Source: a bacterium
GTDB lineage: Bacteria > Patescibacteriota > Minisyncoccia > Minisyncoccales > CG1-02-41-26
Direction: 5' to 3'
Length of the DNA: 55,570 bases
Assembly (NCBI GenBank): GCA_021162885.1
Contig: JAGGXV010000022.1
Span: 1 to 55,570 of the forward strand
The notes beneath the pieces were generated by a model, which searched no databases, had not been told where the DNA came from, and saw nothing but the letters and a program-made list of their open reading frames with translations. Positions 1 through 55,570 of this stretch are shown piece after piece. Numbering within the stretch: position 1 is the stretch's first letter; each line of letters begins with the position of its first letter. The position numbers were made by a program, and so were the translations under genes.

Positions 1-83
1 CCAATCAATTTTAGCCAAAGCAAAAACTCTGCTCTTCGCAATTTTTAGTCGCCAATTGGGCGATTTTTTGGTAGAATGAAAAT

Positions 84-803
84 ATGATGAAAAACAAAAA
101 GGGTTTATTGGCAATTCTCCTGGGGCTTTTAGCCATTTTACTTACTCTATTAGGAGCGGATTTTCACCAGGGCCAGTCATCTCTGCCAGAAGCCAAAGAG
201 GTTAAAGTAGAAGAAATAATTGACGGCGACACCATTCGAGTAAGAAACCTTCAGAACAACGAAATCTTCAGAGTCCGCTATTTAGGAATTGATGCCCCCG
301 AACTTGAGGGTCCAGATTACCAATCCTGCTTTGGCTCTCAAGCTAAAGAGAAAAACGAAGAACTGGTTTTAGATCAAAAAGTGCTTTTGGAATTTGATAT
401 AGATAGGTATGACCGATTTGGCCGAACCTTAGCTTATGTTTACACTTTAGATGAAGATGGAGAAAAAGATATCTTTGTTAATCTTTACCTTCTCCAGGAA
501 GGTTATGCTCGATTTTATCTTGATAAACAAAATACCTTATGGCAAAAGGAACTAGCTGAAGCTGCCCTTTCAGCTCACGATGAGTTTTTAGGTCTTTGGG
601 GTTCTTGTGGTGAAGACCAGTTTGATGGAAAATGCCTGATTAAAGGCAATGTGGGCTATTGGGGGCAATCCTATCGAAAATACTACCATCTTCCAGGAGA
701 CAAATATTATTCACAAACCAAAATCAACCTTCTCAAAGAAGACCAGTGGCTCTGCACTATCGAAGAAGCCCAAGCCAAAAACTTCCGCCGAGCCCTTAAA
801 TAA
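84..803 (+). CDS. membrane-anchored/secreted staphylococcal-type thermonuclease (SNase fold) with Cys-containing C-terminal tail
   Basis: 239-aa ORF. It has an N-terminal hydrophobic anchor (LLAILLGLLAILLTLL) and SNase core motifs DGDTIRV, YLGIDAPE and DRFGRTLAYVY. The C-terminal tail IKGNVG..YYHLPGDKYY..WLCTIEEAQAKNFR resembles small tails seen on secreted nucleases. Confidence 0.85.
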   Translation: MMKNKKGLLAILLGLLAILLTLLGADFHQGQSSLPEAKEVKVEEIIDGDTIRVRNLQNNEIFRVRYLGIDAPELEGPDYQSCFGSQAKEKNEELVLDQKVLLEFDIDRYDRFGRTLAYVYTLDEDGEKDIFVNLYLLQEGYARFYLDKQNTLWQKELAEAALSAHDEFLGLWGSCGEDQFDGKCLIKGNVGYWGQSYRKYYHLPGDKYYSQTKINLLKEDQWLCTIEEAQAKNFRRALK

Positions 804-875
804 TGGTTCATTTTTGGACGATCGTCCAGATTTGAACCAATTTGCTTGACGGAAATGAATTTATTTAATAAATAA

Positions 876-917
876 GCCGCACTTCGGACTTCGGTTAGGA
901 GTGCGGCGCTTCTTTTT
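876..917 (+). terminator. rho-independent terminator after the nuclease gene
   Basis: The stem is gccgcact (876-883) / agtgcggc (900-907). It is followed by gcttcttttt. Confidence 0.6.
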
Positions 918-974
918 GAAACCAATGAATTATATTTGATTGATTTTTAATTAATAGTATGTTATTTTAATACA

Positions 975-1259
975 ATGAAAAAGGTTTTTTATACAGCGCA
1001 CTTGAAATTTAGATTAAAAACAAGAGAGATTCCTTATTCTCTCCCAAAGAAGATTTATCAAACCTCAAAAGAACATTATTTCGACAAAGAAACACTTAAA
1101 AAAGTAGCCGTAAAGAAAGTAAAATTTAAAAAGAGATTAAGAGAAATGGCAGTAATTTATGAAGAAATAAACAGTCAAATAAATCTCATTACAATCCATC
1201 CCTTGAAAAATTATCAGAAAATTAGTAGGATAAAATCAGGGAGATGGCAAAAGCTATGA
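975..1259 (+). CDS. hypothetical small basic protein, possibly the DUF4258-like toxin partner of the downstream DUF2283 gene
   Basis: 94-aa ORF that overlaps the next ORF by 16 nt. The N-terminal YTAHLKFRLKTREIP loosely resembles the H..R...R.I signature of DUF4258. The call rests mainly on pairing with DUF2283. Confidence 0.4.
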   Translation: MKKVFYTAHLKFRLKTREIPYSLPKKIYQTSKEHYFDKETLKKVAVKKVKFKKRLREMAVIYEEINSQINLITIHPLKNYQKISRIKSGRWQKL

Positions 1260-1489
1260 AAAAATTAAATTCTCAAAAAATAATAAGCTACGATCGAAAA
1301 AGCGATGTGCTTTATCTTGGAGTAAAAAAGGGGATTGAAGAAGAATTCGTTGAAGTTTCTCCGGGAATTAATGTTGAGCTTAACCAAAATGGTCAAGTAA
1401 TTGGCATTGAGATTTTGAATGCCTCTAAAATATTAAAGTCAGTAGTAAAACCTCTCCAGAAGCAGATCTTAGAACCAGCGATTAAATAG
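1244..1489 (+). CDS. DUF2283-family small protein (antitoxin-like partner)
   Basis: 81 aa. YDRKSDVLYLGV ... VELNQNGQVIGIEILNASK matches the typical DUF2283 pattern (YD..D.LYI ... G.IVGIEI..AS). Confidence 0.65.
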   Translation: MAKAMKKLNSQKIISYDRKSDVLYLGVKKGIEEEFVEVSPGINVELNQNGQVIGIEILNASKILKSVVKPLQKQILEPAIK

Positions 1490-1516
1490 AAAGCAAACTT
1501 GATTTTTATTATGCTA

Positions 1517-1556
1517 AAAATTCCGAAAACGGTTCTCGGAATTTTTTATTTTTTGA
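1517..1556 (+). terminator. rho-independent terminator
   Basis: aaaattccga (1517-1526) pairs with tcggaatttt (1536-1545). A T-run ttttattttttg follows. Confidence 0.6.
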
Positions 1557-1740
1557 AAAAGCTACCAAATTGGAGGATCTTTCAAACTTGAAACCTTTTA
1601 CCCTTCACTTTCATCATAACATTCACACACCTTACTTTTGATACCTGCGATCGCATGTACCAAAATGTAATTTTCTTAACTCACTGACGATCGTGGGTCG
1701 TTTAAGTAAATTGGGAAAATTAGTTTTTTGATGTAAAATT

Positions 1741-1778
1741 TAAATTGGGATATGAAAATTAAATTGGGATATGAAAAA
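1741..1778 (+). repeat. 19-bp tandem duplication spanning the dinB start codon
   Basis: taaattgggatatgaaaa occurs at 1741-1758 and again at 1760-1777. A third partial copy (taaattggga-aaatt) lies at 1707-1722. Confidence 0.9.
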
Positions 1779-2844
1779 TAGAATTATACTTCACATTGAT
1801 ATGGATTATTTTTTTGCTCAAATCGAGGAAAGAGAAAACCCTCAGTTTAAAGGGAAACCCGTCGTGGTTGGAGCTGATCCAAAAGAAGGAAAGGGCAGGG
1901 GAGTTGTTTCAACAGCAAATTATATTGCCAGAAAATATGGAATTCACTCAGCAATGCCAATTTCCAAAGCTTATCAACTTTGTCCGAAAGCTGTGTTTTT
2001 GCCGGTGAATCATGAACTTTATCAGAAAGTTTCTGAAAATATAATGAATATTGTCAAAAAATACTCTCCTCGTTTTGAGCTCGTTTCTTTAGACGAAGCC
2101 TATTTAGATCTATCAGAAACCGTCGTAAAACCATTGCTATGGCAATCTTATTACGATAGTTATAAAAAGGGAGAAGTACTGGCAAAGAAACTTAAGAAAG
2201 AGATTTTTAAAAAAGAAAAACTAACTTCAACAGTTGGTATAGGGCCGAATAAATTGATTGCTAAAATGGCTTCAGTAGAAGCTAAACCCGATGGACTCTT
2301 GGTGATTAAACCAAATCAAATTCAAAAATTTCTCAACCCCTTAGATGTTGAAAAAATTCCTGGAGTTGGGCCAAAAACTGCTGAGGTTTTAAGGAAATTA
2401 GGAGTAAATAAAATAAAAGAGTTAAGCAAAATTAAAAAATCAAAATTAAAAGAAATTTTTGGCAAAGTAGGGAAGGATATTGCTGATAAAGCCAGAGGGA
2501 TTGATAAATCAGAAGTTTGTCCAAAAACAGAGGTTAAATCTGTTGGCAAAGAACACACTTTCGACAAAGATACTCGAGACCCAGAAATTATTTTTCCAAC
2601 TTTTGAAAAAATTATCAAAGAAGTTTGGCAAGAACTTCAACGAGGAGATTTTTCAATTCAGGGAGTTAGCGTTATTTGTCGATTTCAAGGATTTGAGACA
2701 AAATCCAAACAAAAGAGTTTTGAAAAAGCAAAATCTAATCTTGAATTTTTAGAAAAAACTGCTAAAAAATTATTATTGGAACTTCTCTTAAAGAATCAAA
2801 ACTTGGTTAGATTAATTGGCTTAAGAGTGAAAGTTGAAGAGTAA
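1771..2844 (+). CDS. dinB: DNA polymerase IV (Y-family translesion polymerase)
   Basis: 357 aa. Motifs seen are ILHIDMDYFFAQIEE, SLDEAYLDL and a HhH region IPGVGPKTAEVLRKLG. Confidence 0.92.
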   Translation: MKNRIILHIDMDYFFAQIEERENPQFKGKPVVVGADPKEGKGRGVVSTANYIARKYGIHSAMPISKAYQLCPKAVFLPVNHELYQKVSENIMNIVKKYSPRFELVSLDEAYLDLSETVVKPLLWQSYYDSYKKGEVLAKKLKKEIFKKEKLTSTVGIGPNKLIAKMASVEAKPDGLLVIKPNQIQKFLNPLDVEKIPGVGPKTAEVLRKLGVNKIKELSKIKKSKLKEIFGKVGKDIADKARGIDKSEVCPKTEVKSVGKEHTFDKDTRDPEIIFPTFEKIIKEVWQELQRGDFSIQGVSVICRFQGFETKSKQKSFEKAKSNLEFLEKTAKKLLLELLLKNQNLVRLIGLRVKVEE

Positions 2845-2878
2845 AGGTTGAATAGAAAGTCAAATTGGTTTACAATAT

Positions 2879-4090
2879 ATGATAATGAGGTGGATAAAAA
2901 GAATAATTTTGGTCTTGGTCATTTTAGGAGTTGGTTTTTTTGGTTATCAAGTGGGAGTTTATGTTGGAGAAGAAAAAATTCTTGGCACCCCTCCTCAAAT
3001 AATAAGCCAAGATGGGGAAATACCTGAAAAAGTTGATTTTTCTGTTTTTTGGGAAGCCTGGAGAAAAATAGAGAGCGATTTTCTGAAGAAAGAAAAAATT
3101 AATTACCAAGAAATGGTTTATGGAGCAATCAGAGGAATGCTGGAAACTTTAGAAGATCCTTACACTACCTTTTTTGATCCTCAAGAGGCAGAAGAATTTG
3201 AAGAGGAACTTTCAGGAAAGTATCAGGGAGTGGGAATGATGATTGGAATTAAAGAGAATCAATTAACCGTGATTTCACCTCTTGAAGGAAGTCCGGCTCA
3301 AAAAGCAGGTTTAAGAGCTCGCGATAAAATTCTAAGAATTGATGGAACCTACACAAAAGATATTTCAATTGAGGAAGCAGTAAAGTTAATAAGGGGAGTA
3401 AAAGGGACCAAGGTTAAACTTTTGATTCAACGAAAGGGCTGGCCAGACCCCAAAGAATTTGAGATTCAGAGAGAAGTAATAAAAATCCCTACCCTAAAAT
3501 GGGAATTAAAAGAAGGCAACATCGCTTTAATAGAAATTTTTCAGTTTAATAAAATTTTGACTTCAGAATTTAAAAAAGCGGCCGTTGAAATTTTAAACTC
3601 TAAAGCCGAAAAGATAATTCTGGACCTCCGGAACAATCCAGGGGGCTATTTGGAGGTAGTCCAAGAAATTGCTGGCTGGTTTTTAGAGAAAGGTCAGGTT
3701 GTTGTCTGGCAGGATTGGGGGGAAGGCAAAAAGAGAAAGGCCTTTCGATCAAAAGGGCCTTCCAAATTTTCCCAATATCCAACTTTGGTTTTGATAAATG
3801 AGGGCTCCGCTTCTGGGGCGGAAATTTTGGCTGGTGCCCTAAGAGACAATCGCCAAGTTCAATTAATTGGAGAAACTTCTTTTGGCAAGGGCTCGGTTCA
3901 AGAGCAAGTTTTCCTTTCAGATGATTCTTCTCTGAAAATAACAATTGCCAATTGGCTGACTCCCAATGGAAATTTAATCGATGAGAAAGGGCTAGAGCCC
4001 GATATTAAAGTCGAGTTAACCGAAGAAGATTTAAAAGCTGGAAGAGACCCTCAACTTGAAAAAGCGATTGAGCTCCTGAAATCTAAGTAA
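2879..4090 (+). CDS. S41 carboxy-terminal processing peptidase with PDZ domain
   Basis: 403 aa with an N-terminal TM segment. The PDZ region is GVGMMIG..SPLEGSPAQKAGLRARDKILRIDG. Also present are LDLRNNPGGYL, GSASGAEILAGAL (Ser) and FGKGSVQ (Lys). Confidence 0.9.
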   Translation: MIMRWIKRIILVLVILGVGFFGYQVGVYVGEEKILGTPPQIISQDGEIPEKVDFSVFWEAWRKIESDFLKKEKINYQEMVYGAIRGMLETLEDPYTTFFDPQEAEEFEEELSGKYQGVGMMIGIKENQLTVISPLEGSPAQKAGLRARDKILRIDGTYTKDISIEEAVKLIRGVKGTKVKLLIQRKGWPDPKEFEIQREVIKIPTLKWELKEGNIALIEIFQFNKILTSEFKKAAVEILNSKAEKIILDLRNNPGGYLEVVQEIAGWFLEKGQVVVWQDWGEGKKRKAFRSKGPSKFSQYPTLVLINEGSASGAEILAGALRDNRQVQLIGETSFGKGSVQEQVFLSDDSSLKITIANWLTPNGNLIDEKGLEPDIKVELTEEDLKAGRDPQLEKAIELLKSK

Positions 4091-4160
4091 TAAAATAAAG
4101 TAAAAGTATCCATTTAATGAGGTGTCAAAATAATGTGTTTATTTGTTAAGAACTTCTAAT

Positions 4161-4616
4161 ATGAAAGTTATTTTACTAAAAGATATTGAGAAACTTGGCA
4201 AGAAATACGAAGTTAAAATTGTTAAGGCGGGCTATGCCAGGAATTTTCTAATTCCAAGAGGTTTGGCTAAAATCGCTGATGAAAAAACTCTGGCATGGGC
4301 CCGTAAACAGCAAGAATTGATGGAAAAGAAAGCCGAGAAAGAATTAAAAAAGATAGGTGATTTAGTTTCAAAAATAGATGGTCTCGAAGTGGAAATTCCA
4401 GTTAAAATAGGAGAAAAAGGGCAATTTTTTGAAAAGGTAAATGAGCAGAAAATTGCCTCTAAATTAAAAGAATTAGGATACGACATTAAAAAAAATCAAA
4501 TAGAAATTCCCCAAGAGATAAAAGAACTGGGTGAATTTGAAGTAAAAGTTAAATTTGAGCATAATTTGGAGGCTCAAATAAAACTGATAGTGGTTGAAGA
4601 GCAGAAAGGGAAGTAA
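4161..4616 (+). CDS. rplI: 50S ribosomal protein L9
   Basis: [36 protein letters not shown] is the canonical L9 N-terminus. I prefer the ATG at 4161 over the TTG at 4143 used by the ORF track. Confidence 0.92.
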
Positions 4617-4648
4617 ATTATAAATTATTAACGCTAAATTGTAAATCG
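4614..4648. repeat. period-7 repeat filling the rplI-pyrG spacer
   Basis: Five phased heptamers: taaatta taaatta ttaacgc taaattg taaatcg. They start on the rplI stop codon. Confidence 0.8.
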
Positions 4649-4655
4649 TTTTTTT

Positions 4656-6308
4656 ATGGCAAAATATATTTTTATTGCTGGAGGTGTAATGTCGGGTATT
4701 GGCAAAGGAGTAGCTACTGCCTCCATTGGCAGAATTTTAAAAAGTCGAGGGTTCTCCGTTCAAGCGATTAAGATTGACCCTTATATTAATTTGGATGCGG
4801 GCACAATGAATCCAATTGAGCATGGAGAAATTTTTGTCACCGATGATGGAACTGAGTGTGATCAAGATGTCGGTAATTACGAAAGATTTTTAGATCAAGA
4901 TTTATCTACCGATAATTATATTACCACCGGTAGAGTTTATCAGGCAGTAATTGCCAGAGAAAGAAATTTAGGATACGGAGGTAAATGTGTTGAGGTGGTG
5001 CCCCACATTCCCGAAGAGGTAATCCGGAGAATAAAAAAATTAGAAAAGCAAAAGAAAGCCGATTTCTGTTTAATCGAAATCGGTGGGACAGTAGGGGAGT
5101 ATCAGAATCTTTTGTTTTTGGAAGCGGCAAGAATCTTAAAACTTCGATATCCCCGAGATGTCGTTTTTATTTTAGTAAGTTATTTGCCAATACCAAAGAT
5201 GATAGGGGAGATGAAAACAAAACCAACTCAGCACGCAGTAAGAACATTAAATACAGCTGGTATTCAACCAGATATTATAATAGCTAGAGCACAAGTTCCT
5301 TTAGACGCTCCCAGAAAAAGGAAAATTTCTATCTTTTGTAATGTTGCTGAAAAAGACGTAATCTCTGCCCCCGACATCAAATCAATTTATGAAATACCGG
5401 TTAATTTTGAAGAAGACAATTTGGGAAATCGGATTTTGAGAAAATTCAATCTAAGACAAAAAAAGAGCGATTTGAGAAAATGGCGAAAGTTGGTTAAGTC
5501 CATTGAGAATCCTGAAAAAGAAGTGAAAATTGGGATGGTTGGGAAATACTTTAAAACTGGAAAGTTCACTTTAATGGACTCTTATATTTCAATAATTGAA
5601 GCAATAAAACATGCCTGTTATTCTTTAAAAGCTCAACCTAAAATTATTTGGCTCCAAGCTGAAAAATACGACCCCGCAGAAAACCCAAAGGGTGCTTACG
5701 GCGCAAGAAGAGATCTCAAAAAAGACCTCAATAGTTTAGATGGTGTGATAGTGCCAGGTGGTTTTGGAAGTAGGGGAGTAGAAGGGAAAATTAAAGCCAT
5801 ACAATACTGTAGAAAAAATAAAATTCCCTTCTTAGGGCTCTGTTTGGGAATGCAATTAGCGGTAATTGAATTTGCCAGAAATGTCTGCGGATTGAAAAAT
5901 GCTAATTCGACTGAATTTTTGACAAATTGTCAACAAAATGTTATAGATGTAATGCCGGACCAGAAAGAAAAAATATCTCAAAGAAAATATGGCGGAACAA
6001 TGAGATTGGGCGCTCATCCTTGCCGTTTATTAAAGGGAACTTTAAGTCGTAAAATTTACAAAACTTCCCTTATCTCAGAACGGCACCGTCACCGCTATGA
6101 ATTAAACAATAAATTTAAAGAGATTTTAGAGAAAAATGGTTTGATAATGGCAGGCGTCAACCCCGAAAGAAATCTCGTAGAAATTGTAGAGATCCCAAAT
6201 CACCCTTTCTTTATAGCTACTCAATTTCATCCCGAATTTAAATCAAGGCCCCTAAGGCCTCATCCATTGTTCCGGAAGTTTATTCAGGTCTGTTTAAAAA
6301 AGAATTAA
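4656..6308 (+). CDS. pyrG: CTP synthase
   Basis: 550 aa. Motifs are KYIFIAGGVMSGIGKG, DPYINLDAGTMNP and a GATase domain with GLCLGMQ and HRHRYE. Confidence 0.97.
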   Translation: MAKYIFIAGGVMSGIGKGVATASIGRILKSRGFSVQAIKIDPYINLDAGTMNPIEHGEIFVTDDGTECDQDVGNYERFLDQDLSTDNYITTGRVYQAVIARERNLGYGGKCVEVVPHIPEEVIRRIKKLEKQKKADFCLIEIGGTVGEYQNLLFLEAARILKLRYPRDVVFILVSYLPIPKMIGEMKTKPTQHAVRTLNTAGIQPDIIIARAQVPLDAPRKRKISIFCNVAEKDVISAPDIKSIYEIPVNFEEDNLGNRILRKFNLRQKKSDLRKWRKLVKSIENPEKEVKIGMVGKYFKTGKFTLMDSYISIIEAIKHACYSLKAQPKIIWLQAEKYDPAENPKGAYGARRDLKKDLNSLDGVIVPGGFGSRGVEGKIKAIQYCRKNKIPFLGLCLGMQLAVIEFARNVCGLKNANSTEFLTNCQQNVIDVMPDQKEKISQRKYGGTMRLGAHPCRLLKGTLSRKIYKTSLISERHRHRYELNNKFKEILEKNGLIMAGVNPERNLVEIVEIPNHPFFIATQFHPEFKSRPLRPHPLFRKFIQVCLKKN

Positions 6309-6321
6309 GAATTAAGAATTA
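6301..6321. repeat. (AGAATTA)x3 heptamer repeat between convergent pyrG and rpmA stops
   Basis: agaatta agaatta agaatta (then the degenerate aggaata). The repeat contains the pyrG TAA and the rpmA stop. Confidence 0.85.
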
Positions 6322-6594
6322 AGGAATAACTTCTACTACTTTTGCTTTTCTTCGAGAACCGGAAAATCTCTTTTTTCTCTTAGTTTTAAATTTAACCACC
6401 CCTGATTTTTGAGCAAAAAGAGTATAATCTTTCCCAATCCCCACATTTTTCCCAGCTAAAAACTTTGTGCCTCGCTGACGCACCAAAATCTCGCCCGCTT
6501 TTACCTTTTGGCCCTCATATCGTTTAATTCCTAAATATTTTGGCCGAGAATCTCTTCCTAATTTTGTTGCTCCTTTTGACTTTGTTTTAGCCAT
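6319..6594 (-). CDS. rpmA: 50S ribosomal protein L27
   Basis: 91 aa. [53 protein letters not shown] is the canonical L27 sequence. Confidence 0.95.
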
Positions 6595-6620
6595 AGTTGT
6601 GTGCTAAAAAATTGTAAACT

Positions 6621-6660
6621 CTGTGATAAGGCAATGATATCTGTGATAAGGCAATGATAT
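6621..6660. repeat. perfect 20-bp tandem duplication upstream of rpmA
   Basis: ctgtgataaggcaatgatat occurs at 6621-6640 and again at 6641-6660. Confidence 0.95.
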
Positions 6661-6812
6661 CAGATATTAAACAATTTTTCAAGATTCATTTAAACGACAT
6701 CCTTTTATTTTTACTAATTTTCCTTTTGTGTTTGCTCAGTTTCGGAGCTGGGATGCTAACTCAACACTACCTCCAAAAACCCCCATTAGAAATCAAGGAC
6801 GTGACTGAGTAA
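6654..6812 (+). CDS. possible 52-aa single-pass membrane peptide
   Basis: Hand-translated as MISDIKQFFKIHLNDILLFLLIFLLCLLSFGAGMLTQHYLQKPPLEIKDVTE*. It is below the ORF-track size cutoff, and its start codon lies in the second repeat copy. No homology evidence. Confidence 0.3.
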   Translation: MISDIKQFFKIHLNDILLFLLIFLLCLLSFGAGMLTQHYLQKPPLEIKDVTE

Positions 6813-6815
6813 GTT

Positions 6816-8258
6816 TTAGATTTTAAATTCTATTGCGTATTCCTCACTAGGGACGAGTAAAAAATAACTGTTCTTCATTGTCAGAAAATTATACCATAAT
6901 TTATATAAAGAGACAGTGCCCACTTCAATGTAAAGCGGATTTTTTGAATTCGAGTAAACTCCTAAATCCGCTCTCCCATAGTTTAAAATAGGTTCAGTAA
7001 GGGTTTTATAATGTTGTAATCTAAAATAATGAGAGATTACATCTATCATTCTCCTATGCCATTCTTCACCATGTTTACTTATTTTTTGAATTTTTTTCTG
7101 TTTCGTTAAACCACTCCATAGATCTTTTCCCTTCTTAGCTTTAAATCTGGTAGTTTCAACTTTCCCACTCGTGATTAAAATTGCTAACTTCCTCAAAAGA
7201 CATTCATCACAGTTAATTAATAAGTGTTTCTGTTTATAGCTCTCAGGTAAAATTGAGATATTGTCTTTGAGCCATGTTATTTCTTTGTTAATGCTAGTTT
7301 CAACAATATTCCAAGGGAGAAGCTGAGGTCTTGTTCTATCTTTATTTGAATCTTTGGTAGTGATAAATTTATTGGTAGTGATAAATTTATAAGTATTTAC
7401 TACTAGATCTTTATGGTGTGAGAGTTTTCCAGTAATCTTTATATCATTTTCTTGATTCAAAAGGATGAGAACGTAAGCATTTCGTAAATTTTCAGGAGTA
7501 AGCGATAAGGACAGATTAGCCTTTATCACATATTTTTTTACGATATTTTCTACAGAACGCGCCGTTAAACGAGAGGATGCTTGTTTTGGGCCTTTATATC
7601 TTATAAATAGTGCTCTTGACTTATCATTACGTTTTTGAAGATATTTCTTTAGCCAATTTACAGCATTTTTTGGGAGATACACGATAGTGGAATAAGAAAA
7701 TTTTTTATCAGGAATTTTTAGTTCTAATCTATTGTTATCCGATTCAATTTTTATTTCATCTCTGTTAAGAGCTATCAGATTTTTAAGCTTCAATCCAGTA
7801 GCCAAGAGAAGTTCTAAAAGAGCTCTATCCCTAAGACCTGTGATAGTAGAAGTTTTTGGAGCTTGGAGTAACTTTTTTATTTGGTAAAGTTCTAACTTTT
7901 CTATAGTTCGATGAGAAGAACCCTCGTGTTTTAATAGTTTAACCTTTTTAGGGTGTAAAGATGGAATATCTTTCTCAAGAAAGTATGCAAGTAAATTTCT
8001 GAGGCCTATTAAATATAGGTTTTGAGTATTATTACTTAAATTCTGTTTAGATAAATAAGCTTTATATTCATTAATAATTTCTTGAGATAATTTGTTAGGC
8101 AATAATCTGGTTCGAGAAGTTTTTTTGAGCCAGATTTCAAATTTATCTAGGAGTCGTGTATATGTCACAATAGTTCCTTGAGAGTATTTTTTATTTTCAT
8201 AATATTCTAAAAAATCTGAGATATGAGCAATTATAGGTTTTTTTGAAGAGTTATTCAT
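6816..8258 (-). CDS. tyrosine-recombinase-like protein with degenerate catalytic residues and a C-terminal PD-(D/E)xK-like extension
   Basis: The N-terminal SAM-like domain and catalytic-domain layout parallel the upstream paralog. However TGMRI becomes TGLKL (R to K), and HVLRH becomes ENLRN. LSHH..TYKF retains His and Tyr. About 170 extra C-terminal residues end in GRADLGVY..LYIEVGT (YraN/Hjc-like D..ExK-type spacing). I prefer the start at M28 (8258), which gives an 8-nt ATGAATAA overlap with the upstream stop. Confidence 0.7.
   Translation of the reverse strand: MNNSSKKPIIAHISDFLEYYENKKYSQGTIVTYTRLLDKFEIWLKKTSRTRLLPNKLSQEIINEYKAYLSKQNLSNNTQNLYLIGLRNLLAYFLEKDIPSLHPKKVKLLKHEGSSHRTIEKLELYQIKKLLQAPKTSTITGLRDRALLELLLATGLKLKNLIALNRDEIKIESDNNRLELKIPDKKFSYSTIVYLPKNAVNWLKKYLQKRNDKSRALFIRYKGPKQASSRLTARSVENIVKKYVIKANLSLSLTPENLRNAYVLILLNQENDIKITGKLSHHKDLVVNTYKFITTNKFITTKDSNKDRTRPQLLPWNIVETSINKEITWLKDNISILPESYKQKHLLINCDECLLRKLAILITSGKVETTRFKAKKGKDLWSGLTKQKKIQKISKHGEEWHRRMIDVISHYFRLQHYKTLTEPILNYGRADLGVYSNSKNPLYIEVGTVSLYKLWYNFLTMKNSYFLLVPSEEYAIEFKI
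7356..7391. repeat. 18-bp in-frame tandem duplication inside the recombinase-like gene
   Basis: ggtagtgataaatttat occurs at 7356-7372 and 7374-7390, within 18-bp units that differ at their last base (7373 t versus 7391 a). It encodes the repeated KFITT(N/K). Confidence 0.9.
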
Positions 8259-9243
8259 TATTTTTTTTAAAGTTTTTATCGAATTTCCTGCCACTGTGGA
8301 ATTTCCGATGTATATCCCGTAGACGTTTACTAGTGACATGAGTATAAATTTGGGTAGCAGCGGGGGTTTTATGACCTAAGAATTCTTGAAGAGTCCTTAA
8401 ATCAACCCCTTGTTCTAAAAGATCGGTACTAAAAGAATGACGCAGGACATGCGGTGTGGTTGTTAGTGGTAAACCGGCTTTGATAGCATATTTTTTTATA
8501 CTTTTTTGTATTGAGCGGGGAGTTAATCTTCGAGAAGTGCCTTTTTTATTTTTATAGTTAATGAATAATGCTTTTTCCTTATCTTTTCGAGTTTGAAGAT
8601 ACTCTTTCAACCAAAATATTGCCCTTTCGGAAAAGTAAACTGTTCTTGGTCTACCGCCTTTCCCGATGATGACGATTTCTAAATCTCTTGTGGTAGGTTT
8701 TAATTTAATTTGTTCTCGGTTTAAGCTAACCAATTCGGCTATTCTCATACCTGTAGAAAATAATACTTCTAAGATAGCCCTATCCCGCAATCCATTAATT
8801 TTTGAAGTGTCCGGTGATGAAAATAGTTTTTCCAGTTGTTCTAAATTTAAAAAATTTACAATTCTTGTATCTTTCTCTCTTGGTAACTTAATTTTTTCAG
8901 CAGGTAAAGCCACAATATCTCTGTCCGCAAAATAGTTTAACAAAGACCTTAATGCTATTAGGTAGTAACTTTGAGTTGTTTTGGCTAAGGTCTTTTTTTC
9001 TTTAAGAGCATATTTTTTGGGAGTATATTGACGAGCTAAGAATGCTCGATATTTCCAAATATGCTCTGAAGTAAGCTGATGAGGTTTTATATCTTCTAAT
9101 TTGTTTAATCGTAACCAAATTAAAAATCTTTTTAAAAATCGTGCATAATTTTCTTGGGATTTCGAACTCAAACCCTTCTCAATCTCTAACCAGTCGAGAA
9201 AATCGTTTAGATGCTGGGGGATTGGTTTTTGGCTTTTTTTCAT
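8251..9243 (-). CDS. tyrosine recombinase, XerC/XerD family
   Basis: 330 aa. Catalytic residues are all present: TGMRIAEL (Arg), HVLRHSFSTDL (H-x-x-R) and LGHKTPAATQIYTHV (His, Tyr nucleophile). Confidence 0.88.
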   Translation of the reverse strand: MKKSQKPIPQHLNDFLDWLEIEKGLSSKSQENYARFLKRFLIWLRLNKLEDIKPHQLTSEHIWKYRAFLARQYTPKKYALKEKKTLAKTTQSYYLIALRSLLNYFADRDIVALPAEKIKLPREKDTRIVNFLNLEQLEKLFSSPDTSKINGLRDRAILEVLFSTGMRIAELVSLNREQIKLKPTTRDLEIVIIGKGGRPRTVYFSERAIFWLKEYLQTRKDKEKALFINYKNKKGTSRRLTPRSIQKSIKKYAIKAGLPLTTTPHVLRHSFSTDLLEQGVDLRTLQEFLGHKTPAATQIYTHVTSKRLRDIHRKFHSGRKFDKNFKKNNE

Positions 9244-9360
9244 AGTTTGCTGATTTTACCTATATTATTATACTCTTAAGTGTAATTATGCGAACCAATA
9301 TCTACTAATAATATAAACCCTGCCAGGGGCTCTTGTCAAGTCCCCTACTACAAAAACATC

Positions 9361-9738
9361 TTATTTAATCAAGTCCACGAGCCATTTCCAGAAATTGGAG
9401 AAAGTTTGTTTTATTTCTATTTTTATTTCCTCTTTCTCTTTTTCGAATCGTTCTCTAATTTCTGGTTTTTTCTTTTCAAACCATTGCTGAATCTTTGGTA
9501 AAATGTTCTCTCGCCAATAGTTTATCACTCGTTGATGGGCTTTCTTCCAAATGGCCAGGACATTCCCCAAGACCTTTTTTAAACTTTCAATTGCTTCTTT
9601 AACTATCGTCTTCTCTTGGGATGTTTTTTCTTCTTGCTGAACAGAAAATTGTTCAAGAGAGTTTTGAGCCTGAGTAAAATTATAAAAGCAATTAAACACT
9701 AAAAAAACAATTATTAAAAAACTAAAATAGTGTTTCAT
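9361..9738 (-). CDS. hypothetical secreted/anchored coiled-coil protein
   Basis: 125 aa. It has an N-terminal signal-like segment FSFLIIVFLVFNCFYNFTQA followed by K/E-rich helices. Confidence 0.55.
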   Translation of the reverse strand: MKHYFSFLIIVFLVFNCFYNFTQAQNSLEQFSVQQEEKTSQEKTIVKEAIESLKKVLGNVLAIWKKAHQRVINYWRENILPKIQQWFEKKKPEIRERFEKEKEEIKIEIKQTFSNFWKWLVDLIK

Positions 9739-9778
9739 AAATTTTCAATAAAGAACAAGCCCGAGCGCTACCCTTTTT

Positions 9779-11404
9779 TTACAGTTTCTTGCGAGCTTGT
9801 TTTATTCGATTAAGGGTTTTCTCTTTTCCTAAGATACTGGAAATTTCAAAAGGACCAGCTGAGGCCTCTTTACCAGTTAGAGCCACTCGCAAGGGCCAAA
9901 GCATTTTCCCTCTATCCCCTACTTTTTCTGCTTCAACTAATAAAACTTTTTCAAGATTTTCTTTAGTCCAGTCAGACGGTTTTATATTTTTCAAGATTTT
10001 CTTTAATTTGTCAAGGATATCTTTAGTTTCTTTTTCAGTCATATCTTTCCATTTCAAAAGTTCCTTTGAATACTCTAATTTCTCTTTAAAGAAGAAATCA
10101 GTTAATTCTGAAATTTCAGAAAGTTTCTTTAATCTTTCTTGATACAAACTAATTGCTTTTTTGAGATAATTAAAGGAAATTTCCTCTCCACTTTCTTTTA
10201 TTCTGAATTTCTGGCTGATAAGCTCTGCTCCATAAGCTGGTGGAAACTGTTCTTTCTCAAAAGCTGGTGGAAACTGTTCTTTCTCAAAATATGGTTCAAT
10301 TAGCTCAGCCTTTATTAAATAAGGTAAACATAACTCGGTTAATTTCTCTGGGGATTTTGCCCGGATATAAAATCCATTTATCCAGTCCAATTTCTTGGAA
10401 TTAAAGATCGCTCCTCCACTTTGGAGTCCCTCTACTGAAAACTCTTGGATTAAAGAATTCATAGAAAATATCTCCCGGGGGGTTCCAGGATTCCAGCCCA
10501 AAAGAGCCAAAAAATTAACCAAAGCTTCTGGCAAATAGCCCTCTTTCTTGTATTCTAAAACTGGTTTGGCTCCGTGTCTCTTGCTTAATTTAGTTCTATC
10601 TGGACCCAAAATCAAAGGTAAGTGAAGATATTTTGGTTGAGGAAACCCTAAACTTTCAGCTAATAAAATTTGTTTGGGGGTGTTTGGAATATGGTCTTCT
10701 CCTCGAATAACATGAGTTATTTTCATTTCAAAATCATCAATCACGCAAGCCAAATTATACAGAGGAGTAGTTAAATCTTTAGCCACTGCCATATCTCCAA
10801 AAGTATCTGTGTCAACCTCTATTTTCCCTCGTAACATATCTTGAAAACTGACCTTTTTTGAAGGAGTTTTAAATCTCAAAACAAAGGGCTTTTTTTCTTT
10901 TAAATTCTTTCTCACTTCTTCAGGAGAGAGGTTTCGACATTTTCCTGAGTAGCGAGGAGGTTGGCCAATACTCAAGAGGTAATTTCGATGGGCTTGCAAT
11001 TCTTCTCGGGAACAAAAACAATAATATATCTTTCTTTCATCTAAAAGTTTCTGAATATATTTTTTGTAAATCTCTTTTCTCTCTGATTGTCGATAAGGAC
11101 CATACCTTCCTCCACAATCAGGACCTTCCTGCCATTCTATTCCCAACCACTTTAATCCCTCAATGATATTTTCTTCCCACTCTTTTTTCGACCGTTCAGG
11201 ATCTGTGTCTTCAATTCTTAAAATGAAACTACCTTGATTTTTTTTAGCGAAAAGATAGTTAAAAAGAGCGGTCCTGGCAGTGCCAATATGAAAGAATCCG
11301 GTGGGGGCGGGAGCTATTCTTACCCTAATTTCCCCGGGCCTTATTAATTCTATTTTTTTGGGGTCTTCCAATTCCTTAAGGGATTGGAGATTTTCTTTAA
11401 TCAT
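9779..11404 (-). CDS. gltX: glutamyl-tRNA synthetase
   Basis: Motifs are RIAPAPTGFFHIGTART (HIGH region) and KLSKRHG (KMSKS). I prefer the start at MIKENLQ (11404), 1 nt after the murG stop. Confidence 0.93.
   Translation of the reverse strand: MIKENLQSLKELEDPKKIELIRPGEIRVRIAPAPTGFFHIGTARTALFNYLFAKKNQGSFILRIEDTDPERSKKEWEENIIEGLKWLGIEWQEGPDCGGRYGPYRQSERKEIYKKYIQKLLDERKIYYCFCSREELQAHRNYLLSIGQPPRYSGKCRNLSPEEVRKNLKEKKPFVLRFKTPSKKVSFQDMLRGKIEVDTDTFGDMAVAKDLTTPLYNLACVIDDFEMKITHVIRGEDHIPNTPKQILLAESLGFPQPKYLHLPLILGPDRTKLSKRHGAKPVLEYKKEGYLPEALVNFLALLGWNPGTPREIFSMNSLIQEFSVEGLQSGGAIFNSKKLDWINGFYIRAKSPEKLTELCLPYLIKAELIEPYFEKEQFPPAFEKEQFPPAYGAELISQKFRIKESGEEISFNYLKKAISLYQERLKKLSEISELTDFFFKEKLEYSKELLKWKDMTEKETKDILDKLKKILKNIKPSDWTKENLEKVLLVEAEKVGDRGKMLWPLRVALTGKEASAGPFEISSILGKEKTLNRIKQARKKL
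10234..10287. repeat. perfect 27-bp in-frame tandem duplication inside gltX
   Basis: aagctggtggaaactgttctttctcaa occurs at 10234-10260 and 10261-10287. It encodes FEKEQFPPA twice. Confidence 0.95.
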
Positions 11405-11405
11405 G

Positions 11406-12515
11406 TTATTTAAGATATTCCAAAAGATAACAAGCAATTATCTTTGCTGCTTTTGGCCGGCTGAAATTCTTGGCCGCTTCAGCCATTTTTTGGAGAATAT
11501 CGGGCCGAGAAAACAAATATTTCAATTTTTCTAAAAAGAAATGAGGCCTTAAATTTTTCTCCTCAATAACCTCAGCAGCCCCTATTTTTGAGAAAGCATA
11601 GGCATTTTCCAACTGATGATTTTGAGCCGAAGTTGGCAACGGAATTAACAAAGAAGGCTTACCAACCGCGGCAATTTCGAAAATACTACCCGCTCCAGCC
11701 CTCGAGACTACCAAATCGCAGCAAAAAAAGGCATTCTTTAAGTAGTTTTCATTTAAAAAAGGAAAAGGATGATAATATTTTTTTAAACTTTGTTCTGATA
11801 TCATAACTTCTGCTTCAGCTTTCACTCGGCTGAAATTTCTTTGGCCTGTCTGGTGAATTATTTCAAAATCGGCGACTAATTCTGGCAGAATTTCAAGAAT
11901 TGTTTCGTTTATGCTCCTTGCTCCTTGTGATCCTCCGAAAATTAAAATTAAAGGTTTGTTGCCTTGTAGGTTAAAGATTTTTTTTGGTTCAACTCCCATA
12001 TCTTTTAAAATTTCTTCTCTGATTGGGTTGCCAACACAAATCATTTTTTCTTTTGGAAAAAATCTGGTTTTAGGGAAAGAAGTAAAAATTTCCAACGCCC
12101 ATTTACTTTCTATTTTTGCTGCCAGTCCCGGGCTAATGTCTGATTCATGCAAGAAAATTGGAATATGCAAGATTCGTGCTGCCATCACTGCGGGAAAAGA
12201 GCCGTATCCTCCCTTACTGAACACAACATCGGGAGCTAAAAAGAAAAGCCAAAAGAATGCCTGTAAGGTTCCAATAGGAATTTTAAGAATGTCCAAAAAA
12301 TTTTTCAAAGAGAAATACCTTCTCAGCTTACCAGCCAATATTTTTTTCACCATTACTCCTTCTCCAGAAAGTAAAGTTAAACTATATTTATCTTTGGGAC
12401 CTAAGTAAAACAATTTGAGCTCAGGGCCCGAATAAATTTTTTTCAGTTCTCTGACGATAGCGACAATTGGGAAAGTGTGGCCAGCTGTTCCACCGCCGGT
12501 AAAAACAATTTTCAT
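11406..12515 (-). CDS. murG: UDP-N-acetylglucosamine--N-acetylmuramyl-(pentapeptide) pyrophosphoryl-undecaprenol GlcNAc transferase
   Basis: 369 aa. It shows KIVFTGGGTAGHTFP, and its C-terminal domain has GGSQGA and RAGAGSIFE. Confidence 0.93.
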   Translation of the reverse strand: MKIVFTGGGTAGHTFPIVAIVRELKKIYSGPELKLFYLGPKDKYSLTLLSGEGVMVKKILAGKLRRYFSLKNFLDILKIPIGTLQAFFWLFFLAPDVVFSKGGYGSFPAVMAARILHIPIFLHESDISPGLAAKIESKWALEIFTSFPKTRFFPKEKMICVGNPIREEILKDMGVEPKKIFNLQGNKPLILIFGGSQGARSINETILEILPELVADFEIIHQTGQRNFSRVKAEAEVMISEQSLKKYYHPFPFLNENYLKNAFFCCDLVVSRAGAGSIFEIAAVGKPSLLIPLPTSAQNHQLENAYAFSKIGAAEVIEEKNLRPHFFLEKLKYLFSRPDILQKMAEAAKNFSRPKAAKIIACYLLEYLK

Positions 12516-12524
12516 AAAATCCTC

Positions 12525-12585
12525 TCGAATTACGAATCTAGTCGAATTACGAATATTCGTAATTCGTGTTCATTCGTAATTCGTA
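12525..12585 (-). repeat. palindromic AATTCGT-heptamer intergenic cassette (copy A) between ftsW stop and murG start
   Basis: tcgaattacgaat occurs twice (12525-37, 12542-54), followed by attcgtaattcg (12555-66) and attcgtaattcgta (12572-85). The core gaattacgaatattcgtaattc is a perfect 22-bp palindrome. Confidence 0.9.
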
Positions 12586-12588
12586 GGG

Positions 12589-13716
12589 TTATTTCCTTGA
12601 AATATTAAGCAAAATTCCTATTCCAATTAATTCTGTTATCAGGTGCGACCCTCCATAGCTGAAAAAAGGCAAAGGAATCCCAGCTAAAGGTAAAATCCCT
12701 ATCATTCCTCCGATATTGAAAACAGTTTGTGAAACTATCCAAACTGTGATTCCTAAAGCTAAAACACGGGAAAAACTTTTTTCTGAAGTTGCAGCGGTTT
12801 TGAGACCTCTCCATAGAAAAACCAAAAAAAGGAATAGAAGAAAGAAAGAACCAATAAACCCTGTCTCTTCTCCTATTATAGCAAAAATTGAGTCAGATAT
12901 TGAGTGGGGTAAAAAGCCAAATTTTTGGCGCGACAACCCAAGCCCAAATCCGCCCTCAATGCCAAATATCTTTCCTGAACCTATGGCAATTAAAGCCTGT
13001 TTCAACTGATAACTGATTCCCAAAGGATCAGTTTCGGGATGGAAAACACTGAATACTCTGGCGGCTCTGTAAGGAGCAATTTTTATCAAGAGAGCCGCTA
13101 TCCCTCCTCCTCCCAAAATCATCACCAGCGAATGCCACCAAGGAGTAGGGCTGGCAAAATACATTAACAAAGCAGTAATCAGAATTATCCCGGCTGTGCT
13201 CATATCGGGTTGCAAAAGTAGCCCAATTCCCAAAACTGCTAAAATTGCCAAAAAGACAATCCAGGTTTGAATTCTTTTAGTTTTTGAAAGCGCTGTCCTT
13301 TCCCCAAATTTATTAGAAAGCCAAGCAGCGAGATAAAGCAAGAAAGTGATTTTTAAAAACTCTGATGGTTGAAACAAAATTGGCCCCAAACCAATCCAGC
13401 GGCTTGCTCCTCCGATTTCAATTCCAATTTTTGGCAAGAAAACAAAAAATAAAAGTATTAAATTCAACAAAAATAACCGAGGGCCCCATTTCTGAAAAAA
13501 ATTTAAAGGCAAACGAAAACAAATAAAACCTATCAATATTCCAGGAACGAGACCAGCTAATATCTGATGAAAGAAATAATGCCAGATATTTCCATATTTT
13601 TCCAAAGAGAGAGGAATAGAAACAGTTCCAATAGTAAATATCCCCCACAGGACCAAGATGGAAACTACTCCAAGCAATACATAATCAGGGTGAGAAGTGC
13701 TATTTTTTACCTCCAT
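12589..13716 (-). CDS. ftsW: SEDS-family peptidoglycan glycosyltransferase (FtsW/RodA)
   Basis: 375 aa and polytopic. The C-terminal signature is GILPLAGIPLPFFSYGGSHL. Confidence 0.9.
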   Translation of the reverse strand: MEVKNSTSHPDYVLLGVVSILVLWGIFTIGTVSIPLSLEKYGNIWHYFFHQILAGLVPGILIGFICFRLPLNFFQKWGPRLFLLNLILLFFVFLPKIGIEIGGASRWIGLGPILFQPSEFLKITFLLYLAAWLSNKFGERTALSKTKRIQTWIVFLAILAVLGIGLLLQPDMSTAGIILITALLMYFASPTPWWHSLVMILGGGGIAALLIKIAPYRAARVFSVFHPETDPLGISYQLKQALIAIGSGKIFGIEGGFGLGLSRQKFGFLPHSISDSIFAIIGEETGFIGSFFLLFLFLVFLWRGLKTAATSEKSFSRVLALGITVWIVSQTVFNIGGMIGILPLAGIPLPFFSYGGSHLITELIGIGILLNISRK

Positions 13717-15052
13717 ATATCTTTATGAATCTCTTAAATAAATTTCCTCTCTGGCGATAATTTTTAAATAAATTGAAACTTGGAGCAGCTGGGCTGAGCA
13801 AACAAGCACTCCCCTTCTCTGTATTTTCGTAGGCTGTTTTTATGGCTTCTTTCATTGAACGGACAAAAAAGCTCTTTGGCAGATTCTTTGAGTTCTTTTT
13901 CAGATTAAGAATTTCTTGCCAAATTTTCTTCCCCGTGCCCGGTGACAAAAAAATCAAAGTTTTGACATTACTTTTTAAAATCCTTTTAGCCAAGAGAGAA
14001 AAATCAATTCCTCCCTTATCAGACCCTCCCAGGATTAATGTTTTTACTTTGTTTCTCAAAGCCTCAAGGGCAGCGATGGTAGCCTGGGGAACCGTGGCTA
14101 AAGAGTCATTATAAAACTCTATCCCCCTATATTTGCCAACATATTCTAATCTATGAGGCAATGGTTTAAATTCTTTTAGAGCTTCTTTTATTTTTGTTTT
14201 AGGAATATTAAACAACTTCCCTACCTTGATGGCTGTTATTGTGTTAAAAAGATTGAATTTTCCAATTAAAGGAATTTTTTTAATTTCATTCCTAATTCGT
14301 TTAAATTCGTAATTCGTAGGTTTGATAGGGATTTTTTTAGCGTTTGTTTTTTCTGCAACTTCTCTTAATTCTTTTTGTTCCGAATTGTAAATAAAAAAAT
14401 CATTTTTTCTCTGATGTAAAGTAATATTTTCTTTAGCTTTTTTGTAATTTTGGAAGTTTTTGTAATAATCCAAATGAGCCGGCCAAAGATTTAAAAAAAC
14501 AGCAATCTGAGGAGATTTTTTAAGATTTTGCAATTGATGAGAAGATAACTCATAAACGAAGATGTCGTTTTTTTTGGCTCTGAGTAAGCTTTGAAAAACT
14601 GGCTTGCCAATGTTCCCTACCAAATGAACCTTCAATCCCCCTTTTTTTAGAATTTTGTAAATTAAAGAAGCAGTGGTTCCTTTCCCTTTCGTTCCTGTTA
14701 CTCCAACAATTTTGCCAGGACAATTATCAAAAAAAATCTCAGTTTGGGAAGTTATTTTTGTTCCCTTTTTTAAAAAAGGTTTGATAATTTTTAAAGGAAT
14801 TCCCGGTGTTTTAATTATTAAATTGTAATTTTTCAGAGAGTTTAGATAATCTTTACCAAAATACAATTTTGTTTTTTTGTCAAATCTCAAGAGATATTGA
14901 GTTTTTTCTGGCAGTTTTTTGAACTCTTGCCTATCAGCGATTGCTAAAATTTTCCTTGGAAAAAGTTTCCTCAAAGCCAAGAAAGTGTCTTTCCCTTCCT
15001 TGCCAAATCCCAAAATCAATATTTTTTTGTTCTTTAATTCTTCTAAACTCAT
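13700..15052 (-). CDS. murD: UDP-N-acetylmuramoylalanine--D-glutamate ligase
   Basis: It shows a Rossmann N-terminus KILILGFGKEGK and the Mur ligase P-loop GVTGTKGKGTTA, and it lies in a murD-ftsW-murG context. I prefer the ATG at 15052 (MSLEEL); the ORF-track start at 15067 is TTG. Confidence 0.88.
   Translation of the reverse strand: MSLEELKNKKILILGFGKEGKDTFLALRKLFPRKILAIADRQEFKKLPEKTQYLLRFDKKTKLYFGKDYLNSLKNYNLIIKTPGIPLKIIKPFLKKGTKITSQTEIFFDNCPGKIVGVTGTKGKGTTASLIYKILKKGGLKVHLVGNIGKPVFQSLLRAKKNDIFVYELSSHQLQNLKKSPQIAVFLNLWPAHLDYYKNFQNYKKAKENITLHQRKNDFFIYNSEQKELREVAEKTNAKKIPIKPTNYEFKRIRNEIKKIPLIGKFNLFNTITAIKVGKLFNIPKTKIKEALKEFKPLPHRLEYVGKYRGIEFYNDSLATVPQATIAALEALRNKVKTLILGGSDKGGIDFSLLAKRILKSNVKTLIFLSPGTGKKIWQEILNLKKNSKNLPKSFFVRSMKEAIKTAYENTEKGSACLLSPAAPSFNLFKNYRQRGNLFKRFIKIYGGKK
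14294..14317 (-). repeat. AATTCGT heptamer block embedded in murD coding sequence
   Basis: aattcgt tta aattcgt aattcgt. In gene orientation it reads CCTACGAATTACGAAT-TTAAAC-GAATTA, matching the left arm of the intergenic cassette. It encodes PTNYEFKRIRN. Confidence 0.85.
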
Positions 15053-15095
15053 ACATGCATACTCCAAAATACCACAAAATTCCCCTAAAATAAAC

Positions 15096-15119
15096 AGAGG
15101 ACTCCGCGGGGAGTCCTCT
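15096..15119 (-). terminator. strong hairpin terminator closing the gam cassette
   Basis: Perfect 10-bp stem agaggactcc / ggagtcctct with loop gcgg. On the minus strand it is followed by GTTTATTTTAG. Confidence 0.7.
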
Positions 15120-15137
15120 ATCTCTATATTTTGAAAT

Positions 15138-15260
15138 TCAACAATTCTTTTTCTTTGCTACCTTCTCTTTTCTCCTTTTTTCTCGCATGCGCATTTTGAT
15201 ATTTCTTAGTACTCGAGGAATGATTTTTTTGATGTGTTCAGGATCCGTATTTTTCCTCAT
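15138..15260 (-). CDS. possible 40-aa highly basic peptide downstream of gam
   Basis: Hand-translated as MRKNTDPEHIKKIIPRVLRNIKMRMREKRRKEKVAKKKNC*. It is preceded by GGGGGGTAAAAAAATG and lies 18 nt after the gam stop, before the terminator. No homology evidence. Confidence 0.3.
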   Translation of the reverse strand: MRKNTDPEHIKKIIPRVLRNIKMRMREKRRKEKVAKKKNC

Positions 15261-15278
15261 TTTTTTACCCCCCTTTGC

Positions 15279-15827
15279 CTATTTCAGTTCCTCGGTATTT
15301 TTAGATATTTTAATCTTTCCAAACTTTTCCACACCGGGTTCAATCACAAACTTTTCTCGTTGCTTAATGGTAACTCCTTTGATTTCCGAAGCTTTCTCTT
15401 GTTCATTAAGCATAGCTTGTTTATCAATCTCTTCTTTAACCCGGATAAATTGAAAGAACCCAGCTTCTTTGCATCTTTTTATTATTTCCTCTTTCTTACC
15501 TTTTAAAACCACCAAAGCCTTACCAACTCTCCATCCTATAGTTCCAGTAGGAAAAGAAACTGTTTTTAATTTACCTTTCTCAGTGAGTTCCTCTCGGTTC
15601 TGTTGGGCGTATGCGTAAAGAGCTTTAATTAACTGTTCTATGATTCTCTCTTCAGTCTCTATTTTTGGCATTTCTTTTTGCCTGATTTTTTCTAGTTTTT
15701 CTTCCAGAATTGCTCTTTGACTTATGACTTTCCGTTGGTGTTCTCCTATCTGTCTAATATATTCTGCTGCCTCCTCTTTTGAAGTAGGGGGAGTAATTAT
15801 AGCTCGCTTAGCAATCTGTCCCTTCAT
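15279..15827 (-). CDS. gam: host-nuclease inhibitor protein Gam (phage Mu Gam family, Ku-like DNA-end binder)
   Basis: 182 aa. It aligns by eye along its length with Mu Gam: IRQIGEHQR, NREELTEKGKLKTVSFPTGTIGWRV and FIRVKEEIDKQAML. A strong SD (AAAGGAGGAAAAAATG) precedes the start. Confidence 0.88.
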   Translation of the reverse strand: MKGQIAKRAIITPPTSKEEAAEYIRQIGEHQRKVISQRAILEEKLEKIRQKEMPKIETEERIIEQLIKALYAYAQQNREELTEKGKLKTVSFPTGTIGWRVGKALVVLKGKKEEIIKRCKEAGFFQFIRVKEEIDKQAMLNEQEKASEIKGVTIKQREKFVIEPGVEKFGKIKISKNTEELK

Positions 15828-15874
15828 TTTTTCCTCCTTTTATTCTTTCATTATTTTATTTTTTAATGTTCCTT

Positions 15875-15919
15875 GATTTTTTCTCAGATTTTTTCTCACT
15901 TTGGGATAAAATTTTTATC
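15875..15919 (-). promoter_or_regulatory. candidate operator region upstream of gam
   Basis: There is a perfect 12-bp tandem repeat gattttttctca (15875-86, 15887-98). It is followed by a 17-bp inverted repeat ggataaaa-t-ttttatcc (15903-15919). Confidence 0.4.
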
Positions 15920-15971
15920 CTCTAACTTTATGCTTAAAAATACCACAAAAATCTTTCAGTGTAAAGAAAAA

Positions 15972-16001
15972 AGAGTTCTTCTTTTTGGAAACAAGAACTC
16001 T
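15972..16001 (-). terminator. rho-independent terminator of murI
   Basis: The 9-bp stem is agagttctt (15972-80) / aagaactct (15993-16001). On the minus strand it is followed by TTTTTTC. Confidence 0.7.
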
Positions 16002-16021
16002 CTGTGTGAATTTCCTTGAAT

Positions 16022-16840
16022 CTATTCTAAGATAACTTTTTCTGGGATAATTGGCTTGCCAAAGAATTTACTGCCTAAAATTTGAAACTTATCGGTTAAA
16101 TCTGTTGTTAAAAATTTAATTTTAGAAGTTTTAAGAAGTTCATTTTCTATTTCAGGATGTCTTTTTAAATAATCTTTTAATTTCTCAGCCACTACCCTCC
16201 CCTCTGTTATAAGATTTATATTCTTTCCGATAATTGCTCTAATTTTATCTTTTAACAGGCCATAGTGAGTACAGCCCAAAATTAAAGTGTCAATGTCTTG
16301 TTTGATCAAGGGATTAAGATAATTTTTCAGGGCGATATTCGCTATTTCAGAATTATGTTCTCCTGTTTCAACAATTGGCACCAACAAAGGACAGCTTTTT
16401 TGAAAAACACTTATATTCGGATTTAGTTTCTTGAACTCCCGTTCAAAAGCACGAGAGTTAACTGTTCCTTGGGTGGCAATAACGCCAATGCGATTATTTT
16501 TCGTTAAACTAATTGCAGCTTCAACCGTCGGGATTATAACACCTAAAACTTTTTTTTCTGGATAATATTTTGGTAAGTATTCCTGTTGGATTTTTCGCAA
16601 TGCCTCGCTTGAAGCAGTATTGCAAGCCAAAATTATCAACCGGCAATTTTGCTTAAACAAAAAATCAACTGCTTGGGCAGTAAATTTGTAAATCAATTCT
16701 TGAGAGCGGCTACCATAAGGCGCTCTGGCTGTATCTCCCAGATAAACATAGTTATATTCTGGCAAAACCTTGACTATCTCTTTTGTTATATCCAAACCGC
16801 CAAACCCAGAATCAAAAATACCAACACATTGATTGGTCAT
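16022..16840 (-). CDS. murI: glutamate racemase
   Basis: 272 aa. Motifs are GIFDSGFGGL, ILACNTASS and LGCTHYGLL. Confidence 0.93.
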   Translation of the reverse strand: MTNQCVGIFDSGFGGLDITKEIVKVLPEYNYVYLGDTARAPYGSRSQELIYKFTAQAVDFLFKQNCRLIILACNTASSEALRKIQQEYLPKYYPEKKVLGVIIPTVEAAISLTKNNRIGVIATQGTVNSRAFEREFKKLNPNISVFQKSCPLLVPIVETGEHNSEIANIALKNYLNPLIKQDIDTLILGCTHYGLLKDKIRAIIGKNINLITEGRVVAEKLKDYLKRHPEIENELLKTSKIKFLTTDLTDKFQILGSKFFGKPIIPEKVILE

Positions 16841-16922
16841 TTTTTGTCATAACTTAATTTTTTGAAAATCCTTGATATTTTCTTTTTTTTTCACGATTTT
16901 GAGGAATTTTAAAATAAGAAAA

Positions 16923-17987
16923 TCAGCCAAGCAATCTTATGGTTATTCCAATTATGGTAAAAACCATTCCCAAAAGCCAAAATCTCATGGTAATTTTTTC
17001 AGGAGGCCAACCCTTGGCTTCTAAGTGATGGTGAATTGGAGCGCAAAGAAATATTTTTTTGCCAAAAAATTTTTTTGAGAAAAGTTGCAACAAAACACTT
17101 CCCGCCTCAATTACCAAAAGTCCTCCGATAATTGGCAAGCACACGACAGAGTCGGTTAAGAAACTAACCACCGCCAAAGTTGAGGTCAAACCAATCATTC
17201 CTGTCTCTCCCATATAAAAACGGGCCGGAGGGATATTAAACCACAAAAAAGCCAAAATTGTTCCAGCCAGAACCGCACAAAACCCAGCTAAATTATATTG
17301 CATTCGAGAGAAGGCAATGATACTGAAAGCTCCGAACATCATGCTGAACGCTCCTCCTGCTAACCCGTCAATGCCGTCTATCACTCCTCCCGCCCAACAA
17401 GCCAAAACCACAACAACAAATAAAGGTAAATACCAAAAACCAAATTCCAAATCACCCAAACCGGGAATATGTAAAGTGTGCCAGCCAAGTTTAAAATAAA
17501 ACCACCAAGCCCCAACTACTCCTATCATTAAAACAATCAGTAATCTCCGAGTAAATCTTATGCCCCCGCCGCTATATTTTCCTTTGCCAAAAATTTGCAA
17601 AATATCATCTCCCAGTCCCAATAAAGAAGCAGCAACCAAAGTAGCCAAGGGCAGCCAGGTTTGATCTCTTGATAAAAAATTAAGTTTTTGGACCAAAGAA
17701 TTATCAGAGATTTTAGCCAAGGCGGAAAATAAAAAAGCGACTAAAACGCAAGTTATCCAAATTAAAAGGCCGCCCAAACGGGGCACCTTCACTTCTCTTT
17801 CTTTGTGGAGATTATAGAAAACCGGAGCCGGTTTGCCATCAATGGTTTTTTTTCTGGGTGCTTTCCTCCAGAGTTTGTATTTGTAAAGAAAATGAGTTAA
17901 AAGGGGCGTCCATAAAACAGCCAAAAAAGCAGAAGAAACACAGAGGACCAAAATTTTAATTACCTGGATTTTGAGCATAAAATTCAA
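16923..17987 (-). CDS. mraY: phospho-N-acetylmuramoyl-pentapeptide transferase
   Basis: 354 aa and polytopic. Motifs are GLGDDILQIFGKG, VIDGIDGLAGG and APIHHHLE. Confidence 0.93.
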   Translation of the reverse strand: MNFMLKIQVIKILVLCVSSAFLAVLWTPLLTHFLYKYKLWRKAPRKKTIDGKPAPVFYNLHKEREVKVPRLGGLLIWITCVLVAFLFSALAKISDNSLVQKLNFLSRDQTWLPLATLVAASLLGLGDDILQIFGKGKYSGGGIRFTRRLLIVLMIGVVGAWWFYFKLGWHTLHIPGLGDLEFGFWYLPLFVVVVLACWAGGVIDGIDGLAGGAFSMMFGAFSIIAFSRMQYNLAGFCAVLAGTILAFLWFNIPPARFYMGETGMIGLTSTLAVVSFLTDSVVCLPIIGGLLVIEAGSVLLQLFSKKFFGKKIFLCAPIHHHLEAKGWPPEKITMRFWLLGMVFTIIGITIRLLG

Positions 17988-18931
17988 TAAATAAACTTAA
18001 TTAATTTTCTCATCTCCCCAAATTTATCTGGCGAATTTAAAATAACATTTATTAAATAACTTCCTGGCTTTTTACCTTTTAAAATTTCCAACAGACATCC
18101 CCCCGCTCGCTCGGTATAACCGGTTTTTCCAGCAATTATTTCTGGAATTTCTCTTAGTAATTTATTGGTGTTTTCCAAAGTATGATGAAAAACTCCATTT
18201 TCCAAATAAAGAGGATACTCTTTTTTAGAAAGAATATCTAAAATTTCCGGGTGTTTTGTCAATAAATATTTAGTTAATTTTACTAAATCTTTTGCTGTTG
18301 AATAATTTATCGGTTGAGCGGTCTCTGTAGGGTCCAAACCAGTTGGGTTGAAAAACCAGGTATTTTCCAGTCCTATATCTTTTGCTTTAAGATTCATCAA
18401 ATCTCGGAATCCTTCAGGTCCAATTATTTCACTCAAAGCAAAAGCAGCATCGTTGCTTGATTCAATTAGCATAATATAAAGAAGGTCTTTAACTCGCAAA
18501 ATTTCCCCAACTTTTAAATTTCCATTTTCCTCCGCTTGACCAACAGCAGTTTTTGAAATTTGAATTCGGAGAGAAGGTTGATAGAATTCCAAAGCAACGA
18601 TTGCTGTCATAAGTTTGCTAATACTGGCTATTGGCATTTTCTGATTTTCTGCTCGACTAAAAAGAACCCTTTCTCTTCCTTGTTTGTCTATCTCAACAGA
18701 TATTACGCTTTCTGCTTCAATTTGAAAATTTCCAGTTTTTTTCTCTTCTCTCTCTTTAATTTTTGAAATATAATTTTGATAAATCTTGGCAGTAAACAAG
18801 GAAGGTGGATTTTTTTCAATTTGAATTGAATAAAAATAATTTTCCAGATTCTCTTGCAAAACATTCACTCCCCACCAAAAAGGAAGGCTCAGCAAAAAAA
18901 CAATTAAGAAAAATTTGATGTTTTTGCTCAT
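17984..18931 (-). CDS. D-alanyl-D-alanine carboxypeptidase (S11 penicillin-binding protein)
   Basis: 315 aa with a signal/anchor. It has SISKLMT (SxxK), ESSND (SxN) and KTGYT (KTG). Confidence 0.85.
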   Translation of the reverse strand: MSKNIKFFLIVFLLSLPFWWGVNVLQENLENYFYSIQIEKNPPSLFTAKIYQNYISKIKEREEKKTGNFQIEAESVISVEIDKQGRERVLFSRAENQKMPIASISKLMTAIVALEFYQPSLRIQISKTAVGQAEENGNLKVGEILRVKDLLYIMLIESSNDAAFALSEIIGPEGFRDLMNLKAKDIGLENTWFFNPTGLDPTETAQPINYSTAKDLVKLTKYLLTKHPEILDILSKKEYPLYLENGVFHHTLENTNKLLREIPEIIAGKTGYTERAGGCLLEILKGKKPGSYLINVILNSPDKFGEMRKLIKFIY

Positions 18932-18950
18932 TCTTTCGTATTGTTAAATA

Positions 18951-20348
18951 TTATTTTGATTTGATTATTTTAATGCCCAATTCCTTTAACTGTTTCTCGT
19001 CAACCTCAGAAGGAATGTTCATCATTAAATCTCGGTTGTCACCTGTTTTGGGAAAAGCAATGACTTCCCGAATATTAGGCTCTGGCAACAAAATAGCTAA
19101 AAATCTTTCGATTCCTAGGGCTATTCCACCGTGAGGAGGAACTCCATATGAAAATGCTTCAAAGTAATGAGGAAACTGTTTTTTGACTTTCTCTGGTTTA
19201 TGTCCCAAAACCTCAAAAACCGCCAACAAGATATCCAAATTGGTAGTTCTGATACTTCCTCCTCCAATTTCAAAGCCATTTAAAACAAGGTCATATTGGA
19301 AGGCCAAAATTTTTTTAGGGCAAGTTTTGATTTCTTTAATATCCTCTGTTTGAGGTTTGGTAAATGGATGATGCTGAGCCCCCCATTTTTTTTCTTTTTC
19401 GTGCCACTCAAACATTGGAAAATCTATTACAAAACAAAAAGCCAACTCATTTTGGTCTTTTTTGTTTCTGCGAACATCGGGCTTATCAGATTTGTATTTT
19501 TTTATTGCTTCAGCCCAACTAATTCGAGGAAATGGGGTTTTCTGAATTTTCTTTTCCGGAAATATTTTTTTTACCAAAGAAACATACAATTTTTCCACCA
19601 AATCTAAAATTTCTTCTTGGGTGACAAAACTCATCTCAATATCCAACTGGGTATGTTCTGCCTGTCGGTCAGCCCTTGGGTCTTCGTCCCTTAGACACTT
19701 TGCAATTTGGAAATATCTTTCAATGCCTGCAACTTGTAAAAGCTGTTTATATTGCTGGGGGCTTTGAGGAAGAGCATAGAACTTTCCTTGATAAATACGG
19801 GAGGGAACCAGAAAATCCCTTGCCCCTTCGGGAGTAGCTTTGGTTAGAATCGGAGTTTCAACTTCTAAAAAACCTTTTTTTTGCAAAAAATTCCTCATAA
19901 ACTGGATAACTTTTTGGCGTATCTCTAAGTTTCTTTGGAGCCTCGGTCTTCTCAAATCTAAATAGCGATATTTTAATCTTTTTTCTTCTTTGATTTCATA
20001 ACCGTCATTTTCAATTGAAAAGGGCAAGGTTTTTGCTTGAGAAAAAACTTTAAGTTGAGAACCCTTCACTTCTATGTTTCCTGTTTCAATTTTGGGATTT
20101 TCCATTCCTTTGGGTCTTTTTCCAACTTCTCCTATTACTTCAATCACCCACTCTGGCCGTAATTTTTGGGCCAATTCGTAAATTTTTGATTTTAGGTCTG
20201 GGGTAAACACTATTTGCACCATTCCCGACCTGTCTCTTAAATCAATAAAGATAATCTTTCCATGGTCCCTTCTTGAATTGACCCAACCACAAACTCGAAC
20301 TACTTTACCAATTTGCTCAGTTGTTTCTTTAACTAAAACTCTTTTCAT
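18951..20348 (-). CDS. aspS: aspartyl-tRNA synthetase, bacterial-type core lacking the GAD insertion domain
   Basis: 465 aa. It has FYALPQSPQQYKQLLQVAGIERYFQIAKCLRDEDPRADRQAEHTQLDIEMSF (motif 2). SDKPDVRR runs almost directly into VIDFPMFEW. Motif 3 is GGIALGIERF. Confidence 0.92.
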   Translation of the reverse strand: MKRVLVKETTEQIGKVVRVCGWVNSRRDHGKIIFIDLRDRSGMVQIVFTPDLKSKIYELAQKLRPEWVIEVIGEVGKRPKGMENPKIETGNIEVKGSQLKVFSQAKTLPFSIENDGYEIKEEKRLKYRYLDLRRPRLQRNLEIRQKVIQFMRNFLQKKGFLEVETPILTKATPEGARDFLVPSRIYQGKFYALPQSPQQYKQLLQVAGIERYFQIAKCLRDEDPRADRQAEHTQLDIEMSFVTQEEILDLVEKLYVSLVKKIFPEKKIQKTPFPRISWAEAIKKYKSDKPDVRRNKKDQNELAFCFVIDFPMFEWHEKEKKWGAQHHPFTKPQTEDIKEIKTCPKKILAFQYDLVLNGFEIGGGSIRTTNLDILLAVFEVLGHKPEKVKKQFPHYFEAFSYGVPPHGGIALGIERFLAILLPEPNIREVIAFPKTGDNRDLMMNIPSEVDEKQLKELGIKIIKSK

Positions 20349-21550
20349 TTTTTTACTTTTATTTTAATAAATTTTCTTTTGCCAACCTGCACTATCATAT
20401 TATTTCTAATTTTAATTTTTTCTTGCCAATCGGTTTTTAATTTGCCATCAATTTTAACACCCTTTTCCAAAACCAATCTTTTAGCTTGACTCTTGGAAGA
20501 AGCCAAACCCGTTTGAAAAATCAAATCCAAAATATTGAGAATTTTCTTTGAAGTTCTAAAAACTGGAATTTTTGAAGGTAATTTTTTCTTTCGAAAAACT
20601 TTCTCAAACTCTCTTTCTGCTTTTTGAGCCGCTCTTTCCCCATGATACAATTTTACAATTTCTTTTGCCAATGTTGCTTTGGCGTCTCTGGGATTTAATT
20701 TCTTTTGTTTCAGACTTCTTTTTATTTTATCTACTTCCTTTAAAGGAATTTTAGTGCACAATTCGAAATATTCTCCAATTAGTTCATCTTTCATTGACAT
20801 AATTTTTCCATACATTTCATTTGGTTCGTCCACAATATTTATCACATTACCCCAGCTCGTTGACATTTTTCTACCATCTAATCCATGTATCATTTTTAGA
20901 GTCATAATATCTTGAGGTTTTTGATTAAACATTTTTTGAATATCTCTCCCCACTTTTAAATTAAAAAGCTGGTCAAATCCTCCAATTTCAACATCTGCTT
21001 GGACTTGGACCGAATCATATCCCTGTAAAATGGGATAAAATAATTCGTGTATTCCGATTGGTTTGCCGCCCTCCCATCTTTGTTTAAAATTTCTTCTCTG
21101 TATCATTTGTTGAGCGGTGAATTTCATACAGAGCCCGAGAATATCTTTAAGTTTTAATCGCTCCAACCACTCTGAATTCCGATGTATCTCTACTTTCTTT
21201 AGGTCTAAAATTTTCCCAATCTGCTTTCTATAAGTTTTTAGATTTTCTTGGATTTCTTTTTTGGTTAAAGGTTTTCTCATCGAAGTTTTGTCTGAAGCAT
21301 CTCCAATTTGAGCAGTAAAATCACCAATAATTAAGACAATCTTATGGCCTAATTCTTGAAATGCTTTAAGTTTCCAAAGTTGGCTTGCTCTTCCAATATG
21401 AATTTTAGGTCCGGTTGGGTCAATTCCATGTTTAATCCTCAATCTTTTCCCAGATTTTAATTTTTTCAGCAAATTTTCTTTTTCAATAATTTCCTCAACT
21501 CCTCTTTCCAACAACTCTTTTATTTTTTGGAGGCTGCTATTTATTTTCAT
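20345..21550 (-). CDS. tyrS: tyrosyl-tRNA synthetase
   Basis: 401 aa. It has GIDPTGPKIHIGRA (HIGH-like), KMSTSWGN (KMSKS) and a C-terminal S4 domain AKRLVLEKGVKIDG. Confidence 0.92.
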   Translation of the reverse strand: MKINSSLQKIKELLERGVEEIIEKENLLKKLKSGKRLRIKHGIDPTGPKIHIGRASQLWKLKAFQELGHKIVLIIGDFTAQIGDASDKTSMRKPLTKKEIQENLKTYRKQIGKILDLKKVEIHRNSEWLERLKLKDILGLCMKFTAQQMIQRRNFKQRWEGGKPIGIHELFYPILQGYDSVQVQADVEIGGFDQLFNLKVGRDIQKMFNQKPQDIMTLKMIHGLDGRKMSTSWGNVINIVDEPNEMYGKIMSMKDELIGEYFELCTKIPLKEVDKIKRSLKQKKLNPRDAKATLAKEIVKLYHGERAAQKAEREFEKVFRKKKLPSKIPVFRTSKKILNILDLIFQTGLASSKSQAKRLVLEKGVKIDGKLKTDWQEKIKIRNNMIVQVGKRKFIKIKVKK

Positions 21551-21596
21551 AGATATCCTCTCTTTTAGTTAATTTTACTCAAACTTATTAAAAAAG

Positions 21597-21631
21597 CAAT
21601 CACCCCCCGCCAAAGCATTGGTGAGGGGTGA
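21597..21631 (-). terminator. candidate terminator after the small membrane ORF
   Basis: On the minus strand, TCACCCC ... GGGGTGA is followed by TTGCTTTTTTAA. Confidence 0.5.
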
Positions 21632-21662
21632 GGATTAAATCAACCAGAAATTAAATTCTAAA

Positions 21663-21821
21663 TTAAACTCTGGGAGGACTTTCTTGTTTTTCTTCTTCCG
21701 AAACTGAAGGCGTTGATGCACTTTCTCCACCTTCTTTCTTCTTCGATTTTAAATACCAAGCCACAAACCCAATTACAGCCACAACCAGAATTGCCCAAAA
21801 TAACCAATAAAGAGTTCCCAT
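21663..21821 (-). CDS. possible 52-aa single-pass membrane protein
   Basis: Hand-translated as MGTLYWLFWAILVVAVIGFVAWYLKSKKKEGGESASTPSVSEEEKQESPPRV*. It has one clear TM segment and a charged tail, and a terminator follows. Confidence 0.4.
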   Translation of the reverse strand: MGTLYWLFWAILVVAVIGFVAWYLKSKKKEGGESASTPSVSEEEKQESPPRV

Positions 21822-21910
21822 AGGCGATAAATATATTAATTAATCTGAAATGAGACCTTTAATATATTTTATACCCCTACTTTCCATTGTCAAATTTCAT
21901 CTGTGGATAA

Positions 21911-23281
21911 CTATTTAAACTCTTTAATTATCTCATAGATGTTCCCCGCGCCCATGACAATAACTATTTCCCCGCCTTTCAAACTCTTTTTTAAGTAGTT
22001 TACTATCTCCGTTTTTGGCAAATAATGAGTATAACTTTTGCCAATTGCTTCAACTAATTTTTTTGAGTCCACCTTTTTTTTAAGGTTTTTTACTTCTCTT
22101 CCCGCAACATCATAAATATCAGTGATAATCAATTTGTCGATGGGAGCTTTTCTAAAAACTTTGACAAAATCTCGGAACAAATAAAATGTCCTTTGATATT
22201 GATGGGGCTGAAAAATGCACCAGATTTCTTTTTGAAGATATTTTTCCCGAGCCGTTTTAAGAGTTGCGGCAATCTCAGTTGGGTGATGAGCATAATCGCT
22301 GATAATTTTCAATTTACAATTTTCAATTTTCAAATCTTTTTCTTCAAATCTTCGCCAGGCACCCTTGTATTCCGATAAAACCTTAAAAGAAATTTTGTCA
22401 GGAATTTTTAAAACCCGAGCACAAGTTAAAGCGGCCAAAGCATTTAAAACATTATGCTCCCCCGGCACTTTAAGCATTTGCCTAAGTTTTTGTTTTTCTT
22501 TAATTTTATTTTTTTGAAAATTGAAAATTGAAAATTGAAAATTGAAAATTATCTTTTGGATATTCCTATCTTTCCCATTTGCTATTAATACTCCATCCCT
22601 TGGCAAATGCCCAATAAATTCTCTATAAGTCCGGAGGATATGAGCCATATTTTTGTAATAATCAAGATGCTCCCTTTCAATATTGGTCAAAATAATAATT
22701 TTTGGGAAATAATTTAAAAAAGAGGCCTGCCACTCATCGGCCTCAATTACTAAAATCGCACAACCCCGCGGAACAACGCGCGAAAACCCACGGAAGGTAG
22801 GTTTTCCCATTCTAAAATTGCTATTTCCGAACTCTCTTAATTTCGTCCCTAAAATTACAGTTGGGTCCAACCCGGCTTTAATTAGAATTAAGCTGAGTAT
22901 TGCTGTCACTGTGCTTTTGCCATGAGTTCCTGCCACCGCAATGGTAAAATATTGTTTTGTTAGTTTTCCCAAAGCTTGAGGATAAGATAGACACTTGATA
23001 CCTAAGTTTTTGGCCAGTTTTAATTCTGGGTGATTTTTAGGGACTGCTGGTGAATAAATGATCAGGTCAGATTGTTTAATAAATTTTTGAATTTTAATTT
23101 GTAATTTTGATTTTTGATATTTGATATTTGATATTATTATCTTTGCTCCTTTTTTCTTCAAAAAATCGGTAATTTCGCTCTTTGTCAAATCAGAGCCACT
23201 AACTTGGTGTCCCTTAGCCAAATAATACTGAGCCAAAGCCGAAACCCCGATTCCTCCAATACCAATAAAATGAATTTTCAT
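21911..23281 (-). CDS. murC: UDP-N-acetylmuramate--L-alanine ligase
   Basis: 456 aa. Motifs are HFIGIGGIGVSALA, AGTHGKSTV, GEHNVLNALAA and DYAHHPTEI. Confidence 0.92.
   Translation of the reverse strand: MKIHFIGIGGIGVSALAQYYLAKGHQVSGSDLTKSEITDFLKKKGAKIIISNIKYQKSKLQIKIQKFIKQSDLIIYSPAVPKNHPELKLAKNLGIKCLSYPQALGKLTKQYFTIAVAGTHGKSTVTAILSLILIKAGLDPTVILGTKLREFGNSNFRMGKPTFRGFSRVVPRGCAILVIEADEWQASFLNYFPKIIILTNIEREHLDYYKNMAHILRTYREFIGHLPRDGVLIANGKDRNIQKIIFNFQFSIFNFQKNKIKEKQKLRQMLKVPGEHNVLNALAALTCARVLKIPDKISFKVLSEYKGAWRRFEEKDLKIENCKLKIISDYAHHPTEIAATLKTAREKYLQKEIWCIFQPHQYQRTFYLFRDFVKVFRKAPIDKLIITDIYDVAGREVKNLKKKVDSKKLVEAIGKSYTHYLPKTEIVNYLKKSLKGGEIVIVMGAGNIYEIIKEFK
22304..22331. repeat. AATTTTC-type heptamer block inside murC
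   Basis: aattttc aatttac aattttc aattttc. It encodes KIENCKLKI in murC. Confidence 0.9.
22516..22550. repeat. (GAAAATT)x5 heptamer array inside murC, inverted relative to 22304-22331
   Basis: Five perfect gaaaatt units. They encode IIFNFQFSIFNFQ in murC. Confidence 0.95.
23113..23133. repeat. (TTTGATA)x3 heptamer array inside murC
   Basis: Three perfect tttgata units. They sit in the N-terminal domain coding region (SNIKYQKSK). Confidence 0.9.
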
Positions 23282-23409
23282 AATTTTAGGTATTCAATAA
23301 GGTAAAAATAACTTTTTCTTAAAGTTTCATTCTCAATTTAAATCATAAGCTAATTTTCTCAAAAATAAAAGGGCTAAGTTGACTAATTCAAATAAACCCT
23401 GTATTCTAT

Positions 23410-24276
23410 ATGAACAAAAGGCTATTTCGATTGAGAACAAATATGAGGAACAAAATAACTACTTTTAGAAAGATTGCTAAGTCATTAAACTCACATTGTG
23501 CTACTTTAATAGGAAGTTCTTTTGATCCATTTGGCTCCTATTATTTTCGGCTTTTGAATTGGGCCTCTCAACAATCCAGACCATTGGTAGCAATAGTCCA
23601 TCCTGATGAAATGATTAGTATTCGAAGAAGTTTTGTTCTACCCTCAGAAAATCAATATAAACGGGTAAAAAATATTGCAAAATTAAATTTTGTAGATTAT
23701 GTCATTCTATCGCGGAAATTAGCTCACGATCCATGGTGTCTAAAAGCGTTAAGACCAAAATTTGTAATATTTCAGCATGATAATCCAGTCTATCATAAGA
23801 AACTTTTTTCTGTTTTGTCGCAATACTTTCCACAGGTTCATTTTAAGGTTGCACCTTTTAAACAAGAGAGAAATTTTCAATCCCAAGCTGTTTCCTTATC
23901 ATCAGCGAGAAATATATTTAAAGATTATCGGAATAAAATTTGTAAAAGATTAATATTGCTGGCCAAAAAAAGTGAAGCCCAAATCGGCAAAATATCTGCC
24001 ATCTTAACTTATGAAGACAAAATTGTAGCTGAGGCTTATAATTCAGACAAAGGAGAACATGCCGAGATTTTACTTTTAAGCCAGAATCGATTAAATAAAA
24101 CCCTCGACAAATATTCACTTTATGTACTTATTCCACCTTGTATAATGTGCGCGGAAGCCATTTTCCGTTCCAATATAAAAAAAGTATATTATCTATATAA
24201 CTATGGCGATAACCTAGGAATTAAATACCTGAAAAGTAAAGGTGTATCTATCAAAAAATATATTGGAAAGAGATGA
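23410..24276 (+). CDS. two-domain protein: degenerate cytidylyltransferase-like N-domain fused to a CMP/dCMP-type zinc deaminase
   Basis: 288 aa. The N-terminal half follows the cytidylyltransferase pattern (G..FD....L..A....PLVAIV..D...........P....R......L..VDYV), but HxGH is replaced by GSYY. The C-terminal half has the deaminase zinc ligands HAE and PPCIMCAEAI. Confidence 0.75.
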   Translation: MNKRLFRLRTNMRNKITTFRKIAKSLNSHCATLIGSSFDPFGSYYFRLLNWASQQSRPLVAIVHPDEMISIRRSFVLPSENQYKRVKNIAKLNFVDYVILSRKLAHDPWCLKALRPKFVIFQHDNPVYHKKLFSVLSQYFPQVHFKVAPFKQERNFQSQAVSLSSARNIFKDYRNKICKRLILLAKKSEAQIGKISAILTYEDKIVAEAYNSDKGEHAEILLLSQNRLNKTLDKYSLYVLIPPCIMCAEAIFRSNIKKVYYLYNYGDNLGIKYLKSKGVSIKKYIGKR

Positions 24277-25913
24277 ATTACCAACCTATTTCAAAAAATA
24301 CAATAGTAGTTGGAGTAAACGAGGGACATGATGGAGGAGCAGCCATAGTGGTAGATGGGATTGTCCGATGTGCTATTTCAGAAGAAAAGTTAAATCGCAA
24401 GAAATACTCTCCTGGTTATTTAAATTCTTTCTTTTATTGTTTAAACGCTCTTAATTTAAAAGTAAAAGATATCTCTTTGATAGTATTTAGCAATTACGGA
24501 AAAAGACTTCCCGAACACTACCAAGGAATGTTGAAATCCTTAGGAATTCCTCCTAAAAAATTTATAACCGCCGATCACCATTTATCCCATGCATTTGGAG
24601 CTTACTTTTTATCTCCCTTTGATGAAGCTTTAATTCTTGTTATTGATGGACAAGGAAATGGAAATGACACTGAGAGTTATTACATTGGGGAAGGTCAAAG
24701 AATTGAGAAAATAGGAGGAAACTCGCCAAACCAAGTCCCGGCGAAAGGAATTGGAAGAACATACGAGGCATTTACAAATTTTCTCGGTTGGATTGATCAA
24801 GAAGCCGGAAAAACAATGGCTTTAGCAGCTTACGGAGATGCTTCAAAAATATCAATTCCTCTCTTTAGATTGAAAGGGTTGAAAGTTATAGGAGCTTTAG
24901 ATTATAAATATGAAAGAGGAGTTATTGAGTTTGCTAAACGATATTCCTTGGATTTCGGTCCTTCATATAGCCGTGGTAATAATCCAAAATCTATAGATGT
25001 TGCTGCCTATGTCCAAAAGGAAGTTGAAAGAATTTTGATTGAATTAATTACTAAACTGGTAGAAAACACAGGTAAAAGAAAATTATGCTATGCAGGGGGT
25101 GTAGCGCTTAATTGTGTTGCTAATTATAAACTTTTCCAAAAAAGAATTGTTGATGATATTTTTATTTTACCAGCGGCCTCCGATAAAGGCCAAGCTATTG
25201 GAAACGCTCTTTATGGTTTCTACAAATTAGAAGGTTATATTCCACGACAACCATTAAGAAATGACTATTTTGGAAGAGAATATTCAGAAAAAGAAATCCT
25301 CTCGGTTCTCAAAGGAGAAAAAGTATACATAGAAAAACACATACCTACTCAACGCCAATTTTTATTTGAAAGACAGAACTCTATTCCAAAAACAGCGGCC
25401 CAACTTTTAGCTGATGGCAAAATAATCGGATGGTTTCAAGGTGGTAGTGAACTGGGGCCGAGAGCACTTGGTCATCGAAGTATTTTGTGTGACCCCAGAA
25501 ATATAAAGTTAAAAAATCAATTAAATGAAAAAATTAAACATCGAGAGTGGTTTCGTCCTTTTGCGCCGAGTTGTCTGTTAGAAAAAACACCAGAATATTT
25601 TGCATACGACAACTCTTTTCCCTACATGCTTTTTGCTCTACCAGTAAAATCTGATAAAAAAACTAAAATACCAGCTGTTATCCATATAAACGGTACTTCA
25701 AGAATTCAAACCGTAACTAAAGAAGATAATGATATATTTTTCGATCTTATTAAAGAATTTTATAATATAACCGGAATCCCTATGATATTAAATACTTCTT
25801 TTAATAGTCAAGAACCTATTGTAGAAACCCCCGAACACGCTTTATCAACTTTTTTAAAAACTGAGATGGATTATTTAGCTATTAACGACTTTTTAGTATG
25901 GAAAAAGAAATGA
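24273..25913 (+). CDS. carbamoyltransferase (NodU/CmcH family)
   Basis: 546 aa. It has the typical N-terminus VVGVNEGHDGGAAIV, then DHHLSHAFGAY, GGVALNCVAN and a C-terminal domain GPRALGHRSIL ... NTSFN. It overlaps the upstream stop by 4 nt. Confidence 0.88.
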   Translation: MNYQPISKNTIVVGVNEGHDGGAAIVVDGIVRCAISEEKLNRKKYSPGYLNSFFYCLNALNLKVKDISLIVFSNYGKRLPEHYQGMLKSLGIPPKKFITADHHLSHAFGAYFLSPFDEALILVIDGQGNGNDTESYYIGEGQRIEKIGGNSPNQVPAKGIGRTYEAFTNFLGWIDQEAGKTMALAAYGDASKISIPLFRLKGLKVIGALDYKYERGVIEFAKRYSLDFGPSYSRGNNPKSIDVAAYVQKEVERILIELITKLVENTGKRKLCYAGGVALNCVANYKLFQKRIVDDIFILPAASDKGQAIGNALYGFYKLEGYIPRQPLRNDYFGREYSEKEILSVLKGEKVYIEKHIPTQRQFLFERQNSIPKTAAQLLADGKIIGWFQGGSELGPRALGHRSILCDPRNIKLKNQLNEKIKHREWFRPFAPSCLLEKTPEYFAYDNSFPYMLFALPVKSDKKTKIPAVIHINGTSRIQTVTKEDNDIFFDLIKEFYNITGIPMILNTSFNSQEPIVETPEHALSTFLKTEMDYLAINDFLVWKKK

Positions 25914-25932
25914 TAATTTATAGAATTTAATT

Positions 25933-26379
25933 ATGAGATTTCCAAATCAAGTTTCAGTATACTGCTTATTTTGTGAAACTGGAAGAAATTTTTATATTCT
26001 TGCAAAGCGAAATAAAAAACGAGGCGGTTTTTGGCAACCCATTACAGGTGGTGAAGAAGATATTGATAAAGGAGATTTGTTCCAGACAGTAATCCGAGAA
26101 ACAAAAGAAGAGCTTGGTATTGAGATTACTAAAAAGCAAATTTGGAAAATTCCATATTCTTTTCAATTTATAGACAAAGATGGCGTTCAAAGGACTGAAT
26201 ACTGTTTTGGAGTAGTTCTTACATCAAAACAAAAAGAGAAAATTCGCTTATCTAAAGAGCATACAGCAATTATTTATGGAACTGACGTAGAATATCTGAA
26301 GTCTCTTCTTAAATTCGAGGAAAATCGTATAGCGTTAGACAAATTTTATCAATGGGCAAAAACCAACCTAAAAGATTAG
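25933..26379 (+). CDS. Nudix hydrolase (NudB-like)
   Basis: 148 aa. The Nudix box is GGEEDIDKGDLFQTVIRETKEELGI. GGFWQPITGG resembles the FWQSVTG motif of NudB-type enzymes. Confidence 0.85.
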   Translation: MRFPNQVSVYCLFCETGRNFYILAKRNKKRGGFWQPITGGEEDIDKGDLFQTVIRETKEELGIEITKKQIWKIPYSFQFIDKDGVQRTEYCFGVVLTSKQKEKIRLSKEHTAIIYGTDVEYLKSLLKFEENRIALDKFYQWAKTNLKD

Positions 26380-27068
26380 AAATCAAACTTCCTAAATCAT
26401 TACAAACCTCTATTCGAGATGGATATATAATTTCCATTATTCAGTTTGGGTCTTCTCTTCGTAGAGTGAATTATCATGACATTGACCTTGCAATTGTGGT
26501 TAAAAGTGGTTGCTACGAAAAATTCGTTAGAAAAATATATGGGAAAAACTTTAATGGTTTTGATATCTCTCTCATTAAAGAGGAGGAGGTTCAAGGAGCC
26601 AAAAAATTTCGATTTGGTAGTCACGGAGCACACTTTCTTTATTCCTTAATCAACGGGAAAGTGCTATATGGAATAAATCCTTTCCGTAAATACAGAGTCA
26701 CAAAACGGCAAATAAAAGATTCTATAATCCCACCACTTTATAATTACATAGAAGACGTTAGAAGAGCGATATTCGAGGGTAAAATCAAAAAGAGCATTAA
26801 ACAACGTTGGCCAAAATTCCTTAGATTATCCCTTTATTTAATAGATCCCGATTTGAAATATTTCGAGGCCCTCAATTTGAGGGAACATAAATTAAAAATC
26901 TATCTGAATAAATATCAGATAAAAGTAAATATTCAACCAAAAAGACCTGAAAACTTACTTATCGCTTACGAAACCATTTGGGAGGAAGTGTTAAAAAAAT
27001 ACAAACTGCTTTCTTCTCCAAAATATTCAAAAAAAATGGTTAGGTTTCTGAGCCTAACCATTTCGTAA
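26352..27068 (+). CDS. Pol-beta-superfamily nucleotidyltransferase with helical C-terminal domain
   Basis: 238 aa. IQFGSSLRRVNYHDIDLAIVV gives the GS and DxD NTase motifs. It overlaps the Nudix gene by 28 nt. Confidence 0.7.
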   Translation: MGKNQPKRLEIKLPKSLQTSIRDGYIISIIQFGSSLRRVNYHDIDLAIVVKSGCYEKFVRKIYGKNFNGFDISLIKEEEVQGAKKFRFGSHGAHFLYSLINGKVLYGINPFRKYRVTKRQIKDSIIPPLYNYIEDVRRAIFEGKIKKSIKQRWPKFLRLSLYLIDPDLKYFEALNLREHKLKIYLNKYQIKVNIQPKRPENLLIAYETIWEEVLKKYKLLSSPKYSKKMVRFLSLTIS

Positions 27069-27653
27069 ATTGGTTGTGCATTCTTTGATAAAAGAAAACA
27101 CACATTTGCTGACTTGTATAAGTTCCCCCTTTTTATTTTCAAACACTTTGATGGGGATTTTAAGTTGTTTCGCTTGGGAAAAGGCTGTTCGGAGTTCTAT
27201 TTCTTGGTGGGAAGCGATTTTGTTAAGATCAAAGAAGTTGCGATCTGGTCGAGAAGATAATTCACGTACACGTCGAGCAAGGATAGTTTCAGGGCTTGCT
27301 ATGACTACCACAAATGCTAGCATTTGAATTTCGTCTCCGGATTTATAGGGCCGGATGAAGTAGGTTCCATTCTCTTTGAGATAAGCAAAATGATCGTCTC
27401 TAATTCGTATTGTTTTTGGTTCTTTCCGATCTAATTCGGAAAAATAAGCTACCATCCGTTCACGTGCTTCTGACCGAACTTCTTCTGGCAAAAGTTGATA
27501 TTCATCTGCGGATGTCACCCCAGTAAGTTGGTATAACATTTTTCTTTCTTCCATACCTTGAAGAGGAAACCCTGTTTTCCTAGCAAATTTTATTATCGCT
27601 CTGATGAGAGTTGTTTTTCCAACACCAGGAACTCCACCAATATAGACAAACAC
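27054..27653 (-). CDS. P-loop NMP-kinase-like protein
   Basis: 199 aa with a GTG start after GGAGGTGAAAAA. It has a Walker A motif GGVPGVGKTT and an Arg-rich LID-like segment ARRVRELSSRPDR. Its 3' end overlaps the convergent NTase gene by 15 nt. Confidence 0.7.
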   Translation of the reverse strand: MFVYIGGVPGVGKTTLIRAIIKFARKTGFPLQGMEERKMLYQLTGVTSADEYQLLPEEVRSEARERMVAYFSELDRKEPKTIRIRDDHFAYLKENGTYFIRPYKSGDEIQMLAFVVVIASPETILARRVRELSSRPDRNFFDLNKIASHQEIELRTAFSQAKQLKIPIKVFENKKGELIQVSKCVFSFIKECTTNLRNG

Positions 27654-27685
27654 TTTTTCACCTCCATCATTTTTCCACTATATTA

Positions 27686-28258
27686 TTAAAGTGCAAGAAG
27701 GTTATTTTTATCTCCTGAAAGAATTTTGATTATGTAATCAATGATTTTTTCTACTGGAGTTGCTTTAACTACCCTTTCCTCGATTTTAGGCTCCAGTATT
27801 GTGATACCAAGCTTCTTAAGTTTGGCAAGATTATCCTGCAAGATGGGGTTGCTATAAAACTTTAGATTCATTGTTGGAACTATGAAAAGCTTATCAGGAG
27901 TAGTCGCACCACACAAAGAAGTCACGGCATTATCCGCTATTCCGTTAGCTATTTTATTAATAGTATTGAAGGTGGCAGGATAGACTATTACTAAATCGAA
28001 ATCAGATAGGTGCTCAGTGGAACCGGTAAGTTCTGTCACTACTGGCTTTTTGCTCATCGACTTCATAATTTCAGGGCTTACACCATGCTTTACAGCATTC
28101 TCAGTCATGAAACATTGGATTTCGGCTTTATGCTTTTTTCTGAGTTCTCTAGCAAATTTAGGAGCCGCTATTATAGCTATGCTTCCCGTAAGACACAGTG
28201 CTATTTTCTTTCCTTCTAAAATACCCTGAGCATTTCTTTTCTTTTTGTTCTCTTCCAT
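27686..28258 (-). CDS. HFCD-family flavoprotein (CoaC/EpiD-like cysteine decarboxylase fold)
   Basis: 190 aa. Motifs are KIALCLTGSIAIIAAP and YPATFNTINKIANGIADNAVTSL (PASANT..K.A.GIADNL signature). Confidence 0.8.
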   Translation of the reverse strand: MEENKKKRNAQGILEGKKIALCLTGSIAIIAAPKFARELRKKHKAEIQCFMTENAVKHGVSPEIMKSMSKKPVVTELTGSTEHLSDFDLVIVYPATFNTINKIANGIADNAVTSLCGATTPDKLFIVPTMNLKFYSNPILQDNLAKLKKLGITILEPKIEERVVKATPVEKIIDYIIKILSGDKNNLLAL

Positions 28259-28293
28259 TTTCTCCTCCTTTTAAAGAACTTACTTTATTCTTC

Positions 28294-28322
28294 ATTATAA
28301 TGCAATAAAAACTTTTTGTCAA
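28294..28322 (-). promoter_or_regulatory. consensus sigma70-type promoter for the flavoprotein/kinase operon
   Basis: On the minus strand, TTGACA (28322-28317) is followed by exactly 17 nt and then TATAAT (28299-28294). It lies about 35 nt upstream of the start codon. Confidence 0.7.
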
Positions 28323-28446
28323 ATTTTCCTCTCGATTAAGCTTCAAATTTATTAATCTCAACGAAATGAACTTTCGGTACTCTAAATTACGAATTTATAA
28401 GAAAAAAATTTTAAAGAGAGCCCAATCTCTTGTTTCTAAAAGCAAG

Positions 28447-29031
28447 CTACCCAAGTGCTATTGATTCTAAGATTGTGTATTCTGCACCGGTTCTTTTCAA
28501 TTTGCTTTCCATTATTTCAATTGACTTGACTTCAAAATCCAAAGAAATTTCTTTTTCAATCTCCGGCCGTTCTTCTGGTTCAATTCTTCTCCACTGCCAT
28601 GTCCTGATTCTTCCTAAAGTAATATGGGGAGAAAACTCCCTTTTTTCTACTTTTCTCAAAATGCCGGATTTAGCCATCTCTTTTTTCAGTTTTTCAGCCG
28701 AATTCAACAATTCTGGCTTTTTTTCTAATTCAATCCAGATTAAACGGGGTGGTATTTGTTTTGGTGGTCCATAACATACTTTTTTAAATTTCAGAGAAAA
28801 TGGCTTTTGCGCCTCCGCGATATTCTTTACAATTTGGCGAATTTTGGGAATTTTTTCATCTTCGACCGAGCCAATAAAAAGCAAAGTCAGATGCAAATTC
28901 TCCTTTTTCACCCAGCGAACCACTCCCCTATTTGCTTCTTCAGGGAATAAACTATCTAATTCTTTTTCTAAATTCTCTAACTCAGTTTTAATCTTTTCCG
29001 GTAAATTTATAGCAATAAAAATCCTTTTCAT
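28447..29031 (-). CDS. thpR: RNA 2',3'-cyclic phosphodiesterase / 2'-5' RNA ligase (2H phosphoesterase, LigT/ThpR)
   Basis: 194 aa. It has the two H-x-T-x motifs HLTLLFIG and HITLGRI. Confidence 0.88.
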   Translation of the reverse strand: MKRIFIAINLPEKIKTELENLEKELDSLFPEEANRGVVRWVKKENLHLTLLFIGSVEDEKIPKIRQIVKNIAEAQKPFSLKFKKVCYGPPKQIPPRLIWIELEKKPELLNSAEKLKKEMAKSGILRKVEKREFSPHITLGRIRTWQWRRIEPEERPEIEKEISLDFEVKSIEIMESKLKRTGAEYTILESIALG

Positions 29032-29039
29032 ACTCTACC

Positions 29040-29145
29040 AATTACGAATGAAACACGAATTACGAATTTATTCAATTTTAAATCATTTTATGATAAGATT
29101 CAATAATACTAATACTCTATTCGTAATTCGATAAAATTCGTAATT
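29040..29145 (+). repeat. AATTCGT-heptamer cassette (copy D) with ~50-bp insert between arms, immediately upstream of amrS
   Basis: The left arm is aattacgaat-gaaacac-gaattacgaatt (29040-29068). The right arm is attcgtaattcga-taa-aattcgtaatt (29119-29145). The 28 nt at 29118-29145 are identical to 33716-33743. Confidence 0.9.
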
Positions 29146-29157
29146 TGTGAGGAATTT

Positions 29158-30174
29158 ATGAAGGAGGTTTATCTTTACAAAAAACTAAAGAACAAAAAAG
29201 TTCAATGCCAAAATTGTGCTCACTATTGTGTAATTGAACCCGGAAGAAAAGGTAAATGTTATGTCAGAGAAAACAAAGATGGCAAACTTTATTCTTTGGT
29301 TTACGGAAAAGCTTGCGCTATAAACATTGACCCAATTGAGAAAAAGCCATTTTTTCATTTTTTACCAGGTTCTCAATCCTTATCAATTGCCACTGTTGGT
29401 TGTAACTTTGCTTGCCAAAATTGTCAAAATTGGCAAATCTCCCAAGCCCCAAGAATTTTTAAAAAAATAGAAGGTCAAGAGCTTCCACCCAAAGAAGTTA
29501 TCAAAATCGCTTTAGAAAACAATCTTTCATCGATTTCTTACACCTATACGGAACCTGCGATATTTTCCGATTACGCCTTAGACACAATGAAATTAGCAAA
29601 AAAAGCCGGCTTAAAAAACAACTGGGTCTCAAATGGATTTTGGTCAGAAGAATTATTTAATTTAATCTCCCTTTATTTAGACGCCGCCAACATCGACCTT
29701 AAAAGTTTCGATGATAAATTTTATCAAAAATACGCTGGTGGCCGGCTTCAACCGGTTTTAGACACTTTAAAGCGTCTCAAAAAGTCTGGCATTTGGGTTG
29801 AGGTGACAACTTTGGTTATTCCAACTCTCAGTGACGATTTAAAAATGTTAAGGGAAATCGCGGAATTTATCAAAAATGAACTGGGTCCCGAAACTCCTTG
29901 GCATATTTCTCAATTTTCTGGAGTTATTTCTTGGAAACTCCAGCATTTACCCGAAACTCCAGTTGAAACTTTAAAAAAAGCCTGGCAAATCGGCAAAAAA
30001 GCCGGTCTAAAATATGTTTACACTGGCAACATCCCCGGTTTGGAGCAAGAAGACACTTTCTGTCCAAAATGCGGAGCAAAAATGATAGACCGCACCGGCT
30101 ACTCTATCACCCGCTCAGATAACCACGGCAAATGCTCCAAATGTGGCGAAGATTTAAATCTAATTTTAAAATAA
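29158..30174 (+). CDS. amrS: AmmeMemoRadiSam system radical SAM enzyme
   Basis: 338 aa. It has N-terminal Cys motifs CQNCAHYC, a radical SAM cluster GCNFACQNCQNW and a C-terminal zinc ribbon CPKCG..CSKCG. Confidence 0.85.
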   Translation: MKEVYLYKKLKNKKVQCQNCAHYCVIEPGRKGKCYVRENKDGKLYSLVYGKACAINIDPIEKKPFFHFLPGSQSLSIATVGCNFACQNCQNWQISQAPRIFKKIEGQELPPKEVIKIALENNLSSISYTYTEPAIFSDYALDTMKLAKKAGLKNNWVSNGFWSEELFNLISLYLDAANIDLKSFDDKFYQKYAGGRLQPVLDTLKRLKKSGIWVEVTTLVIPTLSDDLKMLREIAEFIKNELGPETPWHISQFSGVISWKLQHLPETPVETLKKAWQIGKKAGLKYVYTGNIPGLEQEDTFCPKCGAKMIDRTGYSITRSDNHGKCSKCGEDLNLILK

Positions 30175-30182
30175 AACAAAAA

Positions 30183-30204
30183 GGGAGCTAAAATCTTAGC
30201 TCCC
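30183..30204. terminator. bidirectional hairpin terminator
   Basis: gggagcta (30183-90) pairs with tagctccc (30197-204). It is flanked by A-runs on one side and T-equivalent runs on the other, between convergent genes. Confidence 0.6.
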
Positions 30205-30212
30205 CTAAAAAA

Positions 30213-30503
30213 TCATTTCCATTTCCATTCCGCAGCTATCCTCGGTGAAGGATCGCCAATTTCAATGTAAAATTCTCCATTATTCAGCTTTATTCTTATC
30301 CCTGGAAAAGCTGCTGGAATTGATGCTTCTATTCTTTCTGACAGAAAAGCTTTGAATTGGGGAAAATTTTCAAGAATGGCAAGAGTTTCTGGTTGGGTGA
30401 AAGAAGAAATTGGAATTCGCATTGCTCTTCCAAATCCCAAAACCTCCTTTAAAGAAGGTTTTGGCACTATCCTTTCCTCAATAATTTCTCTTAAATCCAT
30501 CAC
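30213..30503 (-). CDS. hypothetical protein
   Basis: 96-aa ORF with a strong SD (AAGGAGGGTGTGATG). I recognise no motif. Confidence 0.5.
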   Translation of the reverse strand: MMDLREIIEERIVPKPSLKEVLGFGRAMRIPISSFTQPETLAILENFPQFKAFLSERIEASIPAAFPGIRIKLNNGEFYIEIGDPSPRIAAEWKWK

Positions 30504-30558
30504 ACCCTCCTTATTATAAAATTTTTAATATCCTTATCTTATCACAAAATATACTAAA

Positions 30559-31392
30559 ATGTCAAGTGAACAATTAAAATTTGCTTCAATCTGTCCTCAT
30601 CCCCCAATAATTATTCCAACCATCGGCTCGCCTCCCGATTTAGAAAAAGTCTCAAAAACCATTTCTGCAATGGAAAAGTTGGGAAAAATTTTTGCCAAAA
30701 CTGCTCCAGATACTGTAATAATCGTTTCACCTCACGGTCCGGTTGATTTTAGTCAGTTCACAATAAACGACTCCCCTACTCTCGCTGGTCATTTTTACAA
30801 TTTCGGCGATTTCCAAACAGAATTGGTTTTCAAAAATGATTTGGAATTAATAGAACAAATCAAAAACACCCTAACTTATTTCAACCACGATCGTGGATCA
30901 TTTAAGATAAATCAGTTGCCATTCCGAGAAATTAACTTGAAAGAACTCGACCACGGAGCATTGGTTCCTCTTTATTATCTTTCTCGAGAGTATCCAAAAT
31001 TTAAAGTAGTACCCATTGCCTATTCTTACTTGGATATAGAAACTCATTTTAAATTTGGTAAAATTCTCAAAAAAGCAATAGAATCTCAAGACAAAAAAAT
31101 AGCCATAGTAGCTTCTGGAGATTTGTCTCACCGTTTAACTCCCGAAGCGCCAGCTGGCTACAGTTCTAGAGGCAAAGAATTTGATGAAAAATTGATTGAA
31201 CTTTTAAAAAATAAAGATGTCAAAGGAATTTTAAATATGGACCCCGATTTAGTTGAAGAAGCCGGCGAATGCGGCTATCGCTCAATAATAATTTTGCTGG
31301 GTGCACTTGATGGCTTAAACTGGCAGCCTGAAATTCTTTCTTATGAAGGGCCCTTCGGCGTCGGCTATTTGGTAATGAATTTTAATTTGTGA
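30559..31392 (+). CDS. class III extradiol dioxygenase-fold protein (LigB/Memo superfamily; AmmeMemoRadiSam partner B-like)
   Basis: 277 aa. Motifs are CPHPPIIIP, IVSPHGP, ASGDLSHRL and GECGYRS. Confidence 0.7.
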   Translation: MSSEQLKFASICPHPPIIIPTIGSPPDLEKVSKTISAMEKLGKIFAKTAPDTVIIVSPHGPVDFSQFTINDSPTLAGHFYNFGDFQTELVFKNDLELIEQIKNTLTYFNHDRGSFKINQLPFREINLKELDHGALVPLYYLSREYPKFKVVPIAYSYLDIETHFKFGKILKKAIESQDKKIAIVASGDLSHRLTPEAPAGYSSRGKEFDEKLIELLKNKDVKGILNMDPDLVEEAGECGYRSIIILLGALDGLNWQPEILSYEGPFGVGYLVMNFNL

Positions 31393-32153
31393 TTAATTTT
31401 TCAAAGATTAAAAAAATTTTCTCTCAAGAAGCCAAGTTAATTGAGATAAAAAACCCAAAGAAGGTTATTTTTGTTGGGGATACTCATGGAGATTTAGAAG
31501 CATCGGAGAAAGTAATTAAAAAGTATCTTAAACCAGCTAACAAAATTGTCTTTTTAGGGGATTACATAGACAGAGGGCTTCATTCAAAAGAGAATTTAGA
31601 TTATCTACTTGAGCAAAAAGAAAAGTTTCCTAATCAAATTTATCTTTGCGGAGGCAACCACGAAGGCCACCATATTTTAGAATTTTCACCAGCTGATTTC
31701 TGGGAAAATTTAAATATTGATGAATACAGAAAATATACAGAAATTGTCAAGAAATTCCCTTTAGTGGCAGTTGTTAGAGATATTATCGCTTTGCATGGTG
31801 CTTTACCTGATGTAAAAAATCTAAAAGAGATAAACAAAATAGAGCTAGGGAGTGAACGATGGTTCCAGATTACTTGGGGAGATTTCGTAGAAGAACCCGG
31901 AAAATTTTTAGGGTTTAATTCAATGACTGGTCGTCCCCAGTTTGGCAGAGATTGGTTCAATAATTTAATGGAAAGATTTCACAAAAAAGTTCTCATTCGC
32001 TCCCACCAACCCACCGCTCCCCAATTTATGTATGACAATCGCTGTCTCACCATTTTCACCTCCTCTGCTTATGCTCGCGAAAGAACCATTGCTATTGCTG
32101 ATTTCACTAAACAAATAAAAACTGCCAAAGATTTAGAAATTAAAAGAATTTAA
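31389..32153 (+). CDS. PPP-family (calcineurin-like) metallophosphoesterase
   Basis: 254 aa. Motifs are GDTHGD, GDYIDRG and GNHE. The GTG start overlaps the upstream stop (GTGA). Confidence 0.85.
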   Translation: MINFSKIKKIFSQEAKLIEIKNPKKVIFVGDTHGDLEASEKVIKKYLKPANKIVFLGDYIDRGLHSKENLDYLLEQKEKFPNQIYLCGGNHEGHHILEFSPADFWENLNIDEYRKYTEIVKKFPLVAVVRDIIALHGALPDVKNLKEINKIELGSERWFQITWGDFVEEPGKFLGFNSMTGRPQFGRDWFNNLMERFHKKVLIRSHQPTAPQFMYDNRCLTIFTSSAYARERTIAIADFTKQIKTAKDLEIKRI

Positions 32154-32159
32154 CACTTT

Positions 32160-32468
32160 ATGAAATTTGTGGTAAAAAATATATCAGGAGAGAATCTTAT
32201 AAATTTGATGAGGAAGATTGGCTACCATTATGCTGGAGAGAGCCGTGATAAAACGCAGCTAACATTTACTCGTTCTTTAGGGCCTAATTCTTATCCTCGC
32301 TTTCATATTTATTTAAAAGAAAATAAAGAGACCGGAGAGATATTTTTAAATTTGCATCTTGACCAGAAAAAACCAATTTACAAAGGTGCTCCAGCCCATA
32401 GCGCTGAGTACGAAGGTGAAGTTGTTGAAAAGGAAGCAGAAAGGATTAAAAATGTGTTAAATAAATGA
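32160..32468 (+). CDS. hypothetical small protein
   Basis: 102-aa ORF starting 6 nt after the upstream stop. I recognise no motif. Confidence 0.55.
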   Translation: MKFVVKNISGENLINLMRKIGYHYAGESRDKTQLTFTRSLGPNSYPRFHIYLKENKETGEIFLNLHLDQKKPIYKGAPAHSAEYEGEVVEKEAERIKNVLNK

Positions 32469-32480
32469 TAAAATAGAGTA

Positions 32481-33005
32481 ATGAATCCTTTTATTGAATT
32501 AGCAAAAAAGGCGGTAGAGAATTACATCAAAAAAGGAGAAATTATTGATGTGCCGGATAATTTGCCAAGAGAGATATTAGAAAAGAAATCTGGCACTTTT
32601 GTGACTATTAAAAAGAGTGGTCAACTGCGTGGCTGTATAGGCACTTATTTGCCAACAAGAGAGAATATTGCTGAAGAAATAATTCGAAATGCCATAGCTG
32701 CAGCCACCCAAGATTATCGATTTGATGCAGTACAAAAAGAAGAACTTCCTTATTTGTCTTACACTGTTTATATTTTAGACAAACCAGAACAAATAAAAGA
32801 TATTTCCGAACTCGACCCTAAAAAATACGGTATTTTGATAAAAACTTTAGATTTCCCCCCTAAATCCGCTCTCTTGCTCCCAGATTTAGAGGGTTTAGAT
32901 ACAGTTGAAAAACAGCTTTTTGCTGCCTGCCAAAAAGCCGGAATTAACCCAGAAAAAGAAAAAATTGTAATCTATAAATTTTCAGCCAAAAAATATGGCA
33001 AATGA
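32481..33005 (+). CDS. amrA: AMMECR1-domain protein (AmmeMemoRadiSam system protein A)
   Basis: 174 aa with GTFVTIKKSGQLRGCIGTYLPT (LRGCIG signature). Confidence 0.88.
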   Translation: MNPFIELAKKAVENYIKKGEIIDVPDNLPREILEKKSGTFVTIKKSGQLRGCIGTYLPTRENIAEEIIRNAIAAATQDYRFDAVQKEELPYLSYTVYILDKPEQIKDISELDPKKYGILIKTLDFPPKSALLLPDLEGLDTVEKQLFAACQKAGINPEKEKIVIYKFSAKKYGK

Positions 33006-33681
33006 AAATAATAAAAATAAAGAAATTGCTAAAATTTTAAGAGAAATTAAAGATTACCTTTTACTTTTAAGAGGCACACCCTACAGACCAAGAGCTTATG
33101 AGAGAGCGGCAGAAATATTAGAAAATTTTAATCAAGATATCGCAACAATTTATAAAAATAAAGGTTTAAAAAGCCTTCAAGGAATTAGAGGTATTGGCAA
33201 AAGCATTGCCAAGAAAATTGAAGAATATCTAAAAACAAAGAAAATAAAATATCTTGAAGATTTAAAAGAGAAAACAAAAATTCAGCAAATTGTTACCCAT
33301 TATTTTAAAACAAAAGGATTAAGTTTAGAACAAATCAAAAAAGACGCCAAAAAGAAAAAAATAATTTATTCTCGCTATACTAAACCCGCAAAACAACTTT
33401 TGGAGTTAGCCGGTTCTGTTGAGAAAGCGAAAAAAGCCCTTGATGTGGTCGCTGAATGGGCAAAATCAAGGGGTTTAGATTATGCTATTGAGACAGTTTT
33501 TAAAAAATGGTTAGAACTTGACAGATTGAAGCCAAAAGAGATAATCAAAAAACCATTCTATGAAGGAAATCCTATGGTTTGGTCCCAAACCCACAAAAAG
33601 TGGTATGTGATTGATGAAAATGGAGAATGGTTAGAATTTGTTGGTAAAGAGGAAGACATCGAATGGCGCACAATTAAATAA
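32995..33681 (+). CDS. helix-hairpin-helix protein resembling the PolX N-terminal (8-kDa lyase-like) domain, plus uncharacterised C-terminal domain
   Basis: 228 aa. It reads IAKILREIKDYLLLLRGTPYRPRAYERAAEIL ... LQGIRGIGKSIAKKIEEYL. It overlaps amrA by 11 nt. Confidence 0.6.
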   Translation: MANENNKNKEIAKILREIKDYLLLLRGTPYRPRAYERAAEILENFNQDIATIYKNKGLKSLQGIRGIGKSIAKKIEEYLKTKKIKYLEDLKEKTKIQQIVTHYFKTKGLSLEQIKKDAKKKKIIYSRYTKPAKQLLELAGSVEKAKKALDVVAEWAKSRGLDYAIETVFKKWLELDRLKPKEIIKKPFYEGNPMVWSQTHKKWYVIDENGEWLEFVGKEEDIEWRTIK

Positions 33682-33684
33682 CCC

Positions 33685-33746
33685 TACGAATTACGAATAC
33701 AACACTAATTACGAATATTCGTAATTCGATAAAATTCGTAATTCGT
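33685..33746 (+). repeat. palindromic AATTCGT-heptamer intergenic cassette (copy E) between the HhH gene stop and fmt start
   Basis: tacgaattacgaat (33685-98), taattacgaat|attcgtaattcga (33706-29) and aattcgtaattcgt (33733-46). It aligns over nearly its whole length with the reverse complement of copy A. Confidence 0.9.
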
Positions 33747-33756
33747 GAAGAAGTTT

Positions 33757-34734
33757 ATGAAAATTATATTTATGGGAACTCCTGAGTTTGGAGCGATTAT
33801 TTTGGAAAAACTTGCTGAAACCCCCTTCAAGCCAATTTTAGTTGTCACCTCTCCTGACAAGCCAGTAGGCAGAAAACAAATTCTAACTCCCCCACCGGTC
33901 AAAGTCATTGCACAGAAATATGGTATTCCAGTTGAGCAACCCGATGAAATTGAAAATTGTAAATTGAAAATTGAAAACTTAAAACCGGATTTAGGGATAG
34001 TGGCCGCCTATGGCAAAATTTTACCAAAAGACATATTAAATATTCCCAAATTTGGTTTTCTCAATGTCCATCCTTCCCTTCTTCCCAAATACCGAGGTCC
34101 CTCTCCCATTCGGTCTGTCATTTTAGAGAACGAGGAAGAAACCGGGGTGACCATAATTTTAATGGACGAGAAAATGGACCACGGACCGATTTTAAAGCAA
34201 AAGGGATTAAAATTAAGGGGAGAAGAAACCTTTGAAAAACTTACTAAAGATTTAGCTGAACTGGGTTCAACTCTTTTGATAAATACCATTCCGTTTTGGT
34301 TGAAGGGTGTGATTGAACCCCGACCCCAAGATGAAAGAGAAGCCACTTACACTAAAATTTTTACCAGAGAAGATGGTGAGATTAACTGGCAAAAATCAGC
34401 CGAGCAAATTGAACGAGAAATAAGAGCTTTTTATCCCTGGCCCGGTAGTTATACATTTTGGAGGAGAGTTGGCAAATGGGGAAGAAGAAGCGAAACCTTG
34501 AGAATAAAAATCATAAAGGCAAAAGTTTCAAAGTCCTCAGGGATTCTTTATCCCATTGGCAAAACCATTGCAGGACCCGATAACAAATTTTATGTTCAGT
34601 GTGGTGGTCTTCCCTATAGAGCCCCCAGAGATTTCTTGTTGGTTGAAAAACTACAACTCGAAGGAAAAAAACCAGTAACTTCCGAAGAATTTTTAAGGGG
34701 CTACCCTGATTTCATTGGCACCATCCTTCAATAA
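33757..34734 (+). CDS. fmt: methionyl-tRNA formyltransferase
   Basis: Motifs are MKIIFMGTPEFG, NVHPSLLPKYRGPSPI and MDEKMDHGPIL. I prefer the ATG at 33757 over the GTG at 33745. Confidence 0.92.
   Translation: MKIIFMGTPEFGAIILEKLAETPFKPILVVTSPDKPVGRKQILTPPPVKVIAQKYGIPVEQPDEIENCKLKIENLKPDLGIVAAYGKILPKDILNIPKFGFLNVHPSLLPKYRGPSPIRSVILENEEETGVTIILMDEKMDHGPILKQKGLKLRGEETFEKLTKDLAELGSTLLINTIPFWLKGVIEPRPQDEREATYTKIFTREDGEINWQKSAEQIEREIRAFYPWPGSYTFWRRVGKWGRRSETLRIKIIKAKVSKSSGILYPIGKTIAGPDNKFYVQCGGLPYRAPRDFLLVEKLQLEGKKPVTSEEFLRGYPDFIGTILQ
33952..33979. repeat. GAAAATT-type heptamer block inside fmt
   Basis: gaaaatt gtaaatt gaaaatt gaaaact. It encodes IENCKLKIEN, and murC has the same peptide stretch. 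Confidence 0.9.
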
Positions 34735-34798
34735 CTTATGTAGTTTTTATTCTCAATCCCGCACTCTCTTCTTTTGCTCTCACCTTCCCCCCCTTTTT

Positions 34799-35596
34799 TT
34801 AACACGAAAAAAGCCCGACTCCGGGCTTTTTTGTATTTGCTGCGGGGTTTGGATTCGAACCAAAATCAGAGGAGCCAAGGTCCTCGGTGCTACCATTACA
34901 CCACCCCGCAATTTTTTTTGACATTTTATGAACTCCCTCAATCCAACCTGCTATTTTTCTATTAAAATTTATACTCTTTCTAACTTTAATCCTCAATAGT
35001 CCAAAATATTTTTCTCCTATATTTTTTCTTTTTGTATTAATTTTATGCTTTTTCCAGGTAATTTTTTGAAAATTTTCTATAGGAAAACCTGTAACTTTCG
35101 ACCAATATCGTCGCACTCTCTTTAATTTATCTTTAGCGGTTTCGTGAAGATAAATACGGAAATAAATTTCTGATTTTGGTATTTTACAAATCTCCAAGAG
35201 CCATCTTAAAAAGACTTTTATCAAATATGGATCTGAGTTTCCTAAATCCACCAAGCTACCTTTCTCTTTTTCCTTGTGTCCTTCTGCCCAATAAAGTGCT
35301 ACCCCAAATAACCAAAGGTCTCTTTCACTGATATTTCCTATTTCATTTCTTGCTTTCTCTTTTATCTCTTCCGTAATGATCTTTCTCTGATTTCTCCTTT
35401 TAAGAGCTCCCCTAAGAGCAGCTAATAGTTTCCTTTTTGTTAATCTTTGTTTTTGCCTCCTACTTAGCCCAACACTTCTCAACCATAACGAGAGAGTTGA
35501 CTTAGCTACTGGGATTTTCTTTAAAATCTCACTGTAAGAATACCCCTCTCTTCGTAATTTTATTGCTTGCTCTTTTTCTTTAAGTTTAGGTATCAT
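34799..35596 (-). CDS. HTH plus LAGLIDADG-like endonuclease-fold protein; ORF reads through tRNA-Gln and its terminator
   Basis: 265-aa ORF. The N-terminal HTH is GYSYSEILKKIPVAKSTLSLWL. The LAGLIDADG-like block is LWLFGVALYWAEGHK. The last 37 codons (IAGWCNGSTEDLGSSDFGSNPNP...) are the tRNA and hairpin sequence translated. Confidence 0.5.
   Translation of the reverse strand: MIPKLKEKEQAIKLRREGYSYSEILKKIPVAKSTLSLWLRSVGLSRRQKQRLTKRKLLAALRGALKRRNQRKIITEEIKEKARNEIGNISERDLWLFGVALYWAEGHKEKEKGSLVDLGNSDPYLIKVFLRWLLEICKIPKSEIYFRIYLHETAKDKLKRVRRYWSKVTGFPIENFQKITWKKHKINTKRKNIGEKYFGLLRIKVRKSINFNRKIAGWIEGVHKMSKKIAGWCNGSTEDLGSSDFGSNPNPAANTKKPGVGLFSC
34806..34832. terminator. bidirectional hairpin terminator (serves tRNA-Gln and fmt)
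   Basis: aaaaaa-gcccg-actc-cgggc-tttttt. Confidence 0.7.
34840..34910 (-). tRNA. tRNA-Gln (anticodon UUG), no encoded CCA
   Basis: Hand-folded. Acceptor UGCGGGG/CCCCGCA with U1-A72 and G73, D stem GUGU/GCAC, anticodon stem GAGGA/UCCUC with loop CCUUGGC, T arm UUUGG-UUCGAAU-CCAAA. Position 33 reads C rather than U. Confidence 0.85.
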
Positions 35597-35658
35597 AATG
35601 AACTACGGTTATCATTTATTTAATCCTATCATCGTGGTTCAAAATTGTAAAGGTCTAT

Positions 35659-36774
35659 TTACTCACTTCCTGACTTCTGGCAAATTTCAACAATGGCGAG
35701 TTCCAGAGGAAGTTGCGGGATTGAGGAGAATTTCATCTTATTTTCAGCTTCCATAAATTTTTCAAGGATTTGCTGAAGTTCCATATCAGAAAAACTTTTT
35801 GCCAAGTTTTTAACTTCTTCTTTTTCTTCTTGGGAGAGGCCGAAAAATAAGGGATTTTGAAATTGAGAATCAATTTTTAAAAGAAGAATTTCCCTTAGGT
35901 ATTGAATTAATGATTTGGTAAACTCCTTGAGGTCAATTCCTTTGAAAATAATTTCGTTCAAAAACTCAACAGCCTCTTTGGCTTTTTTTTGATTGAGAAA
36001 ATTCAAAAACTTGAAAATAACTGCTTTGTCAGCAATCCCCAAAAGTTTTTCAACGATTTCTTTTCTAACTTCTCTGTCTTTGCCAGAAAAGCTGACAACT
36101 TCATCCAAAAGGGATTCGGCATCCCGGATTGAACCGGTAGCTGAAAGAGCAATCAAATTTAAGGCCTCTTTTTCAAAATTTATTTTCTCTTTTTTCAAAA
36201 TTGTTTCCAGTCTGTCAATAATTTCTGACACTTTCAATCTTCGGAAATCAAATCTCTGGCATCTTGAAACAATAGTTGGAATCATTTTATGGGCTTCAGT
36301 GGTAGCCAAAACAAAAATAGCGTGCGAAGGCGGCTCTTCCAGGGTCTTCAACAAAGCATTAGCGGCCTCTCTAGTTAACTGGTGGGACTCGTCAATTATA
36401 AAAACTTTATATTTTGATTTTGTTGGCACAAACCTGATGCCCTCTCTCAAATCCCTTATTTCGTCAATCCCTCGGTTACTGGCAGCGTCAATTTCAATCA
36501 AATCAATAGCATTTCCCTGATTGATTTCTGCGCAAGAATCACACTGGTTGCAAGGCTCAGCTTCCCCTTCTTTTCGATTTTTGCAATTGACGGCTTTAGC
36601 TAAAAGTCGAGCCAAAGTGGTCTTACCAACTCCGCGCGGGCCGGCAAACAAATAAGCGTGAGAAACCATTCCCGAAGAAATCGCATTACTCAGCGTTCTA
36701 ACCACATGCTCTTGCCCTACAATTTCAGCAAAGGTTTTTGGTCTGTACTTTCTGTATAATACTAAATTTGTCAT
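35659..36774 (-). CDS. dnaX: DNA polymerase III subunit gamma/tau (short form)
   Basis: 371 aa. Motifs are HAYLFAGPRGVGKTT, a zinc module CNQCDSC, VFIIDESH and SRCQRFDF. Confidence 0.93.
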   Translation of the reverse strand: MTNLVLYRKYRPKTFAEIVGQEHVVRTLSNAISSGMVSHAYLFAGPRGVGKTTLARLLAKAVNCKNRKEGEAEPCNQCDSCAEINQGNAIDLIEIDAASNRGIDEIRDLREGIRFVPTKSKYKVFIIDESHQLTREAANALLKTLEEPPSHAIFVLATTEAHKMIPTIVSRCQRFDFRRLKVSEIIDRLETILKKEKINFEKEALNLIALSATGSIRDAESLLDEVVSFSGKDREVRKEIVEKLLGIADKAVIFKFLNFLNQKKAKEAVEFLNEIIFKGIDLKEFTKSLIQYLREILLLKIDSQFQNPLFFGLSQEEKEEVKNLAKSFSDMELQQILEKFMEAENKMKFSSIPQLPLELAIVEICQKSGSE

Positions 36775-36802
36775 AAATTTTATTCATTTTATTCGTCTAC
36801 CC

Positions 36803-36860
36803 ACCCCGTTAGATAATTTCGCTTTTAGCAAAATTCCTGCTTTACAGGATTTAACAGGGT
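36803..36860 (-). ncRNA. candidate structured 5' leader of dnaX (small three-way junction)
   Basis: On the minus strand, P1 is ACCCUGUUA/UAACGGGGU, P2 is CCUG-UAAAG-CAGG and P3 is UUUUGC-UAAAA-GCGAAA. I recognise no known family. Confidence 0.3.
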
Positions 36861-36867
36861 AAATGAA

Positions 36868-36882
36868 AATTCGTAATTCGTA
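36868..36882 (-). repeat. half copy (left arm) of the AATTCGT cassette directly after the gtrA-like stop
   Basis: The minus strand reads TAA-CTCTACGAATTACGAAT. Copies A and E have the same stop-codon-abutting start. Confidence 0.8.
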
Positions 36883-36885
36883 GAG

Positions 36886-37536
36886 TTATTTTTTAAATAT
36901 AATAAATTTGTAGCTTGAAAAGTTCCAGATGCAAGCACAAAGAACGGCTACAAAAGCTCCGATATTTGCCCAGATTAGCGGAGAAATTCCCAGCTTTGGG
37001 CCTATAACATTAACAATCAGAGAAGCCACTCCAACATTTATTAAAAAGCCAATTCCAGTTGCTAAATAAAATTTAGAAAACTCCCCTGCCCCAACTTTGG
37101 TTTCTTTCTTTTGAAAGGTCCAGAATTTATTCCAAAGATAAGAATTAAAAGTTGCTGAACTGAAAGAGATTGCTTTAAAAACCGAATACTCCCAACCAGC
37201 CATGGTTTGACTGAGCCACATCAGAAGATTCAAAACTCCAAAATCAATAAAGGTATTCAGAGAACCAACTAAAGCGAATTTAAAAAATTGAAAAATGGCA
37301 ACTACTCTTTCTTTAAAAAGTGAACCCACTAAAATGTAGATTAAAGCTAACAAAGGCAAGATTATTGGTAAAAATTTTAGAGCAAAATTTAAAGGAACAA
37401 ACAAAAACCCCATTCTTACCTTCTGAAGAAAATTTGCTAAATCAAAACCAATTGCCCTGAGAATTGCCAATAGCAACCAAGCATCGGCTTCAGCAATAAT
37501 AATTGGCGCTATAATATCAACTTTCTTTAAACGCAT
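36886..37536 (-). CDS. GtrA-family membrane protein
   Basis: 216 aa and polytopic. The GtrA-like segment is FKFALVGSLNTFIDFGVLNLLMW. The C-terminus is WNFSSYKFIIFKK. Confidence 0.75.
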   Translation of the reverse strand: MRLKKVDIIAPIIIAEADAWLLLAILRAIGFDLANFLQKVRMGFLFVPLNFALKFLPIILPLLALIYILVGSLFKERVVAIFQFFKFALVGSLNTFIDFGVLNLLMWLSQTMAGWEYSVFKAISFSSATFNSYLWNKFWTFQKKETKVGAGEFSKFYLATGIGFLINVGVASLIVNVIGPKLGISPLIWANIGAFVAVLCACIWNFSSYKFIIFKK

Positions 37537-37644
37537 ATTTAATCATTTTAGCAAAAGAAAGTTAACATAGCAAGACAAAATTATCACTCAACCACAATTC
37601 CATAACTCTCCCCGATCCTGAACTTTTGTAGAAAATAAAGTTTA

Positions 37645-37695
37645 ATTTAAAAGTCCCCGAATAGTACTCGAAACTAATTACGATTACGGGGACTT
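37645..37695 (-). terminator. hairpin terminator at the end of the micro-island
   Basis: The 9-bp stem is aagtccccg (37651-59) / cggggactt (37687-95) with a 27-nt loop. The minus strand continues TTTTAAATT. Confidence 0.55.
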
Positions 37696-37700
37696 ATATT

Positions 37701-37848
37701 TATCTTTTGATTTTGATTCCTCTCCGGAATCATGGCAGAGATATAACTGCGAGGAAACTTTACCGCCCTTTCTCACCGCCGTATGGTTTTAGCGGGAATC
37801 ACGGCTTACGACCCTTCCCAGGACCGGGTAGAACTTCTATTCTACCTT
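37701..37848 (-). ncRNA. GC-rich structured segment (3' UTR element or independent small RNA) downstream of the 121-aa gene
   Basis: Local G+C is roughly one half against about one third for the flanks. It contains consecutive hairpins GGTAGAA/TTCTACC (37829-48), GGGAA/TTCCC (37793-818), GCAG/CTGC and GATTCC/GGAATC (37715-31). No ORF is present on either strand. Confidence 0.45.
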
Positions 37849-38202
37849 CACTGTAGCTTTTCCATCCAGTGCGGCTTGAAGAATTCTCCCGATAGCCCCT
37901 GTTTCATTAGAAGCAAAATACTGAATTGAATTTTCCCCTGCCTTTTCAGGTAAAGGTATAATCTCAATCCATTCCTTACGAGTTCTATCCCAGAGATCTA
38001 CGCTTCTCGATCTTACTCTCATCTTTAGCTTGCCAATTCCTTTAAAGTCAGCAGTCAAATTAATTTGTGCGTTCGCTTTTTCCGCTCGTTCAATAAGTTC
38101 TTCAAGAAGATTAGTACGTTTCTGTTCTTTAGTTTGGACTTCCTGTTTCTGTTGTTCCTTCTCTGCGAGCAACTGATCCACTTTTTTAAGAAACTCTTCC
38201 AT
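37837..38202 (-). CDS. hypothetical protein with N-terminal coiled coil
   Basis: 121-aa ORF with a strong SD (AAAGGAGGTGATAAGGGATG) and its own promoter. I recognise no motif. Confidence 0.6.
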   Translation of the reverse strand: MEEFLKKVDQLLAEKEQQKQEVQTKEQKRTNLLEELIERAEKANAQINLTADFKGIGKLKMRVRSRSVDLWDRTRKEWIEIIPLPEKAGENSIQYFASNETGAIGRILQAALDGKATVKVE

Positions 38203-38333
38203 CCCTTATCACCTCCTTTTAAATTCTAGATTTTTTCATTAAATCCCGTGAATAGAATTGATCTTAGCTACTTCTTTAGTTTTTAATTTGCTGTCTCAAG
38301 AATTAAGTATCTTTATTTCTTTGAGAGATTTGC

Positions 38334-38362
38334 ATCATATCAAAAATATTTTATTCTGTCAA
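38334..38362 (-). promoter_or_regulatory. near-consensus sigma70-type promoter for the 121-aa gene
   Basis: On the minus strand, TTGACA (38362-57) is followed by 17 nt and then TATGAT (38339-34). This leaves a leader of about 125 nt. Confidence 0.65.
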
Positions 38363-38469
38363 GGCCGATGAATGGTTCAGGACCTTGGAAACATCTAGAG
38401 AAATTGGTATAAAATTCCATAATTTTGCATGATCGTGAAGAATAGTAGAATGAAAGAAGCTAACTAAAA

Positions 38470-38510
38470 TCAAAAAGTCCTCCTCAGATGCTCGAAATCT
38501 TGGGGAGGAC
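38470..38510 (-). terminator. rho-independent terminator after the zinc-ribbon gene
   Basis: gtcctcc (38477-83) pairs with ggaggac (38504-10), with inner agat/atct pairs. The minus strand continues TTTTTGATTTT. Confidence 0.65.
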
Positions 38511-38527
38511 CTAGAGAATGACTCAAG

Positions 38528-38782
38528 CTACTTCCATAATCTCATACATTGTACCTCCACGGGATCAGCCGGTGTATCTCCACAATTGGGGACCTCGAAC
38601 GGTTCCTCAATCATTATCAGTCCTCGACCACGTATCCAACGGAACTCAGCTTCACAAAAAGGGCACTCATAGTCGGCTGTCACACTGGTCCAGTATCGTC
38701 TCCCTGTGCTTTTATCCTTAAGTTCTTCAGCTACTTCAGTATCGACTAATTCCAAATTACACCCGCAAATCGGGCATAGCAT
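38528..38782 (-). CDS. small zinc-ribbon protein
   Basis: The two Cys pairs are CPICGC and CPFCEAEF. I prefer the ATG at 38782, 7 nt after GGAGGT; the ORF-track GTG at 38791 overlaps the SD. Confidence 0.6.
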   Translation of the reverse strand: MLCPICGCNLELVDTEVAEELKDKSTGRRYWTSVTADYECPFCEAEFRWIRGRGLIMIEEPFEVPNCGDTPADPVEVQCMRLWK

Positions 38783-38819
38783 AACAAACACCTCCTTTAA
38801 TTTTTAATATATTTACATA

Positions 38820-39002
38820 TTACCTTCTCCATACCTTATAATATCTCAGATCTAATCCAAATAGAATCGAGATACCCACTCCTATCTTTGCTAACATTCT
38901 AAGCCACACAGGTTCAATAATATCCACACTAGGAACCAATAAAATTCCAAAAAAGACTAAAAACCCTGACAGAAAATTCATTAAATTCCTTAACATTTTC
39001 AA
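38820..39002 (-). CDS. small two-TM membrane protein
   Basis: 60 aa with hydrophobic segments FLSGFLVFFGILLV and IGVGISILFGL. The SD is TTAAGGAGGTTGAAAATG. Confidence 0.55.
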   Translation of the reverse strand: MKMLRNLMNFLSGFLVFFGILLVPSVDIIEPVWLRMLAKIGVGISILFGLDLRYYKVWRR

Positions 39003-39027
39003 CCTCCTTAATTTTTAATTTACTCCG

Positions 39028-39067
39028 TTTCAAGAGTTTCAAGAGTTAAAAATCTCTATTCTCTTGA
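39028..39067 (-). promoter_or_regulatory. leader with 9-bp tandem repeat and alternative pairing partner
   Basis: tttcaagag occurs twice (39028-36, 39037-45). Either copy can pair with ctcttga (39061-67) in the 5' UTR of the small-gene operon. Confidence 0.4.
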
Positions 39068-39078
39068 GACGCATCTAC

Positions 39079-39107
39079 ATTATAGCAAATATATTTCGTT
39101 ATGTCAA
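39079..39107 (-). promoter_or_regulatory. consensus sigma70-type promoter for the membrane-peptide/zinc-ribbon operon
   Basis: On the minus strand, TTGACA (39107-02) is followed by 17 nt and then TATAAT (39084-79). Confidence 0.7.
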
Positions 39108-39110
39108 GGG

Positions 39111-39139
39111 TTGCAGTTTTGGAGGCGCTAGTGTATTAT
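39111..39139 (+). promoter_or_regulatory. candidate cysS promoter, back-to-back with the island promoter
   Basis: TTGCAG (39111-16) is followed by 17 nt and then TATTAT (39134-39). Only 7 nt separate the -10 from the cysS ATG, so the mRNA may be leaderless. Confidence 0.5.
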
Positions 39140-39146
39140 TATATAT

Positions 39147-40544
39147 ATGCTCAAAATTTACAATACGCTTTCGCGAAAAAAAGAAGTTTTCAAACCGCGA
39201 AAAGATAAAAAAGTAAACATTTTTGTTTGTGGGCCAACGGTTTATGATTACTCGCATTTAGGTCATGCCAGAACCTATCTCTGTTATGATATGCTGGTTC
39301 GTTATTTGAAATTTCTGGGCTACAAAGTTTTTTATTTGCAAAACATCACAGACATTGACGATAAAATTATAAAAAGAGCCAAAGAAAAAAAGAAAAGTTG
39401 GAAAGAGATTGCTCGATTTTTTGAAAAAGAATACTTAAAAGATATGCGCTCATTAAAGATTGAGAGTGTCACAAAATACGCCCGAGCGACCGAGCATATC
39501 AAAGAAATTCAAAGCCAAGTGAAAAGGTTGTTAGAAAAAGGATATGCCTATCAAATAAAAGATGGAATTTACTATAACATTAAAAAATTTAAAGATTATG
39601 GAAAATTGTCCAGGAGAACAGTTGAACAAGCCGAAGACTCCACTTCTCGGATTGATATAGCCCACAAAAAAAGAAATAAAGGAGATTTTTGCTTGTGGAA
39701 ATTCTCCAAACCAGGGGAACCTGTCTGGAAGAGTCCCTGGGGCGATGGCCGACCTGGTTGGCATATTGAAGATACCGCCATTGCTGAAAAATATTTTGGA
39801 CTCCAATATGATATTCACGGAGGTGCCAGAGATTTGATTTTTCCCCATCACGAAGCAGAAATCGCTCAGATGGAAGCAATTTCCGGAAAAAAACCAATGG
39901 TTAAATATTGGATTCACACCGGTTTTTTAACGGTAGATGGTCAAAAAATGGCAAAATCCTTGGGCAATTTTATTACCATAAAGGATTTTCTAAAAAAATA
40001 TTCGCCTAGTGTTTTAAGATTTATTGTTTTTTCCTCCCATTATCGCTCCCCTCTTGATTACTCAGACACATTAACAAAAGAAGCCAAAATAAATTTAGAA
40101 AGATTAGAAGAATTTTTAAAGCGACTGAAAGCAACAAAAGGAAAGCTGGCAAAAAGCAACAAAAAAATAATAAAAAATTTTGAAAAAAAATTTCTTCAGG
40201 CTCTAAAGGATGATTTTAACACACCAAAAGCTAAAGGGCTTCTTTTTAATTTTGTCGCCAAAATCAACAAAAAAATTGACAAGGACCAAATTTCCCAAAG
40301 CCAGGCAAAAGAGATTTATAATTTTTTCAAAAAGCAAAACAAAATTTTTGGATTTTTGGACTTCCAGAAAATTGAGAAAAAACATGCCTTGCCGAAAGAA
40401 GTCAAAAAATTAGTCGAACTTCGCGAAAAATACAGAACTCAGAAAAATTGGCTCCGAGCCGACCAAATCCGCAAAAAAATCCACCATCTCGGCTACCAAA
40501 TTGAAGACACCAAAAAAGGCCCCAAAGTAAAGAAGATTAAGTGA
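39147..40544 (+). CDS. cysS: cysteinyl-tRNA synthetase
   Basis: 465 aa. Motifs are CGPTVYDYSHLGHARTY (HIGH), WHIEDTA and KMAKSLGN (KMSKS). Confidence 0.95.
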   Translation: MLKIYNTLSRKKEVFKPRKDKKVNIFVCGPTVYDYSHLGHARTYLCYDMLVRYLKFLGYKVFYLQNITDIDDKIIKRAKEKKKSWKEIARFFEKEYLKDMRSLKIESVTKYARATEHIKEIQSQVKRLLEKGYAYQIKDGIYYNIKKFKDYGKLSRRTVEQAEDSTSRIDIAHKKRNKGDFCLWKFSKPGEPVWKSPWGDGRPGWHIEDTAIAEKYFGLQYDIHGGARDLIFPHHEAEIAQMEAISGKKPMVKYWIHTGFLTVDGQKMAKSLGNFITIKDFLKKYSPSVLRFIVFSSHYRSPLDYSDTLTKEAKINLERLEEFLKRLKATKGKLAKSNKKIIKNFEKKFLQALKDDFNTPKAKGLLFNFVAKINKKIDKDQISQSQAKEIYNFFKKQNKIFGFLDFQKIEKKHALPKEVKKLVELREKYRTQKNWLRADQIRKKIHHLGYQIEDTKKGPKVKKIK

Positions 40545-40583
40545 TTGAGTCATCAAGTGATTAAGTGGTTGAGAAAAAAATAC

Positions 40584-40617
40584 GGGTGTTCCTCATTTTG
40601 AGAAACACCCTTTTTTT
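40584..40617 (+). terminator. rho-independent terminator of cysS
   Basis: gggtgtt (40584-90) pairs with aacaccc (40604-10), followed by ttttttt. Confidence 0.7.
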
Positions 40618-40766
40618 AATTGGTTTGTTTCGTTAATTCACTTTAATTTATTTTCAGTAATATTATTTCTTCACAGTAATCAGATAAAATAAAACCTGGT
40701 ATGCCTTTTTTAAATTTAAAGTACCTTATTATACCAAAAAAGCCAAAAATGTCAAAAAACAGACAT

Positions 40767-40795
40767 TTGACATCGGAGGTTTGGGAAATTATAAT
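40767..40795 (+). promoter_or_regulatory. consensus sigma70-type promoter upstream of dnaB
   Basis: TTGACA (40767-72) is followed by 17 nt and then TATAAT (40790-95). The ATG lies 11 nt after the -10. Confidence 0.6.
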
Positions 40796-40806
40796 GGAGA
40801 TGAAAT

Positions 40807-43455
40807 ATGCCCCAAGAACTTCCGGAGAAACTTCCTCCACAAAATATTGAGGCAGAAAAATCCCTCTTGGGCTGTTTGATGATTGACCCCGAAGCTATTT
40901 TAAAAGTGGTGGATTTTTTAATACCTCGTGATTTTTACAAAGATTCCCACCAAAAAATCTATCAGGCGATGGTCGACCTTTTTGAAAAAAAAGAGCCAAT
41001 TGATGTCTTGAGTATTTCTTCAAAATTGCGAGAAAAAAATCAATTAGAAGAAATTGGTGGGGCTGCTTACTTGACTTCTTTGGTAAATTTCGTGCCAACT
41101 GCTTCTCATATTTTAAATTATGCCAAAATCGTTCAGCAAAAGAGGATTTTAAGAGATTTAATCGAAGCCAGTCATGAAATCGGCATAATGGGTTACCAAG
41201 AGTCAGAGGATGTTGATGTTTTGTTAGACAGAGCGGAAAAAAAGATTTTTAGTATTGCTCAAAAATCCTTAACTCAAACCTTCACTCCAGTCAAAGAAAC
41301 TTTAGAAGATACCTTCAAGAGAATTGACGAACTCTCAAAACACAAAGGAGGATTGCGGGGCATTCCAACCGGCTTTCGAGCTTTAGACAACATTTTAGCC
41401 GGGTTGCAAAAATCCGATTTGATAATCTTGGCTGGAAGACCTTCTCTTGGCAAGTCGGCATTGGCTACGGATATCGCTCGCCATGTTGCGTGTCAGCATA
41501 AAATACCGGTTGGAATTTTTAGTTTAGAAATGTCAAAAGATCAAATCACTGATAGGTTAATCGCCGCCCAGGCTGATATTGACTTGTGGCGATTGAGAAC
41601 CGGTCGGCTTTCCGACAAAGGCGAAGACAACGATTTTAGAAGGATCCAGCAAGCAATGGGGCTTTTGTCGGAGGCGCCTATTTATATTGATGATGCTGCC
41701 GGCTCTAACATTTTGCAAATGCGGGCGATGGCAAGAAGGCTGCAAGCAGACAAGGGCTTAGGGCTTTTAATTGTTGATTATTTGCAATTAATGGAGCCAA
41801 GAAATCCGACCCAAAGTATAGTTCAGCAAGTTACCGAAAACTCAAAGGCTCTGAAAAGCTTGGCGAAAGAGCTGAATGTTCCGGTTTTGGTTCTCTCCCA
41901 ACTTTCCAGAGCGGTTGAGCAAAGAACTCCTCAAATCCCAAGGTTAGCTGACCTTCGCGAATCAGGCTGCCTAACAGGAGACACTCTTTTAACCAGAGCG
42001 GATACCGGAGAGAGAATTCCCATCAAAGAACTGGTAGGAAAAACAAACATTCCCATCCATTCTCTCGATGAGAATTGGCAAATAGTAGAAAGAAGAATTT
42101 CAAAGGTATTTTGTTCCGGTGAAAAAATGGTCTATGAGCTCAAAACTAGAAGCGGTTTTACAATTAAGGCCTCCAGCAATCATCCTTTTTGGACAGTAAA
42201 AGGATGGCGACGGCTTGACGAACTTAAAATTGGTGATCGCATTGCCACCCCCAAAGAACTAAAAATCAGCTCTCCCAAAAATGAACTTTCCGAAGATGAA
42301 ATTATTCTTTTAGCCCATCTTTTGGGTGATGGTTGTATTCTGCCTCGACAACCTTATCATTACACCAGCGCTGATATTGAAAGTATTAGAATTGTAACAG
42401 AAAAAGCTTCCAAGTTATTTGGCGTTAACCCAAGAATTATCAAACAAAAAAATTGGTGGCACGTTTATCTGCCAAGTCCTCGACATTTAACCCATAGCAA
42501 ATTTCATCCTATTACTGAATGGTATAAATCTTTAGGGATCAAGAGAGTCCATTCTTGGGAAAAAGAAATTCCTCAAAAAGTATTCTCTTTAGACAACGAA
42601 CATTTATCTTTATTCTTAAAACACCTTTGGGCAACCGATGGACATATTGGATACAGACAATGCAGAAGAAAAAATGGAAAACCTGGTAGTGAAATTGGAA
42701 CAATTTATTATGCTTCAACTAGTAAGAAAATGACAATGGCAATTAAATATCTTTTATTGAGGTTTGGCATAAGAAGCAAGATCCGCTTAAGTAAAAAAGG
42801 AAATTATAGGATCTGTTACCAAGTCCATATTGAAGGAACTGCCCATCAAATGACTTTTCTAACGAAAATAGGATGCTTTGGCAAAAAAGGAGAAATTATT
42901 CCCAAAATTATTAAAAAATTAAAACAAATTAAACCAAACCCTAACCTTGATGTTTGGCCAAAAGAGACCTGGCAGTTTATTATCAACCCAATAAGAGAAG
43001 CTAGAGGTATATCGTGGCGCGATTTTAGCAGGGGTATTAACACTGCCTATTGTGGGAGTACTCTTTTTAAACATGGCATCGGAGTAGCAAGAATGGAAAG
43101 AATAGCTCAATGCCTAAACTCGTCAATTATTGCTAATATGACGCGGGCTAATATCTTCTGGGATGAAATTGTTTCGATAAAACCTTTAGGAGTTCAAAAA
43201 GTTTACGACGCCACTGTCCCAGGACTACATAATTTTGTTGCTAATGGTATCATTGTCGAAAACAGTATCGAGCAAGATAGCGACGTAGTTTTGTTCATTT
43301 ATCGCGAAGATAAGTATAAACCAAACACCGAAAGAAAAAATATCGCCGATATCATTATTGCCAAACACCGAAACGGCCCGGTAGGTAAAGTTGAACTTTA
43401 TTTTGATGAACCAAGAGTGAGTTTTAGGGATTTAGAAAAAGGATACAGTGAATAA
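40807..43455 (+). CDS. dnaB: replicative DNA helicase DnaB precursor containing one intein
   Basis: 882 aa. Motifs are PPQNIEAEKSLLG, GRPSLGKSA (Walker A) and LLIVDYLQLM. RLADLRESG is interrupted before SIEQDSDVV. The exteins total 450 aa. Confidence 0.95.
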   Translation: MPQELPEKLPPQNIEAEKSLLGCLMIDPEAILKVVDFLIPRDFYKDSHQKIYQAMVDLFEKKEPIDVLSISSKLREKNQLEEIGGAAYLTSLVNFVPTASHILNYAKIVQQKRILRDLIEASHEIGIMGYQESEDVDVLLDRAEKKIFSIAQKSLTQTFTPVKETLEDTFKRIDELSKHKGGLRGIPTGFRALDNILAGLQKSDLIILAGRPSLGKSALATDIARHVACQHKIPVGIFSLEMSKDQITDRLIAAQADIDLWRLRTGRLSDKGEDNDFRRIQQAMGLLSEAPIYIDDAAGSNILQMRAMARRLQADKGLGLLIVDYLQLMEPRNPTQSIVQQVTENSKALKSLAKELNVPVLVLSQLSRAVEQRTPQIPRLADLRESGCLTGDTLLTRADTGERIPIKELVGKTNIPIHSLDENWQIVERRISKVFCSGEKMVYELKTRSGFTIKASSNHPFWTVKGWRRLDELKIGDRIATPKELKISSPKNELSEDEIILLAHLLGDGCILPRQPYHYTSADIESIRIVTEKASKLFGVNPRIIKQKNWWHVYLPSPRHLTHSKFHPITEWYKSLGIKRVHSWEKEIPQKVFSLDNEHLSLFLKHLWATDGHIGYRQCRRKNGKPGSEIGTIYYASTSKKMTMAIKYLLLRFGIRSKIRLSKKGNYRICYQVHIEGTAHQMTFLTKIGCFGKKGEIIPKIIKKLKQIKPNPNLDVWPKETWQFIINPIREARGISWRDFSRGINTAYCGSTLFKHGIGVARMERIAQCLNSSIIANMTRANIFWDEIVSIKPLGVQKVYDATVPGLHNFVANGIIVENSIEQDSDVVLFIYREDKYKPNTERKNIADIIIAKHRNGPVGKVELYFDEPRVSFRDLEKGYSE
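41968..43263 (+). mobile_element. DnaB intein with LAGLIDADG homing-endonuclease domain (432 aa)
   Basis: It starts at Cys (CLTGDTLL) and ends ...HNFVANGIIVEN, followed by the +1 Ser of SIEQD. It carries two LAGLIDADG blocks, LLAHLLGDGCIL and FLKHLWATDGHIG. Confidence 0.9.
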
Positions 43456-43488
43456 TTTTCAATTTTCAATTTTCAATTTTCAATTTCC
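43454..43488. repeat. (AATTTTC)x4 plus one degenerate unit filling the dnaB-recR spacer
   Basis: aattttc x4 (43454-81) followed by aatttcc. It begins inside the dnaB stop codon and ends 3 nt before the recR ATG. Confidence 0.95.
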
Positions 43489-43491
43489 AAA

Positions 43492-44097
43492 ATGTTTTCA
43501 CCAACGGTGCAAAAACTTATTACTCTTTTTTCAAAATTTCCGACGGTTGGACCGAGAACAGCCGCTCGATTTGTTTTTTATTTAATAAAAACACCAAAAG
43601 AGAAAGTTGACGAATTGATAAAATCAATCCAAGAATTAAAAACCAAGATAAAAATTTGTCCTCGTTGCTTCAAGTCGTTTGAAGGCGAGGATGAGTTTTG
43701 CCCAATTTGTTCTGACCCACGAAGAGAAAAAAGTATAATATGTCTGGTTGAAAAAGAGGTTGATTTGGAGGCCCTTGAAAGAACTGGAAAATTCAAAGGG
43801 CTTTATTTTGTTTTAGGAGGGACAATTTCTGGTTTTGAAAAAAAGCGGGAGAAAGAAAGAATCGAAGAGCGGATTAAAAAATTACGAGAACGTATTGAGA
43901 AAGGAGAGAAAATTGAGGAAATTATTTTAGCCCTCAATCCTACACCCGAAGGACAGAATACTTCTTTGTGGTTGCAAAGAAAACTAGCTGATATAAAAGT
44001 AAAAATCACCCAGCTGGGTAAAGGATTACCAGTGGGTGGCGAATTAGAATATGCTGATGAAGAAACGCTATCTTCAGCTCTTGAAAGCAGAAAGTAA
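43492..44097 (+). CDS. recR: recombination protein RecR
   Basis: 201 aa. It has FPTVGPRTAARF (HhH), the zinc finger CPRC..CPIC, and a Toprim region ICLVEKEVD. Confidence 0.93.
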   Translation: MFSPTVQKLITLFSKFPTVGPRTAARFVFYLIKTPKEKVDELIKSIQELKTKIKICPRCFKSFEGEDEFCPICSDPRREKSIICLVEKEVDLEALERTGKFKGLYFVLGGTISGFEKKREKERIEERIKKLRERIEKGEKIEEIILALNPTPEGQNTSLWLQRKLADIKVKITQLGKGLPVGGELEYADEETLSSALESRK

Positions 44098-44145
44098 ATT
44101 ATGAATTATGAATAAATAGTGAGGGACTAAAAATTCCCCCAATTC

Positions 44146-44469
44146 CTAATTCTTGTTTCCTAATTCTATTTTTGTGATTTCCACTTCAGTATAGGGTTGT
44201 CTATGACCCTGCTTTTTTTTGTAACGTTTTTTGGGCTTATATTTGAAGATAATTACTTTTTCACCCTTTCCTTGTTTTAATACTTTACCAATAACCTTTG
44301 CTCCCTTAACTTTTGGGGTACCAATTTCCACTTTTTTGTTTTTTTCCAATAATAAAATATCGCTGAAGACAACTTCTTCGCCCTCTTTTTTCTCAATTTT
44401 CTCAATTTTTATTTTATCACCTGGCGAAACAAGATATTGTTTACCACCAGTTCGAATAACTGCTAGCAT
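44146..44469 (-). CDS. rplU: 50S ribosomal protein L21
   Basis: 107 aa. MLAVIRTGGKQYLVSPGDKIKIEKI and KKKQGHRQPYTEVEI are canonical L21 sequences. Confidence 0.95.
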   Translation of the reverse strand: MLAVIRTGGKQYLVSPGDKIKIEKIEKKEGEEVVFSDILLLEKNKKVEIGTPKVKGAKVIGKVLKQGKGEKVIIFKYKPKKRYKKKQGHRQPYTEVEITKIELGNKN

Positions 44470-44480
44470 ATTAAGAAAGA

Positions 44481-44628
44481 CGAGGCAGGCCTGCTGACCA
44501 TCGGCCTCTCGGAGGCCGAGCGGGCAGGGTTTCCCGCTGAAAGCGGGAAGAGCGAGGCCGAGAGTGGAGCGGCAATTTCCTCGCTGGGGAAATTGACCGC
44601 GTCCGATGGGCAGTAGGGCCTGCCGAGC
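44481..44628 (-). ncRNA. GC-rich multi-helix structured RNA candidate immediately upstream of rplU (leader or independent small RNA)
   Basis: My hand count gives about 100 G+C in 150 nt. The long closing helix is ggcaggcc..ccatcgg (44484-504) with ccgatgg..ggcctgcc (44603-24). Inner hairpins are ttcccgc/gcgggaa (44531-49) and gcggcaatttcc/ggaaattgaccgc (44569-600), with ctctcgg/ccgagag pairing. No ORF is present. Confidence 0.6.
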
Positions 44629-44630
44629 AC

Positions 44631-45566
44631 CTACTCTAGTTTTTTTCTTTCCTCAGGCGCTTCTAACTCCCCCAACCTTTCAATTTTCTCAACCAATCTG
44701 CCAAATCTACTCCTTGTTCTATCGGAAGCGGTTTTGGCGTGGTCAATATGACCAATTAAGGTGGAAAGTTCCCCATCAAATTTTATTGCTTCTTGCTGAA
44801 TTGCTTTCATTCCTTGTAAAATTTTCTTTGTCGAGTTTTCAATTTTTGCCCCCTCAAGCCCCATCATTATAATTTTTAAAAAATAATAGAAAGAATTTGG
44901 CGAAACAAAATAAACTTTTTTCTGATATCCGTAATCCAAAATTTCTGGTTGATTTGAAGTAATCTCATAATAAACTGGTTCCGATGGTACATACATTAAA
45001 GCAAAGTCAACCGTTCCTTCTTGGGGTAAAATATATTTTTTAGTAATATCATCAATGTGTTTTTTAATATCTCGGATAAATTCTTTCTGGAAATTATGTT
45101 TCATTTCTGAATTTGCCTGAGCCACCTTTCTAAAATTTTCCATCGGAAATTTAGAATCAATTGGAATAATCCCCTGATTTGTCTTAACAATCGCATCAAC
45201 AATTTGACCTTCCCTGAATTGATATTGCAAAGAAAAACTCTGCTTTGGTAAAACTTGCTCTAATAAATCTCTTAGAACTTGCTCGCCAATGTTCCCTCTT
45301 AATTTCGGTGAGCGCAAAAAATCTTGAAATTCTTTGATTCCTCTACCAATCTCTTGAACTTTGCCCAACTGATAAGCCATTTGAGAATAACCATTTTCAA
45401 ATTTCTTCCTTAGATTTTCGATATCTTGTTTTATCATCCCCAAAGGCATCTCTTCTCTTTGAGATTCTTTCAGTTTTTGGGTTTCTCTTCGGATATAAAA
45501 GACAGAAATGCCAATCCCGGCTATGACAATCAAAAAAACAATTAAAATAAAAATAAAATCCGACAT
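44631..45566 (-). CDS. rmuC: DNA recombination protein RmuC
   Basis: 311 aa with an N-terminal TM segment and coiled coil. The C-terminal nuclease-like region is IPIDSKFP ... DFALMYVPSEPVYYE. Confidence 0.85.
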   Translation of the reverse strand: MSDFIFILIVFLIVIAGIGISVFYIRRETQKLKESQREEMPLGMIKQDIENLRKKFENGYSQMAYQLGKVQEIGRGIKEFQDFLRSPKLRGNIGEQVLRDLLEQVLPKQSFSLQYQFREGQIVDAIVKTNQGIIPIDSKFPMENFRKVAQANSEMKHNFQKEFIRDIKKHIDDITKKYILPQEGTVDFALMYVPSEPVYYEITSNQPEILDYGYQKKVYFVSPNSFYYFLKIIMMGLEGAKIENSTKKILQGMKAIQQEAIKFDGELSTLIGHIDHAKTASDRTRSRFGRLVEKIERLGELEAPEERKKLE

Positions 45567-45567
45567 A

Positions 45568-45960
45568 CTAGATTATTTTATTTGCGATAAGTTGGGTTAA
45601 TTTTTCTGCTAAACTCAAAATTTTTTTACATTCTTGACGAGAATAAACTCTTATTTCAGGAGGATAACGGGATTCAATATAGTATTTATTTAAAGTTATT
45701 AGGTCATCTTTAAGCTGTTGAAAATCTCTATCTATTTCTTTACAAAGATTCATTAAAAACATTAAATCATGAACTTTAGGAAACCTCTTTCGATTAAAAA
45801 CCAAAAATCCTTTTAAGTATTTTTCAACTGCTTGATGACAGTGAAAACACAAAGTATCCGAAGGACCTTTCTCTCGATAAAGAATTTCAGCAGCCCTTAA
45901 ATCATTCTGGGCTTTTATTATCCATTCTTGAAATAATTTAGGATTATTATTTACCGGCAT
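45568..45960 (-). CDS. HEPN-domain protein (toxin-like partner of the adjacent nucleotidyltransferase)
   Basis: 130 aa. It has AQNDLRAAEIL, HCHQAVEKYLK and YYIESRYP (R-x4-6-H-type HEPN region). Confidence 0.8.
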   Translation of the reverse strand: MPVNNNPKLFQEWIIKAQNDLRAAEILYREKGPSDTLCFHCHQAVEKYLKGFLVFNRKRFPKVHDLMFLMNLCKEIDRDFQQLKDDLITLNKYYIESRYPPEIRVYSRQECKKILSLAEKLTQLIANKII

Positions 45961-46264
45961 AAATCAATTTTCCTTTTTTAACAATATCTTCAATGAAAAA
46001 ATATCCTAATGACAAACGTTCTTTTACCTCGTTTGGAGTATAAACTAAAATATCTAAGGGAATTTTTCTATCTGAAAGAATTTCTTCGACTTTTGCCAAT
46101 CGTTCTCCCTTGGCTTTTTTAGTATTTTTTACAATAAACAGATCTACATCACTATCTTGAGTGGGATTACCCCAAGCAAAACTACCAAAAAGGATAATCT
46201 TCTCTGGCTTGTACTTTCTTGCAATCTGCCTGACAATTTTTTTGATTTCTTTTTGATTTTCCAT
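45947..46264 (-). CDS. minimal nucleotidyltransferase (MNT, antitoxin-like partner of HEPN)
   Basis: 105 aa with LFGSFAWGNPTQDSDVDLFIV (GS and DxD motifs). It overlaps the HEPN gene by 14 nt. Confidence 0.85.
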   Translation of the reverse strand: MENQKEIKKIVRQIARKYKPEKIILFGSFAWGNPTQDSDVDLFIVKNTKKAKGERLAKVEEILSDRKIPLDILVYTPNEVKERLSLGYFFIEDIVKKGKLIYAGK

Positions 46265-46339
46265 AAAATATGATTTGTGACTTTATATTAACTATATTAA
46301 CATCATCTTCTTTAAATTTCAAATAAGAGAGGGAACTTT

Positions 46340-47293
46340 CTATTTTATGTGAAGTTGAAAAATGATGAAGAGGGCGTAAATGGCAAGTAAAATCAGGGCT
46401 TCTTTTTTGGTGATTTTTTGGCCGGTTCTAGCAAAAATAGCAAATGCAAAAGCAACAATTGCTGTAAATAAAATTCCTATTAGGTAAGGCGAAAAATTAG
46501 TAATTTTCAGAGGCGAGATTAAACTTACCAGTCCTAAAATTAAAGTTGAGTTGCAGATTACCGAACCCATAAAATTGCCCAAAACCATTTCTTTGTGACC
46601 TAAAGAAATCGCCCTCAAACTAAAAGTTATTTCTGGTAAAGTCGTTCCCAAGCCAACAAAAATAATGCCAGTAAAAATCAAAGGAAGGTTCATTACCGAA
46701 GATAAAATTCGAGCCGACCTTACCACTCCTTCACCAGCCAACAAAAGTAAAGCGACCCCTCCCCAAAAAACTGCTAAATCTTTTAAAAATAACTTGTATT
46801 GAGTCCAGTTCCGTTTATATTTATTAAAAACTTTGGTAAATCTTTGTTTTTCTTGAAAAATCATTTTTAGATAAAATACCAAAACGCCCAACAAAACTAT
46901 TCCATCCACCCTTGAAAAAGCCCCATCTAACATTAAAAGTAAAGGTAAAAAGCCACAGAGAGCGGCGTATAAAGCATCGCGTCGGGCAACCTGAGTTTCA
47001 AGTTTTAATCCTCCAGCAACTAAAGCTGCTATCCCAACTCCTAAAGTTAAATTTAAAATGTTGGCTCCAATAATATTGCCAAAGCTCAATTGAGGGATTT
47101 TATGGAAAGCCGAACTCAACCCAACAAAAAACTCTGGCAAAGAGGTAGCAAATGCCATTAATATAAAACTTACCAAAAACTCACTCCACTCTAAAAACCT
47201 GGCAATTCTGGTTAAAGCTTTTACTACCCATGTTGCTGATTTTACTAACAATACACAAGAACCAATAAAAATTAAAATATAAATTAAAGACAT
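46340..47293 (-). CDS. Ca2+/Na+ antiporter family (CaCA/YrbG-like) transporter
   Basis: 317 aa and polytopic. The two alpha-repeat signatures are GNIIGANILNLTLGVG and GNFMGSVICNSTLILG. Confidence 0.85.
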   Translation of the reverse strand: MSLIYILIFIGSCVLLVKSATWVVKALTRIARFLEWSEFLVSFILMAFATSLPEFFVGLSSAFHKIPQLSFGNIIGANILNLTLGVGIAALVAGGLKLETQVARRDALYAALCGFLPLLLMLDGAFSRVDGIVLLGVLVFYLKMIFQEKQRFTKVFNKYKRNWTQYKLFLKDLAVFWGGVALLLLAGEGVVRSARILSSVMNLPLIFTGIIFVGLGTTLPEITFSLRAISLGHKEMVLGNFMGSVICNSTLILGLVSLISPLKITNFSPYLIGILFTAIVAFAFAIFARTGQKITKKEALILLAIYALFIIFQLHIK

Positions 47294-47298
47294 TTTTG

Positions 47299-47537
47299 TT
47301 AAAATTTATCTACCAAACAAATAATTCTATTGTTTAAAACTTTAACTATTCCAGAAGAAATAGAAACTCTTGTTTCTTTAGCATCATTTTTAACAATTAT
47401 TTCTCCTTGAGTCAATAAACTGAAAAGAGGGGCGTGGTTTTCCAAAACTTGAAACTCCCCCTTTCTTCCAGGAAAAGTAACCCTCTTCACCTCTCCCTCA
47501 TATAATTTTTTATTGGCAGTTAAAATTTTTATTTCCA

Positions 47538-47538
<1 letters not shown>
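47299..47538 (-). CDS. atpC: F1 ATP synthase epsilon subunit, beta-sandwich domain only
   Basis: 79 aa. It has LYEGEVKRVTFPGRKGEFQVLENHAPL, and its position is directly after atpD. The C-terminal helical hairpin is absent. Confidence 0.8.
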
Positions 47539-49732
<2,194 letters not shown>

Positions 49733-49735
49733 AAG

Positions 49736-51205
49736 TTAATAAATATTTCTAAATTCAATAATCACCTTCTTAATTTCTTCTTTTACTGGCTTTATCCAGC
49801 CAAACTTCTTAAGATCTAATTTAACTTCTTTATGGATATCGTCTAAAAATCTGTAAAACTTAGTTTCAATCTCTCTTACTTTTTCTGGGTTTATATCATC
49901 AAAAAAGCCATTTAAAATGGCGAAATAAATTATACTTTGGTCAAGCGAATCCACCAATTTGTGTTTTTCTTGCTTAAAAATTTCCAACAAAATTTCAGCT
50001 CTTTTATAAGCTCTCTGGGCAGCTTTAGAAACTTCAGTTTCGAGTTGAACTAACTTCTTCAATTCTTTGTGTTGAGATAAAAGCAGTTTTAATCCTCCCG
50101 TTACTTCTCTTAGATATTTTCTCTGAGCAAAAGCACCAATTCTAGAAACTGAAAGCCCGATATTCACTGCTGGAATCTGAGCTTTTTGGAAAAGATCAGT
50201 TTCCAAGTAAATTTGGCCATCGGTAATCGAAATTAGGTTGGTAGGGATATATTCGGTAATATCTCCTTCTTTAGTTTCACAAATTGGCAAAGCAGTAATT
50301 GAACTCCCGCCTTTATCATCGGAAAGTTTTCCTGCTCTTTCTAGTAATCTTGCATGCAAATAAAAAATGTCACCGGGGTAGGCTTCTCGGCCCGGAGGTA
50401 TCTCCAGAAGAAGGCAAATTTGGCGCCACACTTTAGCATGTTTAGTTAAATCATCAAAAACAACCAAAACATCTTTTCCTTGGTCTCGGAAAAACTCAGC
50501 CAAAGTCATTGCCGAAAAAGGTGCTAAATACTGTAAAACAGGGGGGTCAGAACTAAAAGCGCTTACTATCACCAACTGCTTTTTTACTCCAAATTTTCTA
50601 AAAATATTATCGAGTTGTAAAACCTCTGATTTTCTTTGCCCTATACTACAATAAATTGAGATTACATCTTTTTGATTCAAAATCGCATCAACAACCAGGG
50701 AGGTTTTTCCGGTCTTCCTATCACCTAAAATCAGTTCTCTTTGCCCTCGACCGATTGGAAATAAAGCATCAATAACTTTTATTCCTGTTTCTAATGCTTC
50801 TCTTACTAGTCCTCTTTCTATAATTTGGGGAGGCAGTTTTTCTATTTCGCTCGTTTCTTTTACCTTTAACTCTTTACCAGTTTCGATATCTCTCCCTAAA
50901 GGGTCTATTACTCTGCTTAAAAATTTCTCCCCTACTGGGATTTTTAAAAGTTCGCCGGTGCGTTCCACTTTATCACCAGTTTTTATATTTTTTGGTGATT
51001 CTAAACATAACCCATAAGCGAAATCTTGATAAAAAAGGGTGGTAGTAAATTCGCGGGTGAATTTAAAGATAATCGCTTTTTCTTTGCCAACCAGAACAAC
51101 CTCTCCTGATTTTACTCCCGGCAGTCCTTCAATTTTAATCACTGGAGGAGAGATTTCTACTACTTGTCCTATTTCTTTTAAGGAAACATTCTTTAATCTT
51201 TTCAT
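49736..51205 (-). CDS. atpA: F1 ATP synthase alpha subunit
   Basis: 489 aa with GDRKTGKTSL (Walker A) and ETKEGDITEYIPTNLISITDGQIYLE. Confidence 0.95.
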   Translation of the reverse strand: MKRLKNVSLKEIGQVVEISPPVIKIEGLPGVKSGEVVLVGKEKAIIFKFTREFTTTLFYQDFAYGLCLESPKNIKTGDKVERTGELLKIPVGEKFLSRVIDPLGRDIETGKELKVKETSEIEKLPPQIIERGLVREALETGIKVIDALFPIGRGQRELILGDRKTGKTSLVVDAILNQKDVISIYCSIGQRKSEVLQLDNIFRKFGVKKQLVIVSAFSSDPPVLQYLAPFSAMTLAEFFRDQGKDVLVVFDDLTKHAKVWRQICLLLEIPPGREAYPGDIFYLHARLLERAGKLSDDKGGSSITALPICETKEGDITEYIPTNLISITDGQIYLETDLFQKAQIPAVNIGLSVSRIGAFAQRKYLREVTGGLKLLLSQHKELKKLVQLETEVSKAAQRAYKRAEILLEIFKQEKHKLVDSLDQSIIYFAILNGFFDDINPEKVREIETKFYRFLDDIHKEVKLDLKKFGWIKPVKEEIKKVIIEFRNIY

Positions 51206-51936
51206 ATTTGAGAGAGGGTTTGGTCAATTTTTCTCTCTAAACTTCCATCAATTAAAAATCCATTGATGGAAATTCTAATCCCAGCTAAAATACTAGGGTC
51301 AACTTTTTTTTGGAAATGGGGATTTTTTAACTTTGAAAAAAGAAAATTAGAAATTTCTTTCTCTTCTCTTTCCGACAAGGGAAAAGCCGAAATTACCACT
51401 ACCGAAACCACATCTCTTTCTTTGATTTCTTTAAAATCTAATTTTTTCAATTCTTCTACCACTTCTTTTAAATATCTTTGATGAAGAGCTTTTGTCAAAA
51501 AGAGCGAAAGCACTCTCTTTAAAACCTCTTTAGTTTTCTTTTGAATTATTTCCTTTTCTTTTGCTCTCATTTTCTCAACTTCAACTTCTGCTTTTTCTCT
51601 TGCCTCTTTCAAAATCTCTCTTACTTCTTCTTCAGCTCTCTGGATGATTCTTTCTCTTTCTTCTTTAGAAATTTCTTCACCTTCTTCTAAAATTTGTTTT
51701 GTTTTCTGTTTAGCCTTTTGGATTATTTCTTCTTCTTTCTTGCCAATCTCTTCTTTTTTTCTCTGAATCTCTTTTTCTCCCTCTTCAATCTCTCTCGACT
51801 TCTTTGCTCTTTTCTCTAATTTTTTTAGAATTGGTTTATACAAAAAAAATTTCAGCAACCATAAAAGAACCAAAAAATTAATAATTTGAGCAATCAAAAG
51901 CTTAAAGTCAATGCCTAATTTTCCTAAAAACTCCAT
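51202..51936 (-). CDS. atpF: Fo subunit b fused to a C-terminal delta (OSCP)-like segment
   Basis: 244 aa. It has an N-terminal TM segment and a long K/E coiled coil (b-like). The C-terminal ~90 aa end in VDPSILAGIRISINGFLIDGSLERKI, the typical delta C-terminal motif. No separate atpH is present. Confidence 0.75.
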   Translation of the reverse strand: MEFLGKLGIDFKLLIAQIINFLVLLWLLKFFLYKPILKKLEKRAKKSREIEEGEKEIQRKKEEIGKKEEEIIQKAKQKTKQILEEGEEISKEERERIIQRAEEEVREILKEAREKAEVEVEKMRAKEKEIIQKKTKEVLKRVLSLFLTKALHQRYLKEVVEELKKLDFKEIKERDVVSVVVISAFPLSEREEKEISNFLFSKLKNPHFQKKVDPSILAGIRISINGFLIDGSLERKIDQTLSQI

Positions 51937-51968
51937 AAAATTATTGCTCAGGTTAAAACCAAAGAGCT

Positions 51969-52178
51969 TTAACCAACAAACTTCAGGATCAAAGCTACCA
52001 CCAAAGCATAAATTGCAATAGCTTCAGCAAAAGCAATAGCCAAAATCGCTACGGTTTGGATGGCGGTTGTAGCTTGGGGGTTTCTGGCTATTCCCAAACA
52101 AGCAGCCATCCCTATCAAACCAACAGCAATTGCTGGTCCAATTGTGCCAATAGCCATAACAAAGGCGGAGGGATGCAT
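51969..52178 (-). CDS. atpE: Fo ATP synthase c subunit
   Basis: 69 aa, forming a two-helix hairpin. It has the loop GIARNPQ and the carboxylate AFAEAIAIY. Confidence 0.92.
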   Translation of the reverse strand: MHPSAFVMAIGTIGPAIAVGLIGMAACLGIARNPQATTAIQTVAILAIAFAEAIAIYALVVALILKFVG

Positions 52179-52255
52179 GTTATTAATAATTTTAATTATT
52201 AACTCTTAATTTTCAATTGATTGACGACCTTTTTAATTTAATTTTAGAGATTTTT

Positions 52256-52990
52256 TTAATATTCTATTTCAGCCGATTTGATAAAAACCAGCGAGAGAGC
52301 GGAAAATATAAAAGCCTGTAAGAATCCCACCAAGACTTCCAGAATCATAAAAGGTAGCGGGATAATGTAAGGCACTAAAAAAGCCATTACCAAAAGCAAA
52401 ACTTCGCCTGCTAAAATATTGCCAAAAAGTCGCAAAGAAAGTGATAAAATTTTAGTAAGGTCGCTTATCAATTCGAAAATTCCTACAATCAATTTCAAGG
52501 GATTAGTAAAATTAAAGAACCTTTTTAAATATCTTTTCAACCCTAACCTTTTAATTCCGAAATATTGAATAGAAACAACCGAAATTATTGCCAGAGCCAA
52601 GGTGGAGTTTAAGTCCGAATTAGTGCTTCTGAACAAAGCAATATCTTTTCCTCCTTCTTTAATAACAAAAGCTCCCAAAAAACCTGGAATTAATCCTAAA
52701 AGATTGGCGGTTAAAATAAAAATAAAAAAAGTGGCAATTAAAGAAAAAAGTTCTTTGGTTAGTTCTCTTGAGCGAGTGATACTATCAATAAATTTTAACA
52801 GAATTTCAGTTACTGTTTCAAAAATATTTTGTAAGCTTTTAGATTTTGGAACATCTTTAAGTTTTCTTGTGGTAAAAAAAGCAAAAATAACTAAGATAAC
52901 CATAGTCACCCAAGTAGTAACTAGGGTGTTGGAAATCATAAAATTACCTATTTTTAAGACATATTCAGGGTGAAAAGATATTTGGACCAT
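52256..52990 (-). CDS. atpB: Fo ATP synthase a subunit
   Basis: 244 aa and polytopic, with a conserved Arg region LSLRLFGNILAGE. Confidence 0.92.
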   Translation of the reverse strand: MVQISFHPEYVLKIGNFMISNTLVTTWVTMVILVIFAFFTTRKLKDVPKSKSLQNIFETVTEILLKFIDSITRSRELTKELFSLIATFFIFILTANLLGLIPGFLGAFVIKEGGKDIALFRSTNSDLNSTLALAIISVVSIQYFGIKRLGLKRYLKRFFNFTNPLKLIVGIFELISDLTKILSLSLRLFGNILAGEVLLLVMAFLVPYIIPLPFMILEVLVGFLQAFIFSALSLVFIKSAEIEY

Positions 52991-52996
52991 AGATTT

Positions 52997-53257
52997 TTAT
53001 TCTCTATGCTTTTTTAAAAAAGGCAGGATAAAATGGCGAATTTCAAAAAAGAGAAATAAAAAAGAAAAAATTAGTAATGACAAAAGGAATAGAGGAGAAC
53101 TTCTGAATTTTCTGTCCAAGAAAATTCCTAACAATAAAAATCCTGTCAAAGGAATAGCAATTGCAAATCCTAGTTGCAAAGCCAGAGAAATTGCATAGAT
53201 AAGTTTGGTTTTCTCATCTCTGACCCTTTTATTTATTTCGTTTTTATATTGTATCAT
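52997..53257 (-). CDS. small AtpI/AtpZ-like membrane protein preceding the atp operon
   Basis: 86 aa with two or three hydrophobic helices. The call rests on position only. Confidence 0.45.
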   Translation of the reverse strand: MIQYKNEINKRVRDEKTKLIYAISLALQLGFAIAIPLTGFLLLGIFLDRKFRSSPLFLLSLLIFSFLFLFFEIRHFILPFLKKHRE

Positions 53258-53277
53258 TTCAAGGAGTCTCTTTCAAT

Positions 53278-55570
53278 TTACTGTTGAGTTTGATGACGAG
53301 TAATAAAATAATATTTTGCTCCTTCAATCGCAGCCACATTTATCAACCCTAAAGTGATGAAAATTAACCAATCAAAAGTTCTTAAAGAGGTGGTTCCTAA
53401 TAAGGTTTGAAAAACTGGAATATACAACCCAGCTATCAGGGCTAAAAACCCAACTCCACAGCCCAAAAGTAAAAGTTTGTTATTGAAAGGATTAATATGC
53501 CAGATATTTTTTCTTAAGCTCCTGCAGGAAAAAATATAAAACAAAGAGTTACTTCCCAAACAAGCAAAAATCATTGTTCGGATATAAGTTAAATTCTCTC
53601 TACCAAACCTTCCCCAAAACCAAAAAAACAGTCCTAAAAGAATTAAGTCAGTAAAAATTCCGATAATAAAGATTATTGCTTTCATTTCTTTGGTAAGAAG
53701 AGGCACTTCAGGGTTAGAAGGTTTAAGTTTCATTAAATCTTTTTCTTTCGGTTCAAAAGCCAAAGCAATATTTGGCAAACCGTCTTCAATTAAATTAACC
53801 CATAAAATCTGAACGGCAGTCACTGGTAAAGGAATTTTAGCGATTATGCTCGCTCCCACCAAAATTACCTCGGTGAAACTATCAGAAAGTAAATAAGTAA
53901 TCACTTTTCTGATATTATCCAAAATTGCTCTCCCTTCTTCAACCCCCGCCACAATTGTTGAAAAATTGTCATCTAACAGGACTAAATCAGACACCTCTCG
54001 GGCAACTTCAGTCCCCGAACCCAAACTCACTCCAATATCAGCTTTTTTGAGAGCTGGGGCATCATTTATACCATCGCCAGTCATTGCCACCACTTGATTT
54101 TTTGCTTGCCAGGCTTCAATAATTCTCATTTTATGTTCAGGAATAACTCGAGCAAAAACATTAATTTTCTCCAACTTTTTTGCAAGTTCTTCATCAGAAA
54201 GCTTATCTAAATCTTTCCCTTCCATTATATTTTCTCTCCCTACCTCAAGTCCCAATTCTTTAGCCACTGCTTTGGCTGTTAAAAGATGGTCGCCAGTAAC
54301 GATAATGGGGCGTATACCAGCTTTTTTGCAAAGTCGGATTACTTCTTTCGCCTCTTTTCTTAAGGGGTCTTTTAAGCCAATAAATCCAACAAAGGTTATA
54401 TCGCGAACATTCACAAATTCATCACCAGTTTTCTCGAATATTTTATCATTTGAATCCTCAAAGATTTTCTTATACCCAACCGCAACCACCCTTAAACCTT
54501 GACTTGTTAAATCTTCCAGCTCTTTGTTTAGTTTTAAACGAGCTTTCTCTTCAATCGTTTTTTCGGTTTCTTTCTTTTTAATTTTCGTACTCAAGCTAAT
54601 AATTTTCTCGGGGGCGCCAGAGATAAAAAGGATTTTTTCTTTTTTTGCTTGATGCAAAGTAGCTATGAATTTATTTTGACTATCAAAAGGAATCTCATCA
54701 ATTTTTGGGAGTTCTTTTTCTAAATCATATTTATCAAAACCCGCTTCTTTCCCCGCCAAAATCAACGCCCGATCGGTTGGCCGGCCACGGATTTTCCAAT
54801 AGATTTCTGGGTCTTTCGGGTTCTCAACAAATGCTTCATTACATAAGGTTGCAATTTTTAGAGTTAGGTCTTTATCTTCGGTTAGAACTTTCTCCACCTT
54901 CATTTTTCCTTGAGTCAAAGTTAAAGTTTTGTCAGTAGCAATTACGGAAGTCGAACCTAATGTTTCAGCGGCCACTAATTTTCGCACCAAACCCTTTCTT
55001 TTTAAAATTCTTTGCATTCCTAAAGCTAAAATTACGGTCATGGCCACGGGCAATCCTTCGGGGATTGCCGCCACCGCCACCGCCACCGAAGTTGTAAACA
55101 TTTCAACAAACCTCCTTCCAGTTGCGATTCCTTCAATAAAAATAAAAAGACAAGCAAAAACAATAATCCCTCCGACAATTCTTGAAAAATGAGCTAACTT
55201 TTTTTGATATGGAGTTTTCTCTTCTTTTTGTTCTTTAACCAAAGAGGCAATTTTCCCAAGTTCGGTTTTCTGGCCTATTTCCGTAACAATTATCTTTCCT
55301 TCTCCATCCTCCACTATCCCTCCCATATAAACCATATTATCTCTATCTGCTAAGGGAGTTTCTTTTGGTAAAATTTTTGAGGTTTTTTCTGCTGGCAACC
55401 ACTCCCCAGTTAAAGTAGCTTCGTTGATTTTTAAATTAAAACTTTCAATAATTCTTCCATCGGCGGGCACTTTATCTCCAGCTTTCAAAATAACGATATC
55501 GCCAGGAACCAAATTCTCTCGGAAAACCCCTTTTAATTTCCCTTCTCTCTGGACAATGGTTCTGATTCTT
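53278..55570 (-). CDS. P-type cation-transporting ATPase (type II, Ca2+/Mg2+-like), N-terminus off the window
   Basis: Motifs are LVPGDIVILKAGDKVPADGR, TGEW (TGES-like), the phosphorylation site ATDKTLTLTQGKM, VTGDH and MTGDGINDAPALKKADIGV. The reading frame stays open upstream of the TTG at 55512 to the window edge. Confidence 0.9.
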   Translation of the reverse strand, partial: RIRTIVQREGKLKGVFRENLVPGDIVILKAGDKVPADGRIIESFNLKINEATLTGEWLPAEKTSKILPKETPLADRDNMVYMGGIVEDGEGKIIVTEIGQKTELGKIASLVKEQKEEKTPYQKKLAHFSRIVGGIIVFACLFIFIEGIATGRRFVEMFTTSVAVAVAAIPEGLPVAMTVILALGMQRILKRKGLVRKLVAAETLGSTSVIATDKTLTLTQGKMKVEKVLTEDKDLTLKIATLCNEAFVENPKDPEIYWKIRGRPTDRALILAGKEAGFDKYDLEKELPKIDEIPFDSQNKFIATLHQAKKEKILFISGAPEKIISLSTKIKKKETEKTIEEKARLKLNKELEDLTSQGLRVVAVGYKKIFEDSNDKIFEKTGDEFVNVRDITFVGFIGLKDPLRKEAKEVIRLCKKAGIRPIIVTGDHLLTAKAVAKELGLEVGRENIMEGKDLDKLSDEELAKKLEKINVFARVIPEHKMRIIEAWQAKNQVVAMTGDGINDAPALKKADIGVSLGSGTEVAREVSDLVLLDDNFSTIVAGVEEGRAILDNIRKVITYLLSDSFTEVILVGASIIAKIPLPVTAVQILWVNLIEDGLPNIALAFEPKEKDLMKLKPSNPEVPLLTKEMKAIIFIIGIFTDLILLGLFFWFWGRFGRENLTYIRTMIFACLGSNSLFYIFSCRSLRKNIWHINPFNNKLLLLGCGVGFLALIAGLYIPVFQTLLGTTSLRTFDWLIFITLGLINVAAIEGAKYYFITRHQTQQ

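Follow-up and report, generated by a model that had tools for sequence, protein, structure and literature searches.

The spacer between ftsW and murG in the genome under study is filled by a palindromic cassette with the core word AATTCGT, and similar cassettes stand at other gene junctions of the same DNA. What are these cassettes, and how did they come to occupy such places? The original prediction, made from the window (the whole analysed stretch of DNA, 55,570 nucleotides long), did not put them down to chance and saw in them either a portable intercistronic module or a miniature mobile element. We traced them through the source genome (574,525 bp in 27 contigs, 36.5% G+C, 91% complete, labelled G000), whose 599 ORFs cover 90% of its length, and through other genomes.

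The building block is the 12-mer ATTCGTAATTCG, i.e. two ATTCGTA heptamers. With at most one mismatch, the window contains 15 matches against 0.26 expected, none of 100 shuffles reaches this number, and every copy that had been reported was recovered in its place; the cassettes are thus real. Genome-wide, 56 units (same tolerance) are distributed among 24 loci. Two direct 12-mers, 17-18 nt apart and separated by a 5-6 nt spacer conserved in length and not in sequence, form an arm. Two inward-facing arms form a full cassette, a four-unit palindrome with CCCTA/TAGGG as outer ends, which is present at seven loci (Table 1); about eight further loci carry a single arm of two direct units, and the remainder are single or degenerate units. 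Inverted arms occur in G000 only in the order CGAATTACGAAT...ATTCGTAATTCG. The two arms of a full cassette differ in their spacers. Those of the first arm are GAAAC(A)-like (GAACA, ACAACA, AGACCA, GAAACT, GAAACA, GAAACC and AGAACA in the seven copies), those of the second ATAAA-like (ACTAG, five times ATAAA, ATAGA). This asymmetry is common to all seven full copies, which argues for descent from one template and not for separate origin in place.

Table 1. Cassette copies and adjoining features in the window, with the full cassettes and in-gene loci of G000
Feature	Position	Strand	Context
Copy A, full four-unit cassette with CCCTA outer end	12526..12588	-	fills FtsW-MurG spacer; stop 5 nt before, start 10 nt after
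Copy A, units	12526-12583	-	
FtsW gene	12589-13716		bounds copy A; named by Pfam
MurG gene	11406-12515		bounds copy A; named by Pfam
AGAGGATTTT, Shine-Dalgarno-like stretch	12516..12525	-	between copy A and murG ATG (12513-12515)
One arm, ATTCCTAATTCG TTTAA ATTCGTAATTCG TAGG	14288..14320	+	in frame within Mur ligase (murD-like) gene
Copy D, all units	29038-29147		between divergent LigT-like and radical-SAM genes, start codon at either end
Copy D, left arm, CCAATTACGAAT GAAACA CGAATTACGAAT	29038..29067	+	end 6 nt from start of divergent LigT-like gene (28447-29031, minus strand)
Copy D, centre, 51 bp, A+T-rich	29068..29118	.	between the arms
Copy D, right arm, ATTCGTAATTCG ATAAA ATTCGTAATTTG	29119..29147	+	end 10 nt before radical-SAM ATG (29158)
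Copy E, CCCTA and full four-unit cassette	33682..33745	+	between HhH-domain gene stop (33679-33681) and fmt ATG (33757)
Single unit (36869-36880) with TAGAG	36869..36885	+	5 nt from stop of GtrA-like gene (36886-37536, minus strand)
Full four-unit cassettes of G000 (7)	C2:15282, C2:29579, C16:12526, C16:29038, C16:33687, C16:135273, C23:27060		
Loci inside ORFs of G000 (4)			TPP enzyme, Mur ligase, RsmH, and one 1-mismatch match that may be chance

At the three sites designated copies A, E and D, the architecture reads as it had been described. On the minus strand copy A runs TAA-CCCTA-(CGAATTACGAAT GAACA CGAATTACGAAT)(ATTCGTAATTCG ACTAG ATTCGTAATTCG)-AGAGGATTTT-ATG, the parentheses enclosing the arms; its palindromic core is present, with a central palindrome of 24 bp and not the 22 bp given originally. 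Copy E (units 33687-33745, one of them CTAATTACGAAT) likewise has CCCTA before its units, directly behind the upstream TAA. The insert in copy D, estimated at about 50 bp, measures 51 bp, and the 28-nt block that copies D and E were said to share (29118-29145 and 33716-33743) is indeed identical, ending 12 and 13 nt before the respective ATGs. The half copy at the gtrA-like stop is a single unit, and the next start beyond it, that of a dnaX-like gene, is 94 nt off. The copy embedded in frame in murD consists of two units (14288-14316). All gene names at cassette loci are from Pfam.

Position and direction of the copies are not random. Twenty of the 24 loci are intergenic, as are 40 of the 44 exact period-7 runs of the ATTCGTA motif, in a genome that is 90% coding. 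A start codon follows the end of a unit at a distance of 6-11 nt in 15 of the 20 intergenic loci (the starts of fmt and of a HIT gene having been set by reading the sequence for this count), and seven loci have their CCCTA end exactly 5 nt behind a stop codon. One-directional loci that adjoin a start aim at it in seven cases of seven (one-sided binomial p = 0.008), and ATTCGTA runs within 40 nt of a start point towards it 22 times and away from it 5 times. Random orientation and position, named originally as the outcome that would count against a portable element, are therefore not what the genome displays. The orientation is less rigid than had been claimed. By their asymmetric spacers, six of the seven full copies are aligned alike with respect to their neighbouring genes: CCCTA and the GAAAC arm look towards the upstream stop (in copy D, which lies between divergent genes, a divergent start), and the ATAAA arm faces the downstream start via a GAGG-type Shine-Dalgarno stretch. 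The seventh, C23:27060, is reversed and places TAGGG-AT-ATG before groES. The orientation of the flanking gene pairs shows no significant bias (19 co-directional, 1 divergent and 0 convergent among 20, against 80/10/10% in the genome). Empty copies and single arms of G000 fill short spacers between co-directional housekeeping genes. A regulon was considered and dismissed, the 35 neighbouring proteins being functionally unrelated and the downstream genes being unrelated housekeeping genes.

Such a preference for starts could mean that the host itself makes use of the repeats. AUUCGUA repeats (AUUCGUAAUUCG as RNA) before starts would then bind an RNA-binding regulator or a translation factor, and the nuclease genes described below would be incidental cargo. 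The units that aim at a start and end 6-11 nt before it, together with the uniform aim of the seven one-directional loci, are in keeping with this idea, and single arms, which are unable to fold, keep the start-proximal position as well. It fits less well that the downstream genes share no function, and that stop-side arms and in-gene copies have no start to regulate. Weighing these points along with those from foreign genomes given below, we regard a host post-transcriptional signal as unlikely.

The heptameric nature of the unit brings to mind simple sequence repeats. Mrazek et al. are said to have found, in 2007, that heptanucleotide simple sequence repeats are over-represented in certain prokaryote genomes, and period-7 repeats are over-represented in G000 as well: exact period-7 runs of 12 nt or longer number 1055, with the AAAATTG (107 runs) and AAAAATC (54) families ahead of ATTCGTA (44). 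The cassettes might accordingly be ordinary microsatellites that arise and grow in place by slippage and look alike because the genome favours such repeats. A unit made of two ATTCGTA heptamers, the larger number of two other heptamers, the arrays of yet other heptamers at the rpsD-rpoA junction of relatives and the true tandem ATTCGTA arrays at three foreign loci (L021, L054 and L060) are all in line with this. However, ATTCGTA runs in G000 never exceed 16 nt and are broken by the 5-6 nt spacer, which is out of phase with period 7, and asymmetric spacers and CCCTA ends are common to all seven full copies. The two-unit arm, its spacing and its polarity also recur in distant phyla and around one gene subfamily, and slippage predicts none of this. 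Among these three families, it is ATTCGTA that has a fixed box of two units and a spacer out of phase with the period; from heptanucleotide simple repeats in general it differs in fixed copy number, fixed polarity, cross-phylum conservation and gene linkage. Origin by slippage thus seems to us quite improbable.

The long RNA hairpin that had been predicted is borne out by folding. The fold of copy A has a predicted energy of -31.7 kcal/mol, where 200 shuffles give -11.2 ± 2.6 (z = -7.9), and all seven full copies fold alike, at -23 to -33 kcal/mol, into two predicted helices of 10-12 bp each. Because the GAAAC- and ATAAA-like spacers are not complementary, the helices enclose an internal loop of 5-6 nt. 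In six of the seven predicted folds CCC/CCU by the stop pairs with AGG/GGG of the Shine-Dalgarno stretch; in copy A it is the AGG of AGAGGATTTT that pairs with CCU at the base of the hairpin. RNase III is encoded at C16:89356-89751. From these models we infer that the hairpin may form in the cell, be processed by RNase III and couple translation of the adjoining genes. An Rfam scan of the window returned one tRNA only, with no cassette reaching the gathering threshold of a family. An intrinsic terminator was rejected: no U run follows the stem in copies A and E, which continue by reading with GAGG or GAAG, and a terminator scan around copy D gave 0 sites.

A function of the palindrome in DNA is another conceivable reading: it could be a promoter, an attC-like recombination site, or an operator bound by a protein dimer. 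Paired direct 12-mers at a fixed distance of 17-18 bp do resemble protein-binding boxes, a folded attC has a comparable layout of two helices, an unpaired spacer between them and a variable tip, and the genes on both sides of copy D, being divergent, both need promoters. The promoter candidate was rejected, since the scan of copy D found one site, on the minus strand in its centre, and shuffles give 1.6. The majority of copies are found within operons, at a distance of 5 nt from the preceding stop; the R-box words of attC sites, RYYYAAC and GTTRRRY, are by reading absent from the units; and the neighbouring genes have no common function. We consider a DNA-level site of any of these kinds very improbable.

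How widespread are the arms? The exact arm (two units with a 4-7 nt spacer) is present in none of the 40 closest relatives, even at 2 mismatches, and is equally absent from a sample of 400 other Patescibacteria genomes. With each species represented by a single genome, a scan yielded more than 123 loci elsewhere. The first 80 matches listed include 48 from Bacteroidota, 28 from Patescibacteria (among them Azam-, Staskawicz- and Uhrbacteria and Saccharibacteria), one from a cyanobacterium and one from Desulfobacterales. Exact 12-mers in the same taxonomic family number 42 in G000, 6 in G022, 5 in G041, 4 in G003 and 1 in G008; the other 21 genomes have none, and a reversed control pattern gave 0-1. 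The distribution is patchy.

Among the 123 foreign loci listed, 61 combine both arm directions, the minus arm invariably coming first, and 61 have one direction only. The opposite order appears among these matches only over gaps of at least 388 nt (L075, L090 and L116), and those gaps hold host genes, namely L24, a DksA-like ORF and NusB; at L043, RpiB stands between two same-direction arms. These four were named by reading N-termini. The centre between the arms measures from 0 to about 135 nt at the foreign loci listed, with further hairpins in some lineages. Among the matches listed, 91 of 145 arms are followed by TAG, and an ORF start lies 3-15 nt beyond the outer end of 54 of the 145, against 7 of 145 on the inner side. 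The last figure again suits a host signal, and so does the TAACTGA repeat of other bacteria, a different heptamer with the same geometry and a patchy cross-phylum spread in the consulted portions of its description (MacGregor 2015, PMC4679880). Absence of the motif from all 400 sampled genomes of the phylum and its presence in few close relatives would be unexpected of a core regulator, and the arms travel with one particular gene subfamily.

This subfamily links the cassettes to a gene. At L062 (Bacteroidota) and L076 (Saccharibacteria) the arms are about 400-510 nt apart and enclose an ORF of 130 or 134 aa that matches PF13366 PDDEXK_3 (E = 8e-28 and 3e-23) and TIGR04256 GxxExxY. The two proteins are 53% identical, with D74, E84 and K86 of a D...ExK motif invariant. 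A search of genome contigs with the alignment of both gave seven loci at 37-100% identity, three in Bacteroidota and four in Patescibacteria. TACGAAT-type arms with CTA/TAG(G) ends are found on both sides of the gene in all seven, a proportion that applies to the close relatives reached by this search and not to the GxxExxY family as a whole. Around the four proteins with at least 54% identity the 12-mers deviate by no more than one letter, and variant arms surround the three at 37-49%. One member of the same family as G000, G003, carries a 131-aa GxxExxY gene (54% identical to the L076 protein, E = 3e-52) between two units (L273), in the layout TAA-CCCTA-CGAATTACGAAT ... ATTCGTAATTCG-TAGGG-AT-ATG, with junctions as in G000. 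Gene-bearing and empty copies occur together in at least two Bacteroidota assemblies, JAZKDU01 and JAZKBF01.

The same arms, in the same polarity, thus flank a gene for a GxxExxY protein of about 130 aa with the PD-(D/E)XK nuclease fold in three lineages, and the 130-134 aa GxxExxY protein is the only gene product found to be encoded between ATTCGTA arms. Of the two possibilities offered by the original prediction, a mobile element is therefore the better supported, because the arms enclose this putative nuclease gene in other genomes. No cognate gene-bearing copy was found in G000, at 91% completeness. Its only GxxExxY piece stands at a contig end, belongs to another subfamily (35% identity over 40 aa), follows a CGCAGAA-type repeat and is truncated on its downstream side by the end of the contig. 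The PDB, searched by sequence, holds no solved structure matching the GxxExxY protein, and a literature search (articles without supplements) turned up neither an account of arm-flanked GxxExxY genes nor one of palindromic repeats in Patescibacteria. Not visible from the window were the gene link, the spread across phyla and the commonness of single arms, which are unable to form the hairpin.

PF05635 four-helix-bundle genes were considered as another cargo and set aside: none of the three in G000 has ATTCGTA arms. Two of them, on C22 and C13, are flanked on both sides by other short tandem repeats in inverted arms.

If the cassettes are mobile, traces of their arrival should be sought at the junctions they occupy, and a comparison of syntenic loci had been suggested from the start. 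Its outcome is divided. At ftsW-murG none of 24 same-family genomes has a cassette: six have spacers of 5-25 nt, in six the genes overlap or abut, and the closest relatives have 5-42 nt or an overlap, with looser ACGAAT...ATTCG inverted material in G006, G022 and G007. Here the cassette looks like an insertion. A metagenome scan with MurG found nearest relatives of 71-79% identity, the 79% match coming without an upstream region, so that gain or loss can be judged only against other genera. At rpsD-rpoA, where G000 has a full cassette, six of 25 relatives have spacers of 12-23 nt, and several others have hairpins built from other heptamers (CTTGAAA, AAACCGT, ACTTGTA, TTGAAAA). These junctions have evidently been occupied repeatedly, with a different "flavour" of repeat in each genome. 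Repeated invasion of permissive sites and overwriting of an older hairpin by the active family fit equally well; in-place sequence turnover, or host selection for a hairpin at such junctions, may also be at work. By reading, no direct repeat that could represent a target-site duplication lies outside the CCCTA...TAGGG/GAGG ends of the seven full copies and of G003.

The copy in murD illustrates what such an arrival may do to a protein. On the strand of the gene (minus) the arm encodes PTNYEFKRIRN, which replaces a variable loop of about equal length (FGIKKIKELEKII in relatives). At the same spot of its Mur ligase, G003 has one exact unit (PANYEF), and G041 has an unrelated 32-aa insert that is palindromic in DNA.

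Among known systems, REP/REPIN repeats with RAYT (REPtrons), reportedly described as REP sequences with RAYT transposases by Nunvar in 2010, are the closest working analogy. As portrayed in the portions of the REP literature consulted, both are short, palindromic, dispersed intergenic repeats whose gene-less copies far outnumber the gene-bearing ones, both can have an enzyme gene between inverted repeat copies, both have a GTAG word at the element end (CGTAGGG in the cassette), and in both some copies lie in genes and abundance is uneven among relatives. On the same portions there are also differences. Firstly, the enzyme of REPs is a Y1 HUH transposase, whereas that of the cassette is a protein of about 130 aa with the GxxExxY PD-(D/E)XK fold. 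Secondly, the cassette arms are heptamer pairs that give two helices and an internal loop. A REP has its GTAG tag at one end, outside base pairing, and a stem of 5-13 bp in the consulted part of Di Nocera 2013 (PMC3733652); the cassette has GTAG at both outer ends, paired with CCCTACG, and two stems of 10-12 bp. Finally, cassette copies stand just before start codons and REPs mainly after genes. A search for PF01797 (RAYT, Y1 transposase) had no match in G000, the control search being positive in 6 of 14 reference genomes, and a RAYT/IS200 link was dropped for absence of such a gene. Because a Y1 transposase is missing and the architecture differs, the cassettes do not belong to REP/REPIN-RAYT.

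The closest described phenomenon, as far as the consulted portions of its description extend, is the TAACTGA heptamer repeat. These direct repeats of marine Beggiatoaceae, Cyanobacteria and Bacteroidetes were proposed there as targets of an RNA-binding regulator or of a translation factor (MacGregor 2015, PMC4679880). Like the cassette, they have a 7-nt unit containing a stop codon, are mostly intergenic and forward, lie a few nt from a start, and are patchy across phyla, which was read as horizontal spread without a known mechanism (PMC4679880). The runs in G000 share the tandem 7-nt unit, the intergenic location (40/44) and the aim towards starts (22 vs 5), with arrays of at most 16 nt. In the text consulted, TAACTGA repeats form plain tandem arrays, 2-43 units long, in which inverted pairs hardly ever occur (PMC4679880); the cassette is, by contrast, a fixed two-unit box doubled with a spacer, usually as paired inverted arms. 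A gene link is not reported for TAACTGA, "nuclease" and "four helix" occurring 0 times in the consulted text (PMC4679880). What is added here is the tie of the cassette to arm-flanked GxxExxY genes, the conservation of the arms across phyla and the stop/start junction geometry.

Two further kinds of element deserve comparison. Bacterial MITEs and palindromic elements, such as Correia/NEMIS and the Rickettsia RPE, are small non-coding inverted repeats that can lie in frame in genes. The cassette likewise sits in operon spacers, folds as RNA, occurs in frame in an essential gene (the murD copy) and has terminal inverted repeats in its two arms of 29-30 bp each. It differs in that no target-site duplication is seen and its gene-bearing relative has no recognised transposase: no parental insertion sequence with matching ends and a recognised transposase was found, the arms holding the GxxExxY gene only. 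The 23S rRNA intervening sequences of Leptospira and Coxiella carry a small PF05635 ORF in the loop of a long stem, and are removed by RNase III. They resemble the gene-bearing form in having a small ORF within a long inverted-repeat stem in a transcribed region, and are unlike it in cargo gene, in arms and in lying in rRNA and not between protein genes.

Taken together, the cassettes look like an undescribed kind of selfish DNA. Our preferred explanation, which we hold to be somewhat more probable than all others combined, is that the cassette represents, in miniature and without the gene, a small selfish element consisting of a nuclease gene and hairpin arms. Judged from sequence, the empty cassettes appear to derive from the gene-bearing element, and their copies would have spread as DNA from one asymmetric master copy. 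The most likely target of the predicted nuclease would be the arms or the junction between them, and its mode of action homing or gene conversion, since the 12-mers are letter-perfect while the proteins are only about 53-54% identical; this disparity points to a sequence-specific constraint and not to recent transfer alone. Once inserted, the cassette would be transcribed and fold into two 10-12 bp helices around the internal loop. The next gene would take its Shine-Dalgarno sequence from the outward TAGG/GAGG end of the cassette, part of which would be sequestered at the foot of the stem. Ribosomes that finish the upstream gene, 5 nt away, would melt this stem and keep downstream translation coupled to that gene, and the insertion would then be tolerated. 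Cleavage of the transcript hairpin by RNase III would also be possible.

Several observations speak against the derivation from a selfish element. No movement was seen, the nearest MurG relatives for comparison being 71-79% identical; a target-site duplication is not visible; and G000 is without a cognate nuclease gene. A model of hairpins and inverted repeats leaves unexplained why single arms are so common (61 of the 123 foreign loci listed, about 8 in G000). The rpsD-rpoA hairpins of relatives are made from other heptamers, and G000 itself holds other, more abundant heptamer families.

A more specific version of the selfish-element explanation can be formulated, and we put it forward tentatively, as possible but doubtful. 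In it the 12-mer arms would be the recognition site of the GxxExxY protein, which would cut empty arm-arm junctions and so drive homing or gene conversion, and the host would use the hairpin and Shine-Dalgarno end for translational coupling. A precedent is I-Ssp6803I, a small homing endonuclease of the PD-(D/E)XK type. If true, cutting of the arms would spread the cassettes via operon junctions, keep the copies of a genome alike and carry the element between Patescibacteria and Bacteroidota. We would then be dealing with a new class of mobile elements, in which a PD-(D/E)XK enzyme plays the role that RAYT plays for REPs, and with a first role for the large, uncharacterised GxxExxY protein family.

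Heptamer repeats at start codons have been described without explanation (MacGregor 2015, PMC4679880, in the portions consulted), and the tie of one such family to a nuclease gene yields a testable hypothesis on how they originate and spread. That Patescibacteria and Bacteroidota, although very distant, have identical 12-mers is a sign of gene flow between them or of a constraint they share. The cassettes of CPR bacteria stand inside core operons, among cell wall, ribosomal and tRNA synthetase genes. Because of this location, and because a loop of MurD has been overwritten, they bear on gene expression and protein evolution in minimal cells.

Long-centre forms of the AATTCGT element, whose inverted arms each consist of two direct 12-mers of ATTCGTA heptamers, carry one or two additional hairpins inside, in copies from the genome of the window (G000) as well as at loci L013, L024, L097 and L263. 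Stems of these extra hairpins vary by paired changes among the long-centre copies (CCGAAGCCG/CGGCTTCGG versus CCGAAACTG/CAGTTTCGG), and TACGAAT words are displayed in their loops. The G000 copy between infA and rpmJ may represent either a structured RNA or a nested element.

Repeats of other kinds are present in G000 as well. Genome-wide, 1055 stretches of 12 nt or more repeat exactly with period 7; the most frequent heptamer family is AAAATTG, with 107 runs (the longest 37 nt), 40 of them within ORFs. The genome also harbors a second nuclease-plus-repeat element, of a flavour unlike the AATTCGT cassettes, composed of CGCAGAA-type repeats and a GxxExxY gene; in other genomes, GxxExxY genes for proteins of about 130 aa with PD-(D/E)XK nuclease fold lie between arms like those of the AATTCGT cassettes. 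Three genes belong to PF05635 (23S rRNA intervening-sequence protein, a four-helix bundle).

Long-centre cassettes and genes associated with repeats in G000
Feature	Contig: position	Surroundings
Long-centre form	C16:137244-137365	outside the window, between infA and rpmJ
Long-centre form	C14:14226-14304	
Long-centre form	C22:21522-21558	
GxxExxY gene, truncated by contig end	C22:35289-35420	preceded by CGCAGAA-type repeats
PF05635 gene	C22:32674-32991	flanking short tandem repeats as inverted arms, 10-mers
PF05635 gene	C13:4135-4446	flanking short tandem repeats as inverted arms, ATGAAAA/TTTTCAT heptamers
PF05635 gene	C17:1904-2218	

The rpsD-rpoA junction, which holds a full cassette in G000, is occupied in different genera of the same family (L277, L279, L286, L288, L291) by other heptamers arranged as inverted arrays (AAACCGT, CTTGAAA, TTGAAAA, ACTTGTA); in six relatives the spacer is merely 12-23 nt long. 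In two Bacteroidota assemblies (L014 and L019), a single arm lies immediately upstream of an ORF reading as ribosomal protein S7 (MRKTKAKKR...), 7-8 nt before its ATG. Either the position of the element is conserved or the same site was struck twice.

In murD of the same-family relative G041 (L261), an unrelated in-frame insert of 32 aa occupies the loop equivalent to window 14288-14320, where G000 carries an in-frame arm. The DNA of this insert contains the inverted repeat CCCTAAAAT...ATTTTAAGGG. The MurD loop appears to be a landing place used recurrently by palindromic inserts.

Follow-up and report, generated by a model that had tools for sequence, protein, structure and literature searches.

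The question raised by this locus is whether six densely packed genes between murC and a ligT-type gene form a functional unit and, if so, which molecule they might produce. The window, i.e., the whole stretch of 55,570 nucleotides that was analyzed, comes from a bacterium of the Patescibacteriota (contig JAGGXV010000022.1). An initial annotation described the six genes as an accessory cluster of nucleotide-handling enzymes and offered three readings, namely, a modified nucleotide or nucleotide-sugar as product, an immunity module, and salvage genes that happen to be adjacent. The features of the locus are:

21911-23281: murC, flank
23379..23407, plus strand: promoter-like site TTGACT-17-TATTCT upstream of the plus-strand operon, inferred only, from a weak match (9/12) in a consensus scan
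23410..24276, plus strand: O1, degenerate cytidylyltransferase-like domain and zinc-dependent deaminase of the CDA fold (Pfam, NCBIfam, homolog alignment)
24273..25913, plus strand: O2, ATP- and carbamoyl-phosphate-dependent O-carbamoyltransferase of the TobZ/NodU/CmcH type (Pfam, PDB matches)
25933..26379, plus strand: O3, NudB-like Nudix hydrolase (Pfam NUDIX, NCBIfam NudB, PDB 3son)
26352..27068, plus strand: O4, two-domain nucleotidyltransferase of the Pol-beta superfamily, ANT/Lnu-like (motifs, AF2 model, PDB matches)
27033..27064, minus strand: hairpin with a 12 bp stem, then a T-run (terminator scan and the sequence itself)
27054..27653, minus strand: O5, archaeal-type adenylate-kinase-like NMP kinase (NCBIfam PRK04040, profile of homologs)
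27686..28258, minus strand: O6, stand-alone flavoprotein of the HFCD family, EpiD/CoaC-like (Pfam Flavoprotein, TIGR00521, PDB EpiD)
28294..28322, minus strand: perfect sigma-70 consensus promoter TTGACA-17-TATAAT for O6-O5 (consensus scan)
28447-29031: LigT-type phosphoesterase, flank

All six open reading frames and the position between murC and the LigT-type gene were confirmed, and so were the overlaps of 4 nt between O1 and O2, of 28 nt between O3 and O4, and of 15 nt between the tails of O4 and O5. The overlapping gene ends suggest translational coupling within the cassette. The promoter that had been claimed for the minus-strand pair (28322..28294) is one of three exact 12/12 matches in the window, compared to 0.02 expected from shuffled sequences, and a ribosome-binding site, AAGGAGGAG, lies between it and the ATG of O6. 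The hairpin with its T-run is located at the convergent O4/O5 junction, inside the 3' end of O4, and is likely to be the intrinsic terminator of the O6-O5 transcript.

Judged from the gene neighborhoods, the block is a co-inherited cassette rather than the result of chance adjacency. A second organism has the identical six-gene layout, with protein identities of 61-84% and unrelated flanks. Co-occurrence was counted for 10 distinct close homologs of O4 and the window, and the loci with enough flanking sequence were used as denominators. O3 lies upstream of O4 in 9/9 assessable loci, O2 is near O4 in 8/8, O5 converges on O4 in 9/9, O1 is present in 5/7, and O6 in 2/7. Every close O4 homolog with sufficient flank has the same neighbor order, i.e., O2, O3, O4, and convergent O5. 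O6 was seen only in the window and in locus L001, and a C-terminal remnant is present in L041. Therefore, the six genes do represent a genuine functional unit, but its members are unequal: by their distribution, O2-O3-O4 and the convergent O5 are the invariant core, O1 is a frequent add-on, and O6 is a rare, lineage-specific add-on, found in two lineages and as a remnant. The two tests that the initial annotation had named as able to refute its proposal, i.e., a lack of co-conservation in related genomes and clear orthology to housekeeping enzymes, do not refute the unit.

The enzyme classes that had been assigned to O2, O3, O5, and O6 agree with the Pfam, NCBIfam, and PDB matches. O2 contains the domains Carbam_trans_N (1e-41) and Carbam_trans_C (5e-67), both above the gathering score, matches NovN, GdmN, and TobZ over its full length (about 1e-66 to 1e-71), and carries the HHxxH motif as DHHLSHA. 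It shares these three features with the TobZ/NovN/GdmN/NodU enzymes, but falls into a clade apart from them, which is strongly conserved and shared with Streptomyces, and its NodU equivalog score is 167, compared to a cut-off of 1000. The best NCBIfam model for O3 is NudB (7e-10, below the cut-off), in addition to Pfam NUDIX (1e-9) and a full-length match to PDB 3son (5e-7); O3 retains an intact REx2EE core, and its Nudix box has a loop two residues longer than the canonical one. O5 has the Walker A motif GGVPGVGKTT and matches AAA_17 and the NCBIfam archaeal adenylate kinase PRK04040 (3e-13, below the cut-off). A profile of eight O5 homologs retrieved only archaeal adenylate kinases, over the full length (6ln3 with 1e-11, then 3h86, 6pjw, 1ki9, and 1kht). 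O6 matches Pfam Flavoprotein (4e-25), the N-terminal half of CoaBC in TIGR00521 (7e-37, below the cut-off), and EpiD in the PDB (1e-19).

A Pfam search with O4 yielded no match, and its classification as a Pol-beta-type nucleotidyltransferase is borne out by the motif FGSS-x7-DIDL, a third Asp, and an ANT-type fold. The residues F32-G-S-S, D43xD45, and D71 are invariant in 25 O4 homologs, and the catalytic triad is intact. The AF2 model (pLDDT 87) consists of an N-terminal nucleotidyltransferase domain and a C-terminal helical bundle. The best PDB matches are AAD(9) (6xz0), ANT(4') (1kny), LinB (3jyy), and AadA, with E values of 7e-5 to 5e-3. O4 shares the two-domain architecture and the carboxylate triad with these enzymes, but not family membership at the sequence level, and the TM-scores of 0.32-0.45 are modest.

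The proposal that O1 is a fusion protein holds for its architecture, with a cytidylyltransferase-like domain at about residues 30-150 (CTP_transf_like, weak) and a deaminase domain at about residues 175-285 (dCMP_cyt_deam_1, 2e-11). Two details have to be revised. First, the protein has 288 aa when it is started at 23410, but the true start is probably the ATG at 23443, because the database entry has 277 aa and the homologs begin there. Second, the transferase domain is probably inactive, because N-x-Y-Y replaces the HxGH motif and the second cytidylyltransferase signature motif is missing from the subfamily. The deaminase motifs HAE and PCxxC are invariant in the alignment of 15 homologs, and the C-terminal domain is closest to dCMP deaminases, followed by TadA. 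The N-terminal domain (the AF2 model of O1 has a pLDDT of 71) derives from sugar- or alcohol-phosphate cytidylyltransferases of the TagD/RfaE type, and its profile matches the ethanolamine-P cytidylyltransferase 3elb and the RfaE/RibL-like protein 3glv.

What could such a cassette produce? A literature search for a pathway with this gene combination found none described, as the initial annotation had supposed. Of the three readings in that annotation, the modified nucleotide or nucleotide-sugar is the one that holds up. Our best reading, to which we assign a probability of about 0.38, is that the cassette is a Patescibacteria-restricted accessory unit, inherited whole in several Patescibacteria, and runs a nucleotide-level tailoring pathway with O-carbamoylation as the signature step, which would form, or tailor, a carbamoylated molecule of the nucleotide type that has not been described before. 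The order of the steps is taken from the enzyme classes alone. O3 would act on a (deoxy)nucleoside triphosphate, or on a conjugate of a nucleoside diphosphate, removing pyrophosphate and leaving the monophosphate. O2 would use ATP and carbamoyl phosphate to form carbamoyl-AMP and then carbamoylate a hydroxyl of the nucleotide, of its sugar or of a base substituent. O5 would re-phosphorylate the modified NMP, and O4 would attach a nucleoside monophosphate to the hydroxyl of an acceptor. Where O1 is present, it would add a C-to-U deamination of the cytosine nucleotide, and its inactive cytidylyltransferase domain probably binds cytidine nucleotides or has a regulatory function. In the few lineages with O6, a flavin-dependent oxidative step would be added.

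The tailoring of nucleotides is supported, at the level of sequence and fold, by the archaeal-adenylate-kinase-like O5, the NudB-like O3, the similarity of O1 to dCMP deaminases, and the intact triad and ANT-like fold of O4. In other gene neighborhoods, O1 homologs are again accompanied by a Pol-beta nucleotidyltransferase, a phosphohydrolase of the PHP or CYTH type, and an APH or NDK kinase. The module also reaches beyond the phylum: Streptomyces enzymes with about 50% identity to the O2 clade are encoded in an arrangement of P-loop, carbamoyltransferase, and Nudix genes. The set of roles recalls the logic of T4-type phages, with the dCTPase gp56, the dCMP hydroxymethylase gp42, the dNMP kinase gp1, and the dCMP deaminase cd. 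Four roles are common to both, i.e., NTP to NMP, modification of the NMP, NMP to NDP, and deamination of dCMP. However, the enzyme family is different at every step, the cassette uses a carbamoyltransferase as its modifier, and a phage context was not found. A published precedent for a modified nucleotide is a TobZ-like enzyme that carbamoylates 5-hydroxymethylcytosine (5hmC) in DNA and RNA and also 5hmdCTP (Yang et al., eLife 2021, PMC8670742). In phage clusters, its gene co-occurs with dCMP-deaminase (dCMP_cyt_deam_1 / MafB19-deam) and NTP-pyrophosphohydrolase domains (PMC8670742), a combination that resembles the cassette. In contrast to these clusters, the cassette is found in a cellular (Patescibacteria) context, has a Nudix hydrolase instead of a PRA-PH/MazG pyrophosphatase, lacks a thymidylate-synthase homolog, and additionally contains the ANT-like nucleotidyltransferase and the AdkA-like kinase. 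Several observations argue against our reading. O2 and the characterized 5hmC carbamoyltransferase share only 22% identity; O2 lies outside of the clade of that enzyme and is about equally distant from TobZ, NovN, and GdmN. The neighbors of the O2 clade elsewhere would fit a sugar acceptor equally well, and distant O4 homologs are grouped with genes for GNAT, SDR, methyltransferase, and hydrolase proteins. The substrates of known ANT-fold enzymes are aminoglycosides and lincosamides rather than nucleotides. In addition, neither the cassette nor the 55-kb window contains a hydroxymethylase of the ThyA/ThyX type, and therefore there is no obvious source of a base-hydroxyl acceptor.

The sugar acceptor leads to an unlikely but conceivable alternative, namely, the decoration of an envelope polymer. 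In this scheme, O4 or O1 would activate a sugar for carbamoylation by O2, with O3 and O5 recycling the released nucleotide, and the product would be an O-carbamoylated sugar-nucleotide or sugar-phosphate. NodU/NolO-type enzymes carbamoylate sugars, the O1 N-terminal domain is of TagD/RfaE-type origin, and mur/dcw genes border the cassette in the window. GT4 and HAD genes are close to the L001 cassette, and in Kuenenbacteria O1 homologs are followed by an APH/choline-kinase gene and then a GT4 gene. Members of the O2 clade elsewhere adjoin sugar-phosphate isomerases, HAD phosphatases, methyltransferases, and glycosyltransferases, including a SIS sugar-phosphate isomerase together with a HAD phosphatase. 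An uncharacterized Streptomyces operon (e.g., in NZ_CP130719, NZ_CP108307, and CP108512) encodes a GT2, an archaeal-type MAT, a sugar-phosphate isomerase/epimerase, a Gfo/Idh/MocA oxidoreductase, a P-loop protein, a carbamoyltransferase, and a NUDIX protein. The carbamoyltransferase, about 539 aa long and about 50% identical to O2, is located directly between the P-loop and the Nudix protein, and it precedes the latter as in the cassette. However, the operon lacks an ANT-like nucleotidyltransferase, a deaminase, and an HFCD protein, its Nudix protein is weakly similar to O3 (1e-4), and homology of its AAA_28-type P-loop protein to O5 is not demonstrable (hhalign probability 46%). Genes for a glycosyltransferase, a flippase or a sugar-1-phosphate nucleotidyltransferase are missing from the core of the cassette, both signature motifs are gone from the O1 cytidylyltransferase domain, a sugar-nucleotide pathway would not usually include an adenylate kinase of the archaeal type or a domain resembling dCMP deaminases, and the outer flanks differ among the loci.

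It is improbable that the cassette is a cellular version of the phage system for 5-carbamoyloxymethylcytosine and hypermodifies the bases of nucleic acids, or that it makes an antiviral nucleotide analog of the chain-terminator type. Its deaminase domains do belong to the same Pfam families as in the phage clusters, its Nudix protein is a functional analog of the pyrophosphohydrolase, and it also encodes an NMP kinase. In addition, DNA methyltransferases surround the Nealsonbacteria cassette, and one O2 homolog adjoins an EcoRI-type methylase and GmrSD. However, besides the missing ThyA homolog and the low identity of O2 to the characterized enzyme, no relatives of O1 or O4 were found among the viral contigs searched, phage homologs of O2 are only 31-35% identical, and there is no meaningful PADLOC match.

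We regard it as quite improbable that the genes form an island for the inactivation of xenobiotics, in which O4, O2, and the kinase modify an incoming antibiotic of the aminoglycoside, lincosamide or nucleoside type. In structure, O4 is best matched by resistance nucleotidyltransferases, the substrate of TobZ is an aminoglycoside, GNAT and methyltransferase genes adjoin the Nealsonbacteria cassette as they do the distant O4 homologs, and the kinase after O1 in Kuenenbacteria has an APH fold. But the similarity of O4 to the ANT enzymes is modest, O5 is adenylate-kinase-like and neither APH- nor CPT-like, known drug-modifying islands offer no role for a Nudix hydrolase or a deaminase, and the O2 identity of 74-83% between cassettes suits a metabolic role better than resistance.

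Chance adjacency of salvage genes for a dCMP deaminase, a house-cleaning Nudix hydrolase, an adenylate kinase, and CoaC is very improbable. Unrelated genes are packed tightly in the small Patescibacteria genomes, and ndk lies beside O1 homologs in two other arrangements. However, for the core this mundane reading is largely refuted by the order, orientation, and overlaps of O2-O3-O4-O5, which are kept in at least eight distinct loci with different flanks. None of the six proteins attains an NCBIfam equivalog cut-off (ComEB, TadA, NudB, CoaC/CoaBC, NodU, adenylate kinase), and a TobZ-type carbamoyltransferase and an ANT-like nucleotidyltransferase have no place in salvage. For the loosely attached O6 it may still apply. 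Least credible is immunity by depletion of dCTP or other nucleotides, since the matches to the PADLOC dCTPase (4.5e-7) and the NCBIfam anti-phage dCTP deaminase (2e-4) are weak and cover the deaminase core only, the latter with 20 bits compared to a cut-off of 400, the O1 N-terminus is a probably dead cytidylyltransferase domain and not kinase-like, in a protein of 288 aa compared to more than 430 aa, some cassettes lack O1, and neither an effector gene nor another convincing PADLOC match was found.

Deaminase-fused relatives of O1 with the canonical HxGH motif exist. P0201 and P0211, two cytidylyltransferase-deaminase fusions of other Patescibacteria, agree with O1 in the order of their domains and in the family of the N-terminal domain, but retain the HxGH and ISTS motifs that have been replaced by N-x-Y-Y and lost, respectively, in the O1 subfamily.

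The six open reading frames of the cluster were recovered at the coordinates proposed in the initial annotation:

23410-24276, plus strand: O1, cytidylyltransferase-like/deaminase fusion, 288 aa
24273-25913, plus strand: O2, carbamoyltransferase, 546 aa
25933-26379, plus strand: O3, Nudix protein, 148 aa
26352-27068, plus strand: O4, Pol-beta nucleotidyltransferase, 238 aa
27054-27653, minus strand: O5, adenylate-kinase-like P-loop protein, 199 aa
27686-28258, minus strand: O6, HFCD flavoprotein, 190 aa

For O1 the frame stands, and the start is probably an ATG at 23443, according to the database entry and the homologues. The overlaps were also borne out, namely, 4 nt between O1 and O2, 28 nt between O3 and O4, and 15 nt, tail-to-tail, between O4 and O5. 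The same is true for the promoter assigned to the minus-strand pair, a perfect TTGACA-17-TATAAT motif on the minus strand (28322..28294), which is followed by a strong ribosome-binding site ahead of O6. The exact motif is present three times in the 55-kb window, compared to 0.02 copies expected by chance, and therefore such promoters are genuinely used in this genome:

28294-28322, minus strand: ahead of O6
39079-39107, minus strand: opposite to the adjacent cysS, no gene assigned
40767-40795, plus strand: 12 nt ahead of dnaB and on its strand

Judging from the sequence, a 12-bp hairpin with a T-run at the convergent junction represents the end of the O6-O5 transcript. This terminator hairpin lies within the stretch that encodes the C-terminal ~20 residues of O4 (…KKMVRFLSLTIS; window 27000-27068), which also overlaps the end of O5. 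Besides the window, only the JGI contig L001 (11560-11626) has this tail, and other O4 homologues end earlier; therefore, the tail-to-tail overlap is a lineage-specific extension. The window sequence was found in hydrothermal-vent metagenomes, and a search of sequencing runs for RNA support of co-transcription matched DNA metagenomes from such vents only. As annotated, murC and a gene for a LigT-type phosphoesterase flank the block. Its GC content is that of its surroundings, and the remaining window is ordinary chromosome (pyrG, gltX, murG, ftsW, murD, murI, mraY, aspS, tyrS, fmt, dnaX, cysS, dnaB, recR, and ATP synthase genes). A search for mobile-element borders around the block yielded only short AT-rich chance repeats.

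The view that the cluster is a unit was confirmed, because gene order and orientation are retained among homologous loci with different flanks. L001 contains the same six genes, ordered, oriented, and overlapping as in the window (61-84% identity), and its flanks are wholly unlike those of the window (histidine kinases, radical SAM, GNAT, HAD, GT4). A scan of reference genomes and metagenomes with an O4 profile, together with a homologue look-up, revealed 10 distinct close homologues of O4 in addition to that of the window. Conservation of the neighbors, counted only for loci with enough flanking sequence, was as follows:

O3, directly upstream of O4: 9 of 9 loci
O2, upstream of O3: 8 of 8 loci
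O5, convergent downstream of O4: 9 of 9 loci
O1, heading the operon: 5 of 7 loci
O6: 2 of 7 loci

On one shorter, high-GC contig O5 was not found within 564 nt. The Nealsonbacteria-type loci lack O1 and have a divergent GNAT gene at its position. O6 is restricted to the window and L001, apart from a possible remnant of a lost HFCD gene on contig L041. This ORF (1230-1586, minus strand) adjoins O5, shares 45% identity with the O6 C-terminus over its last 58 residues, and has an upstream part that appears to be unrelated. Based on these neighbor counts, the cassette consists of a core of four genes (O2-O5), with O1 as a common and O6 as a rare add-on. The linkage within the cassette is solid. 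All organism-labelled genome matches to the O4 profile were Patescibacteria MAGs, and no relatives were detected in viral contigs scanned with the O1 and O4 profiles. More distant O4 homologues (30-47% identity) belong to another operon, which encodes a GNAT, an NTase, an SDR, a methyltransferase, and an alpha/beta hydrolase.

Some loci show signs of decay. Two Nealsonbacteria contigs encode O5 homologues without the P-loop N-terminus (L016 8681-9163, L017 6190-6687), which is retained in their close relative L040, and on another contig (L049 5950-7463) O4 is split and O2 is reduced to a fragment. HisKA_7TM sensor histidine kinase and GNAT genes adjoin the cassette in two unrelated loci (L001 2201-7222, L016 1788-5768), and a HisKA kinase gene is located directly ahead of a distant O4 homologue (L027 6279-7925); these kinases may represent a regulatory link. 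A role in RNA repair, suggested by the LigT neighbor, was dropped, as the adjacency of ligT to the cassette is not conserved.

The central enzyme of the core, O2, matches Carbam_trans_N (1.2e-41) and Carbam_trans_C (5.2e-67), both above the Pfam gathering score, with a recognizable Kae1/ASKHA-like N-terminal and YrdC-like C-terminal domain. Full-length matches to NovN, GdmN, and TobZ (1e-66 to 1e-71) characterize it as a predicted bona fide O-carbamoyltransferase of the TobZ/NodU/CmcH type. Its score against the NCBIfam NodU equivalog NF041651 is 166.7 bits, far below the cut-off of 1000 bits. O2 is unusually conserved within the cassettes (74-83% identity), and it is also ~50% identical to ~539-aa proteins in many Streptomyces. 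On three Streptomyces replicons, a chromosome arm and two linear plasmids (L053 1978-9124, L058 3981-11128, L059 3969-11110), the homologue is part of a seven-gene operon with the order GT2, archaeal-type methionine adenosyltransferase (PF01941), sugar-phosphate isomerase/epimerase, Gfo/Idh/MocA, P-loop protein, carbamoyltransferase, and NUDIX. This operon, next to which a divergent XRE regulator is encoded, is conserved and apparently undescribed. It has the P-loop/carbamoyltransferase/Nudix arrangement in common with the cassette; the hhalign probability for O5 and the Streptomyces P-loop protein is 46%, and the Streptomyces Nudix protein is weakly similar to O3. Elsewhere in the Patescibacteria, genes of the O2 clade adjoin those for a HAD phosphatase together with either a SIS isomerase or an FtsJ-like methyltransferase.

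The C-terminal deaminase domain of O1 (PF00383, PF14437) contains the zinc motifs H217-A-E219 and P243-C244-x-x-C247, which do not vary among 15 sequences. Its structural neighbors are dCMP deaminases (cyanophage S-TIM5, human, T4), followed by TadA, and neither the ComEB (32.4 bits, cut-off 219) nor the TadA equivalog score (37.8 bits, cut-off 150) is reached. The N-terminal domain matches the TagD/ECT/RfaE-II cytidylyltransferase family at the fold level (3elb 1e-4; 3glv 7e-4). At the HxGH site O1 reads F-N-S-Y-Y, and N-x-Y-Y is found throughout the subfamily, i.e., the catalytic motif has been lost; a second motif (RTxGISTT or ISTS type) is absent from the subfamily, and both motifs are retained in relatives. 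The transferase domain is thus predicted to be catalytically dead and is now probably a cytidine-nucleotide binding or regulatory module. A full-library search with this domain retrieved ~10 representatives of the O1 subfamily, next deaminase fusions that have kept HxGH, and beyond those stand-alone enzymes of ~160 aa. Two relatives with an intact HxGH, P0201 (272 aa, from a cluster labelled Patescibacteria) and P0211 (310 aa), are fused to a TadA/dCMP-type and a Cdd-type deaminase, respectively; therefore, the fusion originated or was reshaped on more than one occasion. Taken together, the HxGH fusions and the O1 subfamily show that the fusion of a cytidylyltransferase with a cytosine deaminase recurs. 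The organism-named clusters of this search (P0201, Kuenenbacteria) belong to the Patescibacteria.

O1 homologues head three other arrangements. In Kuenenbacteria, O1 is accompanied by an APH/choline-kinase, PHP, a Pol-beta NTase, and GT4; in the second arrangement by DJ-1/PfpI, a mannose-6-P-isomerase-like cupin, a Pol-beta NTase, and CYTH, with a convergent ndk; and in the third O1 is convergent on ndk and an O3-like Nudix gene. The NTases of these arrangements have only the superfamily motif in common with O4. As a recurring theme, O1 is accompanied by a Pol-beta NTase, by a phosphohydrolase of the Nudix, CYTH, or PHP type, and by a kinase, which is AdkA-like, NDK, or APH.

The Nudix protein O3 is nearest to NudB and Listeria 3son, and scores 38.6 bits with the NudB model (cut-off 103). 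Compared with the consensus GX5EX7REUXEEXGU, its REx2EE core is intact in GGEEDIDKGDLFQTVIRETKEELGI, the loop of the box is 2 residues longer than the canonical one, and the first Glu position is altered. O4 has no match in Pfam, NCBIfam, PHROG, or PADLOC. Residues F32-G33-S34-S35, D43, D45, and D71 do not vary among 25 sequences, and the predicted model (pLDDT 87) consists of an NTase domain and a C-terminal helical bundle. The best PDB matches are AAD(9), ANT(4'), LinB, and AadA, with MNT antitoxins and HalB lower in the list, and a BFVD fold search retrieved only generic nucleotidyltransferases. O4 has the features of ANT/Lnu-type Pol-beta enzymes, i.e., hG[GS], DxD, a third carboxylate, and a C-terminal helical domain. 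A profile of eight O5 homologues gave full-length matches exclusively to archaeal-type adenylate kinases (six AdkA structures, best 1.2e-11), and O5 reaches 49.9 bits against PRK04040 (equivalog cut-off 155); it is predicted to be a nucleoside-monophosphate-kinase homologue rather than an AdkA orthologue. The add-on O6 is an HFCD flavoprotein (Pfam Flavoprotein, 3.6e-25), nearest to EpiD and the CoaC half of CoaBC, and below the cut-offs of the NCBIfam CoaC and CoaBC models. Its PATFNT and PTMNLKFY align to the PASANT-type and PxMNxxMW-type motifs of EpiD, Ser is present at the position aligned to the active-site His of EpiD (H67), with a His 3 residues downstream, and the alignment with AtHAL3a ends at residue 173, ahead of the AtHAL3a substrate clamp. 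CoaB is absent from the window. A CoA-related pathway, with CoaC-like, CoaD-like, and kinase functions, was considered and then discarded, because the N-domain of O1 resembles TagD/ECT and is apparently inactive, O5 is AdkA-like and not CoaE-like, and O6 lies outside the conserved core.

Four of the five partners of O2 (O1, O3, O4, O5) belong to nucleotide-enzyme classes, and therefore a pathway that tailors its substrate at the nucleotide level seems to be the most economical reading, to which we assign a probability of a little below 0.4. O3 would be the NTP/NDP-X pyrophosphohydrolase among them, O5 the NMP-kinase homologue, and O4 the transferase that uses an NTP, and O1 would contribute a dCMP-deaminase-like domain with an appended nucleotide-binding module. 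O3 would generate a monophosphate, which would be O-carbamoylated by O2 via carbamoyl-AMP, the route used by TobZ, and re-phosphorylated by O5. O4 would transfer an NMP to a hydroxyl acceptor, O1 would deaminate cytosine, and in a few lineages O6 would add an oxidative step. The enzyme classes and the gene linkage are the established part of this pathway. Its logic is the same as that of T4 nucleotide modification, and the work on the phage 5hmC carbamoyltransferase is a direct precedent (PMC8670742).

In modified phage contigs the 5hmC carbamoyltransferase gene co-occurs with thymidylate-synthase homologues, a PRA-PH pyrophosphohydrolase, and dCMP_cyt_deam_1/MafB19-deam domains, and W408, G421, and R423 (TobZ numbering) are clade-specific residues of the modification-associated carbamoyltransferases (PMC8670742). 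The cassette has the same deaminase domains, and functional analogues may fill the other roles, e.g., the pyrophosphatase role may be taken by the Nudix protein instead of PRA-PH. However, O2 was rejected as an orthologue of the characterized 5hmC enzyme (22% identity, E 1e-9). Thymidylat_synt had no match among ORFs of at least 157 aa across the 55-kb window, a scan that left out the ORFs 9361-9738, 37837-38202, and 45568-45960, nor in the related cassettes. The low identity of O2, the lack of a ThyA homologue, and the cellular context, in contrast to the ThyA homologue and phage context of the 5hmC system, mean that the cassette is not a member of that system. 

Alternatively, the cassette could make a carbamoylated sugar-nucleotide or glycan, for which the sugar-type neighbors of the O2 clade speak, as does the descent of the O1 N-domain from the TagD type. 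However, the core lacks any glycosyltransferase and the transferase domain of O1 is apparently dead, so that we regard this alternative as rather unlikely.

Hypermodification of nucleic acids, or synthesis of an antiviral nucleotide analogue, is improbable. It is a speculative idea, with little probability, that a new O-carbamoylated pyrimidine (deoxy)nucleotide is made in a cellular organism without a ThyA-type hydroxymethylase, and then either ends up in nucleic acid or is coupled to a target by the ANT-like enzyme. If true, this would be a bacterial counterpart of the phage 5-carbamoyloxymethylcytosine chemistry, with a possible role in host-symbiont or phage conflict, and the related Streptomyces operon would yield a chemically related nucleoside-type metabolite.

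The ANT-like fold of O4 and the GNAT or APH neighbors would fit a drug-modification island, which we nevertheless regard as distinctly improbable. Chance adjacency of housekeeping genes is contradicted by the conserved linkage and by the fact that none of the proteins reaches an equivalog cut-off, and is highly improbable. The initial annotation had also considered immunity by dCTP depletion, which is hardly credible: O1 scores 20.2 bits, over the deaminase core only, against the anti-phage dCTP deaminase NF041025 (cut-off 400), which has a kinase-like N-terminal domain in contrast to the cytidylyltransferase-like domain of O1, and PADLOC matches were weak and confined to generic cores, so that the defence reading was rejected. 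PHROGs matches of the cassette proteins were likewise restricted to generic dCMP deaminase, Nol-like carbamoyltransferase, and Nudix families.

Each of the proteins belongs to a known superfamily, and multi-enzyme clusters for nucleotide or small-molecule tailoring around a carbamoyltransferase are of a known type. New are this conserved combination of four to six genes, of which no description was found in the literature searched, its apparent restriction to Patescibacteria, and the fusion of a pseudo-cytidylyltransferase with a deaminase. Public annotations of the members read "hypothetical protein", "deaminase", or "carbamoyltransferase" only. Patescibacteria are metabolically minimal and are believed to obtain nucleotides by scavenging. 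If the product is indeed a carbamoylated nucleotide-type compound, a conserved cassette of several enzymes for it would be an unexpected investment, and might indicate a new cofactor or signal, a decoration of the surface, or a modification of nucleic acids. O1 would exemplify a pseudo-enzyme, in which a motif-less cytidylyltransferase domain is still fused to an active-looking deaminase. The P-loop/carbamoyltransferase/Nudix operon, seemingly widespread in Streptomyces, provides a link across phyla to experimentally tractable organisms.

The window contains several further features. Two overlapping tyrosine-recombinase genes of the phage-integrase family (6816-8339 and 8251-9243, both minus strand) adjoin gltX, ~14 kb from the cassette, and no link to it was found. 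A gene for a phage Mu Gam-like protein (15279-15827, minus strand) lies between murD and murI, inside the cell-wall cluster. A 265-aa ORF without a Pfam match (34799-35596, minus strand) overlaps tRNA-Gln (34839-34910) on the same strand, and its 3' part is probably non-coding. The dnaB gene for the replicative helicase (40807-43455, plus strand) is split by an intein that carries a homing-endonuclease domain of the LAGLIDADG type (Pfam DnaB, DnaB_C, Intein_splicing, LAGLIDADG_3). Immediately to the right of ligT an AmmeMemoRadiSam-type set is encoded on the plus strand (29158-33005), into which a calcineurin-like phosphoesterase gene is inserted:

29158-30174, plus strand: radical SAM
30559-31392, plus strand: LigB/Memo
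31389-32153: calcineurin-like phosphoesterase
32481-33005, plus strand: AMMECR1
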